Below, piece after piece: positions 1-64,000 of a stretch of DNA of 64,000 bases (positions are counted from its first letter, which is position 1; the number at the start of each line of letters is the position of its first letter). The notes under the pieces are model-generated. The model was not told the DNA's origin. It did no database searches and saw only the letters and a program-made list of their open reading frames with translations. Location of the stretch: NCBI GenBank assembly GCA_948678575.1, contig CAPPGO010000003.1, positions 133,691-197,690 of the forward strand, given 5' to 3'. The translations under genes were made by a program, and so were the position numbers. The DNA comes from an uncultured Clostridia bacterium. GTDB taxonomy: Bacteria; Bacillota; Clostridia; TANB77; CAG-508.

Positions 1-101
1 AGCTTTTTCCATTCATTCTGTCTAGAAATAACTTCTGGATCTGCAATTAATCCATTAAGCTCCTCATATCTTTTTTCAACATCTTCTAATTTTTGAAACA
101 T
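1..101 (-). CDS. prfA: peptide chain release factor 1, N-terminal 33 codons only (gene runs off the window start)
   Basis: Minus-strand translation from ATG 101..99 gives MFQKLEDVEKRYEELNGLIADPEVISRQNEWKKL, a typical RF1 N-terminus; RBS AAGGAAGAG lies 6 nt upstream. Confidence 0.55.
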   Translation of the reverse strand, partial: MFQKLEDVEKRYEELNGLIADPEVISRQNEWKK

Positions 102-182
102 AAAAACTCTTCCTTTTCTTTAATTTGCCATAATATTATATCACAATAACTTATTATATACAATAGTTTGGCTCTTTTCTTA

Positions 183-2060
183 CTAACAATTATGTAATGT
201 ATAATCAATATTTAAAGACTTCAAAGTAGCTTCTTCACGATTTGAACAAGTAAAAATTAAAATTTGATGATTATTATATTCTTTTGCTAAGTATTCTAAT
301 ATGTTTTTTAATCTTTCATTATCAAAATATGCAAAAGCTTCATCTAAAATAATTGGCATATTTTCTACTGATAATTCTTTTAAACTACTTAATCTTAAAG
401 ATAAATACATTTGATCAATAGTTCCAATGCTAAGTCTATCAACAGGTACATAATTTCCATTATCTATTTGTACTACCAATCCATCTTCATCACTAACTTT
501 TATAACATTATATTTATTATTTGAAACTGCTGATATTGTTTTGCATAAATTTTCAGTAAATTTAGGACTTATGTTTTTCTTTACCTCATCATAAGCCAAT
601 TCCATACATTCCTTAGCTATATTATATGAATTATTTAAACTATTTAATTCCTCTTGCATTTCATATAAACTATCTAATTTTTCTATTACACTTGGAAGTT
701 CTTCTAATTGTTTATTATCTGTTTTATTATTAAATTCAATTTCGTGGATATTATGTTTCATTTTTTCAATATTTTTTTCTTGCATAATAATTGCTTTTGG
801 CAATTCATCAATATCTTTATCAAAGGCTTTTTCAATAAAACTCATATCTAAAATTTCTTTATAATTTCTATATATTTTTTCCTTTTGTATATCAACTTCT
901 CTATCTAATTCATTCAAATTTTCATTTATTTCTTTGCTTTTTTCTTCATTATTTTTCTTTAATAAATTTATTTCTTTTAAAATATCTTCCTGATTTTTAT
1001 TTTCTTGCTCTTTTATTTGTTTTTTTATATTTTTATCTTTTATAAATATGTAAGCAATATTTAATATACTCAAAAGCAATGCTACTATTCCAAAAATCTT
1101 GTTGGAAACCAATACAAATAGCAATATTGATATGAAAATTAAAACCCCTTCTAATATCCAGAAAAATTTTAAATTTTTATTATCTGTTCTTTCTTCTATT
1201 TTATCATCTTGTAATCGTTCTCTTAGCTTTTCTATTTTTTTATTATTTTCACTTTCTATTTTTTTATTAAATTCTACTTCTGCATATTTTAATTTGTAAT
1301 TATCATGCAATTCTTTAAGTTCATTTAATAATTTCAATTCGTTATCTTTTATAGTTATTTCTTTTTGAAAATTCTCAAATTCATTATTGTTAGAAACTTG
1401 AATTTCTTTTATTTCTTCTAGGTATTTTCTTTTCTCTTCTAATTTTTTTATATCAGCATTTACAATATTTATAGGTTTATTTTGAGTTCTATCAGTTCCC
1501 ACCTTTTCGCCTTGTAATTTTGTTAATGTAGCCAAAGTTTTCTTAAATGATAAATTATCATCACCAGAAGATACTTTATTACTTATTTTTTGAATAATAA
1601 CATTTTGACTTCCTTGTGCTAACTTTACTTCTTCTTGCTCTATTATTGCAGTATTCATATATGTATCTTCATCAATTCCAGTTTGTTCTTCAACAAAAGC
1701 AATTCCTTTTGTTTTATTCTCTTTAAAAGTTTTAGAAATATCTTCTTTTTCCGAATTATATACACTAGCATTTTTCTTTTTGAATTCTCTATAAACTTCA
1801 AATTCTTCTCCATTATCTAAAATGTATTCTAAACTTCCAGAAAATTCTTCTGTTTTCCAAGGTTTATATTTATCAAAATCAGATATATTTTTTCCATTTT
1901 TATTTTTAGAAGCACCATATAACATACTAGTTAAAAATTTAAGTAAGCTTGATTTTCCTGCTTCATTATCACCATATATAATGTTTATTTTAGGTTTTAA
2001 ATCTAATTCTTTTTGAACTAATTTTCCAAATCCATTTACTTTTAAATGACTAAATCTCAT
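183..2060 (-). CDS. SbcC/YhaN-family ABC-type ATPase with central membrane hairpin
   Basis: 625-aa ORF; Walker A GDNEAGKSS near N-terminus; long coiled-coil; hydrophobic hairpin FFWILEGVLIFISILLFVLV; ABC signature and D-loop near C-terminus; adjacent to SbcD-like gene. Confidence 0.55.
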   Translation of the reverse strand: MRFSHLKVNGFGKLVQKELDLKPKINIIYGDNEAGKSSLLKFLTSMLYGASKNKNGKNISDFDKYKPWKTEEFSGSLEYILDNGEEFEVYREFKKKNASVYNSEKEDISKTFKENKTKGIAFVEEQTGIDEDTYMNTAIIEQEEVKLAQGSQNVIIQKISNKVSSGDDNLSFKKTLATLTKLQGEKVGTDRTQNKPINIVNADIKKLEEKRKYLEEIKEIQVSNNNEFENFQKEITIKDNELKLLNELKELHDNYKLKYAEVEFNKKIESENNKKIEKLRERLQDDKIEERTDNKNLKFFWILEGVLIFISILLFVLVSNKIFGIVALLLSILNIAYIFIKDKNIKKQIKEQENKNQEDILKEINLLKKNNEEKSKEINENLNELDREVDIQKEKIYRNYKEILDMSFIEKAFDKDIDELPKAIIMQEKNIEKMKHNIHEIEFNNKTDNKQLEELPSVIEKLDSLYEMQEELNSLNNSYNIAKECMELAYDEVKKNISPKFTENLCKTISAVSNNKYNVIKVSDEDGLVVQIDNGNYVPVDRLSIGTIDQMYLSLRLSSLKELSVENMPIILDEAFAYFDNERLKNILEYLAKEYNNHQILIFTCSNREEATLKSLNIDYTLHNC

Positions 2061-2084
2061 TTTATTATTCCTTCCAATTTATAT

Positions 2085-3167
2085 CTAATTTGACATTGCA
2101 TCTAAGCCTATCTCTATTGCCTTTATTATTTCTTCTTCGCTGTATTCTTCTAATTCAAGTTTTTTTAATGCTTCTTTTACAAAAATTCCTCTTAGATTAT
2201 TTTCCTTAGAAATTTCTTCTAAATTGTAATTTGTTTTCGTTTTATCTTTTACTTTGAATATATTGTTTCTATTTATAAGTTTTAATATTTCTCTTGTGTC
2301 AATTTCAAAGTTCCTTTTTCCATCTAATACAATCTTATAAATATTGTTTTCATCTAAATTAAGTTCTACTATATGTTCTATTAAATCTTCCTTTGATAGA
2401 AATGGCTCTACATTTAGATAAAATTCTATAAATTCTCTATCATCTAATTTTATAAATTCTGTAAGAACTTTATTTTTAGTAATTTCACCAACTATCATTC
2501 CATGTTCTCCAAGTTCATCAAAGCCAAAAGAAATAGGAGAACCTGGATATACAATTTTATTTTCTTTGCCTTTTATAAAATTATTTTTATGAATATGTCC
2601 CATTGCGATATAATCAAAATTTAAGCTCTTTAATTTTGATTCAGTAATAGGATTATACTCAAATCCTTCTTTGTCTTTTGAGCCATTTACATCACAATGA
2701 ACCACAAATATATCTAATTTACTAGAAATTGGTAAAATAAAATTCGAAATATCTGAATTTGACATAGAAAATGAATTAAATCCCATACCATAAATATTGC
2801 AATCTTCTGTTTCAATCTTTTCAATTCCATCTTTAAAAATATATACATTATCTGCAAATTCAAAATTTTGATAATAACTATCTTTAATATATGGATCATG
2901 ATTTCCAGGTGCAATAAAAATTTTAGTATTTGGAATTTCTTTAAATAAGTTATTTATATATTCAATTGTAGATAATCTAACATAATTATGTTCATATAAA
3001 TCACCAGAAATAAAAAAATATTCTATTTCATTTTCTTTTATAAAATCTATTGCTTTTTTGAAAATTTTTCTTTGTTCTAATCTTCTAACATCACCTAAAT
3101 TTTCTACACTATTTAAGCTTGAAAAAGGTGCATCAAAATGCATATCTGCTATATGTACAAAATTCAT
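2085..3167 (-). CDS. SbcD/YhaO-like calcineurin-type metallophosphoesterase (nuclease subunit)
   Basis: 360-aa ORF; motifs DMHFD, GDLYEH, GNHD, GHIH typical of Mre11/SbcD phosphoesterases; downstream partner is the SbcC-like ATPase. Confidence 0.6.
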   Translation of the reverse strand: MNFVHIADMHFDAPFSSLNSVENLGDVRRLEQRKIFKKAIDFIKENEIEYFFISGDLYEHNYVRLSTIEYINNLFKEIPNTKIFIAPGNHDPYIKDSYYQNFEFADNVYIFKDGIEKIETEDCNIYGMGFNSFSMSNSDISNFILPISSKLDIFVVHCDVNGSKDKEGFEYNPITESKLKSLNFDYIAMGHIHKNNFIKGKENKIVYPGSPISFGFDELGEHGMIVGEITKNKVLTEFIKLDDREFIEFYLNVEPFLSKEDLIEHIVELNLDENNIYKIVLDGKRNFEIDTREILKLINRNNIFKVKDKTKTNYNLEEISKENNLRGIFVKEALKKLELEEYSEEEIIKAIEIGLDAMSN

Positions 3168-3289
3168 AAGATTCTCTTCTTTCTTTATTTTTGTGCCTAA
3201 ATTTTATCACAACTAATATTTTTAGTCAATGAATTCAAAGAAATTTTGTTCGTATTTTGTTGTTCTATATATTTCTTTTCAATAATTTA

Positions 3290-3330
3290 AGCCAAAAAAT
3301 TCCCATTTTTACAATGGGAATTTTTTATTA
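3290..3330. terminator. bidirectional rho-independent terminator between convergent transcription units
   Basis: AATTCCCATT-TTTACA-ATGGGAATT 9-10 bp stem flanked by A-run and T-run. Confidence 0.5.
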
Positions 3331-5422
3331 TGGCTCTATTGAACCAAATAATTCATCAAATTTTGCTTCTAATTCTTTTTGAATATCTGATAACTCTTCT
3401 TGGCGTTTTTCTTCTGCTTTTGTTGCTTTCTCTTCTGCTGTTGGTTGATTTGTTTCAAGTGGTGTTTGGTGCTTATCATCAGCATTATCAATATCCGCAA
3501 ATAATTGATCTAATGATTCCAAAGATTGTTGTGCTCCTCCACCTTTTCCAGAGTTTTCATCACCTTCTTGATAAGGATTATATGGATTATATTTTCTCCA
3601 TTTTCCTCTTTCTATTTCAACATCATTATGGTCTACTTTATATTTTGTTATACTCTTTCCAATTGGATATTTAAAGTAATAATATTTATTGGCTTTAACT
3701 GGCTTGATACCTTTTTCATATATGATACAAAGATCTGTATCCATTCTACGAAGCTCATCTGGTGTCATAAGTGCTCTACCCATAATTTGGTCAGATTCAC
3801 TCTTACCTTGTTTCCAATCTTCTCTATCTTTGTTTACTGAAACATTGTCTCTTGTGATTGTCTTTTCACCTAATGCCTTAGAAAAATATTCAACAGTTTT
3901 TTGTGAGTTTGAACCTAAGAAAAGGTGAGTATCACAGTTACCAATGATTGTTTCATAAGCTTCTTTATAAACTGCCTCTAATTGGTCTAAGTTTTGTAAA
4001 ATAACACTAAATGATATTTTTCTACTTCTTGAAGTTGAAATCTTTTTATCAAAATCTGGTATTTGACCAATGTTTGCAAACTCATCTAGTATAAAATATG
4101 TAGGCACTGGAAGTGCTCCACCATTTGCATCAGCAAAGTCATATAACTGTTGTATCATTTGCGAAAAGAATATTGTAAGCAAGAAGTCATACGCTGTATG
4201 TGTATCAGAAGATATAACATACACTGCTGTTTTTTGACTACCTATTTTTGTAAAGTCTATTGTATCTGTTGATGTAACTTCTGCAATGTCTCTTGAATCA
4301 AACTTACCAAGTTTTGATTGCAATGAGCTTAAAATAGAACTAAATGTTTTTTCAGGAGCTAATTCAATAGATTTATAAAACATTCTAGCAGGATGATCAT
4401 AAGGTAATTGATTAATTAAATTTGTAAGTAAATTATCTCCATTATTATTATTTGCTGCTCTAATTAATTCAGAACAACTTGCTAAATTTTGTTCTTCTGG
4501 TGGTCTTACAGCTTTTAGGTAATAAATTAAAGCTTTAAGTAACATCTCAGACATATCATCCCAGAATGGGTCTTGTGCTTTTCCATCACCTTGACCTTTA
4601 ACAATTGTATTAGCAATAACATCGACATCTATTTCATTATTTATGTGATGTAATGGGTTATAACCATCACTGTTTTTAGGATTTACTAAGTTTAAAACTT
4701 TTATATCATAGCCTTTTGATTTAAAAAATCCAGCTGTTTTATCATATAATTCACCTTTTGGATCTGTAAATACATAAGAACCCAAAAGTTGTGTAGCATT
4801 TGGAATAACGTAAGAAGCTGATTTACCAGCACCAGAACCTCCGTACAACAAGGACATTTACATTGCCTCGTTTATCTGTTGGCAAGTAATTTTTTTCAGC
4901 TAATATAATACCTTTATTTCTACTTAAAATTTGATATTGCTCTCCGTTTTCACTCCAATCACTTGAACCATTTTCAATATTCTCATATTCGTGCTTTGGA
5001 AATGCTTTAATAACACCTACTAAAACAAAAGTACCATAGAAAATAACAAACCATTTGCAAACATACATATATGAACCAAAAAACTCTGTAAAACATCTTG
5101 ATACTGAGCCAATTGGATTTCTTAAACCATATCCTATTTTTTTACCATCTTCTGTTTCTTGTATTAATTCTTTACCTTCTTCATCAACACCTAGTAGTGC
5201 TTCAAAAAAAACACTCCAATCAAATTGCTCTTTAATGCTTCCATCATTTTCTCTAACAAACTCTTGTGTTTCTTGATCTATTACAGGTACCCATGCAACA
5301 TTGATAGCTACAGTAAATGGTGCAATTCCCCATAAAAGAACTGCTATTATCAAAACTGTAGCTACAATTATTTTTCCTTTTATTTTTTTTAAGGCCATTT
5401 TTAATTTTTCAAAAAATCCCAT
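3328..5422 (-). pseudogene. VirD4/TraG-family type IV coupling protein; 2-TM N-terminal domain (4823..5422) and ATPase domain (3328..4857) lie in different frames
   Basis: ATPase piece has Walker A LLYGGSGAGKSAS, VIPNATQLLGSYVFTDPKGELYDKTAGFF, YNPLHHI, Walker B ILDEFANIG and MTPDELRRMD, all VirD4/TraG hallmarks. The upstream ORF has two TM helices and ends NVNVLVV just before the P-loop. The two ORFs overlap by 35 nt in different frames, and a stop lies directly upstream of the second ATG. Confidence 0.6.
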
Positions 5423-5458
5423 ACTCTACTTCACCTTTTCCTATGTAAAATCTAGCCT

Positions 5459-5842
5459 CTATTCTCTTTCTGCTATATCTTTATCTTGTGCTTCTTTAAT
5501 TGCTTTTGATTTTTCTGCTTTTGCCTTTATAGCGGCTTTCTTTTTATCATCTAATTCATTTCCTGGAATTTCCATAGATGGATCTGTTTTTACATGATGT
5601 ACAGCTACACCATCTAAAACAAATTTAATATTATTATTAACAGGTTTTCCGCTATCCGTTGTAGCATCTCCACCACCATTTGAAGTAGATGCATTATCAT
5701 TTTCTTTGTGAAAATCTATTTCAAAAGTTCTACCACCTGGTGAAAATACTACCACTGCTATATCAAAACCTAATTCTTTTGCTAAATCTTGTTCTATCTC
5801 AACAGCTTCTATTTCTTCTGAATCCGAATTATTATTAGCCAT
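5459..5842 (-). CDS. hypothetical acidic/lysine-rich protein
   Basis: 127-aa ORF with good coding periodicity; no recognisable motif. Confidence 0.35.
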   Translation of the reverse strand: MANNNSDSEEIEAVEIEQDLAKELGFDIAVVVFSPGGRTFEIDFHKENDNASTSNGGGDATTDSGKPVNNNIKFVLDGVAVHHVKTDPSMEIPGNELDDKKKAAIKAKAEKSKAIKEAQDKDIAERE

Positions 5843-5857
5843 AACTTTTTCCTCCTA

Positions 5858-6391
5858 CTATTTATCCTTGTGTTCGCGGATTTCGAACGCAAAGTATTGT
5901 TTATGTGGTTTTAATTTACATTTTCCCTTAACCTCATTTGTTTCGTCATCAAAATACAAAGTTGGTTTGATTTCTTCAGTAGTTTCTGGATCGATTATTG
6001 AAATCGGTCTTTTCATATTTGGTGTGTATGCAAATTCCTTATACTCTGTTTCTTCTTCATTATATATTGAAGTACATTTTAAAGGCATTGGCTTTTTTGA
6101 AATTTTTACAATATCATAATCTAAAAATCCCATATTAACAACAACTCTCTCTTTGGCAAAAGAAAGAATAACTAGTGGATTTCCATCAGGTGCTGGATTT
6201 TCAACAAAAAATGTTTTCTTTTTGTTTCGTCCAACAAATTCTTCTGCATACTCTAATCTCTCAACTGTATATTTTGGAGAAGTTTTTAAATATTCTTTTT
6301 CTGTTCTGTTTACTTGATAAATAACAGTACTAGTTCCTTGTGGCTCTGTTATACTGAAATATTTTCCATGTAAATTGTTTTCTTCTTCCAT
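5858..6391 (-). CDS. hypothetical protein
   Basis: 177-aa ORF, tightly spaced with neighbours; no recognisable motif. Confidence 0.35.
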   Translation of the reverse strand: MEEENNLHGKYFSITEPQGTSTVIYQVNRTEKEYLKTSPKYTVERLEYAEEFVGRNKKKTFFVENPAPDGNPLVILSFAKERVVVNMGFLDYDIVKISKKPMPLKCTSIYNEEETEYKEFAYTPNMKRPISIIDPETTEEIKPTLYFDDETNEVKGKCKLKPHKQYFAFEIREHKDK

Positions 6392-6482
6392 TCGCTAAAA
6401 CACACCCCTCTATACATTATTTTGTAATGCATGTCTTTCGTATAATATTACTAAAATATTATATCGCACCACACATTATATG

Positions 6483-7376
6483 TCAACTATTTTCAAAGTT
6501 TATGTCAACTTTTCTAGGATTAAATTTTGAAATCTTTTTTAGTTCCGTAAATAACTCTTTTTCTTTTGCTGAATATTCCTTTGGTATTAATATCCTTGCT
6601 TCTAAAACAAGATTTCCTCTACCACCTTTTCCATCTTTATATCCTTTATTTTCTATACTTATAATCTCTCCTGAACATATACCAGCTGGTATATACACAG
6701 AAATATCTTCATTTATTCCATTTATTTTTATCTTTGTTCCTAGTGCTGCTTCCCAAGGTGATAAATATAATAATTTTCTAATATTATAACCTTCTAATGA
6801 AAATTCATCATCATTTTTAATTTTTATTTTAATAAGTAAATCACCATTTTTTCCACCATTAGTGCCTGGTTTACCTTGACCCATAAGTCTAATTTTTTCA
6901 TTATTTCTAATACCTGCTGGAACATCTACCTTTAAAGTTTTCATACTACCTTCAACCGTACGAAGTGATATACTTTTTGTTACACCACGAAATGCCTCTT
7001 CTAGTCTAAGTTTCAACTCAGTTTCAACATTTTCGCCTTTTGCTGGTGCTTTAACATCTTTTTTTACACCTTTTTCTTCGCTAACATTTCCAAAGAAAAT
7101 AGTAAAGAAATCTCCTTTGGGTATATTTTGATATGTAGCTTTTTTACTTCCTACATTTCTATTCCAAATTCTATCATATTTCTTTTTTGTAGAAGCTTCT
7201 GATAAAATTTTATATGCTTCATTTATGTCTTTAAAACGCTCTTCACAATTTCTATTTCCAACATTTACATCAGGATGATATTTTTTTGCTTGTTCACGAT
7301 ACGCATTTTTTATTTCATTTATATTCACTTTATTAGTATCTAAATTCAATATTTTATAATAATCTTTGAAAATCAT
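6483..7376 (-). CDS. CbpA-like J-domain co-chaperone (J domain plus DnaJ C-terminal domains, no zinc finger)
   Basis: DYYKILNL...YREQAKKYHPD J-domain with HPD tripeptide; C-terminal DnaJ_C-type beta domains; extended -10 promoter TGATATAAT upstream. Confidence 0.6.
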   Translation of the reverse strand: MIFKDYYKILNLDTNKVNINEIKNAYREQAKKYHPDVNVGNRNCEERFKDINEAYKILSEASTKKKYDRIWNRNVGSKKATYQNIPKGDFFTIFFGNVSEEKGVKKDVKAPAKGENVETELKLRLEEAFRGVTKSISLRTVEGSMKTLKVDVPAGIRNNEKIRLMGQGKPGTNGGKNGDLLIKIKIKNDDEFSLEGYNIRKLLYLSPWEAALGTKIKINGINEDISVYIPAGICSGEIISIENKGYKDGKGGRGNLVLEARILIPKEYSAKEKELFTELKKISKFNPRKVDINFENS

Positions 7377-7464
7377 TTAAACATCCTCCGAACTTTGTTA
7401 AAATTCATTGTTATTATATCATGTTCACTTAAATTTGTGAAGTAAAAAATATTTTTTTAGAAAT

Positions 7465-7510
7465 AAAAAAGCTATTTAGAAATTTTCTAAATAACTTTTT
7501 CTTTTTTATT
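7465..7510. terminator. rho-independent terminator (13-bp stem with one mismatch, T-run on both strands)
   Basis: AAAAAAGCTATTTAGAAA-TTT-TCTAAATAACTTTTTC located between the dockerin fragment and the cbpA-like gene. Confidence 0.45.
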
Positions 7511-7525
7511 ATTTACTTTTTAATT

Positions 7526-10500
7526 TCAAGAAATATTAATTTGTGCTAAATCTGTTATTGAAATTTTTCCATCACCATTTACATCTCCTGCAATATCTTC
7601 AATTCCTGTTAAAGTATTTTTTTCTATAAGATGTAATTTAACTTTTGCAACATCTACTACTGAAATCTTTCCATCTCTATTAATATCTCCTATAACTATT
7701 AATGTATATTCTACATTTTCTCCAATTTTTATTGTCATTCCTGTACATATAATACTATCATCTTACACTTTGTTGCCATTACTATCTAAAATTGTTATTT
7801 CTTTATTTGTTTCTATATTTTTCTTAAATTCAGTTACTGTTGTTTTTTGTGATATTCTTGATATATATGTTCCTTCAATTTTATATATATTTGAAGAAAT
7901 CTCTGACTGTTCTTTTTCTAGAATTCTTAATAGTAATTGTACATCACTTGTAGATATATCATTTGTTCCATTACTTCCTTCAATAGATACTAACTTGAAT
8001 ATAGTTTCACTTGGAACTTGTATTGTTTCTTTTACTTTTAATTTTACTTTAAATATTGTTTCTTCTTCAGTTATGTATTTATCACTTTCTGTTACAAATT
8101 TAAAGTTATCATCATTAAATGAATTTTCATCTAAATTCCAATTGTTTTGTTCTAAAATTTCTATAACTTCCAATTTTTCTTTATCATATTCAAATTTTCC
8201 TGTTAATGCTATTAATCCTTTTTTGAAGTTTTTCATATTTTTTACTTTTACATTTACTTCAAATTGCTCTCCTGAATTTAATGTTTCTTTTGGAGTTTCT
8301 AAACTTAAATTAAAACTTGGAAGTGTTGGAACATCTGGATTTTCCTCACCTTTTATCCATGCAACTACTGCTTTTGCTGTTCCTGTATTTCCTGCTGCAT
8401 CTACATATTCAAAAGTGCTTTCTCCGTTTTCTTTAAATGTATGTGTCATTTTTCCATCGTTATTCGTAACTGTAATATTTCTTATTGGATTAATTAATTC
8501 TGCTACTACATCTTTATTAGTTGGAGTAGTAATATTATAATTTACATCTGCTCTCGGTGTCTCATTTACTAGAACATTTTCATATAGTTTTATAACAGAT
8601 GCGGTAAACACTTTATACTTAGTAGCTGAATCCATTGGTGTGTAAATGCTTTCACATTCAAATTTAACATACAAAGCTTTTTTTGCTCTGGAAAATCAAT
8701 ATGTTTTAGAGAAACATTATTTCCTAAATTATCTTTACTTCCTGCTAATTCCCAATTAGTACCATCCATACTTACATAAATATTAACTTTTTTGGCTACA
8801 CCATAAGGTACTTTAACAATATTTACAGCACTTTTATCAGGTATAAAGTCTAATCCTGATATATATCTTGGTTGATCTAATTTAATTGTTATATAAGCAG
8901 GAAACATACCAGCTTTAGAACGCCAATAAGTATTAACATTTCCATCAATAACATTATTAAAGTTTCCTGCACCAGTTGCATTTTTTCAAATTCTTAGATT
9001 GAATATACCATTTTGTATCATCAGAATTATTTTCTTTAAAAGTAAAATATACTGGATCACTAGCAACTTGGGTTCCCGAAGCAGTTACTCTAACATAAAC
9101 TCTTGTATTTCCATTAAACACTGGATTAGTATTAGCAAATGAATTCCATTCTCCACTAGGATCTAATGTCCATTCCATATCATTAGTTGTATTTTATATA
9201 CAATTTTCTTCATCATTACTTGAAACTACTCCACCTGGAAATGCTCTTTTTGTAATATCAATTGTATAAATATTTGCCTCAGTCATAGGCAATCCAGATA
9301 TATGAATTTTAATATCATCATTTACATTAATACTTGCAATTTCCTCATTTGTAAGTTGTACAGAATGATCATAACATTCTTTCCATGTATTACCAGCATC
9401 TAAACTATAACTCCATGTTACTTGTGCACTTTGTAGTTGTTTAGATAAAATTATTTTACCTGCATATTTTCCATCAAATGAAAATGTTGCAAGTTCTGAT
9501 TGTGGTTTACCTAATAATGTTGTAGCTACCCCTCTGCGTATATTATTGGCACTCACTTCAGCCCATTGTAATGTATTTGTTCTTAATGCTACTGCCTCTG
9601 CATTTAATGTAGGATTACTAATTTTTCCAATAATCATTCCAAATAAATCGTAAAATGCAAGAGGTCTTGTTTTATATATAACCTGAAATTCTTTTATAAG
9701 ATTTAAACAATCTTCTTCTGTAAATACACTGTTATTTTTATATAATTATACTAAACTATACCAAGCATCAACATTTATTTTTTGTGCATTTATAACTTTA
9801 CGATAAAACTCATTTTGTTTTAATGGATCGCCTTCATAAGCATGTGCAAGCATTATATACTTTTCTGCTATTTTATAATTGCTATAATCATTAACTGCTT
9901 CTTGAGCAATTGCTAAATAACTTAGATTTGAACATCCAGTAGAATATTGTTGTCCCCATCCTAATAATGCTCTATAACCAATACCACTTTGCATAAGAGG
10001 AGACCTTTTAGTTGCAAAATCAAAAGTAGTTGTACCATATGATGAATCTCCCCATGTCCAACCTGAATAAATGTCCCCCAAGAAGCATCTCCATTACTAT
10101 TATAATTTGCAACTGCATAAGCAAGGTGTATTGGCTGACTAACTGGATATGCTGGTACTCCTGTTGAATTATACACATTAGTACTTGTTTGACCAAAACC
10201 AACACATTGGGTTCCAGCTGTAAAAACTATCCATTGTGGTACTAAATATTTTTGATAAGGTATACCATATTCTAAAAAGTGAAATTTATTATTCCACATA
10301 GTTTTATTTTCTTCACTATAATATTTATCATCAAAATATTGATAATATCTATTATATCTTAACCAAGCATGAGAATATCCTCCTCCTCTACTCATAACAT
10401 AATCCCTTAGCCATTCAATCTCATTATCTGATATGGAAGCTTTCATAACAGATTTCATTTCCTCAACTTCTAGTTTTGGAAATACTGAATTTAATTTATT

Positions 10501-11390
10501 TGCTAAGTACATTTTTTTATAAACTGCATAACGTCTTACTGGATCAGATACATGTGAACTATTTGGATCATTACGTTTTGAATTATCATATCCATCTTCT
10601 GCAACGTTTGGCATAAAAGAACGAACTAATGCAGAGTGTGTATGAGAAATAGCCATAATCATTTTTTAAATACATCGCCATTACGATAACCATTTGCTCC
10701 ATTATCATTTACATATAATCTTAAATATCTAGCACCTTCTATAGGCACTCTACATTCTACTGCATTTTGGTTTGGTGATACTGGTGCTCTATATTTTTCC
10801 GTCCAATTTTGACCATCATTTGATGTTGAAATAACAAATGTTACACCATTTCTAGCAGTTGATGTAGTATTTAATCCTAAATATGCATAAAAATAATCAT
10901 ATTCTGAGAAATTTCTTAAATCATAATATAAATCTGAAGTTGCATGAGCCCAAATACCTTTATCAAAACTTGTCGCTGTTCCACCAATTTTTACTGTTAT
11001 TTTTGTATTTGTTGATGTTTTATCATTAAGAATACTACCATATTTTGTACTTGATTTACTCATACGTGGTATGTCTGATAAATATGTAAGTTTACCTGTT
11101 GCTCTTGTTTCAGAAGAATATGTTGTTGGTACAGCTTTAACTTTTATTGCATTTTTTTATTCTTGTGCTACTTCAAATGTTTCTAAATACCCATTTGTAC
11201 TTTCCTTTATAGATGAATTTTGCTTATCTTCTACAATTTGCTCAGTAAATAAAACTCTATTTTTACCTACTACTTGCAACAATGTTGATTTCGTATTTAC
11301 TGCATTTGTGTTCGCAAAAAGATAAGTTCCCATTGCTAATGAACATGCTGTAAAAGCTGTTATTGCAATTTTCTTTTGAAAATCCTTCAT
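7526..11390 (-). pseudogene. disrupted, truncated paralog of the giant NPCBM/cohesin-dockerin protein (at least 4 frameshifts and at least 4 in-frame stops)
   Basis: Nine consecutive minus-strand ORF fragments: 11157..11390 signal peptide; 10659..11063 NPCBM-like; 9961..10662; 9746..10081; 9194..9637; 8957..9178; 8590..8907; 7763..8674 cohesin-like; 7526..7738 dockerin with GDINRDGKISVVD and GDVNGDGKISITD. They align colinearly by eye with the N-terminal 900 aa and the C-terminal cohesin-dockerin of the 11617..20028 protein, but alternate between three frames. Confidence 0.65.
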
Positions 11391-11513
11391 AATTTACTTT
11401 CACCTTTACTTTTTATTTATAGTTTTCCTATTATATCATCTTTTTCAAGCAATTTTAACATTTTTATAATAATAGCATATAATTATATTCTAGATTTTAT
11501 GATATAACCTTCA

Positions 11514-11573
11514 TAAAAAATACAAAAAACAACCTCAAGCATCCATTTTATATTGGATTTTACTTGAGGTTGT
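11514..11573 (-). terminator. rho-independent terminator of the giant gene
   Basis: ACAACCTCAAG...CTTGAGGTTGT 11-bp stem with nested inner hairpin, followed on the minus strand by a T-rich run. Confidence 0.5.
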
Positions 11574-11616
11574 AATACATTTTTACTTAGCTTTTTATTA
11601 TGTATTTTTATGAAAT

Positions 11617-14600
11617 TTAATTAATTTCTTTTAAACCTATTATTACTAATTTCATTATTGCTAAATCATTTATATTTACTTCTCCGTCTTTATTTACATC
11701 TGCTGCTATTAGATTTATTCCTGTTAAAATTTCTTTATCTATTAAATGTAATTTTATTTTTGCTAAGTCTATTATATCCATTCTTCCATCTTCTTTAATG
11801 TCTCCTAATACAACTATTGTATATTCTTTATTTTCCTTTTCTACTTTCAATTTCATTCCAGTTTTTAATATTGCTTCTGCTGTTTGTTCATTGTTCTCTT
11901 TATCTACTACTTTTGTTGTTCTATTTACTGTTATATTTTTATTGAAGTTTGCTACTGTTGTATTTGGTAAAACATATTTTATAATGTTATCTGAAATTTC
12001 ATATTTTTCAGATGAAATTTTAAATGGTTCTATTGGTTCTTCTTTCTTTGCTATTTGCAATTTTAATGCTACATCATTTGCTACTATGTCTATTTCTCCA
12101 TTGCTTCCTTCTAAGTTTCTTATTCTAAAGTTTGTTTCTATTATGTTTTCTGGTTTTAATGTCTCTTTTACTTTCATGTTTATTCTAAATGCAACACCAT
12201 CTGATAATACATATTGACCATTTTCTGTTATGAATTTTAAATTATCTTCATTAAATGAATTCTCATCAAAATTCCATTTATTCTCTCCTACAATATCTAT
12301 TAGTTCTAATACATCTTTATTGTATTCTATTCTTCCTGCAATAGCTATCAAACCTTTTTCGATATTCTTTATATTGCAAATACTTACTATTACTTCAAAG
12401 TTGTCTCCTGGATTTAATTTTTCTTTTGGAGTTGATAAAACAGCTTTAAATCTTGGTGCTGTATTTTCTTCTATTACAATTTGTATTTTTAAGATTTCTT
12501 TATTACCATCTGCATCTGTTACTTCATAACTTACATCATATGTTCCTGCTTTTTCTGTATCTAAGTTTGTTGTAATTTTTACTGTATCTTTATTTGGTAT
12601 AATATTTCCATCTTCATTATCTTTTATTGTAATTAAAGAATATAAATCTAAGTCGTCTCCTTCTTTATATTTTAAAGTTTTAGCAATATTTGTAATTACT
12701 GGTTTTCCACCAGCTTTTACTTTATTAATAAATTCTACATAAGGTGCTTTATCTTCTTCTCTTAATTTATTATATGCTTCTATAACTGCTTTCTTTTCTT
12801 CAACGTTTACTTTCTTGTTACTTAATTCTTCCTCTGTCACTTTTGCTTGATAATCAGTTATTGTTTTTATTGCTTGTGCTTTTATTTCTTGATATTTTTC
12901 TTCTGCTGTTTTTATCCATGTTACTTCTGCTTTTGCTGTTCCTTTATTTCCTGCCTTGTCTACAAATTCAAATGTAAAACTTCCATTTGCTGCAAAGGTA
13001 TGTTTATTTCCACCTTCACTAGTTATTGTAATTTCTTCACTTGCATTACCTAATGTTGCTACTACGTTTCCTTCTGTTTCTGTTGTAACATCATATGTTA
13101 CTGTTGCAGTAGGAACTGTTTTGTCTATCCAGTTTACTGATACTGACTTCATTCCAGTATTTCCTGCTTCATCCACATATTCAAAAATATATTCCCCATT
13201 TTCTGTAAATGTATGAGTATTTCCACCTGCTACTGTAACATTATCTAATTTCACGCCATTTTTTGTAAAGTTTATTGTTGCTATTACATCTTGATTTGTT
13301 AATTTTGTAGTATTATATGTTACTTCTGCTATTGGTAATAGTTTATCTATCCAATTTACTGCTGCTTTTGCAACGCCTTTATTTCCTACTCTATCTACAA
13401 ACTCAAATGTAAATTCTCCATTCTCTGTAAATGTATGGGTATTTCCACCTTCACTATTGATTGTTATTTCTTCACTTTCTTCTACTAATGTTGCTACTAC
13501 ATTTCCATTTGTTGCTTTTGTAACATCATATATTACTTTTGCTGTTGGTGCTACCTTGTCAATACAATTTACAACTGCATCTACACTTCCTTTATTTCCT
13601 GCTCTATCTCTAAATTCGAACGTAAAGTTTCCATTTTCTGTAAATGTATATGAATTCTTACCGTCATTATTAGTTATAGTTACTTCGCCTTCTTCTTCTT
13701 CAAAAAGCACCAATACAGTTACATCTTTATTTGTTGGTGTTACTGTATCACCAAATAAGGTTGGAACTGGTACATCCTTATCAATCCAATTAACAACTGC
13801 TTTTGCAACACCTTTATTTCCTGCTGGTCCTATAAATTGGAATTCATACTCTCCATTTTCTGTAAATGTATGAGTATTTCCACCTTCTACTGTTACTCCT
13901 TCTAATTCTTCTCCATTCTTTGTAAAACTTATTGTGGCTACTACATCTTTATTTGTCATTTCTGTTGTATTATAAGTTATTTTTGCCACTGGTAAAGTTT
14001 TATCAATCCAGTTTACTTCTGCTTTTGCTGTTCCTTCATTTCCGTATTCATCTACAAATTCAAATGTAAATTCTTTGTTTTCTGTAAATGTATATGTATC
14101 TTTTCCGTCATTATTTTTTATTCTTACATTTTGTTTATCAAATTTTATTGTTGCTATTACTGGCTGATTTGTTGCTTGCATTATGTTATATGAAATATTT
14201 CCTGTTGGAACTTTTTTATCTATCCAATTTACTGTTGCAGTAGCTGTTCCTTTATTTCCAAGCTCATTGGTAAATTCAAATGTAAAGCTTCCATTTTCTG
14301 TAAAAGTATATGTATCTTTTCCGTCATTATTTGTTATTGTTAAATTCTTATCTTTTTTATCTAATGTAGCCACTACATTTTTATTTGTTTTATCTGTTAT
14401 ATCATATTTTACAGTAGCTGTTGGAATTGTATTATCAATCCAAGTTACCTTGGCTGTTGCTTCTCCTTCATTTCCATAAGGTCCTCTAAATTTAAATTTA
14501 AATTCCCCATTTTCATTAAAGGTATATTTATTGCTACCATCATTATTTAGTATAGTTACATTTTCATTAAATTCTCCTTTAACTTTAAACTTAACTGTTA

Positions 14601-17600
14601 CTGTTACAGGTTGATTTGTTATTTCCTCTGTACTATACTCAAATATTGCCTCTGGTAATGTCTTGCATATCCAATCCACATTTGCTGTTGCTGTTCCTTC
14701 ATTTCCATAAGGCCCTCTAAATTCAAATGTAAAGTTTCCATTTTCTGTAAATGTATGCTTGTTATTACCTTCATTATTTAATATTGTTACTTTATCACTA
14801 GGCTCTCCATTCACCTTAAATTTAACTGTTACTGTTACATCTTTATTGGTTGGAGTTGGTATATCATACTCAAATATTGCTTCTGGTAATGTCTTGCATA
14901 TCCAATCTACTGTTGCTGTTGTACTTCCTTTATTTCCTTCACTGTCTTCAAATTGGAAAGTAAAGCTTCCATTTTCTGTAAATGTATATTCTGTACTTCC
15001 ATTATTATTTAATACTGTTATTTCTGTACTAGGATTAATTAATGTTACTACTACATCCTGATTAGTTAATTCTTTATTGCTATATTTTACTTCTGCTGTT
15101 GGAATAACTACATCTTTCTTTGTTATATCTTCATAGAAATTAAACATCCTAGCTCCAACATGTCTTTTCGCACTTGTATAAGAAGTGTTTGTACCTGTTA
15201 TTTTTACATATCTTACTTTAATTGGTTCATCAAAATCTATTGTTTTTGTATTTTGGTCGTTTGCCCAACCTGTTATTGTTGCAATATCAGTAAAGTTTTC
15301 ACCATCCATACTTCCTTGTATTGTACCACCAAGTATTTTTCCATTTTCAGTATGTGGTACATAATCCATTGCACTTAGATACACTGCACTGTCAAATTTT
15401 ACTATTATATATTTTTCAGTATCTGTACCTGCTGCTGAGTTTAACCATCTTGTATTATAGTTACCATCTATTGCATTTGCTGCTGCACCATTTTGTGCTT
15501 TATCCTCTGCTGAAACTCCTGCCACTTCTAATTTTGATACTGGTATATATTTTCTTGTATCTTCTTGATTGTCTGCTGTAAAGTTAAATTCTACTACATC
15601 ACTTGGTGCAAATATACCCCTCGCTTTTTTTCTAATTAAAAGTTTTGCATCGCCTTCTACTATTGGCTCTTCTGTTGAATAATCAGTCCATCCATTAATA
15701 CTTCTAGCTCTTGATTCATTTCTTTCAATTTTCCATTCTAGTACATCTGTACCTTCCATACCTATTAATCTATTTTCTAAATCATTTAAGTATGCTGATA
15801 TCACAGGTGTAAGTGATTTTTGAATACCTATTGTATATTCTTTGTTGTTAATTCTTATTTTAATTTTGTCATCACCATTTACTGTTTCTACTTCTTCTAA
15901 TGTTAGTGTATGTGTATCTGCTATTCCATGTTTCCATGTAGTTCCACTATTCAAACTATACTCCCAATTTGAACCTTTAAATTCATCTGTTAAAATTATC
16001 TTATTAGCTTCTTCTCCATCAAATGAGAATGATGCTACTTTTTTAACTGTTATATCTTCATACAAGTTAACCATTGCAAGTGAAGCAAATATACCATATC
16101 CTTCCATTTCAATTTTTACATACTGTCCTACTATACTCTCATTAAATGTAATATTCTTTAAATTTTCGTCTTGTATAGCATTTTCTATTCTTCCTGCTTC
16201 TATCCAATCCTGACCATTTTCGCTTACATATACATAAGCATTTTTTATAATACAAGGATCTTCACTTCTATATTTTTTTTGTTTATACTCTAATGCAGAT
16301 ATGTACTTGCTAGTATCAAGTTTTATTGTATATGTTGCTCTCTTACCTTCTATTGAATATCTAAAATCTGTATGCCACAAAGTATTAATATTTCCATCTA
16401 TTGCATTTTGTGCATAATATGGTCTAGTACTATCTATTGATTGACTTGAATACTCATGTACTGATAAATGTGATATTGGTATATATTTTCTATTATCTGG
16501 TTGATTATCTACTGTAAACTGATATTCTGCTATATCACTTGCTACATATTCTCCTTCTGCTTTTGTTCTAACATAAAGTGTTCCTTCACTATCTTCTGTT
16601 AAGTTTGGCTCTTCCTCTGCATATGCTTTCCAACTTCCATCATTAAACTTCCATTCAAGTTTAGTTGCATCTTTTAATCCAATTAGTCTGTTCTCTAAAT
16701 CATTTACATATGGTGTTTCATTATATGCTTTTTTATCTAAATCTATTAAATATTCCGTAGTATCTTCAGCAAATCTTATCTTAATATCATTTTCTGCTGT
16801 TAACACTTTTAATTCTTCATTATTTAATTGATGTACCTCTAATGTACCATTTTTCCAATTTACACCACCATCTATACTATATTGCCAATTTAAATTTTTA
16901 TATTGATCTCTAATTTTAATCTTTCCTGCTTCTTCTCCATCTAGTCTAAAATCAGCAACACATACCTTTGTTATGTCTTCATAAAAATTAAACATTTTTG
17001 CTGCTATGAAAGTTCTTCCATCCCCATAATTCGATGTAGCTTGGAACTTTACATATTTAGCTTCTTTTGATTTTGAAAAATTAACAGTTTTGATATTAGC
17101 ATTATTTCCCCATCCACTAAACGTTTCAACTTCCGTCCAATTTGTTCCATCAAGGCTTATAAATACTTTTCCTGCACTTACGCATCCATTTCCACTTCCT
17201 GCTGGTACATATTCTACTGCTGATATAAAAGTGGTTTTGTCTAACTCTATTGATATAAATCTTTCACTATCGCCTCCACTATAATTTGAATGCCATCTTG
17301 TATTTATATTTCCATCTAATGCATTAGCAATATGCCCATTCTGTCCTCCACCTGTTGCTTCACTTGAGAATGTATGTAACTTTATTCTTGATAATGGGAT
17401 ATATTTTCTAGTATCTGGTTGATTATCTGCTGTAAATGTATATCTTCTAGAATCACTTGAAATCGCTGTTCCTGTTGCTATCTTTCTAATTTCTACAGTT
17501 TTGTCTCCCGTTAAATCTGGTTCTGCTGTTTTATATGAAGTCCATGCATCTGTATCATTCAAACGCCATTCTAAAGTTTCATTTGCGCATATAATACGGT

Positions 17601-20028
17601 TTTCTAAGTCATTATTATATAAATTATTAGGAAGAGTTCCTTTTGTAATATCAATTGTATATATTATACTTTCTAATCCCATGAATTTAATTAATATGTC
17701 TTTTTCTGGTGTTATACTTGCAATCTCTTCTGCTGTTAAAGTTGTTGTTGGTTCAGTTTTAAAGTCTGCTACCCATGTTTCTCCATTATCTAAGCTATAT
17801 TTATAAGCATTTTCATAATTAGAATTTCTAACTAGTTTACCTGCATTTTCTCCATCAAATGAAAATGCCATTGGTGGATCTTGTGCTTGATTTAAAAGTT
17901 GTCTTGCATGAACTCTAGTTGGTTCTGCATGATCTGCTTCATCATTAGAAGTATACGAACATGCTCTTGTTAGTACTTCTCTTTCTAATCCATCTATTTC
18001 TATTCTATCTGCACCCTCTAAATATGGTCTTATAACTTTTATTAAGTCAAATAATGCTACTGGATGATGTTCATAAGCTGTAATAATTTTTCTAGCTAAA
18101 GTTGCCCAATCATTACTTGTTATTGTTCCACCTTGATTTTTCACACTCATATTTTTATAAAGACTAATCATATAATCATAAGTATCCAAATTTAAATCAT
18201 TAATTTCTAATGATTTAAAATAAGTTTCTATTTTCTGATTATTGTCTGTATATGAGTTAGCAACTAAATCATAATATAATGATTTTCTATATGCTTCTAA
18301 GTTATTTAGGTTATCTTGACCTAAATATAAATAACCTGTACTTGATGCAATTTTGTTACCACTAATTTTTTGATCAGCAAAATATTTATTTCCCCAATTA
18401 AATAATAATCTTACACGTTGACCACCACCCCAAGTTGTACCAGCACCACTCCAGTTTCCATACCTTGTAGACCAAAATCCTTTTCCGTCATTTGTTTGAT
18501 AATATGTTATATATAATTCGTGTCCTACTTGATATGCTCCAACTGCTGGAAGTCCATTAACACGATTCATACTTTGTCCAGCTCTTGATGCATTCCAACA
18601 TATTCCACCATTTTCTAGTGTCATCCAAAAACGAACTGCTCCATCTCCATAAGGAACTTTATATTTTTCTCCTAAAACTTCATCTTCTAGCATATATTTT
18701 TTTACATATTTTTCTCTGTTTGCTTCATCTCTATATGCTGGTCTATTATAAACTGGCGAAACATAGGCATACCAGTAAAAATTATATCCTGTCTGATTTC
18801 CTTGACCATTGGGTTTTGCTATAGGTGTATTACAGTATTCATTAAGCCATACAAATTCGTCATTTCTTACTGGTTCTTTCATTAATAAACGCATTAATGC
18901 AACATGATAGTCTTTTACCCAGTCATTATGTACCATTGTACCTGTCATTCCAGTGTTGTTTACTCTTCTAAATTTATTATTGTCAAATAAATACTTTAAT
19001 ATTTCAAAACGTTCTATATAATCATAAGTTGCTGTTTGTTCCCCAAAGTTTAAAGGTCCTATTAGTGCATCAGTTGAATATGATGCTGCTAACGATATTA
19101 TCATTTTTTGATATACATATCCATTTTCTGTTTTAAGATCTTCTTTGTAAGTACAATATAAGTTTGACAAAACTTCAATAAATCTTACAGTATTTAGTTC
19201 TCCAACTTCTACTACTTGTTCAAGAGTATCATCTTTACTAAATAACCAATCAAAAGTTTCACGAGCCTTATTATCATAATTAGCATAGCTTACAATTGTA
19301 TTATAGTCAAATTTTCTTACAAATTCTCTTTCAAGAATAAGTCTATAATTGTTATTATAATTATAATCTGCATCATGACTTCCTAATATCTCATCATAAT
19401 ACTCTAATTTATGTATTTTATCATAAGTTTCTTCTTTATCAACATAATCACTCTTAACGAGTTTTGCTCCTCCTAATACAGCATGGTCTGCTGCATTACT
19501 ACCATTTGGATCAACATATATACGTAAGTATTTATATCCTTCAATATTAACATCTATATTTAATGCATCACTTACACCAGTTACTACTGAAGATTTAGCA
19601 ATTAAATTAGTCCATTTATTACCATCATTAGATACTAATACCCTAAACCATACACCATTACTATTGTTACCACGTGATGCATCTACACCAGCTTTTGTAA
19701 TAAATCTTGTGTATTCTCCAGATAGTTCAGATATATCATAAGTTATTTGTGCTTTTGCATGAATACCTAAACCTTTGAAAAAAATCTTGTTTTTTCCATT
19801 TTCTTTTAAGGTAATCTTTGAACCTTCTGGTGGTGCATCTTTTTTGATGCTACCCCAACTGACATAAGACCAGTTATTGGTAGTAATATAGTCTAAGTCA
19901 GATAAGTATTTAACTTCTTCGTCTGAACTGGCTAATACTTCATTGCCAAAACAACTAAGAATAGTTAAAATCATAAAACAGCAAGCAATTAATATAAAAA
20001 TTGCTTGTTTTCTTTGTGTTTGTTTCAT
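11617..20028 (-). CDS. giant secreted multimodular protein, 2803 aa (NPCBM, central unassigned domain, 3x F5/8 type C, 10 Ig-like repeats, FIVAR-like, cohesin-like, dockerin)
   Basis: Start ATG at 20028 with RBS GGGGGAGGAAAAAC; the tracker's 15-codon N-extension is rejected. Signal peptide MKQTQRKQAIFILIACCFMILTILSCFG. NPCBM motifs YLSDLDY...GLGIHA...DHAVLGGAKL. Three F5/8 discoidin domains (A.DGN.NT.WHS ... DG.NWT). Ten tandem 72-78 aa repeats (TFTENG.FTFEF.D..GN.G...V.WIDK). C-terminal cohesin-like module about 12046..12457. Two dockerin repeats about 11638..11815: GDIKEDGRMDIIDLAKIKLHLI and ADVNKDGEVNINDLAIMKLVII. Confidence 0.8.
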   Translation of the reverse strand: MKQTQRKQAIFILIACCFMILTILSCFGNEVLASSDEEVKYLSDLDYITTNNWSYVSWGSIKKDAPPEGSKITLKENGKNKIFFKGLGIHAKAQITYDISELSGEYTRFITKAGVDASRGNNSNGVWFRVLVSNDGNKWTNLIAKSSVVTGVSDALNIDVNIEGYKYLRIYVDPNGSNAADHAVLGGAKLVKSDYVDKEETYDKIHKLEYYDEILGSHDADYNYNNNYRLILEREFVRKFDYNTIVSYANYDNKARETFDWLFSKDDTLEQVVEVGELNTVRFIEVLSNLYCTYKEDLKTENGYVYQKMIISLAASYSTDALIGPLNFGEQTATYDYIERFEILKYLFDNNKFRRVNNTGMTGTMVHNDWVKDYHVALMRLLMKEPVRNDEFVWLNEYCNTPIAKPNGQGNQTGYNFYWYAYVSPVYNRPAYRDEANREKYVKKYMLEDEVLGEKYKVPYGDGAVRFWMTLENGGICWNASRAGQSMNRVNGLPAVGAYQVGHELYITYYQTNDGKGFWSTRYGNWSGAGTTWGGGQRVRLLFNWGNKYFADQKISGNKIASSTGYLYLGQDNLNNLEAYRKSLYYDLVANSYTDNNQKIETYFKSLEINDLNLDTYDYMISLYKNMSVKNQGGTITSNDWATLARKIITAYEHHPVALFDLIKVIRPYLEGADRIEIDGLEREVLTRACSYTSNDEADHAEPTRVHARQLLNQAQDPPMAFSFDGENAGKLVRNSNYENAYKYSLDNGETWVADFKTEPTTTLTAEEIASITPEKDILIKFMGLESIIYTIDITKGTLPNNLYNNDLENRIICANETLEWRLNDTDAWTSYKTAEPDLTGDKTVEIRKIATGTAISSDSRRYTFTADNQPDTRKYIPLSRIKLHTFSSEATGGGQNGHIANALDGNINTRWHSNYSGGDSERFISIELDKTTFISAVEYVPAGSGNGCVSAGKVFISLDGTNWTEVETFSGWGNNANIKTVNFSKSKEAKYVKFQATSNYGDGRTFIAAKMFNFYEDITKVCVADFRLDGEEAGKIKIRDQYKNLNWQYSIDGGVNWKNGTLEVHQLNNEELKVLTAENDIKIRFAEDTTEYLIDLDKKAYNETPYVNDLENRLIGLKDATKLEWKFNDGSWKAYAEEEPNLTEDSEGTLYVRTKAEGEYVASDIAEYQFTVDNQPDNRKYIPISHLSVHEYSSQSIDSTRPYYAQNAIDGNINTLWHTDFRYSIEGKRATYTIKLDTSKYISALEYKQKKYRSEDPCIIKNAYVYVSENGQDWIEAGRIENAIQDENLKNITFNESIVGQYVKIEMEGYGIFASLAMVNLYEDITVKKVASFSFDGEEANKIILTDEFKGSNWEYSLNSGTTWKHGIADTHTLTLEEVETVNGDDKIKIRINNKEYTIGIQKSLTPVISAYLNDLENRLIGMEGTDVLEWKIERNESRARSINGWTDYSTEEPIVEGDAKLLIRKKARGIFAPSDVVEFNFTADNQEDTRKYIPVSKLEVAGVSAEDKAQNGAAANAIDGNYNTRWLNSAAGTDTEKYIIVKFDSAVYLSAMDYVPHTENGKILGGTIQGSMDGENFTDIATITGWANDQNTKTIDFDEPIKVRYVKITGTNTSYTSAKRHVGARMFNFYEDITKKDVVIPTAEVKYSNKELTNQDVVVTLINPSTEITVLNNNGSTEYTFTENGSFTFQFEDSEGNKGSTTATVDWICKTLPEAIFEYDIPTPTNKDVTVTVKFKVNGEPSDKVTILNNEGNNKHTFTENGNFTFEFRGPYGNEGTATANVDWICKTLPEAIFEYSTEEITNQPVTVTVKFKVKGEFNENVTILNNDGSNKYTFNENGEFKFKFRGPYGNEGEATAKVTWIDNTIPTATVKYDITDKTNKNVVATLDKKDKNLTITNNDGKDTYTFTENGSFTFEFTNELGNKGTATATVNWIDKKVPTGNISYNIMQATNQPVIATIKFDKQNVRIKNNDGKDTYTFTENKEFTFEFVDEYGNEGTAKAEVNWIDKTLPVAKITYNTTEMTNKDVVATISFTKNGEELEGVTVEGGNTHTFTENGEYEFQFIGPAGNKGVAKAVVNWIDKDVPVPTLFGDTVTPTNKDVTVLVLFEEEEGEVTITNNDGKNSYTFTENGNFTFEFRDRAGNKGSVDAVVNCIDKVAPTAKVIYDVTKATNGNVVATLVEESEEITINSEGGNTHTFTENGEFTFEFVDRVGNKGVAKAAVNWIDKLLPIAEVTYNTTKLTNQDVIATINFTKNGVKLDNVTVAGGNTHTFTENGEYIFEYVDEAGNTGMKSVSVNWIDKTVPTATVTYDVTTETEGNVVATLGNASEEITITSEGGNKHTFAANGSFTFEFVDKAGNKGTAKAEVTWIKTAEEKYQEIKAQAIKTITDYQAKVTEEELSNKKVNVEEKKAVIEAYNKLREEDKAPYVEFINKVKAGGKPVITNIAKTLKYKEGDDLDLYSLITIKDNEDGNIIPNKDTVKITTNLDTEKAGTYDVSYEVTDADGNKEILKIQIVIEENTAPRFKAVLSTPKEKLNPGDNFEVIVSICNIKNIEKGLIAIAGRIEYNKDVLELIDIVGENKWNFDENSFNEDNLKFITENGQYVLSDGVAFRINMKVKETLKPENIIETNFRIRNLEGSNGEIDIVANDVALKLQIAKKEEPIEPFKISSEKYEISDNIIKYVLPNTTVANFNKNITVNRTTKVVDKENNEQTAEAILKTGMKLKVEKENKEYTIVVLGDIKEDGRMDIIDLAKIKLHLIDKEILTGINLIAADVNKDGEVNINDLAIMKLVIIGLKEIN
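12910..15160 (-). repeat. ten tandem coding repeats of about 225 bp (Ig-like / Cry22Aa-Ig / DUF5011-type modules) inside the giant gene
   Basis: Recurrent peptide unit ...TNKDVV.T......TI.NNDG...YTFTENG.FTFEF.D..GNKG.A.A.VNWIDK..P.A seen 10 times; DNA-level recurrence of tccattttctgtaaatgtat-like segments. Confidence 0.65.
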
Positions 20029-20104
20029 GTTTTTCCTCCCCCATATTTTAATTTTTATAACTTTTATTAACATAACATTTACTTTATTATACTATCATTG
20101 GCAG

Positions 20105-20131
20105 TTATTGTCAATTCCTTAATGACAATAA
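20105..20131. promoter_or_regulatory. perfect 9-9-9 palindrome TTATTGTCA-N9-TGACAATAA upstream of the giant gene (candidate operator)
   Basis: Located about 80-100 bp upstream of start codon 20028 in the 225-bp intergenic region. Confidence 0.3.
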
Positions 20132-20252
20132 AATAGCTATATTAGATTATTTTGTCCCTTCCGTAGCTTTTTAATATATATTTTTTTTACATAACATTAA
20201 TATTACATTTATTGAAAATATGAAGTATAAACTTCATATTTTCTTATTAAAA

Positions 20253-20813
20253 TTATTTACTTACTACATAATTATATGCATCAATTGAATCTTGATGTAT
20301 TTCAATTCTATCATCCAACATATATTTTATCTTTCCAACTAGTGCGTATAAATATGCTTTATCTAAATCTTTTTTTGCTATTTTATAAACTTCTATTGCT
20401 TCTGGAAAATCTCTACTTTCCTCTGAAAAATCTGATATATACAAAATTTTATCCAAAGTAGACATATTTGCTTTTGCTGTTGTGTGATAACTAATAGCTT
20501 CACACATATCATCTGTAAATCCGAACTCTTTTTTACAAATTACGGCTCCATGTTTTGCATGAATTAAAGCTTTATTATTTTTCTCAAATTCATCTAATAA
20601 AACGCCAACTTTTTCTGCTTCTTCTATTCTTTTTTCTCTCGGAATTTCTTTTGCTATATCATGTGCAATTCCTATTAACTTGGCTTTTTCTATATCTTCA
20701 CCATATAGAGTAGCAAATTCAATACATCTATCCATAACACATTTACAATGATGAAATCTTCTTTCAGATAAAGTTTGTTTAACTACTTTTTCTACTTCTT
20801 CAAAACTCTTCAT
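20253..20813 (-). CDS. HD-domain phosphohydrolase, YqeK-like (Ap4A hydrolase family)
   Basis: HCKCVMDRCIEFATLYGEDIEKAKLIGIAHDIAKE HD motif; start MKSFEE chosen because its ATG overlaps the ddl stop as TAATG; tracker N-extension MWCKRNQRNEKI rejected. Confidence 0.55.
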   Translation of the reverse strand: MKSFEEVEKVVKQTLSERRFHHCKCVMDRCIEFATLYGEDIEKAKLIGIAHDIAKEIPREKRIEEAEKVGVLLDEFEKNNKALIHAKHGAVICKKEFGFTDDMCEAISYHTTAKANMSTLDKILYISDFSEESRDFPEAIEVYKIAKKDLDKAYLYALVGKIKYMLDDRIEIHQDSIDAYNYVVSK

Positions 20814-22066
20814 TATTTTTTCATTCCTTTGGTTCCTTTTACACCACATTGCATTGCTAAAATATTTTGGTCATAAGAGAAAGTTAAATTCTCTCTTTCA
20901 CGATGTCTTTTTAATGCTATATCTATTGCTTGATCTAATTTTTCTTCAAAAGACTTGCCACTAGCTTCCCATAAATAGAATGATAATGCACCTGGAATTG
21001 TGTTTATTTCATTTATGTACACTTTTCCTGTTTTATTATCCATTAAAAAATCTACTCTTGAAAATCCACTGCAACCTAATGTTTTAAATGTTTCTTTGGT
21101 TAATTTTTGAATTTCCTCAGATTTTTCTTTACTAATATCGGCTGGAATTTTTTTGTTTGCAAAATTCTCATTAGAATTTCCAGTTTTTGCACCTGATTTC
21201 ATTACATTAGTTTTAACTGCTGAAACTTTACCTCCACCTATTGTTCCACCTTTTGTTTTTCCATCTCCAATATATTTATCTGTATAACTTAAAATCTCAT
21301 CTGTAAATATAGGTTCTTCACAAATTGATGTTTCACTTTCTGATAAATTACCTATAACAGCACAATTTATTTCTTTTAAATCTGTAACTGCCTGTTCTAC
21401 AATAACCCTATCCGCAAATTCCATCGCAAAATCTATGCTTTCTTCAAGTTCAGCTTTATTCGAAGCCTTTTTTATTCCAACACTTGAACCTAAATTACCT
21501 GGTTTTACAATAACTGGATATTCAAGTTTTTCTTCAATTTGTTTTATTATTTTTTCTTCATCTTTTATATAATCCATTGAATAAAAATCTACAAATTCTA
21601 CTACGGGAAGTCCACTTTCTCTTAAAACTTTCTTTTGCATAATTTTATCCATTCCTATACTTGAACCCATAATGTCAGGACCTACATAAGGAATCCCTAG
21701 CAAATTAATAAATCCTGCAATTGTTCCATCTTCACAATTCGTTCCATGAACTATTGGAAAAGCAACATCTATTGTATTTAGAACTTTTTTTCCTATAACT
21801 GGTGCGGGACATCTTACAACTTGAACTTCTTTTCCAGTATTTACTACCGCAACTTTATAACATCTTTTTAGTAATACTTCCATATCTCTAAAAGAATATA
21901 AATCTAATAAATCATCTCCTGTATACATTACTCCATTTTTAGCAATGTATATAGGAATAATCTCATATTTTTTTGGATTCAAACTATTTATAGCTTGATT
22001 CATTGTAATTACTGATATTTCGTGTTCTACTGATTTTCCACCAAAAAACACACCAACTTTTATCAT
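20813..22066 (-). CDS. ddl: D-alanine--D-alanine ligase with a ~40-aa Gly/Lys-rich insertion and C-terminal tail
   Basis: MIKVGVFFGGKSVEHEISVIT...; ATP-grasp motifs; insertion YTDKYIGDGKTKGGTIGGGKVSAVKTNVMKSGAKTGNSNENFANKKIPADIS in the omega-loop region; length 417 aa versus the usual 300-360. Confidence 0.75.
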   Translation of the reverse strand: MIKVGVFFGGKSVEHEISVITMNQAINSLNPKKYEIIPIYIAKNGVMYTGDDLLDLYSFRDMEVLLKRCYKVAVVNTGKEVQVVRCPAPVIGKKVLNTIDVAFPIVHGTNCEDGTIAGFINLLGIPYVGPDIMGSSIGMDKIMQKKVLRESGLPVVEFVDFYSMDYIKDEEKIIKQIEEKLEYPVIVKPGNLGSSVGIKKASNKAELEESIDFAMEFADRVIVEQAVTDLKEINCAVIGNLSESETSICEEPIFTDEILSYTDKYIGDGKTKGGTIGGGKVSAVKTNVMKSGAKTGNSNENFANKKIPADISKEKSEEIQKLTKETFKTLGCSGFSRVDFLMDNKTGKVYINEINTIPGALSFYLWEASGKSFEEKLDQAIDIALKRHRERENLTFSYDQNILAMQCGVKGTKGMKK

Positions 22067-22080
22067 TTTAAGTTCCTCCT

Positions 22081-23658
22081 CTATAAATAATTATCTGGTA
22101 AATCATTCTCTAATAAAATAACACTTGTTGCATCCATAATTTTACTCATTTTTGCTAAAGCTTCTTCTAAATTTTTAGCAATAAAAATTTGCCCTTCTGG
22201 ATATTTTTCTTCTTTTAATCCTGCATAAATTGGCTCTGCTTGTTTTTCTCCAACAAGTATTGCAAAATCGCAAGATGATGCAGCTGATTTTCCTAATTCT
22301 TTATTTATTTCAAAAGATTTTTCTCCTAAATCAACTATACCTGGTGTTATTAAAATTCTTTGTCTACCTTTAAAATTTTTAAGTACCTCAAGAGCCATTT
22401 TAGCTCCTCTTATATTTGAATTATAAGCATCATCAATTATAATACTTCCATTTGAACTTGGCTTTAATTCTAATCTGTGAGTAACTGGTTTAATATATTT
22501 AGCGCCAGTTTTTATCTGTTCTGCGGTTAAACCTAGCTTATCAGCTATTGCTACAGCTCCTACAATATTCAAAATATTTAAACTTCCTAATAATTTTGTT
22601 TTTATTGAAATTGGTTCTTTTCCTGGTATAACTACATCAAAATTTGAACCTCTTTCTGTAATTTCAATATTTGTAGCATAATAATCTGCATCTTTGCTTA
22701 AACCATATTTAACCATATTTTTTGAAATTTTTGAATTTCTAATATTTTCATCTTCCCAATTTACAAAAGCAATACCTTTATCATCTGGTAAACTATCTAC
22801 TAATTCTAATTTTGTTTTTCTAATATTATCTAAACTTTTAAATGTTTCTAAATGTTGTTCACCAATTGCTGTAACTATCCCATAAGTAGGATTTACAATA
22901 TCACAAATCTCTTTTATATCACCTACATATTTAGCTCCCATTTCACAAACAAATAAATTATCTGTTCTTGACAACTTTTCATTTACTGTTCTTACAACAC
23001 CCATTGTTGTATTATAACTTTCCGGTGTCATTAAAGTATTATATTTTTGAGAAAGTATTGTATTTACAATATGTTTTGTGCTTGTTTTGCCATAGCTTCC
23101 AGTAATACCAACTACTTTTAAACCATTTATACTCTTTAAATTTTGACTTGCTTTTCTACAAAATTTAGCTCTTATTGCTTTTTCAATTGGTCTATTTATT
23201 AAATTTACAACATATACAAATACGTAAGCAAAAATTGAAACAAAGTTTAATAACAGTATTTCTCCTAAATATTGTGACACAAAGCAAAATAATACAATTA
23301 AAATTAAATATGTTATTGCCATTCTATTTATTCTTGATGTAACTACAAATGGCTTTTTCTCTTTTGGTCTTTTTGATGTAAAAATAAGTGTTAAATATGC
23401 AATACAATTGAGTAAAATTCCCAAATTGCTGTTTATAAAAAACATAACAAAAACTGGAATTAATAATAATCCTATTGATTTTACATCAAAAACTGTTTTT
23501 ATGTTATTTTTCATCCATGCTAAGTATCTATCATTATAATAATTTTCTAATTGTAATATATGTAAACCATGGCGATTTTTCTTATAAAAATATATTGCAA
23601 AAAGAATAAAAGTAATTATAATCCACATTTGGTATTCAAATCTAGTATGTGTAAACAT
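22081..23658 (-). CDS. murF: Mur ligase family protein, MurF-like, with N-terminal ~170-aa polytopic membrane domain
   Basis: Mur ligase P-loop VVGITGSYGKTSTKHIV, then MurF-like central and C-terminal domains (EMGAKYVGDI, AIGEQHLETF, IIDDAYNSN). The first 170 aa contain about 5 predicted TM helices instead of the usual MurF N-domain. Immediately upstream of ddl. Confidence 0.55.
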   Translation of the reverse strand: MFTHTRFEYQMWIIITFILFAIYFYKKNRHGLHILQLENYYNDRYLAWMKNNIKTVFDVKSIGLLLIPVFVMFFINSNLGILLNCIAYLTLIFTSKRPKEKKPFVVTSRINRMAITYLILIVLFCFVSQYLGEILLLNFVSIFAYVFVYVVNLINRPIEKAIRAKFCRKASQNLKSINGLKVVGITGSYGKTSTKHIVNTILSQKYNTLMTPESYNTTMGVVRTVNEKLSRTDNLFVCEMGAKYVGDIKEICDIVNPTYGIVTAIGEQHLETFKSLDNIRKTKLELVDSLPDDKGIAFVNWEDENIRNSKISKNMVKYGLSKDADYYATNIEITERGSNFDVVIPGKEPISIKTKLLGSLNILNIVGAVAIADKLGLTAEQIKTGAKYIKPVTHRLELKPSSNGSIIIDDAYNSNIRGAKMALEVLKNFKGRQRILITPGIVDLGEKSFEINKELGKSAASSCDFAILVGEKQAEPIYAGLKEEKYPEGQIFIAKNLEEALAKMSKIMDATSVILLENDLPDNYL

Positions 23659-23679
23659 TTTAATCCTTTCCTACTCAAG

Positions 23680-24457
23680 TTATTTACTTGATATATCATT
23701 TTTAAAAAATTCATTTAATACTGCATTTACATTTTGAATATTCTCTAAATATGCAAAATGACTTCCACTAACATATTTTACAAGTCCACAATCTGGAATT
23801 AATTTTTCCATTTTTAGCGCATCTGAAAGTGGTGTTGCAGTATCTAAAGTGCCCCAAATTAAAAGCGTTGGTGCTTTTATATTTGGAAGTAATTTCGTTG
23901 AATCTTCATTTACTATTATTTTCATAGTTTCTTTTAAAACTGTTGGTGATGCTTTATAATCACTAGATCCAACTTTATTTAAAAGTTTTTCTTTAAATTC
24001 TTTTACTTTTGAAATATTAGGTAACAAATTTAAAAAGAATTTTCCAGTTTTAAAAAAACCAACTTTTGTATAATAACTGAAACTACGTTTTGGTTTTAAA
24101 CCTGCACTATCTATAAGTACAACTTTTCTTGGTGTAACTAACCCTCTACCGAACTGCATTTATAATAATTCTTCCACCATTTGAATGACCTATTAAAATA
24201 GGATTTTCAGCTTTTAATTTTTTCACAAGTTCTGCTAAAAAGTCGCCAAAATCATTACTGTTTAATGGATGTTCTGGTAAATCACTTTTTCCAAAACCTA
24301 CAACATCAACCAAGTATACTTTAAAATTTTCTTGCAAACTTTTTGCCATTGGTCTCATTGTTTCTAAATCTGTAAGCCATCCATGTAAAAGAATTACTGG
24401 TGTTCCGTTTCCATAAACTTCATAATTTATGTTCCAGTCTTTTACTTTTATTTGCAC
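23680..24457 (-). pseudogene. alpha/beta-fold hydrolase split by a frameshift at 24149..24159
   Basis: N-fragment ends at the nucleophile elbow IGHSNGGRIIINAVR*; C-fragment (MQFGRGLVTPRKVVLIDSAGLKP...SGSHFAYLEN) continues the same fold in another frame; stops flank the junction in both frames. Confidence 0.55.
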
Positions 24458-24602
24458 TCTTTTTCTCCTTTTTCTATGTATAATTATCCACTTTTTGAAA
24501 ACAAAAAGTGAATAACATTACTACAATTTATTCAAATTCTTAGTTTTTGTTACCATATATAATATAACATTTACCTATGCTTTGCAAGTCTTTAAGTCAA
24601 TT

Positions 24603-25940
24603 TTACATTGTTAGAGTTCCACCTGGTGTTTCTAAAATAACAAGTATATTTTCTTCTTTTCCTGTTTTCACATTTACATATACTAAAAATTCTTTATCAT
24701 CAACTTTTCCTTGAAATTCATAGCATAAAATTTCAGTTTTCCATTTGGTTGGAATTATAGCTTTTCTTTCAGAAGTAATTTTTAATTTATCATTTATTTT
24801 TTCTTTTGCTTCTTCTAATGTTATTTTTGCTTCTTCCAATTTTCTCTCTGTATGCGAATTTAGATATCCAGTAGTTTCTATGCCCAATATATCTCCATTA
24901 TCTAACGCAATTTTTACTTTTATTAAATCTGGATAAATTATTGTTCCATTTTGTTCATAAGCATAATTAACAGTAACAATATTTCCTTCTTTTATATAGT
25001 AGGTTTCTCTCATATTTTTGAAACCTTTTTTATCCAAAAACTCTTTTCCTTTTTTATCTGCCTCTGCTTCTGAAAGTTTATCTTCCTTCACATCTCTATT
25101 CAATGATGCATATATTACATGCCCACCTTTTTTGGAAACTGCAATACTAGCTGCCTGTTTATTTTTATAATCTATTGAAATATCATAATATGGAATTGAC
25201 GCTTTTTCTATAAAATTACTAATAACCTCATTTACCTCTCCATCAAAAAAGTCTTTGGCTATCTGTTTAGCCTTTTCTTCATCTATATCTTCACCTGTTA
25301 AACCTTTTTTATCTGCTTTTTCTACATGATTAGAATATGCACCATCATAAATTAATCCCTCATATTCGTTTAAATTACTATCTATATTTCCAAACATATC
25401 AACATTAGATACCGCTTGAGCAAACTGATTTACTGGTTTTATATTATTCCAAGACCACTCTTTAGAATTTAATTCATTTCCTAAAGTATTTAATGTATTT
25501 TCCAATTCTAAAGAATATTTATGCAATGTTTGTAAATTTTCAAAATCTTCATCTGTTAGTCTTTCTTGTCTTATATTTTTCTTAGACATTGTATAAGAAT
25601 AATCGCTTACTTGGTTTAAAAACTTAGAAGTTTGCATAAGTGTTTCATTAGTAAGTGGAATTTGTGCTAAATAGCTATTTGCTAAACTGCTATCTCTCCA
25701 AATTTGAACCAAAGTATCAGCAGAATATTCTGGACTTTTTGAAATCATTGCTTTTGCTAAATAATTTTCTACATTATTCACATAGTTTACAACGTTTGAA
25801 AAAGCTTCATTATAAGTATTAAGCCTTGTGTTAATATACTGTTCCCTTAATGTATAAGCATAATAACCTGTAATTAACATTAATAAAAATAAAACAATTA
25901 AAATAACTGTTTTTATATTTTCTTTTAAAAATTTCTTCAT
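24603..25940 (-). CDS. ypeB: germination protein YpeB-like (N-terminal TM anchor, C-terminal PepSY domains)
   Basis: N-terminal region colinear with Bacillus YpeB (NTYNEAFSNVVNYVNNVENYLAKAMISKSPEYSADTLVQIWRDSS...); PepSY-like C-terminus ...FLVYVNVKTGKEENILVI. Confidence 0.6.
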   Translation of the reverse strand: MKKFLKENIKTVILIVLFLLMLITGYYAYTLREQYINTRLNTYNEAFSNVVNYVNNVENYLAKAMISKSPEYSADTLVQIWRDSSLANSYLAQIPLTNETLMQTSKFLNQVSDYSYTMSKKNIRQERLTDEDFENLQTLHKYSLELENTLNTLGNELNSKEWSWNNIKPVNQFAQAVSNVDMFGNIDSNLNEYEGLIYDGAYSNHVEKADKKGLTGEDIDEEKAKQIAKDFFDGEVNEVISNFIEKASIPYYDISIDYKNKQAASIAVSKKGGHVIYASLNRDVKEDKLSEAEADKKGKEFLDKKGFKNMRETYYIKEGNIVTVNYAYEQNGTIIYPDLIKVKIALDNGDILGIETTGYLNSHTERKLEEAKITLEEAKEKINDKLKITSERKAIIPTKWKTEILCYEFQGKVDDKEFLVYVNVKTGKEENILVILETPGGTLTM

Positions 25941-26061
25941 ATCTTCTCTCCTTTTTTAATATTTTTTCCTTTTTATCTTAAAATATACTTAATTTTCCAA
26001 TGACTATTTATTTATTTTTCATTTCATGATATAATTCGCATAGTATATAAAGAGGTATCTT

Positions 26062-27186
26062 ATGAAAAAAATTTTAATTTTTTATGGTTCTTATGGTGGA
26101 GGACATTTATCTGCTGCGAAATCAATAAGAAGTTATTTAGAAGAAAACTATTCTGATATTAAAATAGAGATGGTTGACTGTATTGAATATATAAATAAAT
26201 ATGTAAATAAAGTTACAACAAGTGCTTATAAAGAACTCGCCAAAAAAGCTCCATGGGCTTGGAAAAGAGTTTATAATGATTCTAAAGATGGTGCTTTGGC
26301 AAAAATTTCTACAACATCTAATAAAGTTATGGCACACAAACTTAATATGTATATACAAGAATTTGCACCAGATTTAATTATTTCTACACATCCATTTAGT
26401 ACTCAAATGTGTGGTTTTTTAAAGAAAAAAGAAAAAATAACTTGTGAAATTGCTACAATTCTTACAGATTATCAAATGCACGAACAATGGTTAGAATTTT
26501 CAGAATATCAAGATTATTTCTTTGTTTCAAATGATAAAATGAAGCAAGACATGTGTAAAAAAGGAGTTTCTGAAAATAAGATTTTTGTTACTGGAATACC
26601 TGTATCTAACAGATTTTTAAAAAAATATAATCGTGAAGAAGTTTGTAAATTATTCGATTTAACTCCAAATAATGAAGTAGTATTATTTTTTGCTGGTGGA
26701 GAATTTGGACTTGGTAGAAACACAACTGTTATTATGTTAAAAGCATTAATTAGACTTTTCTCTAAATTACAAGTTGTTGCAATTTCTGGTAGAAATCCAA
26801 AAATTAATGCAAAATTTAAACAATTAGTAGAATCAACTGAAAGTAGTGATAGAATTAAAATTGTAGAATTTACTGATAAAGTCCCAGAACTTATGTCTAT
26901 TGCAAAATTTGTTATTACAAAACCTGGCGGACTTACTATTACAGAATCTTTAACTTCTCATTTACCAATACTTATTATAAATCCTATTCCTGGTCAAGAA
27001 GAAGAAAATGCTACATTTATTGAAGAAAATGGTGCTGGCATTTGGATAAAAAGCCATGATAATATCGCAAGACATTTAAAAAGTTTATACAGAAATCCAG
27101 ATTTACTTATAAATATGAAAAAATCCGCTGAAACTTTGGCTAAACCAAATTCAACAGAAAATATATGTAAAACGCTACTAAAATAG
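26062..27186 (+). CDS. GT28 glycosyltransferase, UgtP/MGDG-synthase-like (processive diacylglycerol glycosyltransferase)
   Basis: N-terminal GSYGGGHLSAA; C-terminal ITKPGGLTITES and PGQEEENATFIEENGAG motifs as in B. subtilis UgtP; extended -10 TGATATAAT upstream. Confidence 0.6.
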   Translation: MKKILIFYGSYGGGHLSAAKSIRSYLEENYSDIKIEMVDCIEYINKYVNKVTTSAYKELAKKAPWAWKRVYNDSKDGALAKISTTSNKVMAHKLNMYIQEFAPDLIISTHPFSTQMCGFLKKKEKITCEIATILTDYQMHEQWLEFSEYQDYFFVSNDKMKQDMCKKGVSENKIFVTGIPVSNRFLKKYNREEVCKLFDLTPNNEVVLFFAGGEFGLGRNTTVIMLKALIRLFSKLQVVAISGRNPKINAKFKQLVESTESSDRIKIVEFTDKVPELMSIAKFVITKPGGLTITESLTSHLPILIINPIPGQEEENATFIEENGAGIWIKSHDNIARHLKSLYRNPDLLINMKKSAETLAKPNSTENICKTLLK

Positions 27187-27198
27187 TAGCGTTTTTAT
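27170..27198. terminator. bidirectional rho-independent terminator between convergent GT28 and recR
   Basis: AACGCTACTA-AAA-TAGTAGCGTT 10-bp stem flanked by A4 and T5. Confidence 0.6.
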
Positions 27199-27204
27199 AC
27201 TTTA

Positions 27205-27804
27205 TTACATTTCACTTCTACCTTCTAATGCTTTGCTTAAAGTTACTTCATCTGTATATTCTAAATCTCCTCCTATTGGAATACCACGAGCAATTCTTGT
27301 AACTTTTACTCCTAATGGTTTAACAAGCTTTGATATATACATTGAAGTTGCCTCTCCTTCAACTCTGGGATTAGTCGCCAAAATAATTTCTTTAACTTCT
27401 CCTCCCATTATTCTAGAAAGCAATTCTTTAATTTTTATATCATCTGGCCCTACTCCATTCATTGGAGATATTGAACCATGAAGTACATGATAAACACCAT
27501 TAAATTCATGTGTTCTTTCCATTGCTAAAACATCTCTAACATCTTCTACAACACATATTGTACTTTCATCTCTTTTTGGATTTGAGCAAATATTACAAGG
27601 TTCTGTATCAGATATATTAAAACATTTTGAACAAAATTTTAAATTCTTTTTTGCATTTATAATTGAATCTGTAAATTCTTTTACTTCTTCATTACTTAAA
27701 TCTAACATATAGAAAGCTAATCTTTGAGCTGTTTTATGACCAATACTTGGTAACTTTTCAAAGCTTTCAATTAACTTTTCTATTGATGGTGCATAAAGTG
27801 ACAT
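27205..27804 (-). CDS. recR: recombination protein RecR
   Basis: HhH motif [12 protein letters not shown]; C4 zinc finger CSKC...CNIC; Toprim domain; 199 aa. Confidence 0.85.
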
Positions 27805-27822
27805 TTTTACTTCCTCTTTATC

Positions 27823-28167
27823 TTACATTAATCCTGGTATATTATATTTTCCCATTTGTGCTGCTTGAGCTTCATCAACTTTTCTTAAAGCTTCATTTGT
27901 AGCTGTTAAAATTAAATCTTGTAGCATTTCTACATCATCTGGATCAACAACATCTTTATCTAATTTAATTTCTTTTATAAATTTTGCTCCACTTACTTTT
28001 ACAGATACTGCTCCTCCACCAGCTGTTGCATCAAATTCTTTGCTAGCAAGTTCATTTTGTGAATTTTCAATATCAGCTTGCATTTTTTTAGCTTCTTTCA
28101 TAAGTTGGTTGATGTTCATTCCACCAAAACCTCCCATACCTCCTGGGAAACCTCCTCTTTTTGCCAT
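27823..28167 (-). CDS. ybaB: nucleoid-associated protein YbaB/EbfC
   Basis: 114 aa; MGGFGGMNINQLMKEAKKMQ...; conserved dnaX-ybaB-recR synteny. Confidence 0.8.
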   Translation of the reverse strand: MAKRGGFPGGMGGFGGMNINQLMKEAKKMQADIENSQNELASKEFDATAGGGAVSVKVSGAKFIKEIKLDKDVVDPDDVEMLQDLILTATNEALRKVDEAQAAQMGKYNIPGLM

Positions 28168-28180
28168 TAGTTTATCCTCC

Positions 28181-29767
28181 TTATTCTATTATATTTATAT
28201 CTATACCTAGCTCTTGCAAAGGTAATTTTTTTTCTTTTTCTTCTGGCATTTTAACCTTACTATCTTTTAATTTTATATTCATTTGATTTCCTGTAATTGC
28301 AAATATTGCTTTCATTAAATCGTTTCTATTATTTGGATCATTTATAACTTTTTCATTAAATGGTGTAAGTCCATTTGGAAATTCAATTTCTATATTTAAG
28401 TCATCAATTTGGACTGCTCTACTGTTTAAAAGTGTTGTATATAGCATCATTTTCTTACTTTGTTTTAAATTATCTATAACTTTTCTCCAAAAATCACTTT
28501 GATTAATTTTATTTGATGTTGTAACACTTCTTTTTGGTGCTATCTCTGCATTTGCAACTTTGGATTGCTTATCAGATGTATAATTATTTTGTGAACTTTG
28601 CACATTTTCTAATGAATTTATATTATTAATTTTACTCTCTAATTTATCTATTCTATTTTGTAATTCTTGAACATCTCCTGATGTCATATTTACTGACATA
28701 CAAGCTTTTATAATTCCTGTTTGAAACATTATAGTTTTTTGATTTGACCATTTTAAATTATTTTCTAATTCTGACAAACCATATATAATTCCTAAAAGCC
28801 TATCTTTATTAGCAGTTTCTGCTAAACTTTTTATATCTTCCAATTCTTCTATTGAATACAATGATAAATTTCCCGTTGCTTTATAAACTAAAATATCTTT
28901 TATATATTTAATTATTTCCCATAAGAAATTATATAAATCTTTTCCTTCATTTATGACTTCATCTACTGCACTTAATGCATCTATTTCATTGTTTTGAAGA
29001 ATTGCTTTTGATATTTTATTTATATATTGTAAATTTGGAATTCCAACTAAATCTTTAACTACATTAGCTGTAATTTCTTCTGTACTTTCTTGGCTACATC
29101 TTTCTAAAATACTGATAGCATCTCTCATTGCGCCTTCTGATAATACTGCAATAATATTTAATGCTTCTTCATTTATTTTTATATTAGCTTCATTACAAAT
29201 AATTTTTAATCTTTTTATAACATCTTCATTTGATATTTTTTTAAAATCAAATCTTTGACATCTTGAAAGAATTGTTGTTGGTAATTTTTGTGGTTCTGTT
29301 GTAGCTAAAATAAATTTAACATGTTCTGGTGGTTCTTCTAAAGTTTTTAATAAAGCATTAAAAGCACCAACTGACAACATGTGAACCTCATCTATTATAT
29401 ATACCCTATACTTTGCTTTTGTTGGCAAAAAGTTTACTTCATCTCTAATTGTTCTAATATCTTCTACACTATTGTTTGATGCAGCATCCATTTCAACAAC
29501 ATCTGTTAATGAACCATTTAAAATCTCTTTACATATTTCACATTCATTGCAAGGTTCTCCATCTTGGAGATTTAAACAATTTACTGCTCTTGCAAGAATT
29601 TTAGCAGATGATGTTTTTCCTGTTCCACGTCCACCATTAAATAAATATGCATGTCCCACTCTTTCTGCCATAATCTGATTTTTTAAAGTTTTTGTAATAT
29701 GATCTTGTCCAACCATATCTGCAAATTTGATTGGTCTAAATGTTCTATATAATGCTGTATATGCCAT
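28181..29767 (-). CDS. dnaX: DNA polymerase III subunits gamma/tau
   Basis: AAA+ clamp-loader motifs GGRGTGKTS; zinc module CNECEIC; SRC motif; 528 aa. Confidence 0.85.
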   Translation of the reverse strand: MAYTALYRTFRPIKFADMVGQDHITKTLKNQIMAERVGHAYLFNGGRGTGKTSSAKILARAVNCLNLQDGEPCNECEICKEILNGSLTDVVEMDAASNNSVEDIRTIRDEVNFLPTKAKYRVYIIDEVHMLSVGAFNALLKTLEEPPEHVKFILATTEPQKLPTTILSRCQRFDFKKISNEDVIKRLKIICNEANIKINEEALNIIAVLSEGAMRDAISILERCSQESTEEITANVVKDLVGIPNLQYINKISKAILQNNEIDALSAVDEVINEGKDLYNFLWEIIKYIKDILVYKATGNLSLYSIEELEDIKSLAETANKDRLLGIIYGLSELENNLKWSNQKTIMFQTGIIKACMSVNMTSGDVQELQNRIDKLESKINNINSLENVQSSQNNYTSDKQSKVANAEIAPKRSVTTSNKINQSDFWRKVIDNLKQSKKMMLYTTLLNSRAVQIDDLNIEIEFPNGLTPFNEKVINDPNNRNDLMKAIFAITGNQMNIKLKDSKVKMPEEKEKKLPLQELGIDINIIE

Positions 29768-29789
29768 TTTTACCTCCTAAAACTTAAAA

Positions 29790-29912
29790 GGCTTTCCTTT
29801 GGGAAGGCATGCAAACTCACATAAATACACTACTTATCGCTGCTTTCTTCCGAACCTGACGAGATTCATAGCTTTTTATTGAAGCATACCTTCCCAAAGA
29901 AAAGCCGTCTTA
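29790..29912 (-). ncRNA. ffs: signal recognition particle RNA, small (4.5S-type) form
   Basis: Minus-strand transcript whose 5' strand AGACGGCTTTTCTTTGGGAAGGTATGC pairs with its 3' strand GCATGCCTTCCCAAAGGAAAGCC. The apical region carries the domain IV consensus GTCAGGTTCGGAAGAAAGCAGCGATAAG. It occupies the conserved tadA-scr-dnaX slot, and only about 190 nt are available, which excludes the long Alu-containing form. Confidence 0.7.
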
Positions 29913-29924
29913 AATTCATTAATG

Positions 29925-29953
29925 ATTATATAATGGAAATTTTCTTTTTGCAA
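29925..29953 (-). promoter_or_regulatory. sigma-A promoter for ffs
   Basis: TTGCAA -35, 17 nt spacer, TATAAT -10, about 12 nt before the predicted RNA 5' end. Confidence 0.5.
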
Positions 29954-29960
29954 TACCTTT

Positions 29961-30689
29961 TTAAATTCTTTTAAATATTACATTAGAAAAATCTGTTAAT
30001 TCTATTTGTGAAGAACCTTTTTCTATTATTTCATCTGTTGGCATTTCCATACTTAAAGTACCTTTATAACTTACATTTGAATTTGTTTCTATTATAATGT
30101 CAAAACTTAATTGCAATTTAATTTCTTCCAAAGATACTCCTAAATTTTGAAGTAATCTTCCATCATATATGATTTCTGTATCCTCATTGGATAAATATCT
30201 TCCCAAATCTTCTAATGCTAATCTAAAACCTAGAACTCCTCCATTATTTGCAATTTCAAGTGATTTCATGTCATCTAATTTACCACCAGTATATACAATT
30301 TTATCATGCAAATAATCTTGTTCACTATATGTATATAAATTATCTAAATCTGCTGTTGGTCTATATATTTTTACATTTCCCTTTTGTGGTGATTTTACTA
30401 AATTAAAATTCTCGATAGTAATTTGTTTAATTGTTTCATCTGTTTCTTCTTTTGCATCTACATAAATATATAAATCATTTATTTCAGTAACATTTATATT
30501 CCAAATGTGTTCTGGATCATCACTAAATTCACCATCTACTGTACTAATCATAAGTATTTTATCAATTTCATAAGGCAAAGATTTTTCACCTTCTACTTCA
30601 TATCTAAGCATAATAGCAATGCCAATAGTTATTAAAATAATAACTACTGCTATAAATATACACCTTTTAAATAATTGATTTTTTTTCAT
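29961..30689 (-). CDS. hypothetical membrane-anchored protein (single N-terminal TM)
   Basis: 242-aa ORF overlapping the tadA stop by 23 nt (co-transcribed); N-terminal TM helix IFIAVVIILITIGIAIML. Confidence 0.4.
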   Translation of the reverse strand: MKKNQLFKRCIFIAVVIILITIGIAIMLRYEVEGEKSLPYEIDKILMISTVDGEFSDDPEHIWNINVTEINDLYIYVDAKEETDETIKQITIENFNLVKSPQKGNVKIYRPTADLDNLYTYSEQDYLHDKIVYTGGKLDDMKSLEIANNGGVLGFRLALEDLGRYLSNEDTEIIYDGRLLQNLGVSLEEIKLQLSFDIIIETNSNVSYKGTLSMEMPTDEIIEKGSSQIELTDFSNVIFKRI

Positions 30690-31149
30690 TTTTATTCCTC
30701 TCTCTTAAAAATTTGAAAAAATCTTTTAAAACTTTCTCACAATCTTTTTGTAATATATCTCTTTCAATTTCGATTGTATGATTAAATTTTACATCTTCTA
30801 ATAAATTTATTTTAGAACCACAAGCACCAGTTTTAGGATCATTTGTACCAATATACAATTTTCTAATTCGTGCATTAATTAAAGCTCCTGTACACATAGT
30901 ACATGGCTCTAATGTAACATACATATCACAATCTGTTAATCTCCAACTACCAAGCTTTTTACAAGCTTTTTGAATTGCTAAAATTTCAGCGTGTGAAATT
31001 GCACTTGAACTTGTCTCCTTCAAATTGTGTGCTCTTGCTATTACTTTATTATCTTTTACAATTATAGCTCCAACTGGTACTTCTTCTTTATCGTATGCTT
31101 TATTTGCTTCTTTTAGAGCTAATTTCATAAATTTTTCTTTATTTTCCAT
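30667..31149 (-). CDS. tadA: tRNA-specific adenosine deaminase
   Basis: CMP/dCMP deaminase zinc motifs HAEILAI and PCTMCTGAL; start MENKEKF at 31149; tracker N-extension rejected. Confidence 0.8.
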   Translation of the reverse strand: MENKEKFMKLALKEANKAYDKEEVPVGAIIVKDNKVIARAHNLKETSSSAISHAEILAIQKACKKLGSWRLTDCDMYVTLEPCTMCTGALINARIRKLYIGTNDPKTGACGSKINLLEDVKFNHTIEIERDILQKDCEKVLKDFFKFLRERNKNEKKSII

Positions 31150-31201
31150 ACCTAAATAATACCATATATCGACAAAAAACACAATAAAAGTTTTTTGGGG
31201 C

Positions 31202-31256
31202 AAAAAAAAACAGAGGTCGGACAGTATCACTATGATACGCCCTATTTTACCTCTTT
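31202..31256 (-). terminator. rho-independent terminator of secreted-protein gene B
   Basis: On the minus strand, stem AGAGGT/ACCTCT encloses a perfect GTATCA-TAG-TGATAC inner hairpin, followed by T9. Confidence 0.45.
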
Positions 31257-31338
31257 GAACTCAAACCAGCATTTAACTACTTAATAACTAATAACTCTCA
31301 TTCAAATTTTCAGCTACAATACTTGCAACATAACAAAA

Positions 31339-32562
31339 CTATTTGGTAAATTTTTTCCACTTTCCATTAGCTTTGTATTTGTTTACTCTGCCTGCTTTGT
31401 CCGTTTTGATGGCTGTAACTTTACTTGCGAACGATTTAACTGATTTTCCATCATAATAATAGCCTTTTTGATTTGGTAAGAACCAAACTGACGATCCCTT
31501 TGCAGAAACACCAAAGTCCTTTGCCCCAATGCTTTTTGAAAGCTTTTTATTCTTCCAATATAAGCAATTGTTTTTAGCTACTAAACTTCCGATAAGTGTT
31601 TTTCCGTTGTAAGCCATTGACTTATTGGAAAAATTTTTCACTTTGGAAACTTTTTTTGATGAAACTTTCTTAGGCTCCTTAATCACTTCTGATACAGGAT
31701 GTCTTTTCTTGTCAGTTACGATTTCTTTAATAAAGCCATTATCATTTTTATCAAACGAATATACAACTTCATCATTCAAAATCTCATACGCTGTTGAATA
31801 ACCATCTGCATACGTAAACTCATAAAGTTTTCCGCTCAAATCATAGACATATACAGAATACTGCGCCGTATAGCCTACAAATTTGCCACCTTTACAGGTT
31901 TTGGATAAAGTTTTTTTGAATTGTTTTACATACACACTGGAATTGTAGCATTCAGTTGTTGCAGTCAGTTTATTCTTAAAGTAGGCATCATAACCTATCT
32001 TTTCAGCATTTCCACCTACTGCATACTGATGAACATAGCTACCAGTTGTTACAGTGGCATCCTCATGTCGTGAATAACTTCCAGAGAATACCAGTTCTGA
32101 TAAACTTTTTACGGTTCCATCAGATAACATTACTTTTACAGCAAAATCTTCATTGTCCAAAACAAAATATTTGCCTGTAACGCTACTAACGCTCTGATAT
32201 GCATTACTTAATGATTCTTCCAACCGACGAATTTCTCCGCCATTTGATATTGCAAAAAACATTCCCGCTTTGTTTGTAGCCACTGTCGGCTCTTTCAAAG
32301 AGAAATTTGCAATGTCCTTCATACTAAGCACTCCTGACTGATCGTATAACTCTGCACCTTTCAATGCCATTCTGTCATCGATCTTGTAGGCATTTGCTTT
32401 GCCGTCAAAATCATAATGCTGTACATGAAACATACCGTTTTTATCATCTTTCCACTGATAGCCATAAGGCTCATTTGTGGACGCCTGAACGGTAATATTT
32501 GGAACAAATCCTAATAATGCAACTACTATTGCCAAACACAAACTCTTTAATGCTTTACTCAT
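31339..32562 (-). CDS. secreted protein of unknown function, paralog B (elevated GC about 36-38%)
   Basis: Start MSKALKSL at 32562 with RBS GAAGGGGGA and signal peptide; the tracker N-extension is rejected. Shares motifs with 32860..34095: PYG[YF].W.DD, HVQ.Y..D..A.AY.I.DR, KGGKFVGY..QYSV..YD, KNF..KSMAY.G. Confidence 0.6.
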   Translation of the reverse strand: MSKALKSLCLAIVVALLGFVPNITVQASTNEPYGYQWKDDKNGMFHVQHYDFDGKANAYKIDDRMALKGAELYDQSGVLSMKDIANFSLKEPTVATNKAGMFFAISNGGEIRRLEESLSNAYQSVSSVTGKYFVLDNEDFAVKVMLSDGTVKSLSELVFSGSYSRHEDATVTTGSYVHQYAVGGNAEKIGYDAYFKNKLTATTECYNSSVYVKQFKKTLSKTCKGGKFVGYTAQYSVYVYDLSGKLYEFTYADGYSTAYEILNDEVVYSFDKNDNGFIKEIVTDKKRHPVSEVIKEPKKVSSKKVSKVKNFSNKSMAYNGKTLIGSLVAKNNCLYWKNKKLSKSIGAKDFGVSAKGSSVWFLPNQKGYYYDGKSVKSFASKVTAIKTDKAGRVNKYKANGKWKKFTK

Positions 32563-42496: not shown

Positions 42497-43081
42497 TTAT
42501 ATATGAAATTTTTTTTCGAGTTCTACTTTTAATACCTCATGATTAAAAATTAATACAAATGATAAATTAGTAATACATACCCATAAAGTAATTATATTCA
42601 AAAGTGGTAAATGAACAGATACTATACTTATAATAATATCGTATATTATACTAAACAAAATAATTAAAATTTCATAAATTGCATATTTCATATATTTTTT
42701 ATATTTTATCATTGTTATTATAAGCATAGTAACATTACAAACCGAAATTACTATTGGTATTCCTATACTTAATGACCATTTTTTAAATCCGAAAAAATAA
42801 TCTATTATAAATATAAGTATAGAATCTCCAATCATTTGAAAAAAGATATATGAAGCTAAATTAACGCTTTTATCTAATGCATATATTATTGAAAACCATA
42901 AATATATAACACTTGATATAACTACAATTGACCAATTTAATCTTGAACTAAATAATAAATTTATTGCCATTAATACTACACTTAAAAAAATAGAAATAAT
43001 CATCAAAATATTTGTAACCTCTCTACTTTTTTTAACATTAGTTATTTGTGGATATAGCATATTACACCTCATTTCCTTCAA
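42497..43081 (-). CDS. polytopic membrane protein, unknown function (last gene of the esterase-acyltransferase operon)
   Basis: 194 aa; about 5 TM helices; start overlaps the stop of the upstream gene. Confidence 0.4.
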   Translation of the reverse strand: MKEMRCNMLYPQITNVKKSREVTNILMIISIFLSVVLMAINLLFSSRLNWSIVVISSVIYLWFSIIYALDKSVNLASYIFFQMIGDSILIFIIDYFFGFKKWSLSIGIPIVISVCNVTMLIITMIKYKKYMKYAIYEILIILFSIIYDIIISIVSVHLPLLNIITLWVCITNLSFVLIFNHEVLKVELEKKFHI

Positions 43082-44327
43082 TTTGTACTTCTATTCCTTG
43101 ATTTTCTAAATTGGATTTTAATTTGTATTCTACATCCTTTTCTTCTATAACAGAAGCAAACGAAAACACCATATTATCCTCATAAGCACAAATTGTACAT
43201 TTAATTTTTTCTACACTTTCAGGTGCAATAAGCAATAAAAATTTATCTATATATGGTTTATATTCTGATATAATACCTACTCTACCTATATTAGACAAAG
43301 TTGTTGTATTATATTTTCTAAATTCTCTATGAGTTATAGAAACAACTACTTTTTTCAAAAATAGTGGCACTAATTTTAATATAAAATTATTAGATAATCT
43401 TAAATTTACAGCTATTGTTTTTAATAATTCTTTTTCAGTGAGTTTTTCTTCAAATTGTTTTTTTACCTCTTCTAAAATATCTTCAAATTCAAAATATTTA
43501 TTAGTATCAATTTTTATATCTATATATGAAAAAGAATTGCTACCAGTAGCTGACAGAAAATATTTTTTTAAATTTACTGGTACTTGTATAATTATTTCTC
43601 TTTTACTTTTATCTTTTTTTACTCCTTCTTCGTGAATAGCATATATTAAATGTGCTGTTAAAAATTGAGTAATTGTAGCATTTTTTGATTTTGCTATTTC
43701 TCTTACTTTACTAGAACTCATAAACTCATGAGTAACTGATACTACTCCTGGTGGTAGTAATCTTCCTTTTAAATTATATGCTTTTTTTGATTCTCTCTTT
43801 GCTTTTATTTTTTTATCATAATTTTTAGTATATATATCTTCTGTTGTATATTTTACTTCTCTTTCCTTTGTTAAAGTCGTACTCACATTATTCAAATATT
43901 TCATTTCAATATAATTATAAGTTATTTCTTTTAAAAAATGTGTAGCACTATTTCCATCTGTTAAACAATGAAAAATATCTAAATTAATTTTACAATCAAA
44001 ATAAGTTACTTTAAACAAATAATCATTATTAAGTGGTAAATCTATAAATCTACAAGGATAATCATTTTCTTCTTCAATTATTGGATTTTTGAAATTGTTT
44101 TCAAAATAATACCAAAATATTCCTTTTCTCATTCTAACTTTAAAAAATCTAAATTTATTTAATGATGTATTTACTGCTTTTTCTAATATTTCTTTATCAA
44201 TTTTATCTTTCAAAACAACAGATATTCTAAAAACTGTTTTGTATTTTTTAGTTGAAGCTAATGGAAAAAGTTTGGCATAATTATCAAGCTTTCTCCATTC
44301 TAATCCTTCTTTTCTTTTTAGTTTCAT
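43062..44327 (-). CDS. HxxxD-motif acyltransferase (condensation/CAT-like superfamily, WS/DGAT-like)
   Basis: 421 aa; catalytic motif FHCLTDGNS (HxxxDG); N-terminal W.KLDNYAKLFP pattern. Confidence 0.45.
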   Translation of the reverse strand: MKLKRKEGLEWRKLDNYAKLFPLASTKKYKTVFRISVVLKDKIDKEILEKAVNTSLNKFRFFKVRMRKGIFWYYFENNFKNPIIEEENDYPCRFIDLPLNNDYLFKVTYFDCKINLDIFHCLTDGNSATHFLKEITYNYIEMKYLNNVSTTLTKEREVKYTTEDIYTKNYDKKIKAKRESKKAYNLKGRLLPPGVVSVTHEFMSSSKVREIAKSKNATITQFLTAHLIYAIHEEGVKKDKSKREIIIQVPVNLKKYFLSATGSNSFSYIDIKIDTNKYFEFEDILEEVKKQFEEKLTEKELLKTIAVNLRLSNNFILKLVPLFLKKVVVSITHREFRKYNTTTLSNIGRVGIISEYKPYIDKFLLLIAPESVEKIKCTICAYEDNMVFSFASVIEEKDVEYKLKSNLENQGIEVQIEGNEV

Positions 44328-44329
44328 TC

Positions 44330-45280
44330 TTAGCCTTTCTCATATAATAATTTAACAATATCTTCAAATGTTTCTTTTGCTGAATAAACATTTTTATTTT
44401 CAATATGCGTCATCCAAATATGAATTGCTTTCTTTTTCTCTCTTAAATCTATATCTACACCTAATTTTTTAGTCTTTTCTATAAATTTATGTACATCTGG
44501 ATTTAACATATCATAAGTCCCTGTATATATTGTAATATTTTTTAACTTATCTACTGGCCCTAAAATAGGATTTACTAAATAACTCTCCATTCCGTCTATA
44601 CCAGCATAATGTCTACCAGCAATTTTTAATGCTTCTTTTAATAATACTGGATCTACTTTCTCTTTTTCTTCTATTTCAGGATTTGTCATTGTAACATCTA
44701 ACCATGGAGATAATAAAATCGTTTTGTATGGCATAACACCATTTTCTTCTCCTATTTTTTGCAATAGTCCAAGCGCCATTCCTCCACCAGCAGAATCTCC
44801 CATAAAAATTAAATTTTCATTTCCAACTTTTTTTATAGTTTCTTTATACAAAGGTTCTATCATATCAAAAACTTCTTTATATGTATTTTTAGGTGTTAAT
44901 GGATAATCTGGTAATATAAGAGTCATACCTGTTCTATCAACAATTTCTTCTAAAAATTGCCAATGCTTATAAGTTGCTTCCATTACATAAGCTCCACCAT
45001 GTAAATATAAAATATATTTGTCACTCTTTTTATTTTCCTTTGAAGTTATTACAAACACTTTTCTGTTTTTGAATTTTTCTTCTTTAACATTATATTGTAT
45101 AATTGTACGAATTGGAGGCTTAGCTTGTATATCAACAATAAAAAAAGGTACAATTAAAAGCAAAGCAAGTACAATTAATAAAGCTAAATATATTTTTAAA
45201 AATTCAACATTTACTAAAAATAAAATAACCATTATTGCTATTATTATAATTGCAATTGTAAACATATATCTTTTTTTCAT
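44330..45280 (-). CDS. membrane-anchored alpha/beta hydrolase fold-3 esterase/lipase
   Basis: Oxyanion-hole YLHGGAY; nucleophile elbow GDSAGGG; start MKKRYMFTIAIIIIAI (TM anchor) chosen over the upstream ATG. Confidence 0.6.
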   Translation of the reverse strand: MKKRYMFTIAIIIIAIMVILFLVNVEFLKIYLALLIVLALLLIVPFFIVDIQAKPPIRTIIQYNVKEEKFKNRKVFVITSKENKKSDKYILYLHGGAYVMEATYKHWQFLEEIVDRTGMTLILPDYPLTPKNTYKEVFDMIEPLYKETIKKVGNENLIFMGDSAGGGMALGLLQKIGEENGVMPYKTILLSPWLDVTMTNPEIEEKEKVDPVLLKEALKIAGRHYAGIDGMESYLVNPILGPVDKLKNITIYTGTYDMLNPDVHKFIEKTKKLGVDIDLREKKKAIHIWMTHIENKNVYSAKETFEDIVKLLYEKG

Positions 45281-45352
45281 ATTTGCTCCATTTCTTATTG
45301 TATATAATATCAAAAAAATTTTTTTATGTATATAGATTTTTCGTTTTTTATA

Positions 45353-45381
45353 TTGTAATTATAAAATTAAAATGATATAAT
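45353..45381 (+). promoter_or_regulatory. sigma-A promoter for the DnaD-domain gene
   Basis: TTGTAA-N17-TATAAT with TG extension (ATGATATAAT). Confidence 0.5.
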
Positions 45382-45424
45382 TTCGATACTGTACAAAAGA
45401 TAAATAATTTTTTTAAAAGGGGTT

Positions 45425-46390
45425 TTGCAAATGAAATTAGAACATAGTGACAAATCTCTATTATTTTCTAGTACAGAGGTTCCAGATGTATTTTTTACAG
45501 AACATGTACCTTCAATGAATGGTAATTTTTTGAAGGTTTATTTATATGTTCTTTTTCTTTCGAAGCATAATAAAGATGTCAAAAAAAATGATTTATCTAA
45601 ACGATTAGGACTTCCATATCCTGATATTCAAGATGCTTTAAATTATTTAGAAGAACAACAACTTCTTATAAAATTACCAGATGGTTATTCTATTGCAAAT
45701 ATCCAAGAATTAGAACTTACTAAATTATATTCTCCAAAAGTTACTTCTTCTCCGGAGGATATTGAAAAAAGTCGTCAAAATCAATATAGAGCACAAGCTA
45801 TTGAGAATATAAACACATTATTCTTCCAAGGTGTAATGAGCCCTACTTGGTACAATGATATTGACCTTTGGTTTAATAAATATGGTTTTGATGAACAAGT
45901 TATGTTAGCATTATTTAATTATTGTGCTGAAAATAGAGCTCTCCATCGTGCATATATACAAACTGTTGCTGATGCATGGGCAAGTCATAATATTAAAAAT
46001 TTCAATGATTTAGAAGCTTATGAATTAAAACAAGATAAATTAAATAGTATAAAAAAAGAAATTTCTCAAAAATTGCGTTTATCTCGCAATCTTACATCAT
46101 TTGATGAAGATTATATAATAAAATGGATAAATGATTATAAATACGATATGTCTATAATTGAATTAGCATTGAAAAAGACTTCTTCAATGAGTAGCATTAG
46201 TTTTGAATATTTTGATAAAGTTCTTACAGATTGGCATGAAAAAGGTTTAAATTCTGTTGAAGATATTTTACAATATCAACAATCTAAAAAAGAACAAACG
46301 AAAAAAATTAAACAAATAGAAAAAAAGATACCAGAATACAGTTATACTCAAAGCACATTCGACAATTTGGAATCTTTATATGATAATTAA
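45425..46390 (+). CDS. DnaD-domain replication initiation / helicase-loading protein (DnaB/DnaD-like)
   Basis: 321 aa; N-terminal winged-helix-like region; C-terminal DnaD-like domain (YIQTVADAWASHNIKNFNDLEAYE...). Confidence 0.55.
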   Translation: MQMKLEHSDKSLLFSSTEVPDVFFTEHVPSMNGNFLKVYLYVLFLSKHNKDVKKNDLSKRLGLPYPDIQDALNYLEEQQLLIKLPDGYSIANIQELELTKLYSPKVTSSPEDIEKSRQNQYRAQAIENINTLFFQGVMSPTWYNDIDLWFNKYGFDEQVMLALFNYCAENRALHRAYIQTVADAWASHNIKNFNDLEAYELKQDKLNSIKKEISQKLRLSRNLTSFDEDYIIKWINDYKYDMSIIELALKKTSSMSSISFEYFDKVLTDWHEKGLNSVEDILQYQQSKKEQTKKIKQIEKKIPEYSYTQSTFDNLESLYDN

Positions 46391-46402
46391 TTGGAGGATT
46401 AA

Positions 46403-47428
46403 ATGGAAAAATCACTGCTAAAACAAGTTTTATATGAATATGAAAAAAAACGAGATATAGCAAATATTAAAGCTAATGAAAGAAAACAAGAACTTTTAGC
46501 AGTCAATCCTAGATTATCAGAAATTGAAGATGAATTATCAAAAATTTCTATTCAAACAGCAAAATCAATTTTAATTTCTAACGAAGAAGAAAAAAATAAA
46601 TTATTATCAGACCTAAAAAAGAAAACTAATGCACTTATAAAGGAAAAAAATGCTTTTTTAAAATCTTTATCAAAGGATTCTGGTTTCCTTAATCCACAAT
46701 TTGAGTGCAAAATGTGTAAAGATACTGGATATGTTTTAAGAGATGGAAAATCTACAATGTGTACTTGCTTAAAACAACGAATTTATGACATTGCTTATAA
46801 TAAATCTAATATGGGAAATTTGGAAAGAGAAAACTTTTCTACATTTGATCTTAGATTTTTTTCAGATAAACCTAATAAAGAATTATACAAATCAGATATC
46901 TCACCAAGACAAAATATCAATTTAATTAGAGAAAAAGCAGAAAATTTTATTAACAATTTTGACAATCCAGTTGAAAAAAATTTGCTTTTTATTGGTAATA
47001 CTGGCTTAGGAAAAACTTTCCTTACTAATTGTATTGCTAATGAAATATTAAAACAAGGAAAAACAGTTTTATATCAAACTGCACCAGTAATGTTAAATAC
47101 TATTATTGATGCAAAATTTGGAAAACAAAATTCTAATATAGATTTATTAGACAATATATTAAATGTAGATTTGCTTATTATTGATGATTTAGGTACAGAA
47201 ACTGTAAATAATTATAAAATTGAAGAATTATTCACTATTATAAATACAAGACTTTTAAATCAAAATCATAAAATTACTAAAACAATTATATCTACAAATC
47301 TTACAGCAGAAGAACTTTTTCAAACTTATACTACTCGTATTGGTTCTAGATTAGCTGGTTATTATCGTTTTTTACGATTCTTTGGCGAAGATTTAAGAAT
47401 GAGAAAATCTAAGAAAAATATAGAATAA
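46403..47428 (+). CDS. DnaI/DnaC-like AAA+ helicase loader
   Basis: N-terminal zinc module CKMCKDTGYV...C.C; Walker A LLFIGNTGLGKTFL; Walker B LLIIDDLG; RBS GGAGG. Confidence 0.65.
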   Translation: MEKSLLKQVLYEYEKKRDIANIKANERKQELLAVNPRLSEIEDELSKISIQTAKSILISNEEEKNKLLSDLKKKTNALIKEKNAFLKSLSKDSGFLNPQFECKMCKDTGYVLRDGKSTMCTCLKQRIYDIAYNKSNMGNLERENFSTFDLRFFSDKPNKELYKSDISPRQNINLIREKAENFINNFDNPVEKNLLFIGNTGLGKTFLTNCIANEILKQGKTVLYQTAPVMLNTIIDAKFGKQNSNIDLLDNILNVDLLIIDDLGTETVNNYKIEELFTIINTRLLNQNHKITKTIISTNLTAEELFQTYTTRIGSRLAGYYRFLRFFGEDLRMRKSKKNIE

Positions 47429-47434
47429 TAGTTA

Positions 47435-47460
47435 AAAGCCTGCTCATGCAGGCTTTTTTG
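47435..47460. terminator. bidirectional rho-independent terminator
   Basis: AAAAGCCTGC-TCAT-GCAGGCTTTT perfect 10-bp stem with A4/T6 flanks. Confidence 0.65.
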
Positions 47461-47461
47461 A

Positions 47462-49749
47462 TTATATTATATCAAATGTAATTTCAACTTTAAATAAATC
47501 TCCATCTATTTTACAATCTAAGTTTCCTTTTTGAAGTTCTGTTAAACTTCTTGCAATAGCTAAACCTAAACCACTTCCCTCTGTTGTTCTTGATTTATCT
47601 CCTCTAACAAATCTTTGCATTAATTCCTCTTCTGAAATATTTAACTTATCCTTAGAAATATTTTTTAATATTGTTTTTATTTTTCCACCATCAATTATTT
47701 CTGTTTCTATATATACTCTTGAACCTTCCAAAGCATATTTTGAAATATTTCCAAATAAATTATCTATTACTCTATACAAATATCTGCTATCTGCTTTTAT
47801 TTTTACATTTACTTTTGATAAATTAGAAATTACTTCTAAATTCTTTTCTTCAAATTTATCTTTATATTCACCAATTAATTGATTTAAAAGTTCTACTAAA
47901 CCAATTTCTTCTAAATTTAAGCTTACATTTCCAGAAGATGCTTTTGAAGCTTCTACTAAATCTTCTGTAAGTTTCTTTAATCTTTGTGATTTGTTATCTA
48001 ATATTTCAATATATTCTTTTACTTTCTCATTATCAATATTTTCTTTTTTAATTAAATCCACATAATTAATTATTGATGTAAGTGGTGTTTTAATATCATG
48101 TGAAACATTTGTAATAAGTTCTGTTTTTAATCTCTCAGATTTTAAACTTTCTTCTACCGCTTTTTCAATTCCATTTGAAATATCATTTATATAATCTATA
48201 CAATTCTCAAATTCTTTTGAAAAATCATCTTTATATAATCTTGTTTTATTATTTCCGTCATATATTTCTTTAAGACCAGCTTCTAATTTAGTAAAACTAT
48301 TTATTCTATATATTACTAAATAAAGTACATATAAGAAAATTAAAATATCTAAAAAGAACCCAAATCCATCAAAAATTCCTATTAATATAAATGAAATTAT
48401 AATATATAAAGCAATATAAATCATTACTTTCCAAGTAAGTTTAACATTTTCATTTAAACTGTTCATAATTTGTGAAAATTTACTTTTAAATTTGTGACAT
48501 ATTTTTATTGTTTGATTTAATACTTCTTTTAATATTTTTATACACCATTTTAATAATCTACCACAAATTGAAGTATCTAATAATTTTTTAGCTTTAATTC
48601 TTGCAATAGTTGTAACCATAAACATTTCTGTTAAAATTGATATAGATAAATATATTGTAATTATTACTGCTAAAAAACTATCTGTTGCCATCATTAAACT
48701 AGTGCTTGTTTCCCCAACTATTACACATAAAAGTGCAATAATCATGAAAAATACTATAAATATAACATCTAATGGCATTTTATCAAAATCTGTTAATTCT
48801 ATTTCTTCTTTACCTTTTACATGACCTATTGAATTTATTAAATATATACATATTATCAATGTCAAAATCACAGAAATTGGCATTGCAATAATTATTTGTT
48901 TTTCATATGGTGCTAACTCTTTCATAAAATTAATTGCTATTTTAATTTCATTGTCTTCTGGTAATTCTGGATTAAATGATGTGTAAAAAGTAAAATCTTC
49001 TAATGTTGCTGTATGATATTCAAATTCATAACTGTTATTTTCTGGCACAACAGTATTTTGAGTAGTTGGATTTACTACATCTGTTGATGGTACTAAATTT
49101 TCACTTGGACTTACAACATCTGGCGTTTCGGATGTTAAAGCTGTTTCAACATTTTCTGTATCAGTTAAAATTTCATTTTCATATTCGTTTTCATTATTAC
49201 TTTCTAATACTGATTCATTACGTGTAACATTATTATTTAAGTTATTAGTATAATAAGTAATTCCGCCCACAGTTGATAAAAAATTGTCTACATAATCATC
49301 AATAAATCCCTCTACATTAGAAGAATATTGATTATTTTCATAACAAAAATTATTTTTATTTTCTTCTAAAACTTTTGTTTTTATTTTTTCAACAGTATTT
49401 GTATTTTCTGTAAAATTAATATTAGTCAATGCTTTATTTTTATAGATAACTAAAAAATCTCCACAATTTTCTATACCATATATAGGATAATAATTGGAAA
49501 AATAAATTGTTGTTTCTCCATCTTGAATTGTTTTATAGCCTTTATCTGCAAAAATCAACTCTTCTAATAAACTCCTTATTCTTCCAAGATATGCTCCTTT
49601 AAAATTTGCACCGATTAAAAAATTCTTCTTCTGATGAAAATGAACCTTCATTCTTAGCAACAATATAGAAACTAGATAAGATAATTATAGCAACTAAAAT
49701 AGGTATTAATAAATAACAAATACCTCTACAAATTTTGCTATTTTTCATA
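47462..49749 (-). pseudogene. sensor histidine kinase with large extracytoplasmic domain; reading frame broken at an A6/T6 homopolymer (49617..49622)
   Basis: Signal-anchor peptide MKNSKICRGICYLLIPILVAIIILSSFYIV (49749..49600) is in a different frame from the 733-aa body, which has HisKA NVSHDIKTPLTSI and the HATPase N/G boxes. Removing one T from the TTTTTT run fuses them into a single roughly 760-aa protein. Confidence 0.6.
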
Positions 49750-49766
49750 ATAATCCCCCTCTTTAT

Positions 49767-50465
49767 TTAATCTATTTTTTCAATTTTATATCCAATTCCC
49801 CAAATAACTTTTAAATATCTTGGCTCTTTTGGATTTATTTCTATTTTTTCTCTTATATGTCTTATATGTACTGCAATAATATTTTCAGCTGCATAAGCTT
49901 CATCTTTCCAAACATTTTCATATATTTGATCTATTGAAAAAACTGTTCCTTTATTTTTAATTAAAAATTTCAAAATATTATATTCTGTTGGAGTAAGTTT
50001 TACTTCTTTACCTTCTACTATTACTTTTTTCAAAGTATCATCAACCATTAAATCTCCACTTTTATATATTTTTGCACCTGTTTTTTCCTCAATTGCTCCT
50101 AATTTTGTATATCTTCTTATACATGAATTAACTCTTGCAATAAGTTCCATTGGATTAAAAGGTTTTGTTACATAATCATCTGCTCCCAAATCTAATCCTA
50201 TTATTTTATCACTATCTTCTGACTTTGCAGAAAGCATAAGTACTGGAATTGAATATTCCTTTCTTATTTCCTGTAAAGTTTCTATTCCATCTTTTCCTGG
50301 CATCATAATATCCAAAACTACAAGATGAATTTCATTATTTTTTATAATATCTAATGCTTCATTTCCATTATAAGCTTTTAATATATTGTAGCCTTCTTTA
50401 CTTAAATAAATATCAATTGCTTTTACAATTTCCTTGTCATCATCACAAACTAAAATATTATACAT
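49767..50465 (-). CDS. OmpR/PhoB-family response regulator
   Basis: Receiver domain DDD...D...K; winged-helix output domain; start MYNILVCDDD with RBS AAGGAG. Confidence 0.75.
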   Translation of the reverse strand: MYNILVCDDDKEIVKAIDIYLSKEGYNILKAYNGNEALDIIKNNEIHLVVLDIMMPGKDGIETLQEIRKEYSIPVLMLSAKSEDSDKIIGLDLGADDYVTKPFNPMELIARVNSCIRRYTKLGAIEEKTGAKIYKSGDLMVDDTLKKVIVEGKEVKLTPTEYNILKFLIKNKGTVFSIDQIYENVWKDEAYAAENIIAVHIRHIREKIEINPKEPRYLKVIWGIGYKIEKID

Positions 50466-50569
50466 TTTTATTGCTCCTTTCAAATATAATATTTTAACAT
50501 AATTTTATATTAACATATTTTTATTAAGAAAAAATAGAGGAAATATTAAGAATTTATTAAACTACAAAT

Positions 50570-50604
50570 TTACAAAAAGAGCCTAGATTAATCTAAGCTC
50601 TTCT
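50570..50604 (-). terminator. terminator downstream of gyrA
   Basis: AAGAGCCTAGAT-TAA-TCTAAGCTCTT (one mismatch) followed by TTTTGTTTTT. Confidence 0.5.
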
Positions 50605-50615
50605 TTTGTTTTTAT

Positions 50616-53054
50616 TTATTCTTCATCTTCCTCAGGTTCTATTGTTTCTATACTTACAACTTTGCAACCATCATTTGTTCTCATTAATGTAACACCTTGT
50701 GTTGCTCTTCCTAAAATACTTACTTCTTCTACTTTAAGTCTAATTATAGTTCCAGTATCTGTTATAAGCATTACATCTTCTGTTCCATTAACAACTCTAA
50801 TACCAACAATATCACCAGTTTTAGGTGTAATTTTATATGTAATTACTCCTCTTCCACCTCTGTTTTGTACTCTATATTCATCAAGTTCTGTTCTCTTTCC
50901 AAAACCATTTTCTGTAATAGCTAATAATGTTGCTTTTCCACCTTGAATAATTGGTTCCATTCCAATTACAGAATCATCATCATCAATTCTCATTCCGATA
51001 ACACCTTGTGTAACTCTTCCTACTGGTCTAACATCTTTTTCATCAAATGTAATACTCATACCTTTTTTAGTAACTAATACTACATTATCTTCTCCATCTG
51101 TTAGTCTAACATCTATAAGTTCATCGCCTTCTTTTAATGTTATACCAAGTAATCCTGTTTTTCTTGATGAATCATATTCTTTTAATGGTGTTTTCTTTAT
51201 TAAACCATTTCTTGTTGCCATTAATATATATTTACCATCTGCAAAATTTTGAAGTGGTATAATTGCTGAGATTTTCTCTCCACCTTCAAGATTTAATAGG
51301 TTTACTATTGCTGTTCCCTTAGCTGTTCTACCTGATTCTGGTATTTCAAAACCACGAAGTCTATACATTTTTCCTAAATTACTGAAAAATAGTATTGTAT
51401 CATGTGAAGATGCTGTAAAAATATCTTTAACAAAATCTTCTTCTCTTGTTGACATACCAGTAATTCCTTTTCCGCCTCTTCTTTGACTCTTATATGTATC
51501 TACTGGCATTCTTTTAATATATCCAAAGTGTGATAAAGTAATAACAACTTGTTCTTCTTTTATTAAATCTTCTTCATTAAATTCGCCTTCTGCTGCACAA
51601 ATTTTTGTTAATCTTTCATCACCAAATTTTTCTTTAATTTCTAATAATTCATCTTTAATAATATTATAAACTAATGTTTCACTAGCTAAAATTTCTTTAT
51701 AATATGCAATTTGTTTCATAAGTTCTTGATATTCTTCTTCTAGTTTTTCTCTTTGCAAACCAGATAATCTTTTAAGTTGCATATCCAAAATTGCTTGTGC
51801 TTGAATATCAGATAAACCAAATCTCTTCATTAATTTTTCTTTGGCATCATCATAAGCTGAACGAATAATATTAATAATTTCATCAATATTATCAATAGCT
51901 ATTTTTAAACCTTCTAATATATGAGCTCTTGCTTCTGCTTTTTCAAGTTCAAATTTTGTTCTTCTAAAAATAACTTCTTTTCTATGATCAATAAATACTT
52001 CTAAACATTGTTTTAAAGTTAATATTTTTGGTTCTCCATCAACTAATGCAAGCATTATAATACCAAAAGAATCTTGTAATTGTGTATGTTTATATAATTG
52101 ATTTAATATAACTTGTGGTCTAGAATCTCTTTTTAATTCAATAACAATTCTAACTCTTTCTTCTCTATCAGACTCATCTCTAATATCTGAAATTCCTTCA
52201 ACCTTTCTGTCTTTTACTAAATTTGCTATTGTTTCTATAAGTTTAGCTTTATTAACTTGATATGGAAGTGAATGAACTACTATTCTTTGTCTATTTCCAG
52301 ACATTTCTTCTATTTCAGTTTCACCTCTAACTATAACTTTTCCTCTACCAGTTGTATAAGCTTCTTTAATTCCCTCTCTTCCTAAAATCATAGCACCTGT
52401 TGGAAAATCAGGACCTTTTACTATTTTCATTAATTCTTCTACTGGAACATCTGGATCTTCTATTACTTTAATAGCACCATTTATTACCTCTGTTAAATTA
52501 TGTGGTGGTATATTTGTTGCCATACCAACAGCTATACCAGAAGAACCATTAATTAACAATGTTGGTATTTTAGTTGGAAGTACAGTTGGTTCTTGAAGTC
52601 TATCATCATAGTTTGGCATAAAGTTTACTGTATTTTTTTCTATATCTACAAGCATTTGCTCAGCTATTTTTGCCATTCTTGATTCTGTATACCTCATTGC
52701 AGCAGCGCCATCACCATCTATTGAACCAAAATTTCCATGACCATCTATTAACATATATCTCATTGAGAAATCTTGTGCTAATCTAACCATAGCATCATAA
52801 ACAGACGCATCTCCGTGTGGATGATATCTACCTAAAACTGAACCTACTGTGTTTGCACATTTTCTATAAGGCTTGTCTGATGTAATACCATCTTCATGCA
52901 TAGAATAAAGAATTCTTCTATGTACGGGTTTTAAACCATCTCTTGCATCTGGTAAAGCTCTTGATACAATAACACTCATTGCATAGTCTATATAAGCTGT
53001 TTTCATTTCTGCTTCAATGTTACGTTCAATAATCTTTTCCTCTTGTCTTTCCAT
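50616..53054 (-). CDS. gyrA: DNA gyrase subunit A
   Basis: 812 aa; active-site Tyr region AAMRYTE; QRDR SAVYD; C-terminal beta-pinwheel repeats; acidic tail. Confidence 0.9.
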
Positions 53055-53091
53055 TCAACTTTCCTCTTTTCTTCTTCTTTTTTCTATTTGT

Positions 53092-53120
53092 ATTATATAA
53101 AATTAAGGTAAAAAAAGCAA
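53092..53120 (-). promoter_or_regulatory. dedicated sigma-A promoter for gyrA
   Basis: Minus strand TTGCTT-N17-TATAAT about 35 nt upstream of the gyrA RBS AAGAGGAAAG. Confidence 0.45.
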
Positions 53121-53152
53121 GGAATTTTAAGGAAAAAAATGACTTTTTTCTA

Positions 53153-53872
53153 CTAATTTACTAGCTTTTCAGCTAATTTTTTCTCCTCTTCGGTTATCTC
53201 AAAATTTCTACCATTATTTTTTATTAAATTATGTAGATTTTCAATTTTTCTAGCTTCTTTTATTGTATTTTCTAATGGCATTGTGTTCTTCAAATATTTT
53301 TCTATATTTTTAAAATTTTTAGACATATTATCAAAATCTTTGTCTTCAAAAGCTTGTTGCCATTTTTCAGAATAGCTCTTTATTTTTTCAACATTTTTAA
53401 CCTGTGTTTCTAAATTATCTTCTATTTTATCTGAAATATTATCTAAAATATTATTTTTTCCTTTTTTAATTAATTTTGCAGTAGTTTTATTTATCAAATT
53501 CTTATCTTCTACTTTTTCTATGGTATTATCTAATAAATTTGAAATTGTATCTATCATTCCACCTTTTTTAACTGCTATATTTATTTGATTTATATTTTCA
53601 AAATTTCCAGTCATTATTCCCATAGCAGTTTTTCCAAAATCAATTACTGTTTTAATAGCTTCATTTAATCCTTCTTTAAATCCATTTTCTAACATAGTAT
53701 TTTTAATATCTATTACTTCATCTTCTATTAAATCTGGTAAAACTGATTTCAAACCAATATCTACTGCATTATTAATAACTTCGCCCAAATTACTTTTTAA
53801 AAAATTTTCTTGAACAGATTTCAAATTATCTTGTAAATTCATCTCTTCTGTTATTGTTAAATCCATATCCAT
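53153..53872 (-). CDS. hypothetical coiled-coil protein (inserted island between gyrB and gyrA)
   Basis: 239 aa; Lys/Glu/Asn-rich, predicted helical; no catalytic motif. Confidence 0.4.
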   Translation of the reverse strand: MDMDLTITEEMNLQDNLKSVQENFLKSNLGEVINNAVDIGLKSVLPDLIEDEVIDIKNTMLENGFKEGLNEAIKTVIDFGKTAMGIMTGNFENINQINIAVKKGGMIDTISNLLDNTIEKVEDKNLINKTTAKLIKKGKNNILDNISDKIEDNLETQVKNVEKIKSYSEKWQQAFEDKDFDNMSKNFKNIEKYLKNTMPLENTIKEARKIENLHNLIKNNGRNFEITEEEKKLAEKLVN

Positions 53873-53873
53873 T

Positions 53874-64000: not shown

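Follow-up and report, generated by a model that had tools for sequence, protein, structure and literature searches.

Nine minus-strand open reading frames (ORFs) of 77, 134, 233, 111, 147, 73, 105, 303 and 70 aa occupy positions 7526-11390 of the 64,000-nt stretch of an uncultured Clostridia bacterium that we analyzed (the window). They lie beside an intact giant gene, and the question that they raise is whether they are small genes in their own right, the remains of a copy of that giant, or the remains of something else. The original prediction took them for a tandem duplicate of the giant undergoing pseudogenisation. The first half of that reading held up and the second did not: the region is very probably a fixed, non-functional pseudogene of a secreted multidomain surface-protein family, rather than a degraded version of the giant beside it, to whose core its own core is 21-25% identical.

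One former gene beside an intact giant

The neighbor (11617..20073, minus strand; longest ORF 2818 aa), which we term A-type, comprises an NPCBM domain, a core, three modules of FIVAR-like and F5/8 type C (F5/8C) domains, ten Ig-like repeats, a cohesin and a dockerin. It is called as a 2803-aa product in other assemblies, and a look-up found no record of the 2818-aa version. TBLASTN of the 2818-aa protein against the region, the check proposed with the original prediction, gave colinear matches at 21-45% identity that follow the frame order 2>0>1>0>1 along 7526-11390; colinear TBLASTN matches were also obtained with L004, L005 and P0001. Pfam recovered from the fragments both the NPCBM N-terminus (63 bits, cut-off 23.9) and the cohesin-dockerin C-terminus (Cohesin, 38 bits, cut-off 24.1; Dockerin_1, 46.5 bits, cut-off 22.9) that had been noticed by reading the translations, together with a weak F5/8C match that falls below its cut-off (25.7 bits against 28.2) yet aligns with the family.

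The pseudogene follows the domain order of the family: NPCBM, Cys/His core, FSFDG (FIVAR-like), F5/8C and Ig-like repeat. It had been described as having no Ig repeats, which turned out to be wrong, as one Ig-like repeat is retained at about 8354-8560 along with one FIVAR-like/F5-8C module, compared with ten and three in the giant. The 303-aa ORF opens at a TTG within the former F5/8C domain. Intact ORFs of 120 aa or more take up 89% of the remaining window, so the fragmentation is confined to this region and poor assembly is not its cause. For annotation, the nine ORFs belong in one pseudogene feature rather than in nine hypothetical proteins.

Ten lesions disable the reading frame

Reading each lesion against an intact relative, we mapped a total of ten that disable or truncate the gene, namely four TAA stops in frame, five indels that shift the frame and a deletion of 369 nt that keeps it; the fragments, frame changes and at least four in-frame stops described earlier are confirmed. 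All positions that follow are on the minus strand. Two of the nonsense codons were read against C86, where the TAA at 11157..11159 is TAT (Tyr) and that at 9746..9748 is CAA (Gln); the TAA at 9194..9196 is TTA (Leu) in L084, and that at 7763..7765 is GAA (Glu) in A86. The frameshifts begin with a 1-nt deletion at 10662..10667, a run of six A against seven in C86, followed by a shift from frame 0 to frame 1 at a G5 run (10075..10079), after ...NGDASW. Compared with L084, there is a net 11-nt deletion (10 + 1) at 8984..8988 and a loss of 1 nt within or next to an A7 run at 8677..8688. At the 3' end (7526..7541), deletions of 5 nt (at about 7539) and 2 nt relative to both A86 and the giant lead to a premature TGA (7528-7526), shortening the dockerin by about 10 codons.

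The 369-nt (123-codon) deletion, which the original prediction did not mention, left a scar at 10689..10695, where a single AAATGGT stands in place of two 7-nt direct repeats that lie 369 nt apart in C86. With it went the end of the NPCBM domain and the first part of the core, including 13 near-invariant residues. A phase-variable contingency locus would have a single reversible tract in an ORF that is otherwise intact; the pseudogene does not fit this description because it carries ten independent lesions, among them nonsense codons and deletions outside repeats.

The same lesions recur in independent short-read metagenome assemblies, in 22 of 22 contigs read via the neighboring DnaJ gene and in 23 of 23 read via the 134-aa fragment. 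The index lists this fragment, which owes its existence to two of the lesions, in 275 blocks of the collection, including the NCBI MAG GCA_948567915.1, and SPAdes metagenome contigs with the identical fragment pattern match the window at 99.9-99.99% identity over 17.4 kb. Among three strains, eight of nine differences are located in the pseudogene (binomial p = 4e-5), an excess that is based on only these three genomes and nine variants and that is only marginal against synonymous sites alone (estimate, p about 0.03). All seven strain SNPs in the pseudogene are non-synonymous, and the one SNP in the giant among the compared strains is synonymous. Further damage to the pseudogene is found in L002, which has an additional 7-nt deletion, and in P0028, which has an additional frameshift.

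A mosaic of three paralog types

By comparison with intact relatives, the pseudogene is a three-part in-frame mosaic, C-type, B-type and A-type from 5' to 3', with all parts on the minus strand. Segment I (9446..11390), which holds the signal peptide, linker, NPCBM domain and Cys/His core, is of C-type and shares 80-86% aa and 84% nt identity with the intact 3814-aa C86/P0027. Segment II (8351..9445), a FIVAR-like module, an F5/8C domain and one Ig-like repeat, is of B-type, with about 85% aa and 84% nt identity to an intact 1527-aa gene of L084. Segment III (7526..8350), of A-type, consists of a linker, cohesin, X-module and dockerin. The 3' end of A86 shares 65% aa and 77% nt identity with it, compared with 48% and 67% for that of the giant. 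Both junctions map within modules common to the paralogs. The first (9445..9470) is in frame within a conserved ATFSFDG-YAG motif, with C86-like sequence upstream and L084 B-type-like sequence downstream, and the second (8351..8522) lies within the Ig-like repeat common to all paralogs. Identity to the intact B-type p84 accordingly changes along the protein, from 30-45% at residues 100-620 to 82-92% at residues 630-1000.

Divergent members of the family stand in tandem arrays in L007, L011, L014, L018, L045, L063 and L086. These arrays are old and are conserved in other gut bacteria with the second and third genes intact, so the intact second copy that had been suggested as something to look for in relatives does exist. 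An intact A-C-B array is still present in L086, a related bacterium, where the junction of the first and second genes is syntenic with the window: in a DNA map, one 1.8-kb match spans the A-type 3' end, the intergenic spacer and the C-type 5' end. A nearby Zip-family gene has only about 60% protein identity, so that L086 is no close relative, and for this reason the orthology of the arrays rests on the one syntenic junction. A search for flanking synteny between the window and L003-L085 found none.

The mosaic would have arisen by homologous recombination among tandem paralogs, either through unequal crossing-over with deletion or through gene conversion. Later decay proceeded by deletion of the 369 nt between the 7-nt direct repeats, 1-nt slippage in an A run, an indel at the G run, small deletions of 11, 5 and 2 nt, and four single-base changes to TAA. 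The three segments yield differing dS values and the middle one is closer to L084 (dS 0.58) than to B86 (dS 0.78), indicating that one deletion in an A-C-B array is too simple a history. Since the giant is itself a mosaic relative to A86, the chimera may have been a working gene long before its inactivation, in which case the change that inactivated it did not create it.

Recombination between paralogous surface-protein genes is known from the babA/babB chimeras of Helicobacter pylori. The pseudogene resembles these in having in-frame junctions in blocks shared by the paralogs and in belonging to a set of tandem or dispersed surface-protein paralogs; it differs from them in that its product is dead and there is no sign of ongoing reversible switching.

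With the reconstructed protein as the query, a word-index homolog search gave a best match of 43% identity; close relatives and fragments that this search missed were recovered by an exhaustive HMMER search and a metagenome scan. A neighbor-joining tree of the core in which the pseudogene formed a long isolated branch was made before C86 was found; we regard that branch as misleading.

A probable recent loss of constraint and continuing decay

Pairwise comparison with intact relatives gives dN/dS values of 0.17 for the middle segment (versus p84) and 0.32 for the 5' half (versus C86), and constraint was therefore lost recently. The estimated branch dN/dS is about 0.22 for the pseudogene versus 0.13 for its intact sister, consistent with relaxed constraint in what is a small sample. 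Fifty-two of 56 family-invariant residues are kept and four are lost. We infer that the loss of constraint is recent when set against the separation from the closest intact relatives, corresponding very roughly to 3-7% neutral divergence, that it is older than the present strain diversity, and that decay goes on in individual strains.

Bacterial pseudogenes formed by frameshift, nonsense mutation and small deletion are familiar from the host-restricted Mycobacterium leprae and Salmonella Typhi. The locus itself is an ordinary bacterial pseudogene and shares with those its multiple independent lesions, lost purifying selection, clonal fixation, continuing decay and still recognizable regulatory signals. 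It differs from them in being a mosaic of three paralog types and in belonging to an uncharacterized family, so far found only in gut metagenome-assembled genomes (MAGs), for which the pseudogene and its intact relatives together provide a dated example of loss and mosaicism. These data suggest that the set of such surface proteins in the source species has narrowed, at least at this locus, to the giant alone.

Alternative readings of the locus

If the region were a decaying tandem duplicate of the giant, of recent origin and stripped of its repeats, this would explain why it adjoins the giant in the same orientation with a colinear domain order, and why the two have in common a cohesin-dockerin C-terminus, which is absent from most of the family. 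Such a duplicate should have its neighbor as the closest relative across the gene, but identity to the giant is 36% in the NPCBM domain, 21-25% in the core and 48% at the C-terminus, and among the 80-88 family hits for the NPCBM and core regions the giant comes 71st to 88th. At the DNA level the two resemble each other only in the Ig repeat and in 800 nt at 67%, and for every segment a far closer intact relative is found elsewhere (65-86% identity), which makes a recent duplication highly improbable. Nor do we see any real prospect that sequencing or assembly is to blame, with homopolymer errors interrupting an intact gene: three of the five frameshifts do fall in or next to runs of A or G, but an NCBI MAG and over 20 short-read assemblies made independently share the lesions, four nonsense codons and deletions of 369, 11 and 5 nt are not homopolymer errors, and the rest of the window is intact.

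Continued use of the fragments, whether as small proteins in their own right (such as the 303-aa cohesin ORF or the 70-aa dockerin ORF) or through recoding or phase variation at homopolymers, could draw on the slippery runs at which some frameshifts lie and on expression signals that the region was said to have kept, candidates for which we also see. Upstream is a putative promoter with an extended -10 element (11430..11458, minus strand), recognized by its match to consensus (TTAAAA, 17-nt spacer, TATAAT, with TG upstream of the latter), followed by the ribosome-binding site AAGGTGA (11400..11406, minus strand) 9 nt upstream of the ATG at 11390. The N-terminus, MKDFQKKIAITAFTACSLAMGTYLFANTNA, resembles a signal peptide as judged by eye, and a predicted terminator at 7465..7501 (minus strand) forms an AT-rich hairpin of 17 bp (dG -15.6, z -4.0) before a U-run. 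The pseudogene fragments may still undergo residual transcription or translation. A full-length product, however, would need five frame corrections and read-through of four TAA codons, the 13 near-invariant residues would still be missing, and the exclusively non-synonymous SNPs (7/7) and extra strain frameshifts disfavor selection on the fragments, which leaves their use a slim prospect. As for a silent cassette, in which the dead copy would be a gene-conversion donor varying the giant as in antigenic-variation systems, the family is mosaic, its paralogs lie in tandem, and the Ig repeat and 3' end are common to pseudogene and giant at 67-77% nt identity. Against this, there is no high-identity tract between the two, no ongoing conversion is visible because the only SNP in the giant across the compared strains is a synonymous one, and the cassette itself is gathering random lesions, so that we consider this role very doubtful. 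A fixed, non-functional mosaic pseudogene accounts best for the locus.

An unnamed family of very long secreted proteins

Beyond its own decay, this pseudogene draws attention to its family, a large and unnamed group of very long proteins that uncultured gut bacteria secrete. The NPCBM / F5-8C / cohesin-dockerin surface-protein family counts at least 375 relatives in gut MAGs, with an architecture of NPCBM, Cys/His core, FIVAR-like plus F5/8C domains, Ig-like repeats, and then cohesin and/or dockerin. Literature searches found nothing relevant. The core, of about 500 aa, has invariant Cys and His residues; it matched no Pfam family above threshold and no entry in a PDB sequence search, and a fold search of the PDB with a model of the core returned only TPR-like or designed helical-repeat matches.

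A tentative and more far-reaching proposal, which on present evidence we think is rather unlikely to hold in full, is that the dead gene is a fossil of frequent module exchange in tandem A-C-B arrays, with the halves of the genes reshuffled, and that the core is an uncharacterized catalytic domain without a solved structural relative. If so, N-terminal 'enzyme' halves made up of NPCBM and the Cys/His core would be swapped relative to C-terminal binding and anchoring halves among paralogs, and giant secreted proteins of this kind in tandem arrays would be widespread across uncultured gut Firmicutes.

Clostridium perfringens NagH, NagJ and NanJ are non-cellulosomal cohesin-dockerin glycan-active proteins that combine CBM32 (F5/8C), FIVAR, cohesin and dockerin modules. 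The family described here resembles them in general make-up, as both are secreted multimodular proteins of low-GC gut Firmicutes that join carbohydrate-binding modules to cohesin and dockerin modules serving protein-protein assembly; unlike them, it has no recognizable glycoside-hydrolase domain and has the core with invariant Cys and His. Before its death, the protein was probably a secreted enzyme that bound glycans and was kept at the surface of the cell, or within a complex, by contacts between cohesin and dockerin, in which its partner was possibly the giant.

The decayed gene

Nine fragment ORFs, of 77, 134, 233, 111, 147, 73, 105, 303, and 70 aa, begin 226 nt after the giant gene (2,818 aa; window 11617-20073, minus strand) and run from 11390 down to 7526 on the same strand. 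The original prediction described these fragments as a decaying tandem duplicate of the giant gene with an NPCBM N-terminus, a cohesin-dockerin C-terminus, and no Ig repeats. Pfam matches to NPCBM, F5/8 type C (weak), Cohesin, and Dockerin_1 bear out both termini, and TBLASTN matches of the giant protein to the region (21–45% identity) are colinear as expected, giving the order NPCBM, core, FSFDG/FIVAR-like module, F5/8 type C, Ig-like repeat, cohesin, dockerin. The absence of Ig repeats did not hold: one Ig-like repeat is kept (ten in the giant), as is one FIVAR-like/F5-8C module (three in the giant). A three-frame read followed the pseudogene along the path 2>0>1>0>1 and located four in-frame TAA codons, in line with the predicted minimum of four frame changes and four stops.

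The predicted signal peptide, ribosome-binding site, and terminator are likewise retained. The N-terminus is signal-peptide-like (judged by eye rather than with a predictor), and the minus strand carries a promoter-like site with an extended -10 (11458-11430), a ribosome-binding site AAGGTGA (11406-11400), and an AT-rich terminator hairpin (7501-7465); the giant gene has a separate hairpin directly 3' of its own stop codon. Breakage is local to this region, because intact ORFs cover 89% of the remaining window. A 256-aa ORF antisense to the pseudogene (7770-8540, plus strand) is most likely not a gene but an effect of the base skew of the strand; its translation is of low complexity, with many S, F, L, and V residues.

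A three-part mosaic, probably from a tandem array

Descent by duplication of the giant gene is rejected in view of identities of only 21–36% in the core and NPCBM and of far closer intact relatives of other types. In a family alignment and region-by-region comparison, pseudogene and giant are 36% identical over NPCBM, 21–25% over the core, and 48% over the C-terminus, which ranks the giant among the most distant relatives of the pseudogene sequence; their DNA is similar over 800 nt at the 3' end (67%) and the Ig repeat, and nowhere else. The pseudogene is instead best read as a chimera left over from other genes of an old tandem array, which a related bacterium still carries intact.

Two contigs carry the intact relatives. 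A metagenome scan found L084, which holds an intact 1,527-aa B-type gene, p84. In a sliding-window comparison the reconstructed pseudogene is 30–45% identical to p84 over residues 100–620 and 82–92% over 630–1000; p84 resembles other B-type genes evenly (65–90%) along its whole length. Nucleotide identity to L084 is 84% across window 9492-8351. When the first 194 residues of the core served as query for an exhaustive HMMER search, a protein 82% identical to them, P0027, came up. Its contig, L086, carries three intact family genes in tandem: A86 (2,659 aa, resembling the giant and bearing cohesin and dockerin), C86 (P0027 itself, 3,814 aa), and B86 (1,525 aa, p84-like). The check proposed with the original prediction, for an intact second copy in relatives, comes out positive.

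Along the minus strand, window 17559-12898 in the giant matches A86 (74% nucleotide identity), 10714-9451 matches C86 (84%), 9465-8351 matches B86 (67%), and 8522-7502 matches the 3' end of A86 (77%). A single match (12458-10689, 72%) runs across the A 3' end, the intergenic spacer, and the C 5' end, so the boundary of the array's first two genes is syntenic with L086. Over the C-terminal cohesin, X-module, and dockerin, the pseudogene is 65% identical to A86 at the amino acid level and 48% to the giant; between the giant and A86 the figure is 47%. The C-type and B-type segments meet at 9445-9470, inside a conserved ATFSFDG-YAG motif, and the B-type and A-type segments at 8351-8522, inside the Ig-like repeat. 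Both junctions are in frame and lie in modules common to the paralogs, the expected trace if the mosaic arose by homologous recombination between tandem paralogs. The chimera may have been a working gene before its inactivation.

The giant is itself a mosaic when set against A86: identity is about 35% over its N-terminal ~840 aa, and the remainder matches at 74% of nucleotides (11617-20073 against L086 1810-9789). Its core groups with L007A, from another array, instead of A86 (52–66% identity), and it departs from the family at 13 of 71 invariant positions, the most of any aligned member. Since the giant is also mosaic, module exchange looks like a general habit of this NPCBM/cohesin-dockerin family.

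Lesions and ongoing decay

Against C86, the minus-strand lesions of the 5' half comprise TAT to TAA (11159-11157), an in-frame loss of exactly 369 nt between two direct repeats of AAATGGT (10689-10695), a frameshifting contraction of A7 to A6 (10662-10667), a frameshifting indel at a G5 run (10075-10079), and CAA to TAA (9748-9746). In the family alignment, the 369-nt deletion takes out 13 near-invariant positions of the core together with the last part of NPCBM. Against L084, the middle carries TTA to TAA (9196-9194) and two frameshifts, a net 11-nt deletion (about 8985-8988) and a 1-nt deletion (about 8677-8688). At the 3' end, GAA has become TAA relative to A86 (7765-7763), and 5-nt and 2-nt deletions relative to A86 and the giant (about 7539) lead to a premature TGA at 7528-7526.

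These lesions are real and fixed. The same pattern of fragments recurs in all 22 contigs read via the downstream DnaJ-like protein (window 6483-7376); these contigs come from independent short-read metagenome assemblies and form two groups, with 99.99% and 99.91% identity to the window across 17.4 kb. The 134-aa fragment would not exist without the TAA upstream of it and the frameshift downstream; the collection indexes it in 275 blocks, and 23 of 23 contigs read through it, including the NCBI MAG GCA_948567915.1, repeat the pattern. Pseudogenisation, as predicted, is confirmed, and individual strains carry extra lesions. Decay is still going on, as a strain variant (P0028) adds another frameshift, in a T-run.

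The population is extremely clonal between metagenome samples, and almost all variation lies in the pseudogene. Over 17.4 kb (window 1-17400), the window differs from L001, a contig of a near-identical strain, by one or two SNPs and from a second such contig, L002, by eight SNPs and one 7-nt deletion. Of the nine differences in total, the giant holds one, a synonymous SNP, and eight fall in the pseudogene (seven SNPs and the L002 deletion), with none across 7.4 kb of downstream genes. All seven pseudogene SNPs are transitions and all are non-synonymous in the reconstructed frame. This excess has a binomial probability of 4e-5 by length, but is marginal against synonymous sites only (p estimated at about 0.03).

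By the Nei-Gojobori method, the middle segment differs from p84 by dS 0.58 and dN 0.10 (dN/dS 0.17), and the 5' half from C86 by dS 0.36 and dN 0.11 (dN/dS 0.32); branch dN/dS, derived with L004 as outgroup, is about 0.22 for the pseudogene and 0.13 for p84. These low ratios, together with the loss of only 4 of 56 family-invariant residues, imply that most divergence built up under purifying selection. Very roughly, we infer a neutral phase of 3–7% divergence, which would be older than present strain diversity (0.01–0.1%) and far more recent than the divergence from the closest intact relatives.

The surrounding family

The pseudogene is an ordinary kind of feature, and its main value lies in the uncharacterised family to which it belongs. 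Scanning one genome per species turned up at least 375 relatives, every one in a metagenome-assembled genome from the gut. Several uncultured gut Firmicutes carry two or three divergent members in tandem: six loci hold two (L007, L011, L014, L018, L045, and L063; A precedes B in four and follows it in two), and the three-gene array spans L086 1810-26203. The largest array protein has 3,814 aa and the smallest about 1,370 aa, the latter truncated by the end of its contig. In the metagenome contig L085 (108-4948), a B-type gene is split into ORFs of 359 and 1,256 aa overlapping at about 1178-1187; either an assembly error or a second, independent frameshift within the family could account for this.

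Members share a conserved core of ~500 aa in which a Cys and a His are invariant, at about residues 200-760 of the giant (window 17794-19476, minus strand) and 200-690 of the family protein P0001. The core matched no Pfam family above threshold and no PDB sequence, and its AlphaFold2 model, though confident, matched only helical repeats among PDB folds. The Cys-to-His stretch has a faint Transglut_core match (E = 0.14, below the Pfam threshold), the only hint. A papain-like or transglutaminase-like cysteine enzyme is no more than a lead. The cohesin and dockerin modules hint that the proteins assemble at the cell surface or join complexes.

Neighbouring features

Rfam matches in the window are confined to a bacterial small SRP RNA (29798-29895) and one tRNA (38544-38616), both on the minus strand. 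A gene for a TraG/VirD4-like type IV coupling protein (3328-4857, minus strand; Pfam T4SS-DNA_transf, TrwB_AAD_bind, and TraG-D_C) lies a short way downstream of the pseudogene, beside the DnaJ-like gene and three small ORFs (4823-6391) with no significant Pfam match. The coupling-protein gene and its neighbours may be the remnant of a conjugative element.

Follow-up and report, generated by a model that had tools for sequence, protein, structure and literature searches.

Organisation of the gene and its product

The window, that is, the whole 64-kb stretch of DNA analysed here, has a GC content of 27-30% and stems from the MAG of an uncultured low-GC gut member of the Clostridia, not from C. 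perfringens. On its reverse strand, an ORF spanning 11617..20073 contains an ATG at 20028 that follows a Shine-Dalgarno sequence and opens an intact coding sequence for 2803 amino acids, as the preliminary description of this DNA had proposed (Table 1). The product is identical to NCBI MCX4302861.1, which is titled there "discoidin domain-containing protein [Clostridia bacterium]". The gene is intact and has its own promoter and terminator. A random ORF was ruled out because the frame extends over 8.4 kb in DNA of such low GC content and its product gave nine independent domain matches.

Table 1. Coordinates of the gene, its flanking signals and the modules of its product (window positions; residue numbers are those of the 2803-aa protein).
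Feature	Position	Strand	Evidence and remarks
Sigma-70-type promoter TTGACA-17-TATAAT	20086..20114	-	12/12 consensus positions; ~58 nt upstream of start codon
Shine-Dalgarno GGGGGAGG	20035..20042	-	6 nt before ATG at 20028; read from letters
Complete coding sequence	11617..20028	-	2803 codons + TAA; ORF listing, translation
Signal peptide, residues 1-33	19930..20028	-	Hydropathy and pattern: K/R-rich start, hydrophobic core 9-25, VLA|SS
NPCBM/NEW2 (CBM51), residues 40-190	19459..19911	-	E 3e-25; PDB 2vmg/2vmh E about 1e-11
Unannotated central domain, presumed catalytic, residues 195-720 (~525 aa)	17869..19446	-	No Pfam/PDB match; AF2 model
Cys477 codon, candidate nucleophile	18598..18600	-	Conserved in 136/139 representatives
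His503 codon, candidate general base	18520..18522	-	Motif Q500-x-G-H503; conserved in 138/139
Repeat unit 1, residues 721-1023: FSFDG + NDLENR + CBM32-1 (881-1020)	16960..17868	-	Pfam, internal comparison
Repeat unit 2, residues 1024-1330: FSFDG + NDLENR + CBM32-2 (1188-1327)	16039..16959	-	Pfam, internal comparison
Repeat unit 3, residues 1331-1637: FSFDG + NDLENR + CBM32-3 (1505-1636)	15118..16038	-	Pfam, internal comparison
Ten tandem Ig-like repeats, ~73 aa each, residues 1638-2372	12913..15117	-	Internal repeats; weak Big_9 match
Linker ~68 aa, residues 2373-2440	12709..12912	-	Rich in charged residues; helical by the earlier reading
Bacterial surface Ig-like domain PF16403, residues ~2441-2522	12463..12708	-	Pfam E 2.6e-8, match 2470-2512
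Cohesin, residues 2523-2665	12034..12462	-	PF00963 E 1.6e-10; 3ul4_A E 0.002
X module ~73 aa, cohesin/dockerin spacer	11815..12033	-	Internal comparison and relatives
Type-I dockerin, two calcium-binding repeats, residues 2739-2803	11620..11814	-	Pfam, PDB, loop pattern
Terminator-like hairpin, then U-run	11529..11573	-	Folding energy -22.3 kcal/mol, z-score -6.8
Decayed tandem paralogue (B type)	7526..11390	-	At least 8 ORFs; immediately downstream of the 2803-aa gene

From the N- to the C-terminus, the protein is composed of a signal peptide, a CBM51, a domain of 525 aa, three sets of two small modules followed by a CBM32, ten Ig repeats, a linker, a surface Ig domain and a cohesin-X-dockerin tail. 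The models for NPCBM, F5_F8_type_C, cohesin and dockerin were all recovered where they had been predicted, in support of the earlier reading of a secreted, multi-modular, enzyme-like protein that bears both a cohesin and a dockerin. The full-length Pfam scan placed F5_F8_type_C (CBM32) in three stretches (E 3.5e-51), and internal sequence comparison delimited the three copies. Together with FSFDG motifs (residues 722, 1027 and 1334) and NDLENR motifs (residues 806, 1109 and 1415), these copies build a threefold unit of ~305 aa, the interleaved pattern already noted in the preliminary description. The small FSFDG/NDLENR modules are beta-sandwich-like and show weak similarity to DUF4073/CHB_HEX_C in Pfam; no relative was found among PDB sequences. 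For the CBM51 and CBM32 modules, the closest solved relatives belong to C. perfringens glycosidases (2j7m/2j1a, 2vmg/2vmh, 4lks, 2v72 and 4a41), the best CBM32 match being 2j7m/2j1a (E 8e-16).

The number of Ig-like repeats is exactly ten, as previously counted, and the array is probably a stalk or spacer. The linker that follows may be helical, judging from its sequence. It had been described as FIVAR-like, a proposal that we could not sustain, as no FIVAR match was obtained for this segment at E<=10 in Pfam or among PDB sequences. In searches of Pfam, NCBIfam and PDB sequences, no part of the 2803-aa protein matched a known catalytic family, GH84, GH33 and GH31 included. A metallopeptidase was also considered and was discarded, since a pattern scan of the protein found neither HExxH nor HxxEH.

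Regarding the N-terminus, the string TILSC26 matches the PROSITE lipobox pattern, and anchoring of the protein as a lipoprotein through Cys26 is therefore possible. An LPXTG motif and a second hydrophobic segment were looked for in the sequence, and neither was found; sortase anchoring was ruled out owing to the lack of an LPxTG motif.

The tandem paralogue located immediately downstream has the same module order, with a signal peptide, NPCBM, central domain, FSFDG, CBM32, Ig, cohesin, X and dockerin. The breaks that split it are identical in two independent assemblies, which rules out an assembly artefact as the source of its fragmentation.

The central domain and its conserved cysteine and histidine

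The central domain had been estimated at ~700 aa, a figure that included the first FSFDG/NDLENR module; its actual length is ~525 aa. Its description as uncharacterised holds, as it matched nothing in Pfam, NCBIfam or PDB sequences, either alone or as a profile, and even with PDB searched at E<=10. A full-text search of the literature found no paper characterising it. Among 1.84 billion proteins, we collected at least 394 representatives of the family (sequence clusters) at E<=1e-3, 257 of them at E<=1e-30. The domain occurs in 35 GTDB species, all of them gut MAGs or isolates (from mouse, wild mice, and Hadza and Nepal human samples). The hosts are gut Firmicutes, comprising Bacilli and Clostridia of the mouse and human gut, and C. 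perfringens is not among the 35 species. Essentially all family members keep the order NPCBM, central domain, FSFDG, CBM32 and Ig, and the central domain has the same size and architecture in each of the 35 species, independently of the type of tail. In one member, a fusion to GDSL esterase domains points towards a role in glycan processing.

To obtain a structural model we used AF2 with an alignment of 53 family members, which gave a pLDDT of 91.5; with 8 sequences the model was unusable (pLDDT 57). The predicted topology consists of helical repeats, an alpha+beta core and again helical repeats. Compared with solved structures, the model had no significant fold match, and structure searches returned only helical-repeat (TPR-like) proteins.

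We assessed conservation in 139 representatives, whose identity to the window copy is 23-58% (range from the 53-sequence alignment). Besides the near-invariant Cys477 and His503 (Table 1), Gln500 and Gly492 are present in every one of the 139. Invariant aromatic residues are W394, Y422, W468, W519, W526, W545 and Y566, and the conserved acidic residues are D212 (94%), E472 (about 80%) and D615 (92%). E377 is found in 88% of the family but is an Ala in the window protein. In the AF2 model, Cys477 is the first residue of helix 283-295 (model numbering) and thus lies at a helix N-terminus, and His503 is the first residue of strand 309-317, the next long strand after the Cys helix. Both residues are retained in the divergent B paralogues and in the pseudogene of the window. 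A Cys, a His and a Gln that remain near-invariant in a compact alpha+beta core at 23-58% identity are typical of an active site.

This conservation bears on two other ways of reading the domain. One is that the protein is not an enzyme at all but a giant adhesin or scaffoldin, with the central domain as a helical-repeat platform, which binds mucus and organises dockerin proteins. Most of the chain is indeed made up of four lectin-type modules, ten Ig repeats and a cohesin, and the TPR-like hits of the structure searches would fit such a platform. However, a near-invariant Cys, His and Gln in the core despite the divergence of the family, and a central domain that keeps its size and architecture in all 35 species regardless of the tail, argue against it, as does the presence of a single cohesin, unlike true scaffoldins. 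We regard this reading as improbable. The other is that the domain represents a glycoside hydrolase or lyase family not yet described, with carboxylates as its working residues, and that the Cys and His are structural or substrate-binding. In its favour, CBM51 and CBM32 always flank the domain, as they do in exo- and endo-glycosidases of mucin degraders, invariant aromatics are many, D212, E472 and D615 are conserved, and a transglutaminase fold has weak support. Nevertheless, conservation among polar residues is strictest at Cys477, His503 and Gln500 rather than at carboxylates, and the window protein has an Ala in place of E377, so that a carboxylate-based enzyme seems unlikely.

Transglutaminase-core or papain-like thiol enzymes (PF01841) include peptide:N-glycanase Png1, bacterial transglutaminase-like cysteine proteinases and PDB 9crn. 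The central domain shares with them a G-x-C at a predicted helix N-terminus, a G-x-P, a His on a predicted strand ~26 residues further on and, in most of the family, an N/D-D ~18 residues after the His; this spacing is close to that of yeast Png1. It differs from these enzymes in that its core would be set between two helical-repeat arms of ~200 aa each, that CBM51 and CBM32 always accompany it, and that the third residue is not kept in the clade of the window protein. In the family, position 521 is N in 116/139 representatives and position 522 is D or N in 117/139, whereas the window protein has T-R at 521-522 and its closest relatives have P-K or P-R. The T-R pair therefore suggests either that this clade uses a dyad or a displaced Asn525, which could serve as a substitute third residue in the window protein, or that the idea of a triad is wrong.

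Profile comparisons with the superfamily stayed below significance. Transglut_core was the sole Pfam family to recur among 34 core segments, matching 4 of them (best E 0.009) and none of the other 30, with scores of 16 bits against a cut-off of 23 and hence under the family threshold. One of these matches covers profile positions 30-97 of 108, which correspond to the Cys-to-Asp stretch. With hhalign, the Cys helix of the family fell on the Cys helix of genuine transglutaminase-core proteins (P 0.013-0.047, probability <=4%), in an alignment limited to that helix and against a narrow profile of 12 sequences built from a neighbour gene in L038. Taken together, the motif and the predicted topology weakly support a resemblance to the transglutaminase/papain-like core. 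The earlier statement that the central domain lacks any nameable motif thus stands for HEXXH, which is absent, but not for the Cys...His pair, which can be named and has a transglutaminase-like arrangement.

The cohesin-X-dockerin tail

The cohesin-like module and the two-repeat type-I dockerin reported in the preliminary description were both found. The PF00963 match of the cohesin (41.7 bits against a cut-off of 24.1; profile positions 9-128 of 139) arises only when residues 2524-2665 are scanned alone and is absent from the list of the full-length scan. Among PDB sequences, the module weakly matched the type-I cohesin 3ul4_A. Dockerin_1 (PF00404) was detected at 2741-2793 (E 3e-10; 40.5 bits against a cut-off of 22.9), and the two calcium loops read DIKEDGRMDIID, with a non-canonical Lys at position 3, and DVNKDGEVNIND. 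The dockerin matched 8x39, 2vn5_B and 1daq in PDB. Both modules match the classical models in Pfam and, among structures, type-I ones from cellulosomes (2vn5_B, 1daq and 3ul4), and no cohesin-dockerin structure from C. perfringens was among the PDB matches of the tail at E<=10.

The X module accompanies the dockerin in relatives (L002) and in stand-alone Coh-X-Doc proteins. The latter are complete small secreted proteins of 299-326 aa with up to 65% identity to the tail of the 2803-aa protein, and one of their genes adjoins two cohesin-only genes. Other relatives of the tail, P0234, P0238 and P0243, are small or fragmentary dockerin proteins with uninformative neighbours. Within the 64-kb window, the only further cohesin and dockerin genes are those of the adjacent pseudogene, and no scaffoldin was seen in the window or in 10-kb flanks.

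Most orthologues in the central-domain family end in a hydrophobic helix and a KKK tail. In the two L002 genes and in the L024 gene, a dockerin terminus takes the place of the hydrophobic helix, preceded in L002 by the X module. The comparison of these predicted termini shows that, within one orthologous family, a putative membrane anchor can be replaced by a dockerin. By its tail, the window protein is probably fastened to the surface of the cell or to other proteins as partners. That its own cohesin binds its own dockerin is a matter of pure inference.

Adaptor scaffoldins that carry both a cohesin and a dockerin, such as Ruminococcus flavefaciens ScaA and Acetivibrio cellulolyticus ScaB, are non-catalytic and act on plant cell walls. 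The window protein is like them in having both modules on one polypeptide, which would let it be held by one partner while it holds another; unlike them, it has a single Coh-X-Doc unit on a presumed enzyme, and the unit also exists as a minimal secreted protein of ~310 aa.

The preliminary description had taken the presence of a cohesin and a dockerin on one chain as the hallmark of the C. perfringens complexes. This does not agree with the published inventory of C. perfringens ATCC 13124, where five GH proteins have one cohesin each, five have a dockerin, and a single GH31 protein has both (PMC12997984). We therefore weighed whether the window protein belongs to a non-cellulosomal "toxin" complex of the C. 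perfringens type, in which a GH chain with an X82-type cohesin, a FIVAR and a dockerin joins NagH/NagJ/NanJ-like partners. With CpGH31 and the Coh(X82)-Doc complexes of NagH, NagJ and NanJ it shares a large secreted enzyme-like chain presumed to target host glycans, several CBM32 modules and Ig/FN3-like spacers, and with CpGH31 in particular a C-terminal cohesin and dockerin on a single chain (PMC12997984). Its CBM32 and CBM51 modules are also closest to those of C. perfringens among solved structures. However, known GH families are not represented in the window protein, whose presumed catalytic domain is unannotated and has a conserved Cys and His; FIVAR is lacking, and the cohesin and the dockerin both follow the classical Pfam models, with structures from cellulosomes as their matches. 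Organism and lineage differ as well, the host being an uncultured Clostridia MAG and C. perfringens being missing from the 35 species with the central domain. Membership of such a complex is accordingly very improbable, and the analogy holds only in part.

A second point of comparison is the mucinolysome described in Limousia (Acutalibacteraceae), a cohesin-based assembly of secreted enzymes that are directed at mucin, rich in CBM32 and equipped with type-I dockerins (PMC12997984). The window protein resembles these enzymes as a CBM32-rich secreted protein of gut Firmicutes with a type-I dockerin. In Limousia, the cohesins are located on non-catalytic multi-cohesin scaffoldins, and GH or peptidase domains of known type are found in the enzymes with dockerins (PMC12997984), whereas here one cohesin and one dockerin share the chain of the presumed enzyme. 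The GC content of the window and the "Clostridia bacterium" label gave no sign that this DNA comes from Limousia.

A putative thiol enzyme for host glycoconjugates

Our preferred interpretation, to which we assign a probability of roughly 0.55, is that the protein is a secreted, surface-displayed enzyme of low-GC gut Clostridia that acts most probably on host (mucin-type) glycans or glycoproteins. A host-glycan substrate is suggested only by the binding modules on the same chain and by the gut as the source of the DNA. In the mechanism that we envisage, the 525-aa domain would be the catalytic part, with a Cys477/His503 centre on a transglutaminase/papain-like core held between the two helical-repeat arms. 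In chemical terms it could work on glycoconjugates as a thiol hydrolase, an amidase or a transferase; a glycopeptidase and a glycoamidase of the PNGase type are two examples. Attachment to glycans of the galactose, GalNAc or blood-group type would be the task of the CBM51 and the three CBM32, four lectin-type modules in all, and the Ig array would serve as a stalk. Through its dockerin, which stands where most orthologues have a membrane anchor, the protein would be tethered to a cohesin, located either at the cell surface or in a second protein, and its own cohesin might capture a further dockerin protein or the dockerin of another copy, giving rise to chains or clusters.

More tentatively, and with less than even confidence, we propose that the central domain represents an unrecognised class of thiol-dependent enzymes with a transglutaminase/papain-like core, restricted to gut Firmicutes, always delivered by CBM51 and CBM32 and cleaving or modifying host glycoconjugates, perhaps as a mucin glycopeptidase of the cysteine type or as a PNGase-like glycoamidase. 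In this lineage they would be displayed by a self-complementary Coh-X-Doc capable of networking or polymerising on the surface of the cell.

So far, mucus-degrading gut bacteria have been studied mostly through known glycosidase and metallopeptidase families. If it is catalytic, the central domain would extend the known repertoire of host-glycan processing by one activity and would give biochemists a concrete target. The tail indicates that display by cohesin and dockerin among gut bacteria reaches beyond cellulosomes, amylosomes, C. perfringens and Limousia, and a minimal Coh-X-Doc cassette circulates in two forms, fused to another protein or secreted on its own.

Domain architecture and genomic setting

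The sole long ORF of its stretch extends from 11617 to 20073 on the minus strand, and the ATG at 20028, located 6 nt 3' of GGGGGAGG, yields the 2803-residue product that the preliminary description had proposed. As the gene has its own promoter and a terminator-like hairpin, it constitutes an independent transcription unit. An identical protein is already public (MCX4302861.1, 'MAG: discoidin domain-containing protein [Clostridia bacterium]') and appears in 145 blocks of the assembly collection's index. The window belongs to a low-GC chromosome (27–30% GC), close to its replication origin, and its genes include dnaA, gyrB, gyrA, dnaX, recR, the SRP RNA, and the sporulation gene ypeB.

Features of the intact gene, its protein and the adjoining paralogue (residues are numbered from the ATG)
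Feature	Position	Strand	Evidence
NPCBM (CBM51)	residues 40-190	-	E 3e-25
Central domain, unannotated	residues 195-720	-	no Pfam, NCBIfam or PDB sequence match
Three F5/8-type-C (CBM32) modules	residues 881-1020, 1188-1327, 1505-1636	-	combined E 3.5e-51
Ten Ig-like repeats, ~73 aa each, weakly Big_9	residues 1638-2372	-	
Linker, helical by the preliminary sequence reading	residues 2373-2440	-	no FIVAR match
Surface Ig domain	residues ~2441-2522	-	PF16403 match at 2470-2512
Cohesin	residues 2523-2665	-	PF00963, E 1.6e-10, 41.7 bits
X module	residues 2666-2738	-	
Dockerin	residues 2739-2803	-	Dockerin_1 match at 2741-2793
Promoter TTGACA-17-TATAAT, perfect consensus	20114-20086	-	sequence pattern
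Strong hairpin, then U-run	45-90 nt past the stop codon	-	folding energy -22.3 kcal/mol, z -6.8
Decayed paralogue, at least eight ORFs	7526-11390	-	directly downstream of the intact gene

The domain map proposed earlier (NPCBM, three F5/8 type C modules, ten Ig-like repeats, a cohesin-like module, and a type-I-like dockerin) was recovered, and was correct except for the size of the central domain (~525 aa instead of the ~700 aa claimed) and the FIVAR-like label given to the helical segment. The cohesin match was obtained solely on scanning residues 2524–2665 by themselves. Pattern searches of the protein agreed with the reported absence of HExxH and did not find LPxTG either. An FSFDG and an NDLENR module (small modules named by their sequence) come before each CBM32, resulting in a threefold repeat of ~305 aa per unit. 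The nearest solved structures are those of C. perfringens enzymes for the CBM32 and CBM51 modules, and classical cellulosomal type-I modules for the dockerin and cohesin. Overall, we consider the architecture as mapped almost certain (probability about 0.95).

The decayed paralogue keeps the module order of the intact gene (signal peptide, NPCBM, central domain, FSFDG, CBM32, Ig, cohesin, X, and dockerin), and its cohesin and dockerin are the only others within the 64-kb window. It is a true pseudogene, because identical breaks are found in two independent assemblies (L036 and L037). It is orthologous to a divergent "B" copy located in tandem with an "A" copy at three other loci (L002, L011, and L012), suggesting that A and B form a conserved two-enzyme pair of which the window organism retains A alone.

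Other features of the window were also recorded. Two adjacent paralogous secreted proteins of 468 and 411 aa (31339–34095, minus strand), each with a signal peptide and neither with a Pfam match, occupy its only GC-rich stretch (0.397 vs ~0.27). A type IV secretion coupling protein (3328–4857, minus strand; TraG/VirD4-like, E 3e-81) has as neighbors an SbcC-like AAA protein (183–2060) and small ORFs without annotation, and this region may be the remnant of a conjugative element integrated close to the replication origin. Finally, an alpha/beta-hydrolase is apparently split between two ORFs (103 and 159 aa) that overlap (23680–24159 and the minus-strand ORF immediately upstream; L036 5572–6349), and may represent a second pseudogene of the region.

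The C-terminal tail and anchoring

The orthologues examined usually finish with a hydrophobic helix and trailing lysines, that is, a C-terminal membrane anchor, as seen in eight of the ten C-termini read; the remaining two, which lack these elements, are those of the two dockerin genes. Three genes have a dockerin in place of the anchor: two in the Clostridia MAG L002, where an X module comes before it, and one in a second Clostridia MAG, L024. In the window protein the dockerin likewise replaces the anchor, with the addition of a cohesin, a module found in none of the 35 other loci. Since this replacement occurs within one orthologous family, the dockerin is best read as the tether of the window protein, and we predict dockerin-mediated surface display as the somewhat favored outcome. 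No further anchoring signal was found in the protein, with the possible exception of a lipobox: residues 16–26 of the signal peptide (CCFMILTILSC; 19951–19983) fit the PROSITE lipoprotein pattern at Cys26, where an N-terminal lipid anchor might exist alongside the C-terminal dockerin tether.

Having both interaction halves, the Coh-X-Doc cassette (cohesin, X module, and dockerin) could serve as an adaptor or could instead self-associate head to tail. The cassette also exists as complete small secreted proteins of 299–326 aa, consisting of signal peptide, cohesin, X, and dockerin, with up to 65% identity to the tail of the window protein (P0231, P0235, P0237, and P0239–P0241). At a metagenomic locus, such a gene adjoins two cohesin-only genes. 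In L041 (3874–6490) and L042 (3530–6146), where the Coh-X-Doc gene is followed by cohesin-only genes of 225 and 237 aa, serine recombinase genes border the clusters, an arrangement suggestive of a mobile mini cohesin-dockerin system.

The central domain

The central domain remained without a database match even by profile search, and we found no description of it in the literature. Among 5.8 billion proteins, a word-indexed search picked up only nine relatives; when 1.84 billion cluster representatives were searched exhaustively with a profile, 394 matched at E<=1e-3 and 257 still matched at E<=1e-30. Scanning species-representative genomes located it in 35 species, all of them gut MAGs or isolates labeled as Bacilli, Erysipelotrichales, "Tenericutes", Clostridia, or Ruminococcus; Enterococcus faecium has one partial member. 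Members are annotated as "hypothetical", "NPCBM/NEW2 domain-containing", or "discoidin domain-containing". Essentially all 35 loci encode proteins of ~1400–1650 aa with a uniform order: signal peptide, NPCBM, central domain, FSFDG/NDLENR, CBM32, and 3–5 Ig repeats. A distant metagenomic member, P0092 (2627 aa), carries two GDSL-type esterase domains upstream of NPCBM, a fusion that points to glycan de-O-acetylation combined with processing.

Among 139 non-redundant members, Gln500 and Gly492 are invariant (139/139 each), His503 is kept in 138 and Cys477 in 136, and Pro494 and a set of aromatic residues are also conserved. The family motif reads W-M-x-x-E-x-G-x-x-C-[GW]...G-x-P...Q-P-G-H-x-A-Y...G-x-W-x-N-D-x-x-G-W. 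In our view, the domain is very probably catalytic; we give an even chance to catalysis through Cys477 and His503, and a host glycoconjugate is the rather more probable substrate.

An AlphaFold2 model built from 53 family sequences was confident (pLDDT 91.5, pTM 0.92) and predicts an alpha+beta core with eight helices on its N-terminal side and eight on its C-terminal side. In this model the Cys opens a helix and the His starts the next long strand, a predicted layout that is that of papain- and transglutaminase-like thiol enzymes. Sequence comparisons offer weak but consistent support for such a fold, every score being below family cut-offs. Transglut_core was the only Pfam family recurring across 34 core segments (4/34, best E 0.009), one sub-threshold match covering profile positions 30–97 of 108, and hhalign placed the Cys helix on that of genuine transglutaminase-core proteins (P 0.013–0.047). 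Against this fold, besides the low scores, stand the residues found where an N/D-D pair would close a triad: T-R in the window protein, and P-K or P-R in the sequences nearest to it. We treat membership in this superfamily as a hypothesis, not a finding, and the fold itself as possible at slightly under even odds. One genuine Transglut_core protein of another gut organism (471 aa; L038 7660–9075, minus strand), which served as a comparison sequence only, is encoded beside the small dockerin protein P0234.

Relation to known systems

The window protein shares a general design, namely secreted, host-glycan-directed, CBM32-rich enzymes with cohesin and dockerin modules, with the C. perfringens complexes and with the recently described Limousia "mucinolysome" (PMC12997984). 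Its closest single precedent is the GH31 of C. perfringens, which alone among the enzymes of that species bears both a cohesin and a dockerin (PMC12997984). The membership in the C. perfringens toxin complexes proposed initially did not hold: known GH domains and FIVAR are both absent from the window protein, the cohesin and dockerin belong to the classical type, and the lineage is different. The original observation is confirmed and its interpretation partly supported. Cohesin-dockerin display of host-glycan-targeting enzymes is known in kind, and the window protein is a variant of it, in principle no surprise, and a good lead for enzymology. Of greater interest is the widely conserved, unannotated central domain with its Cys/His center.
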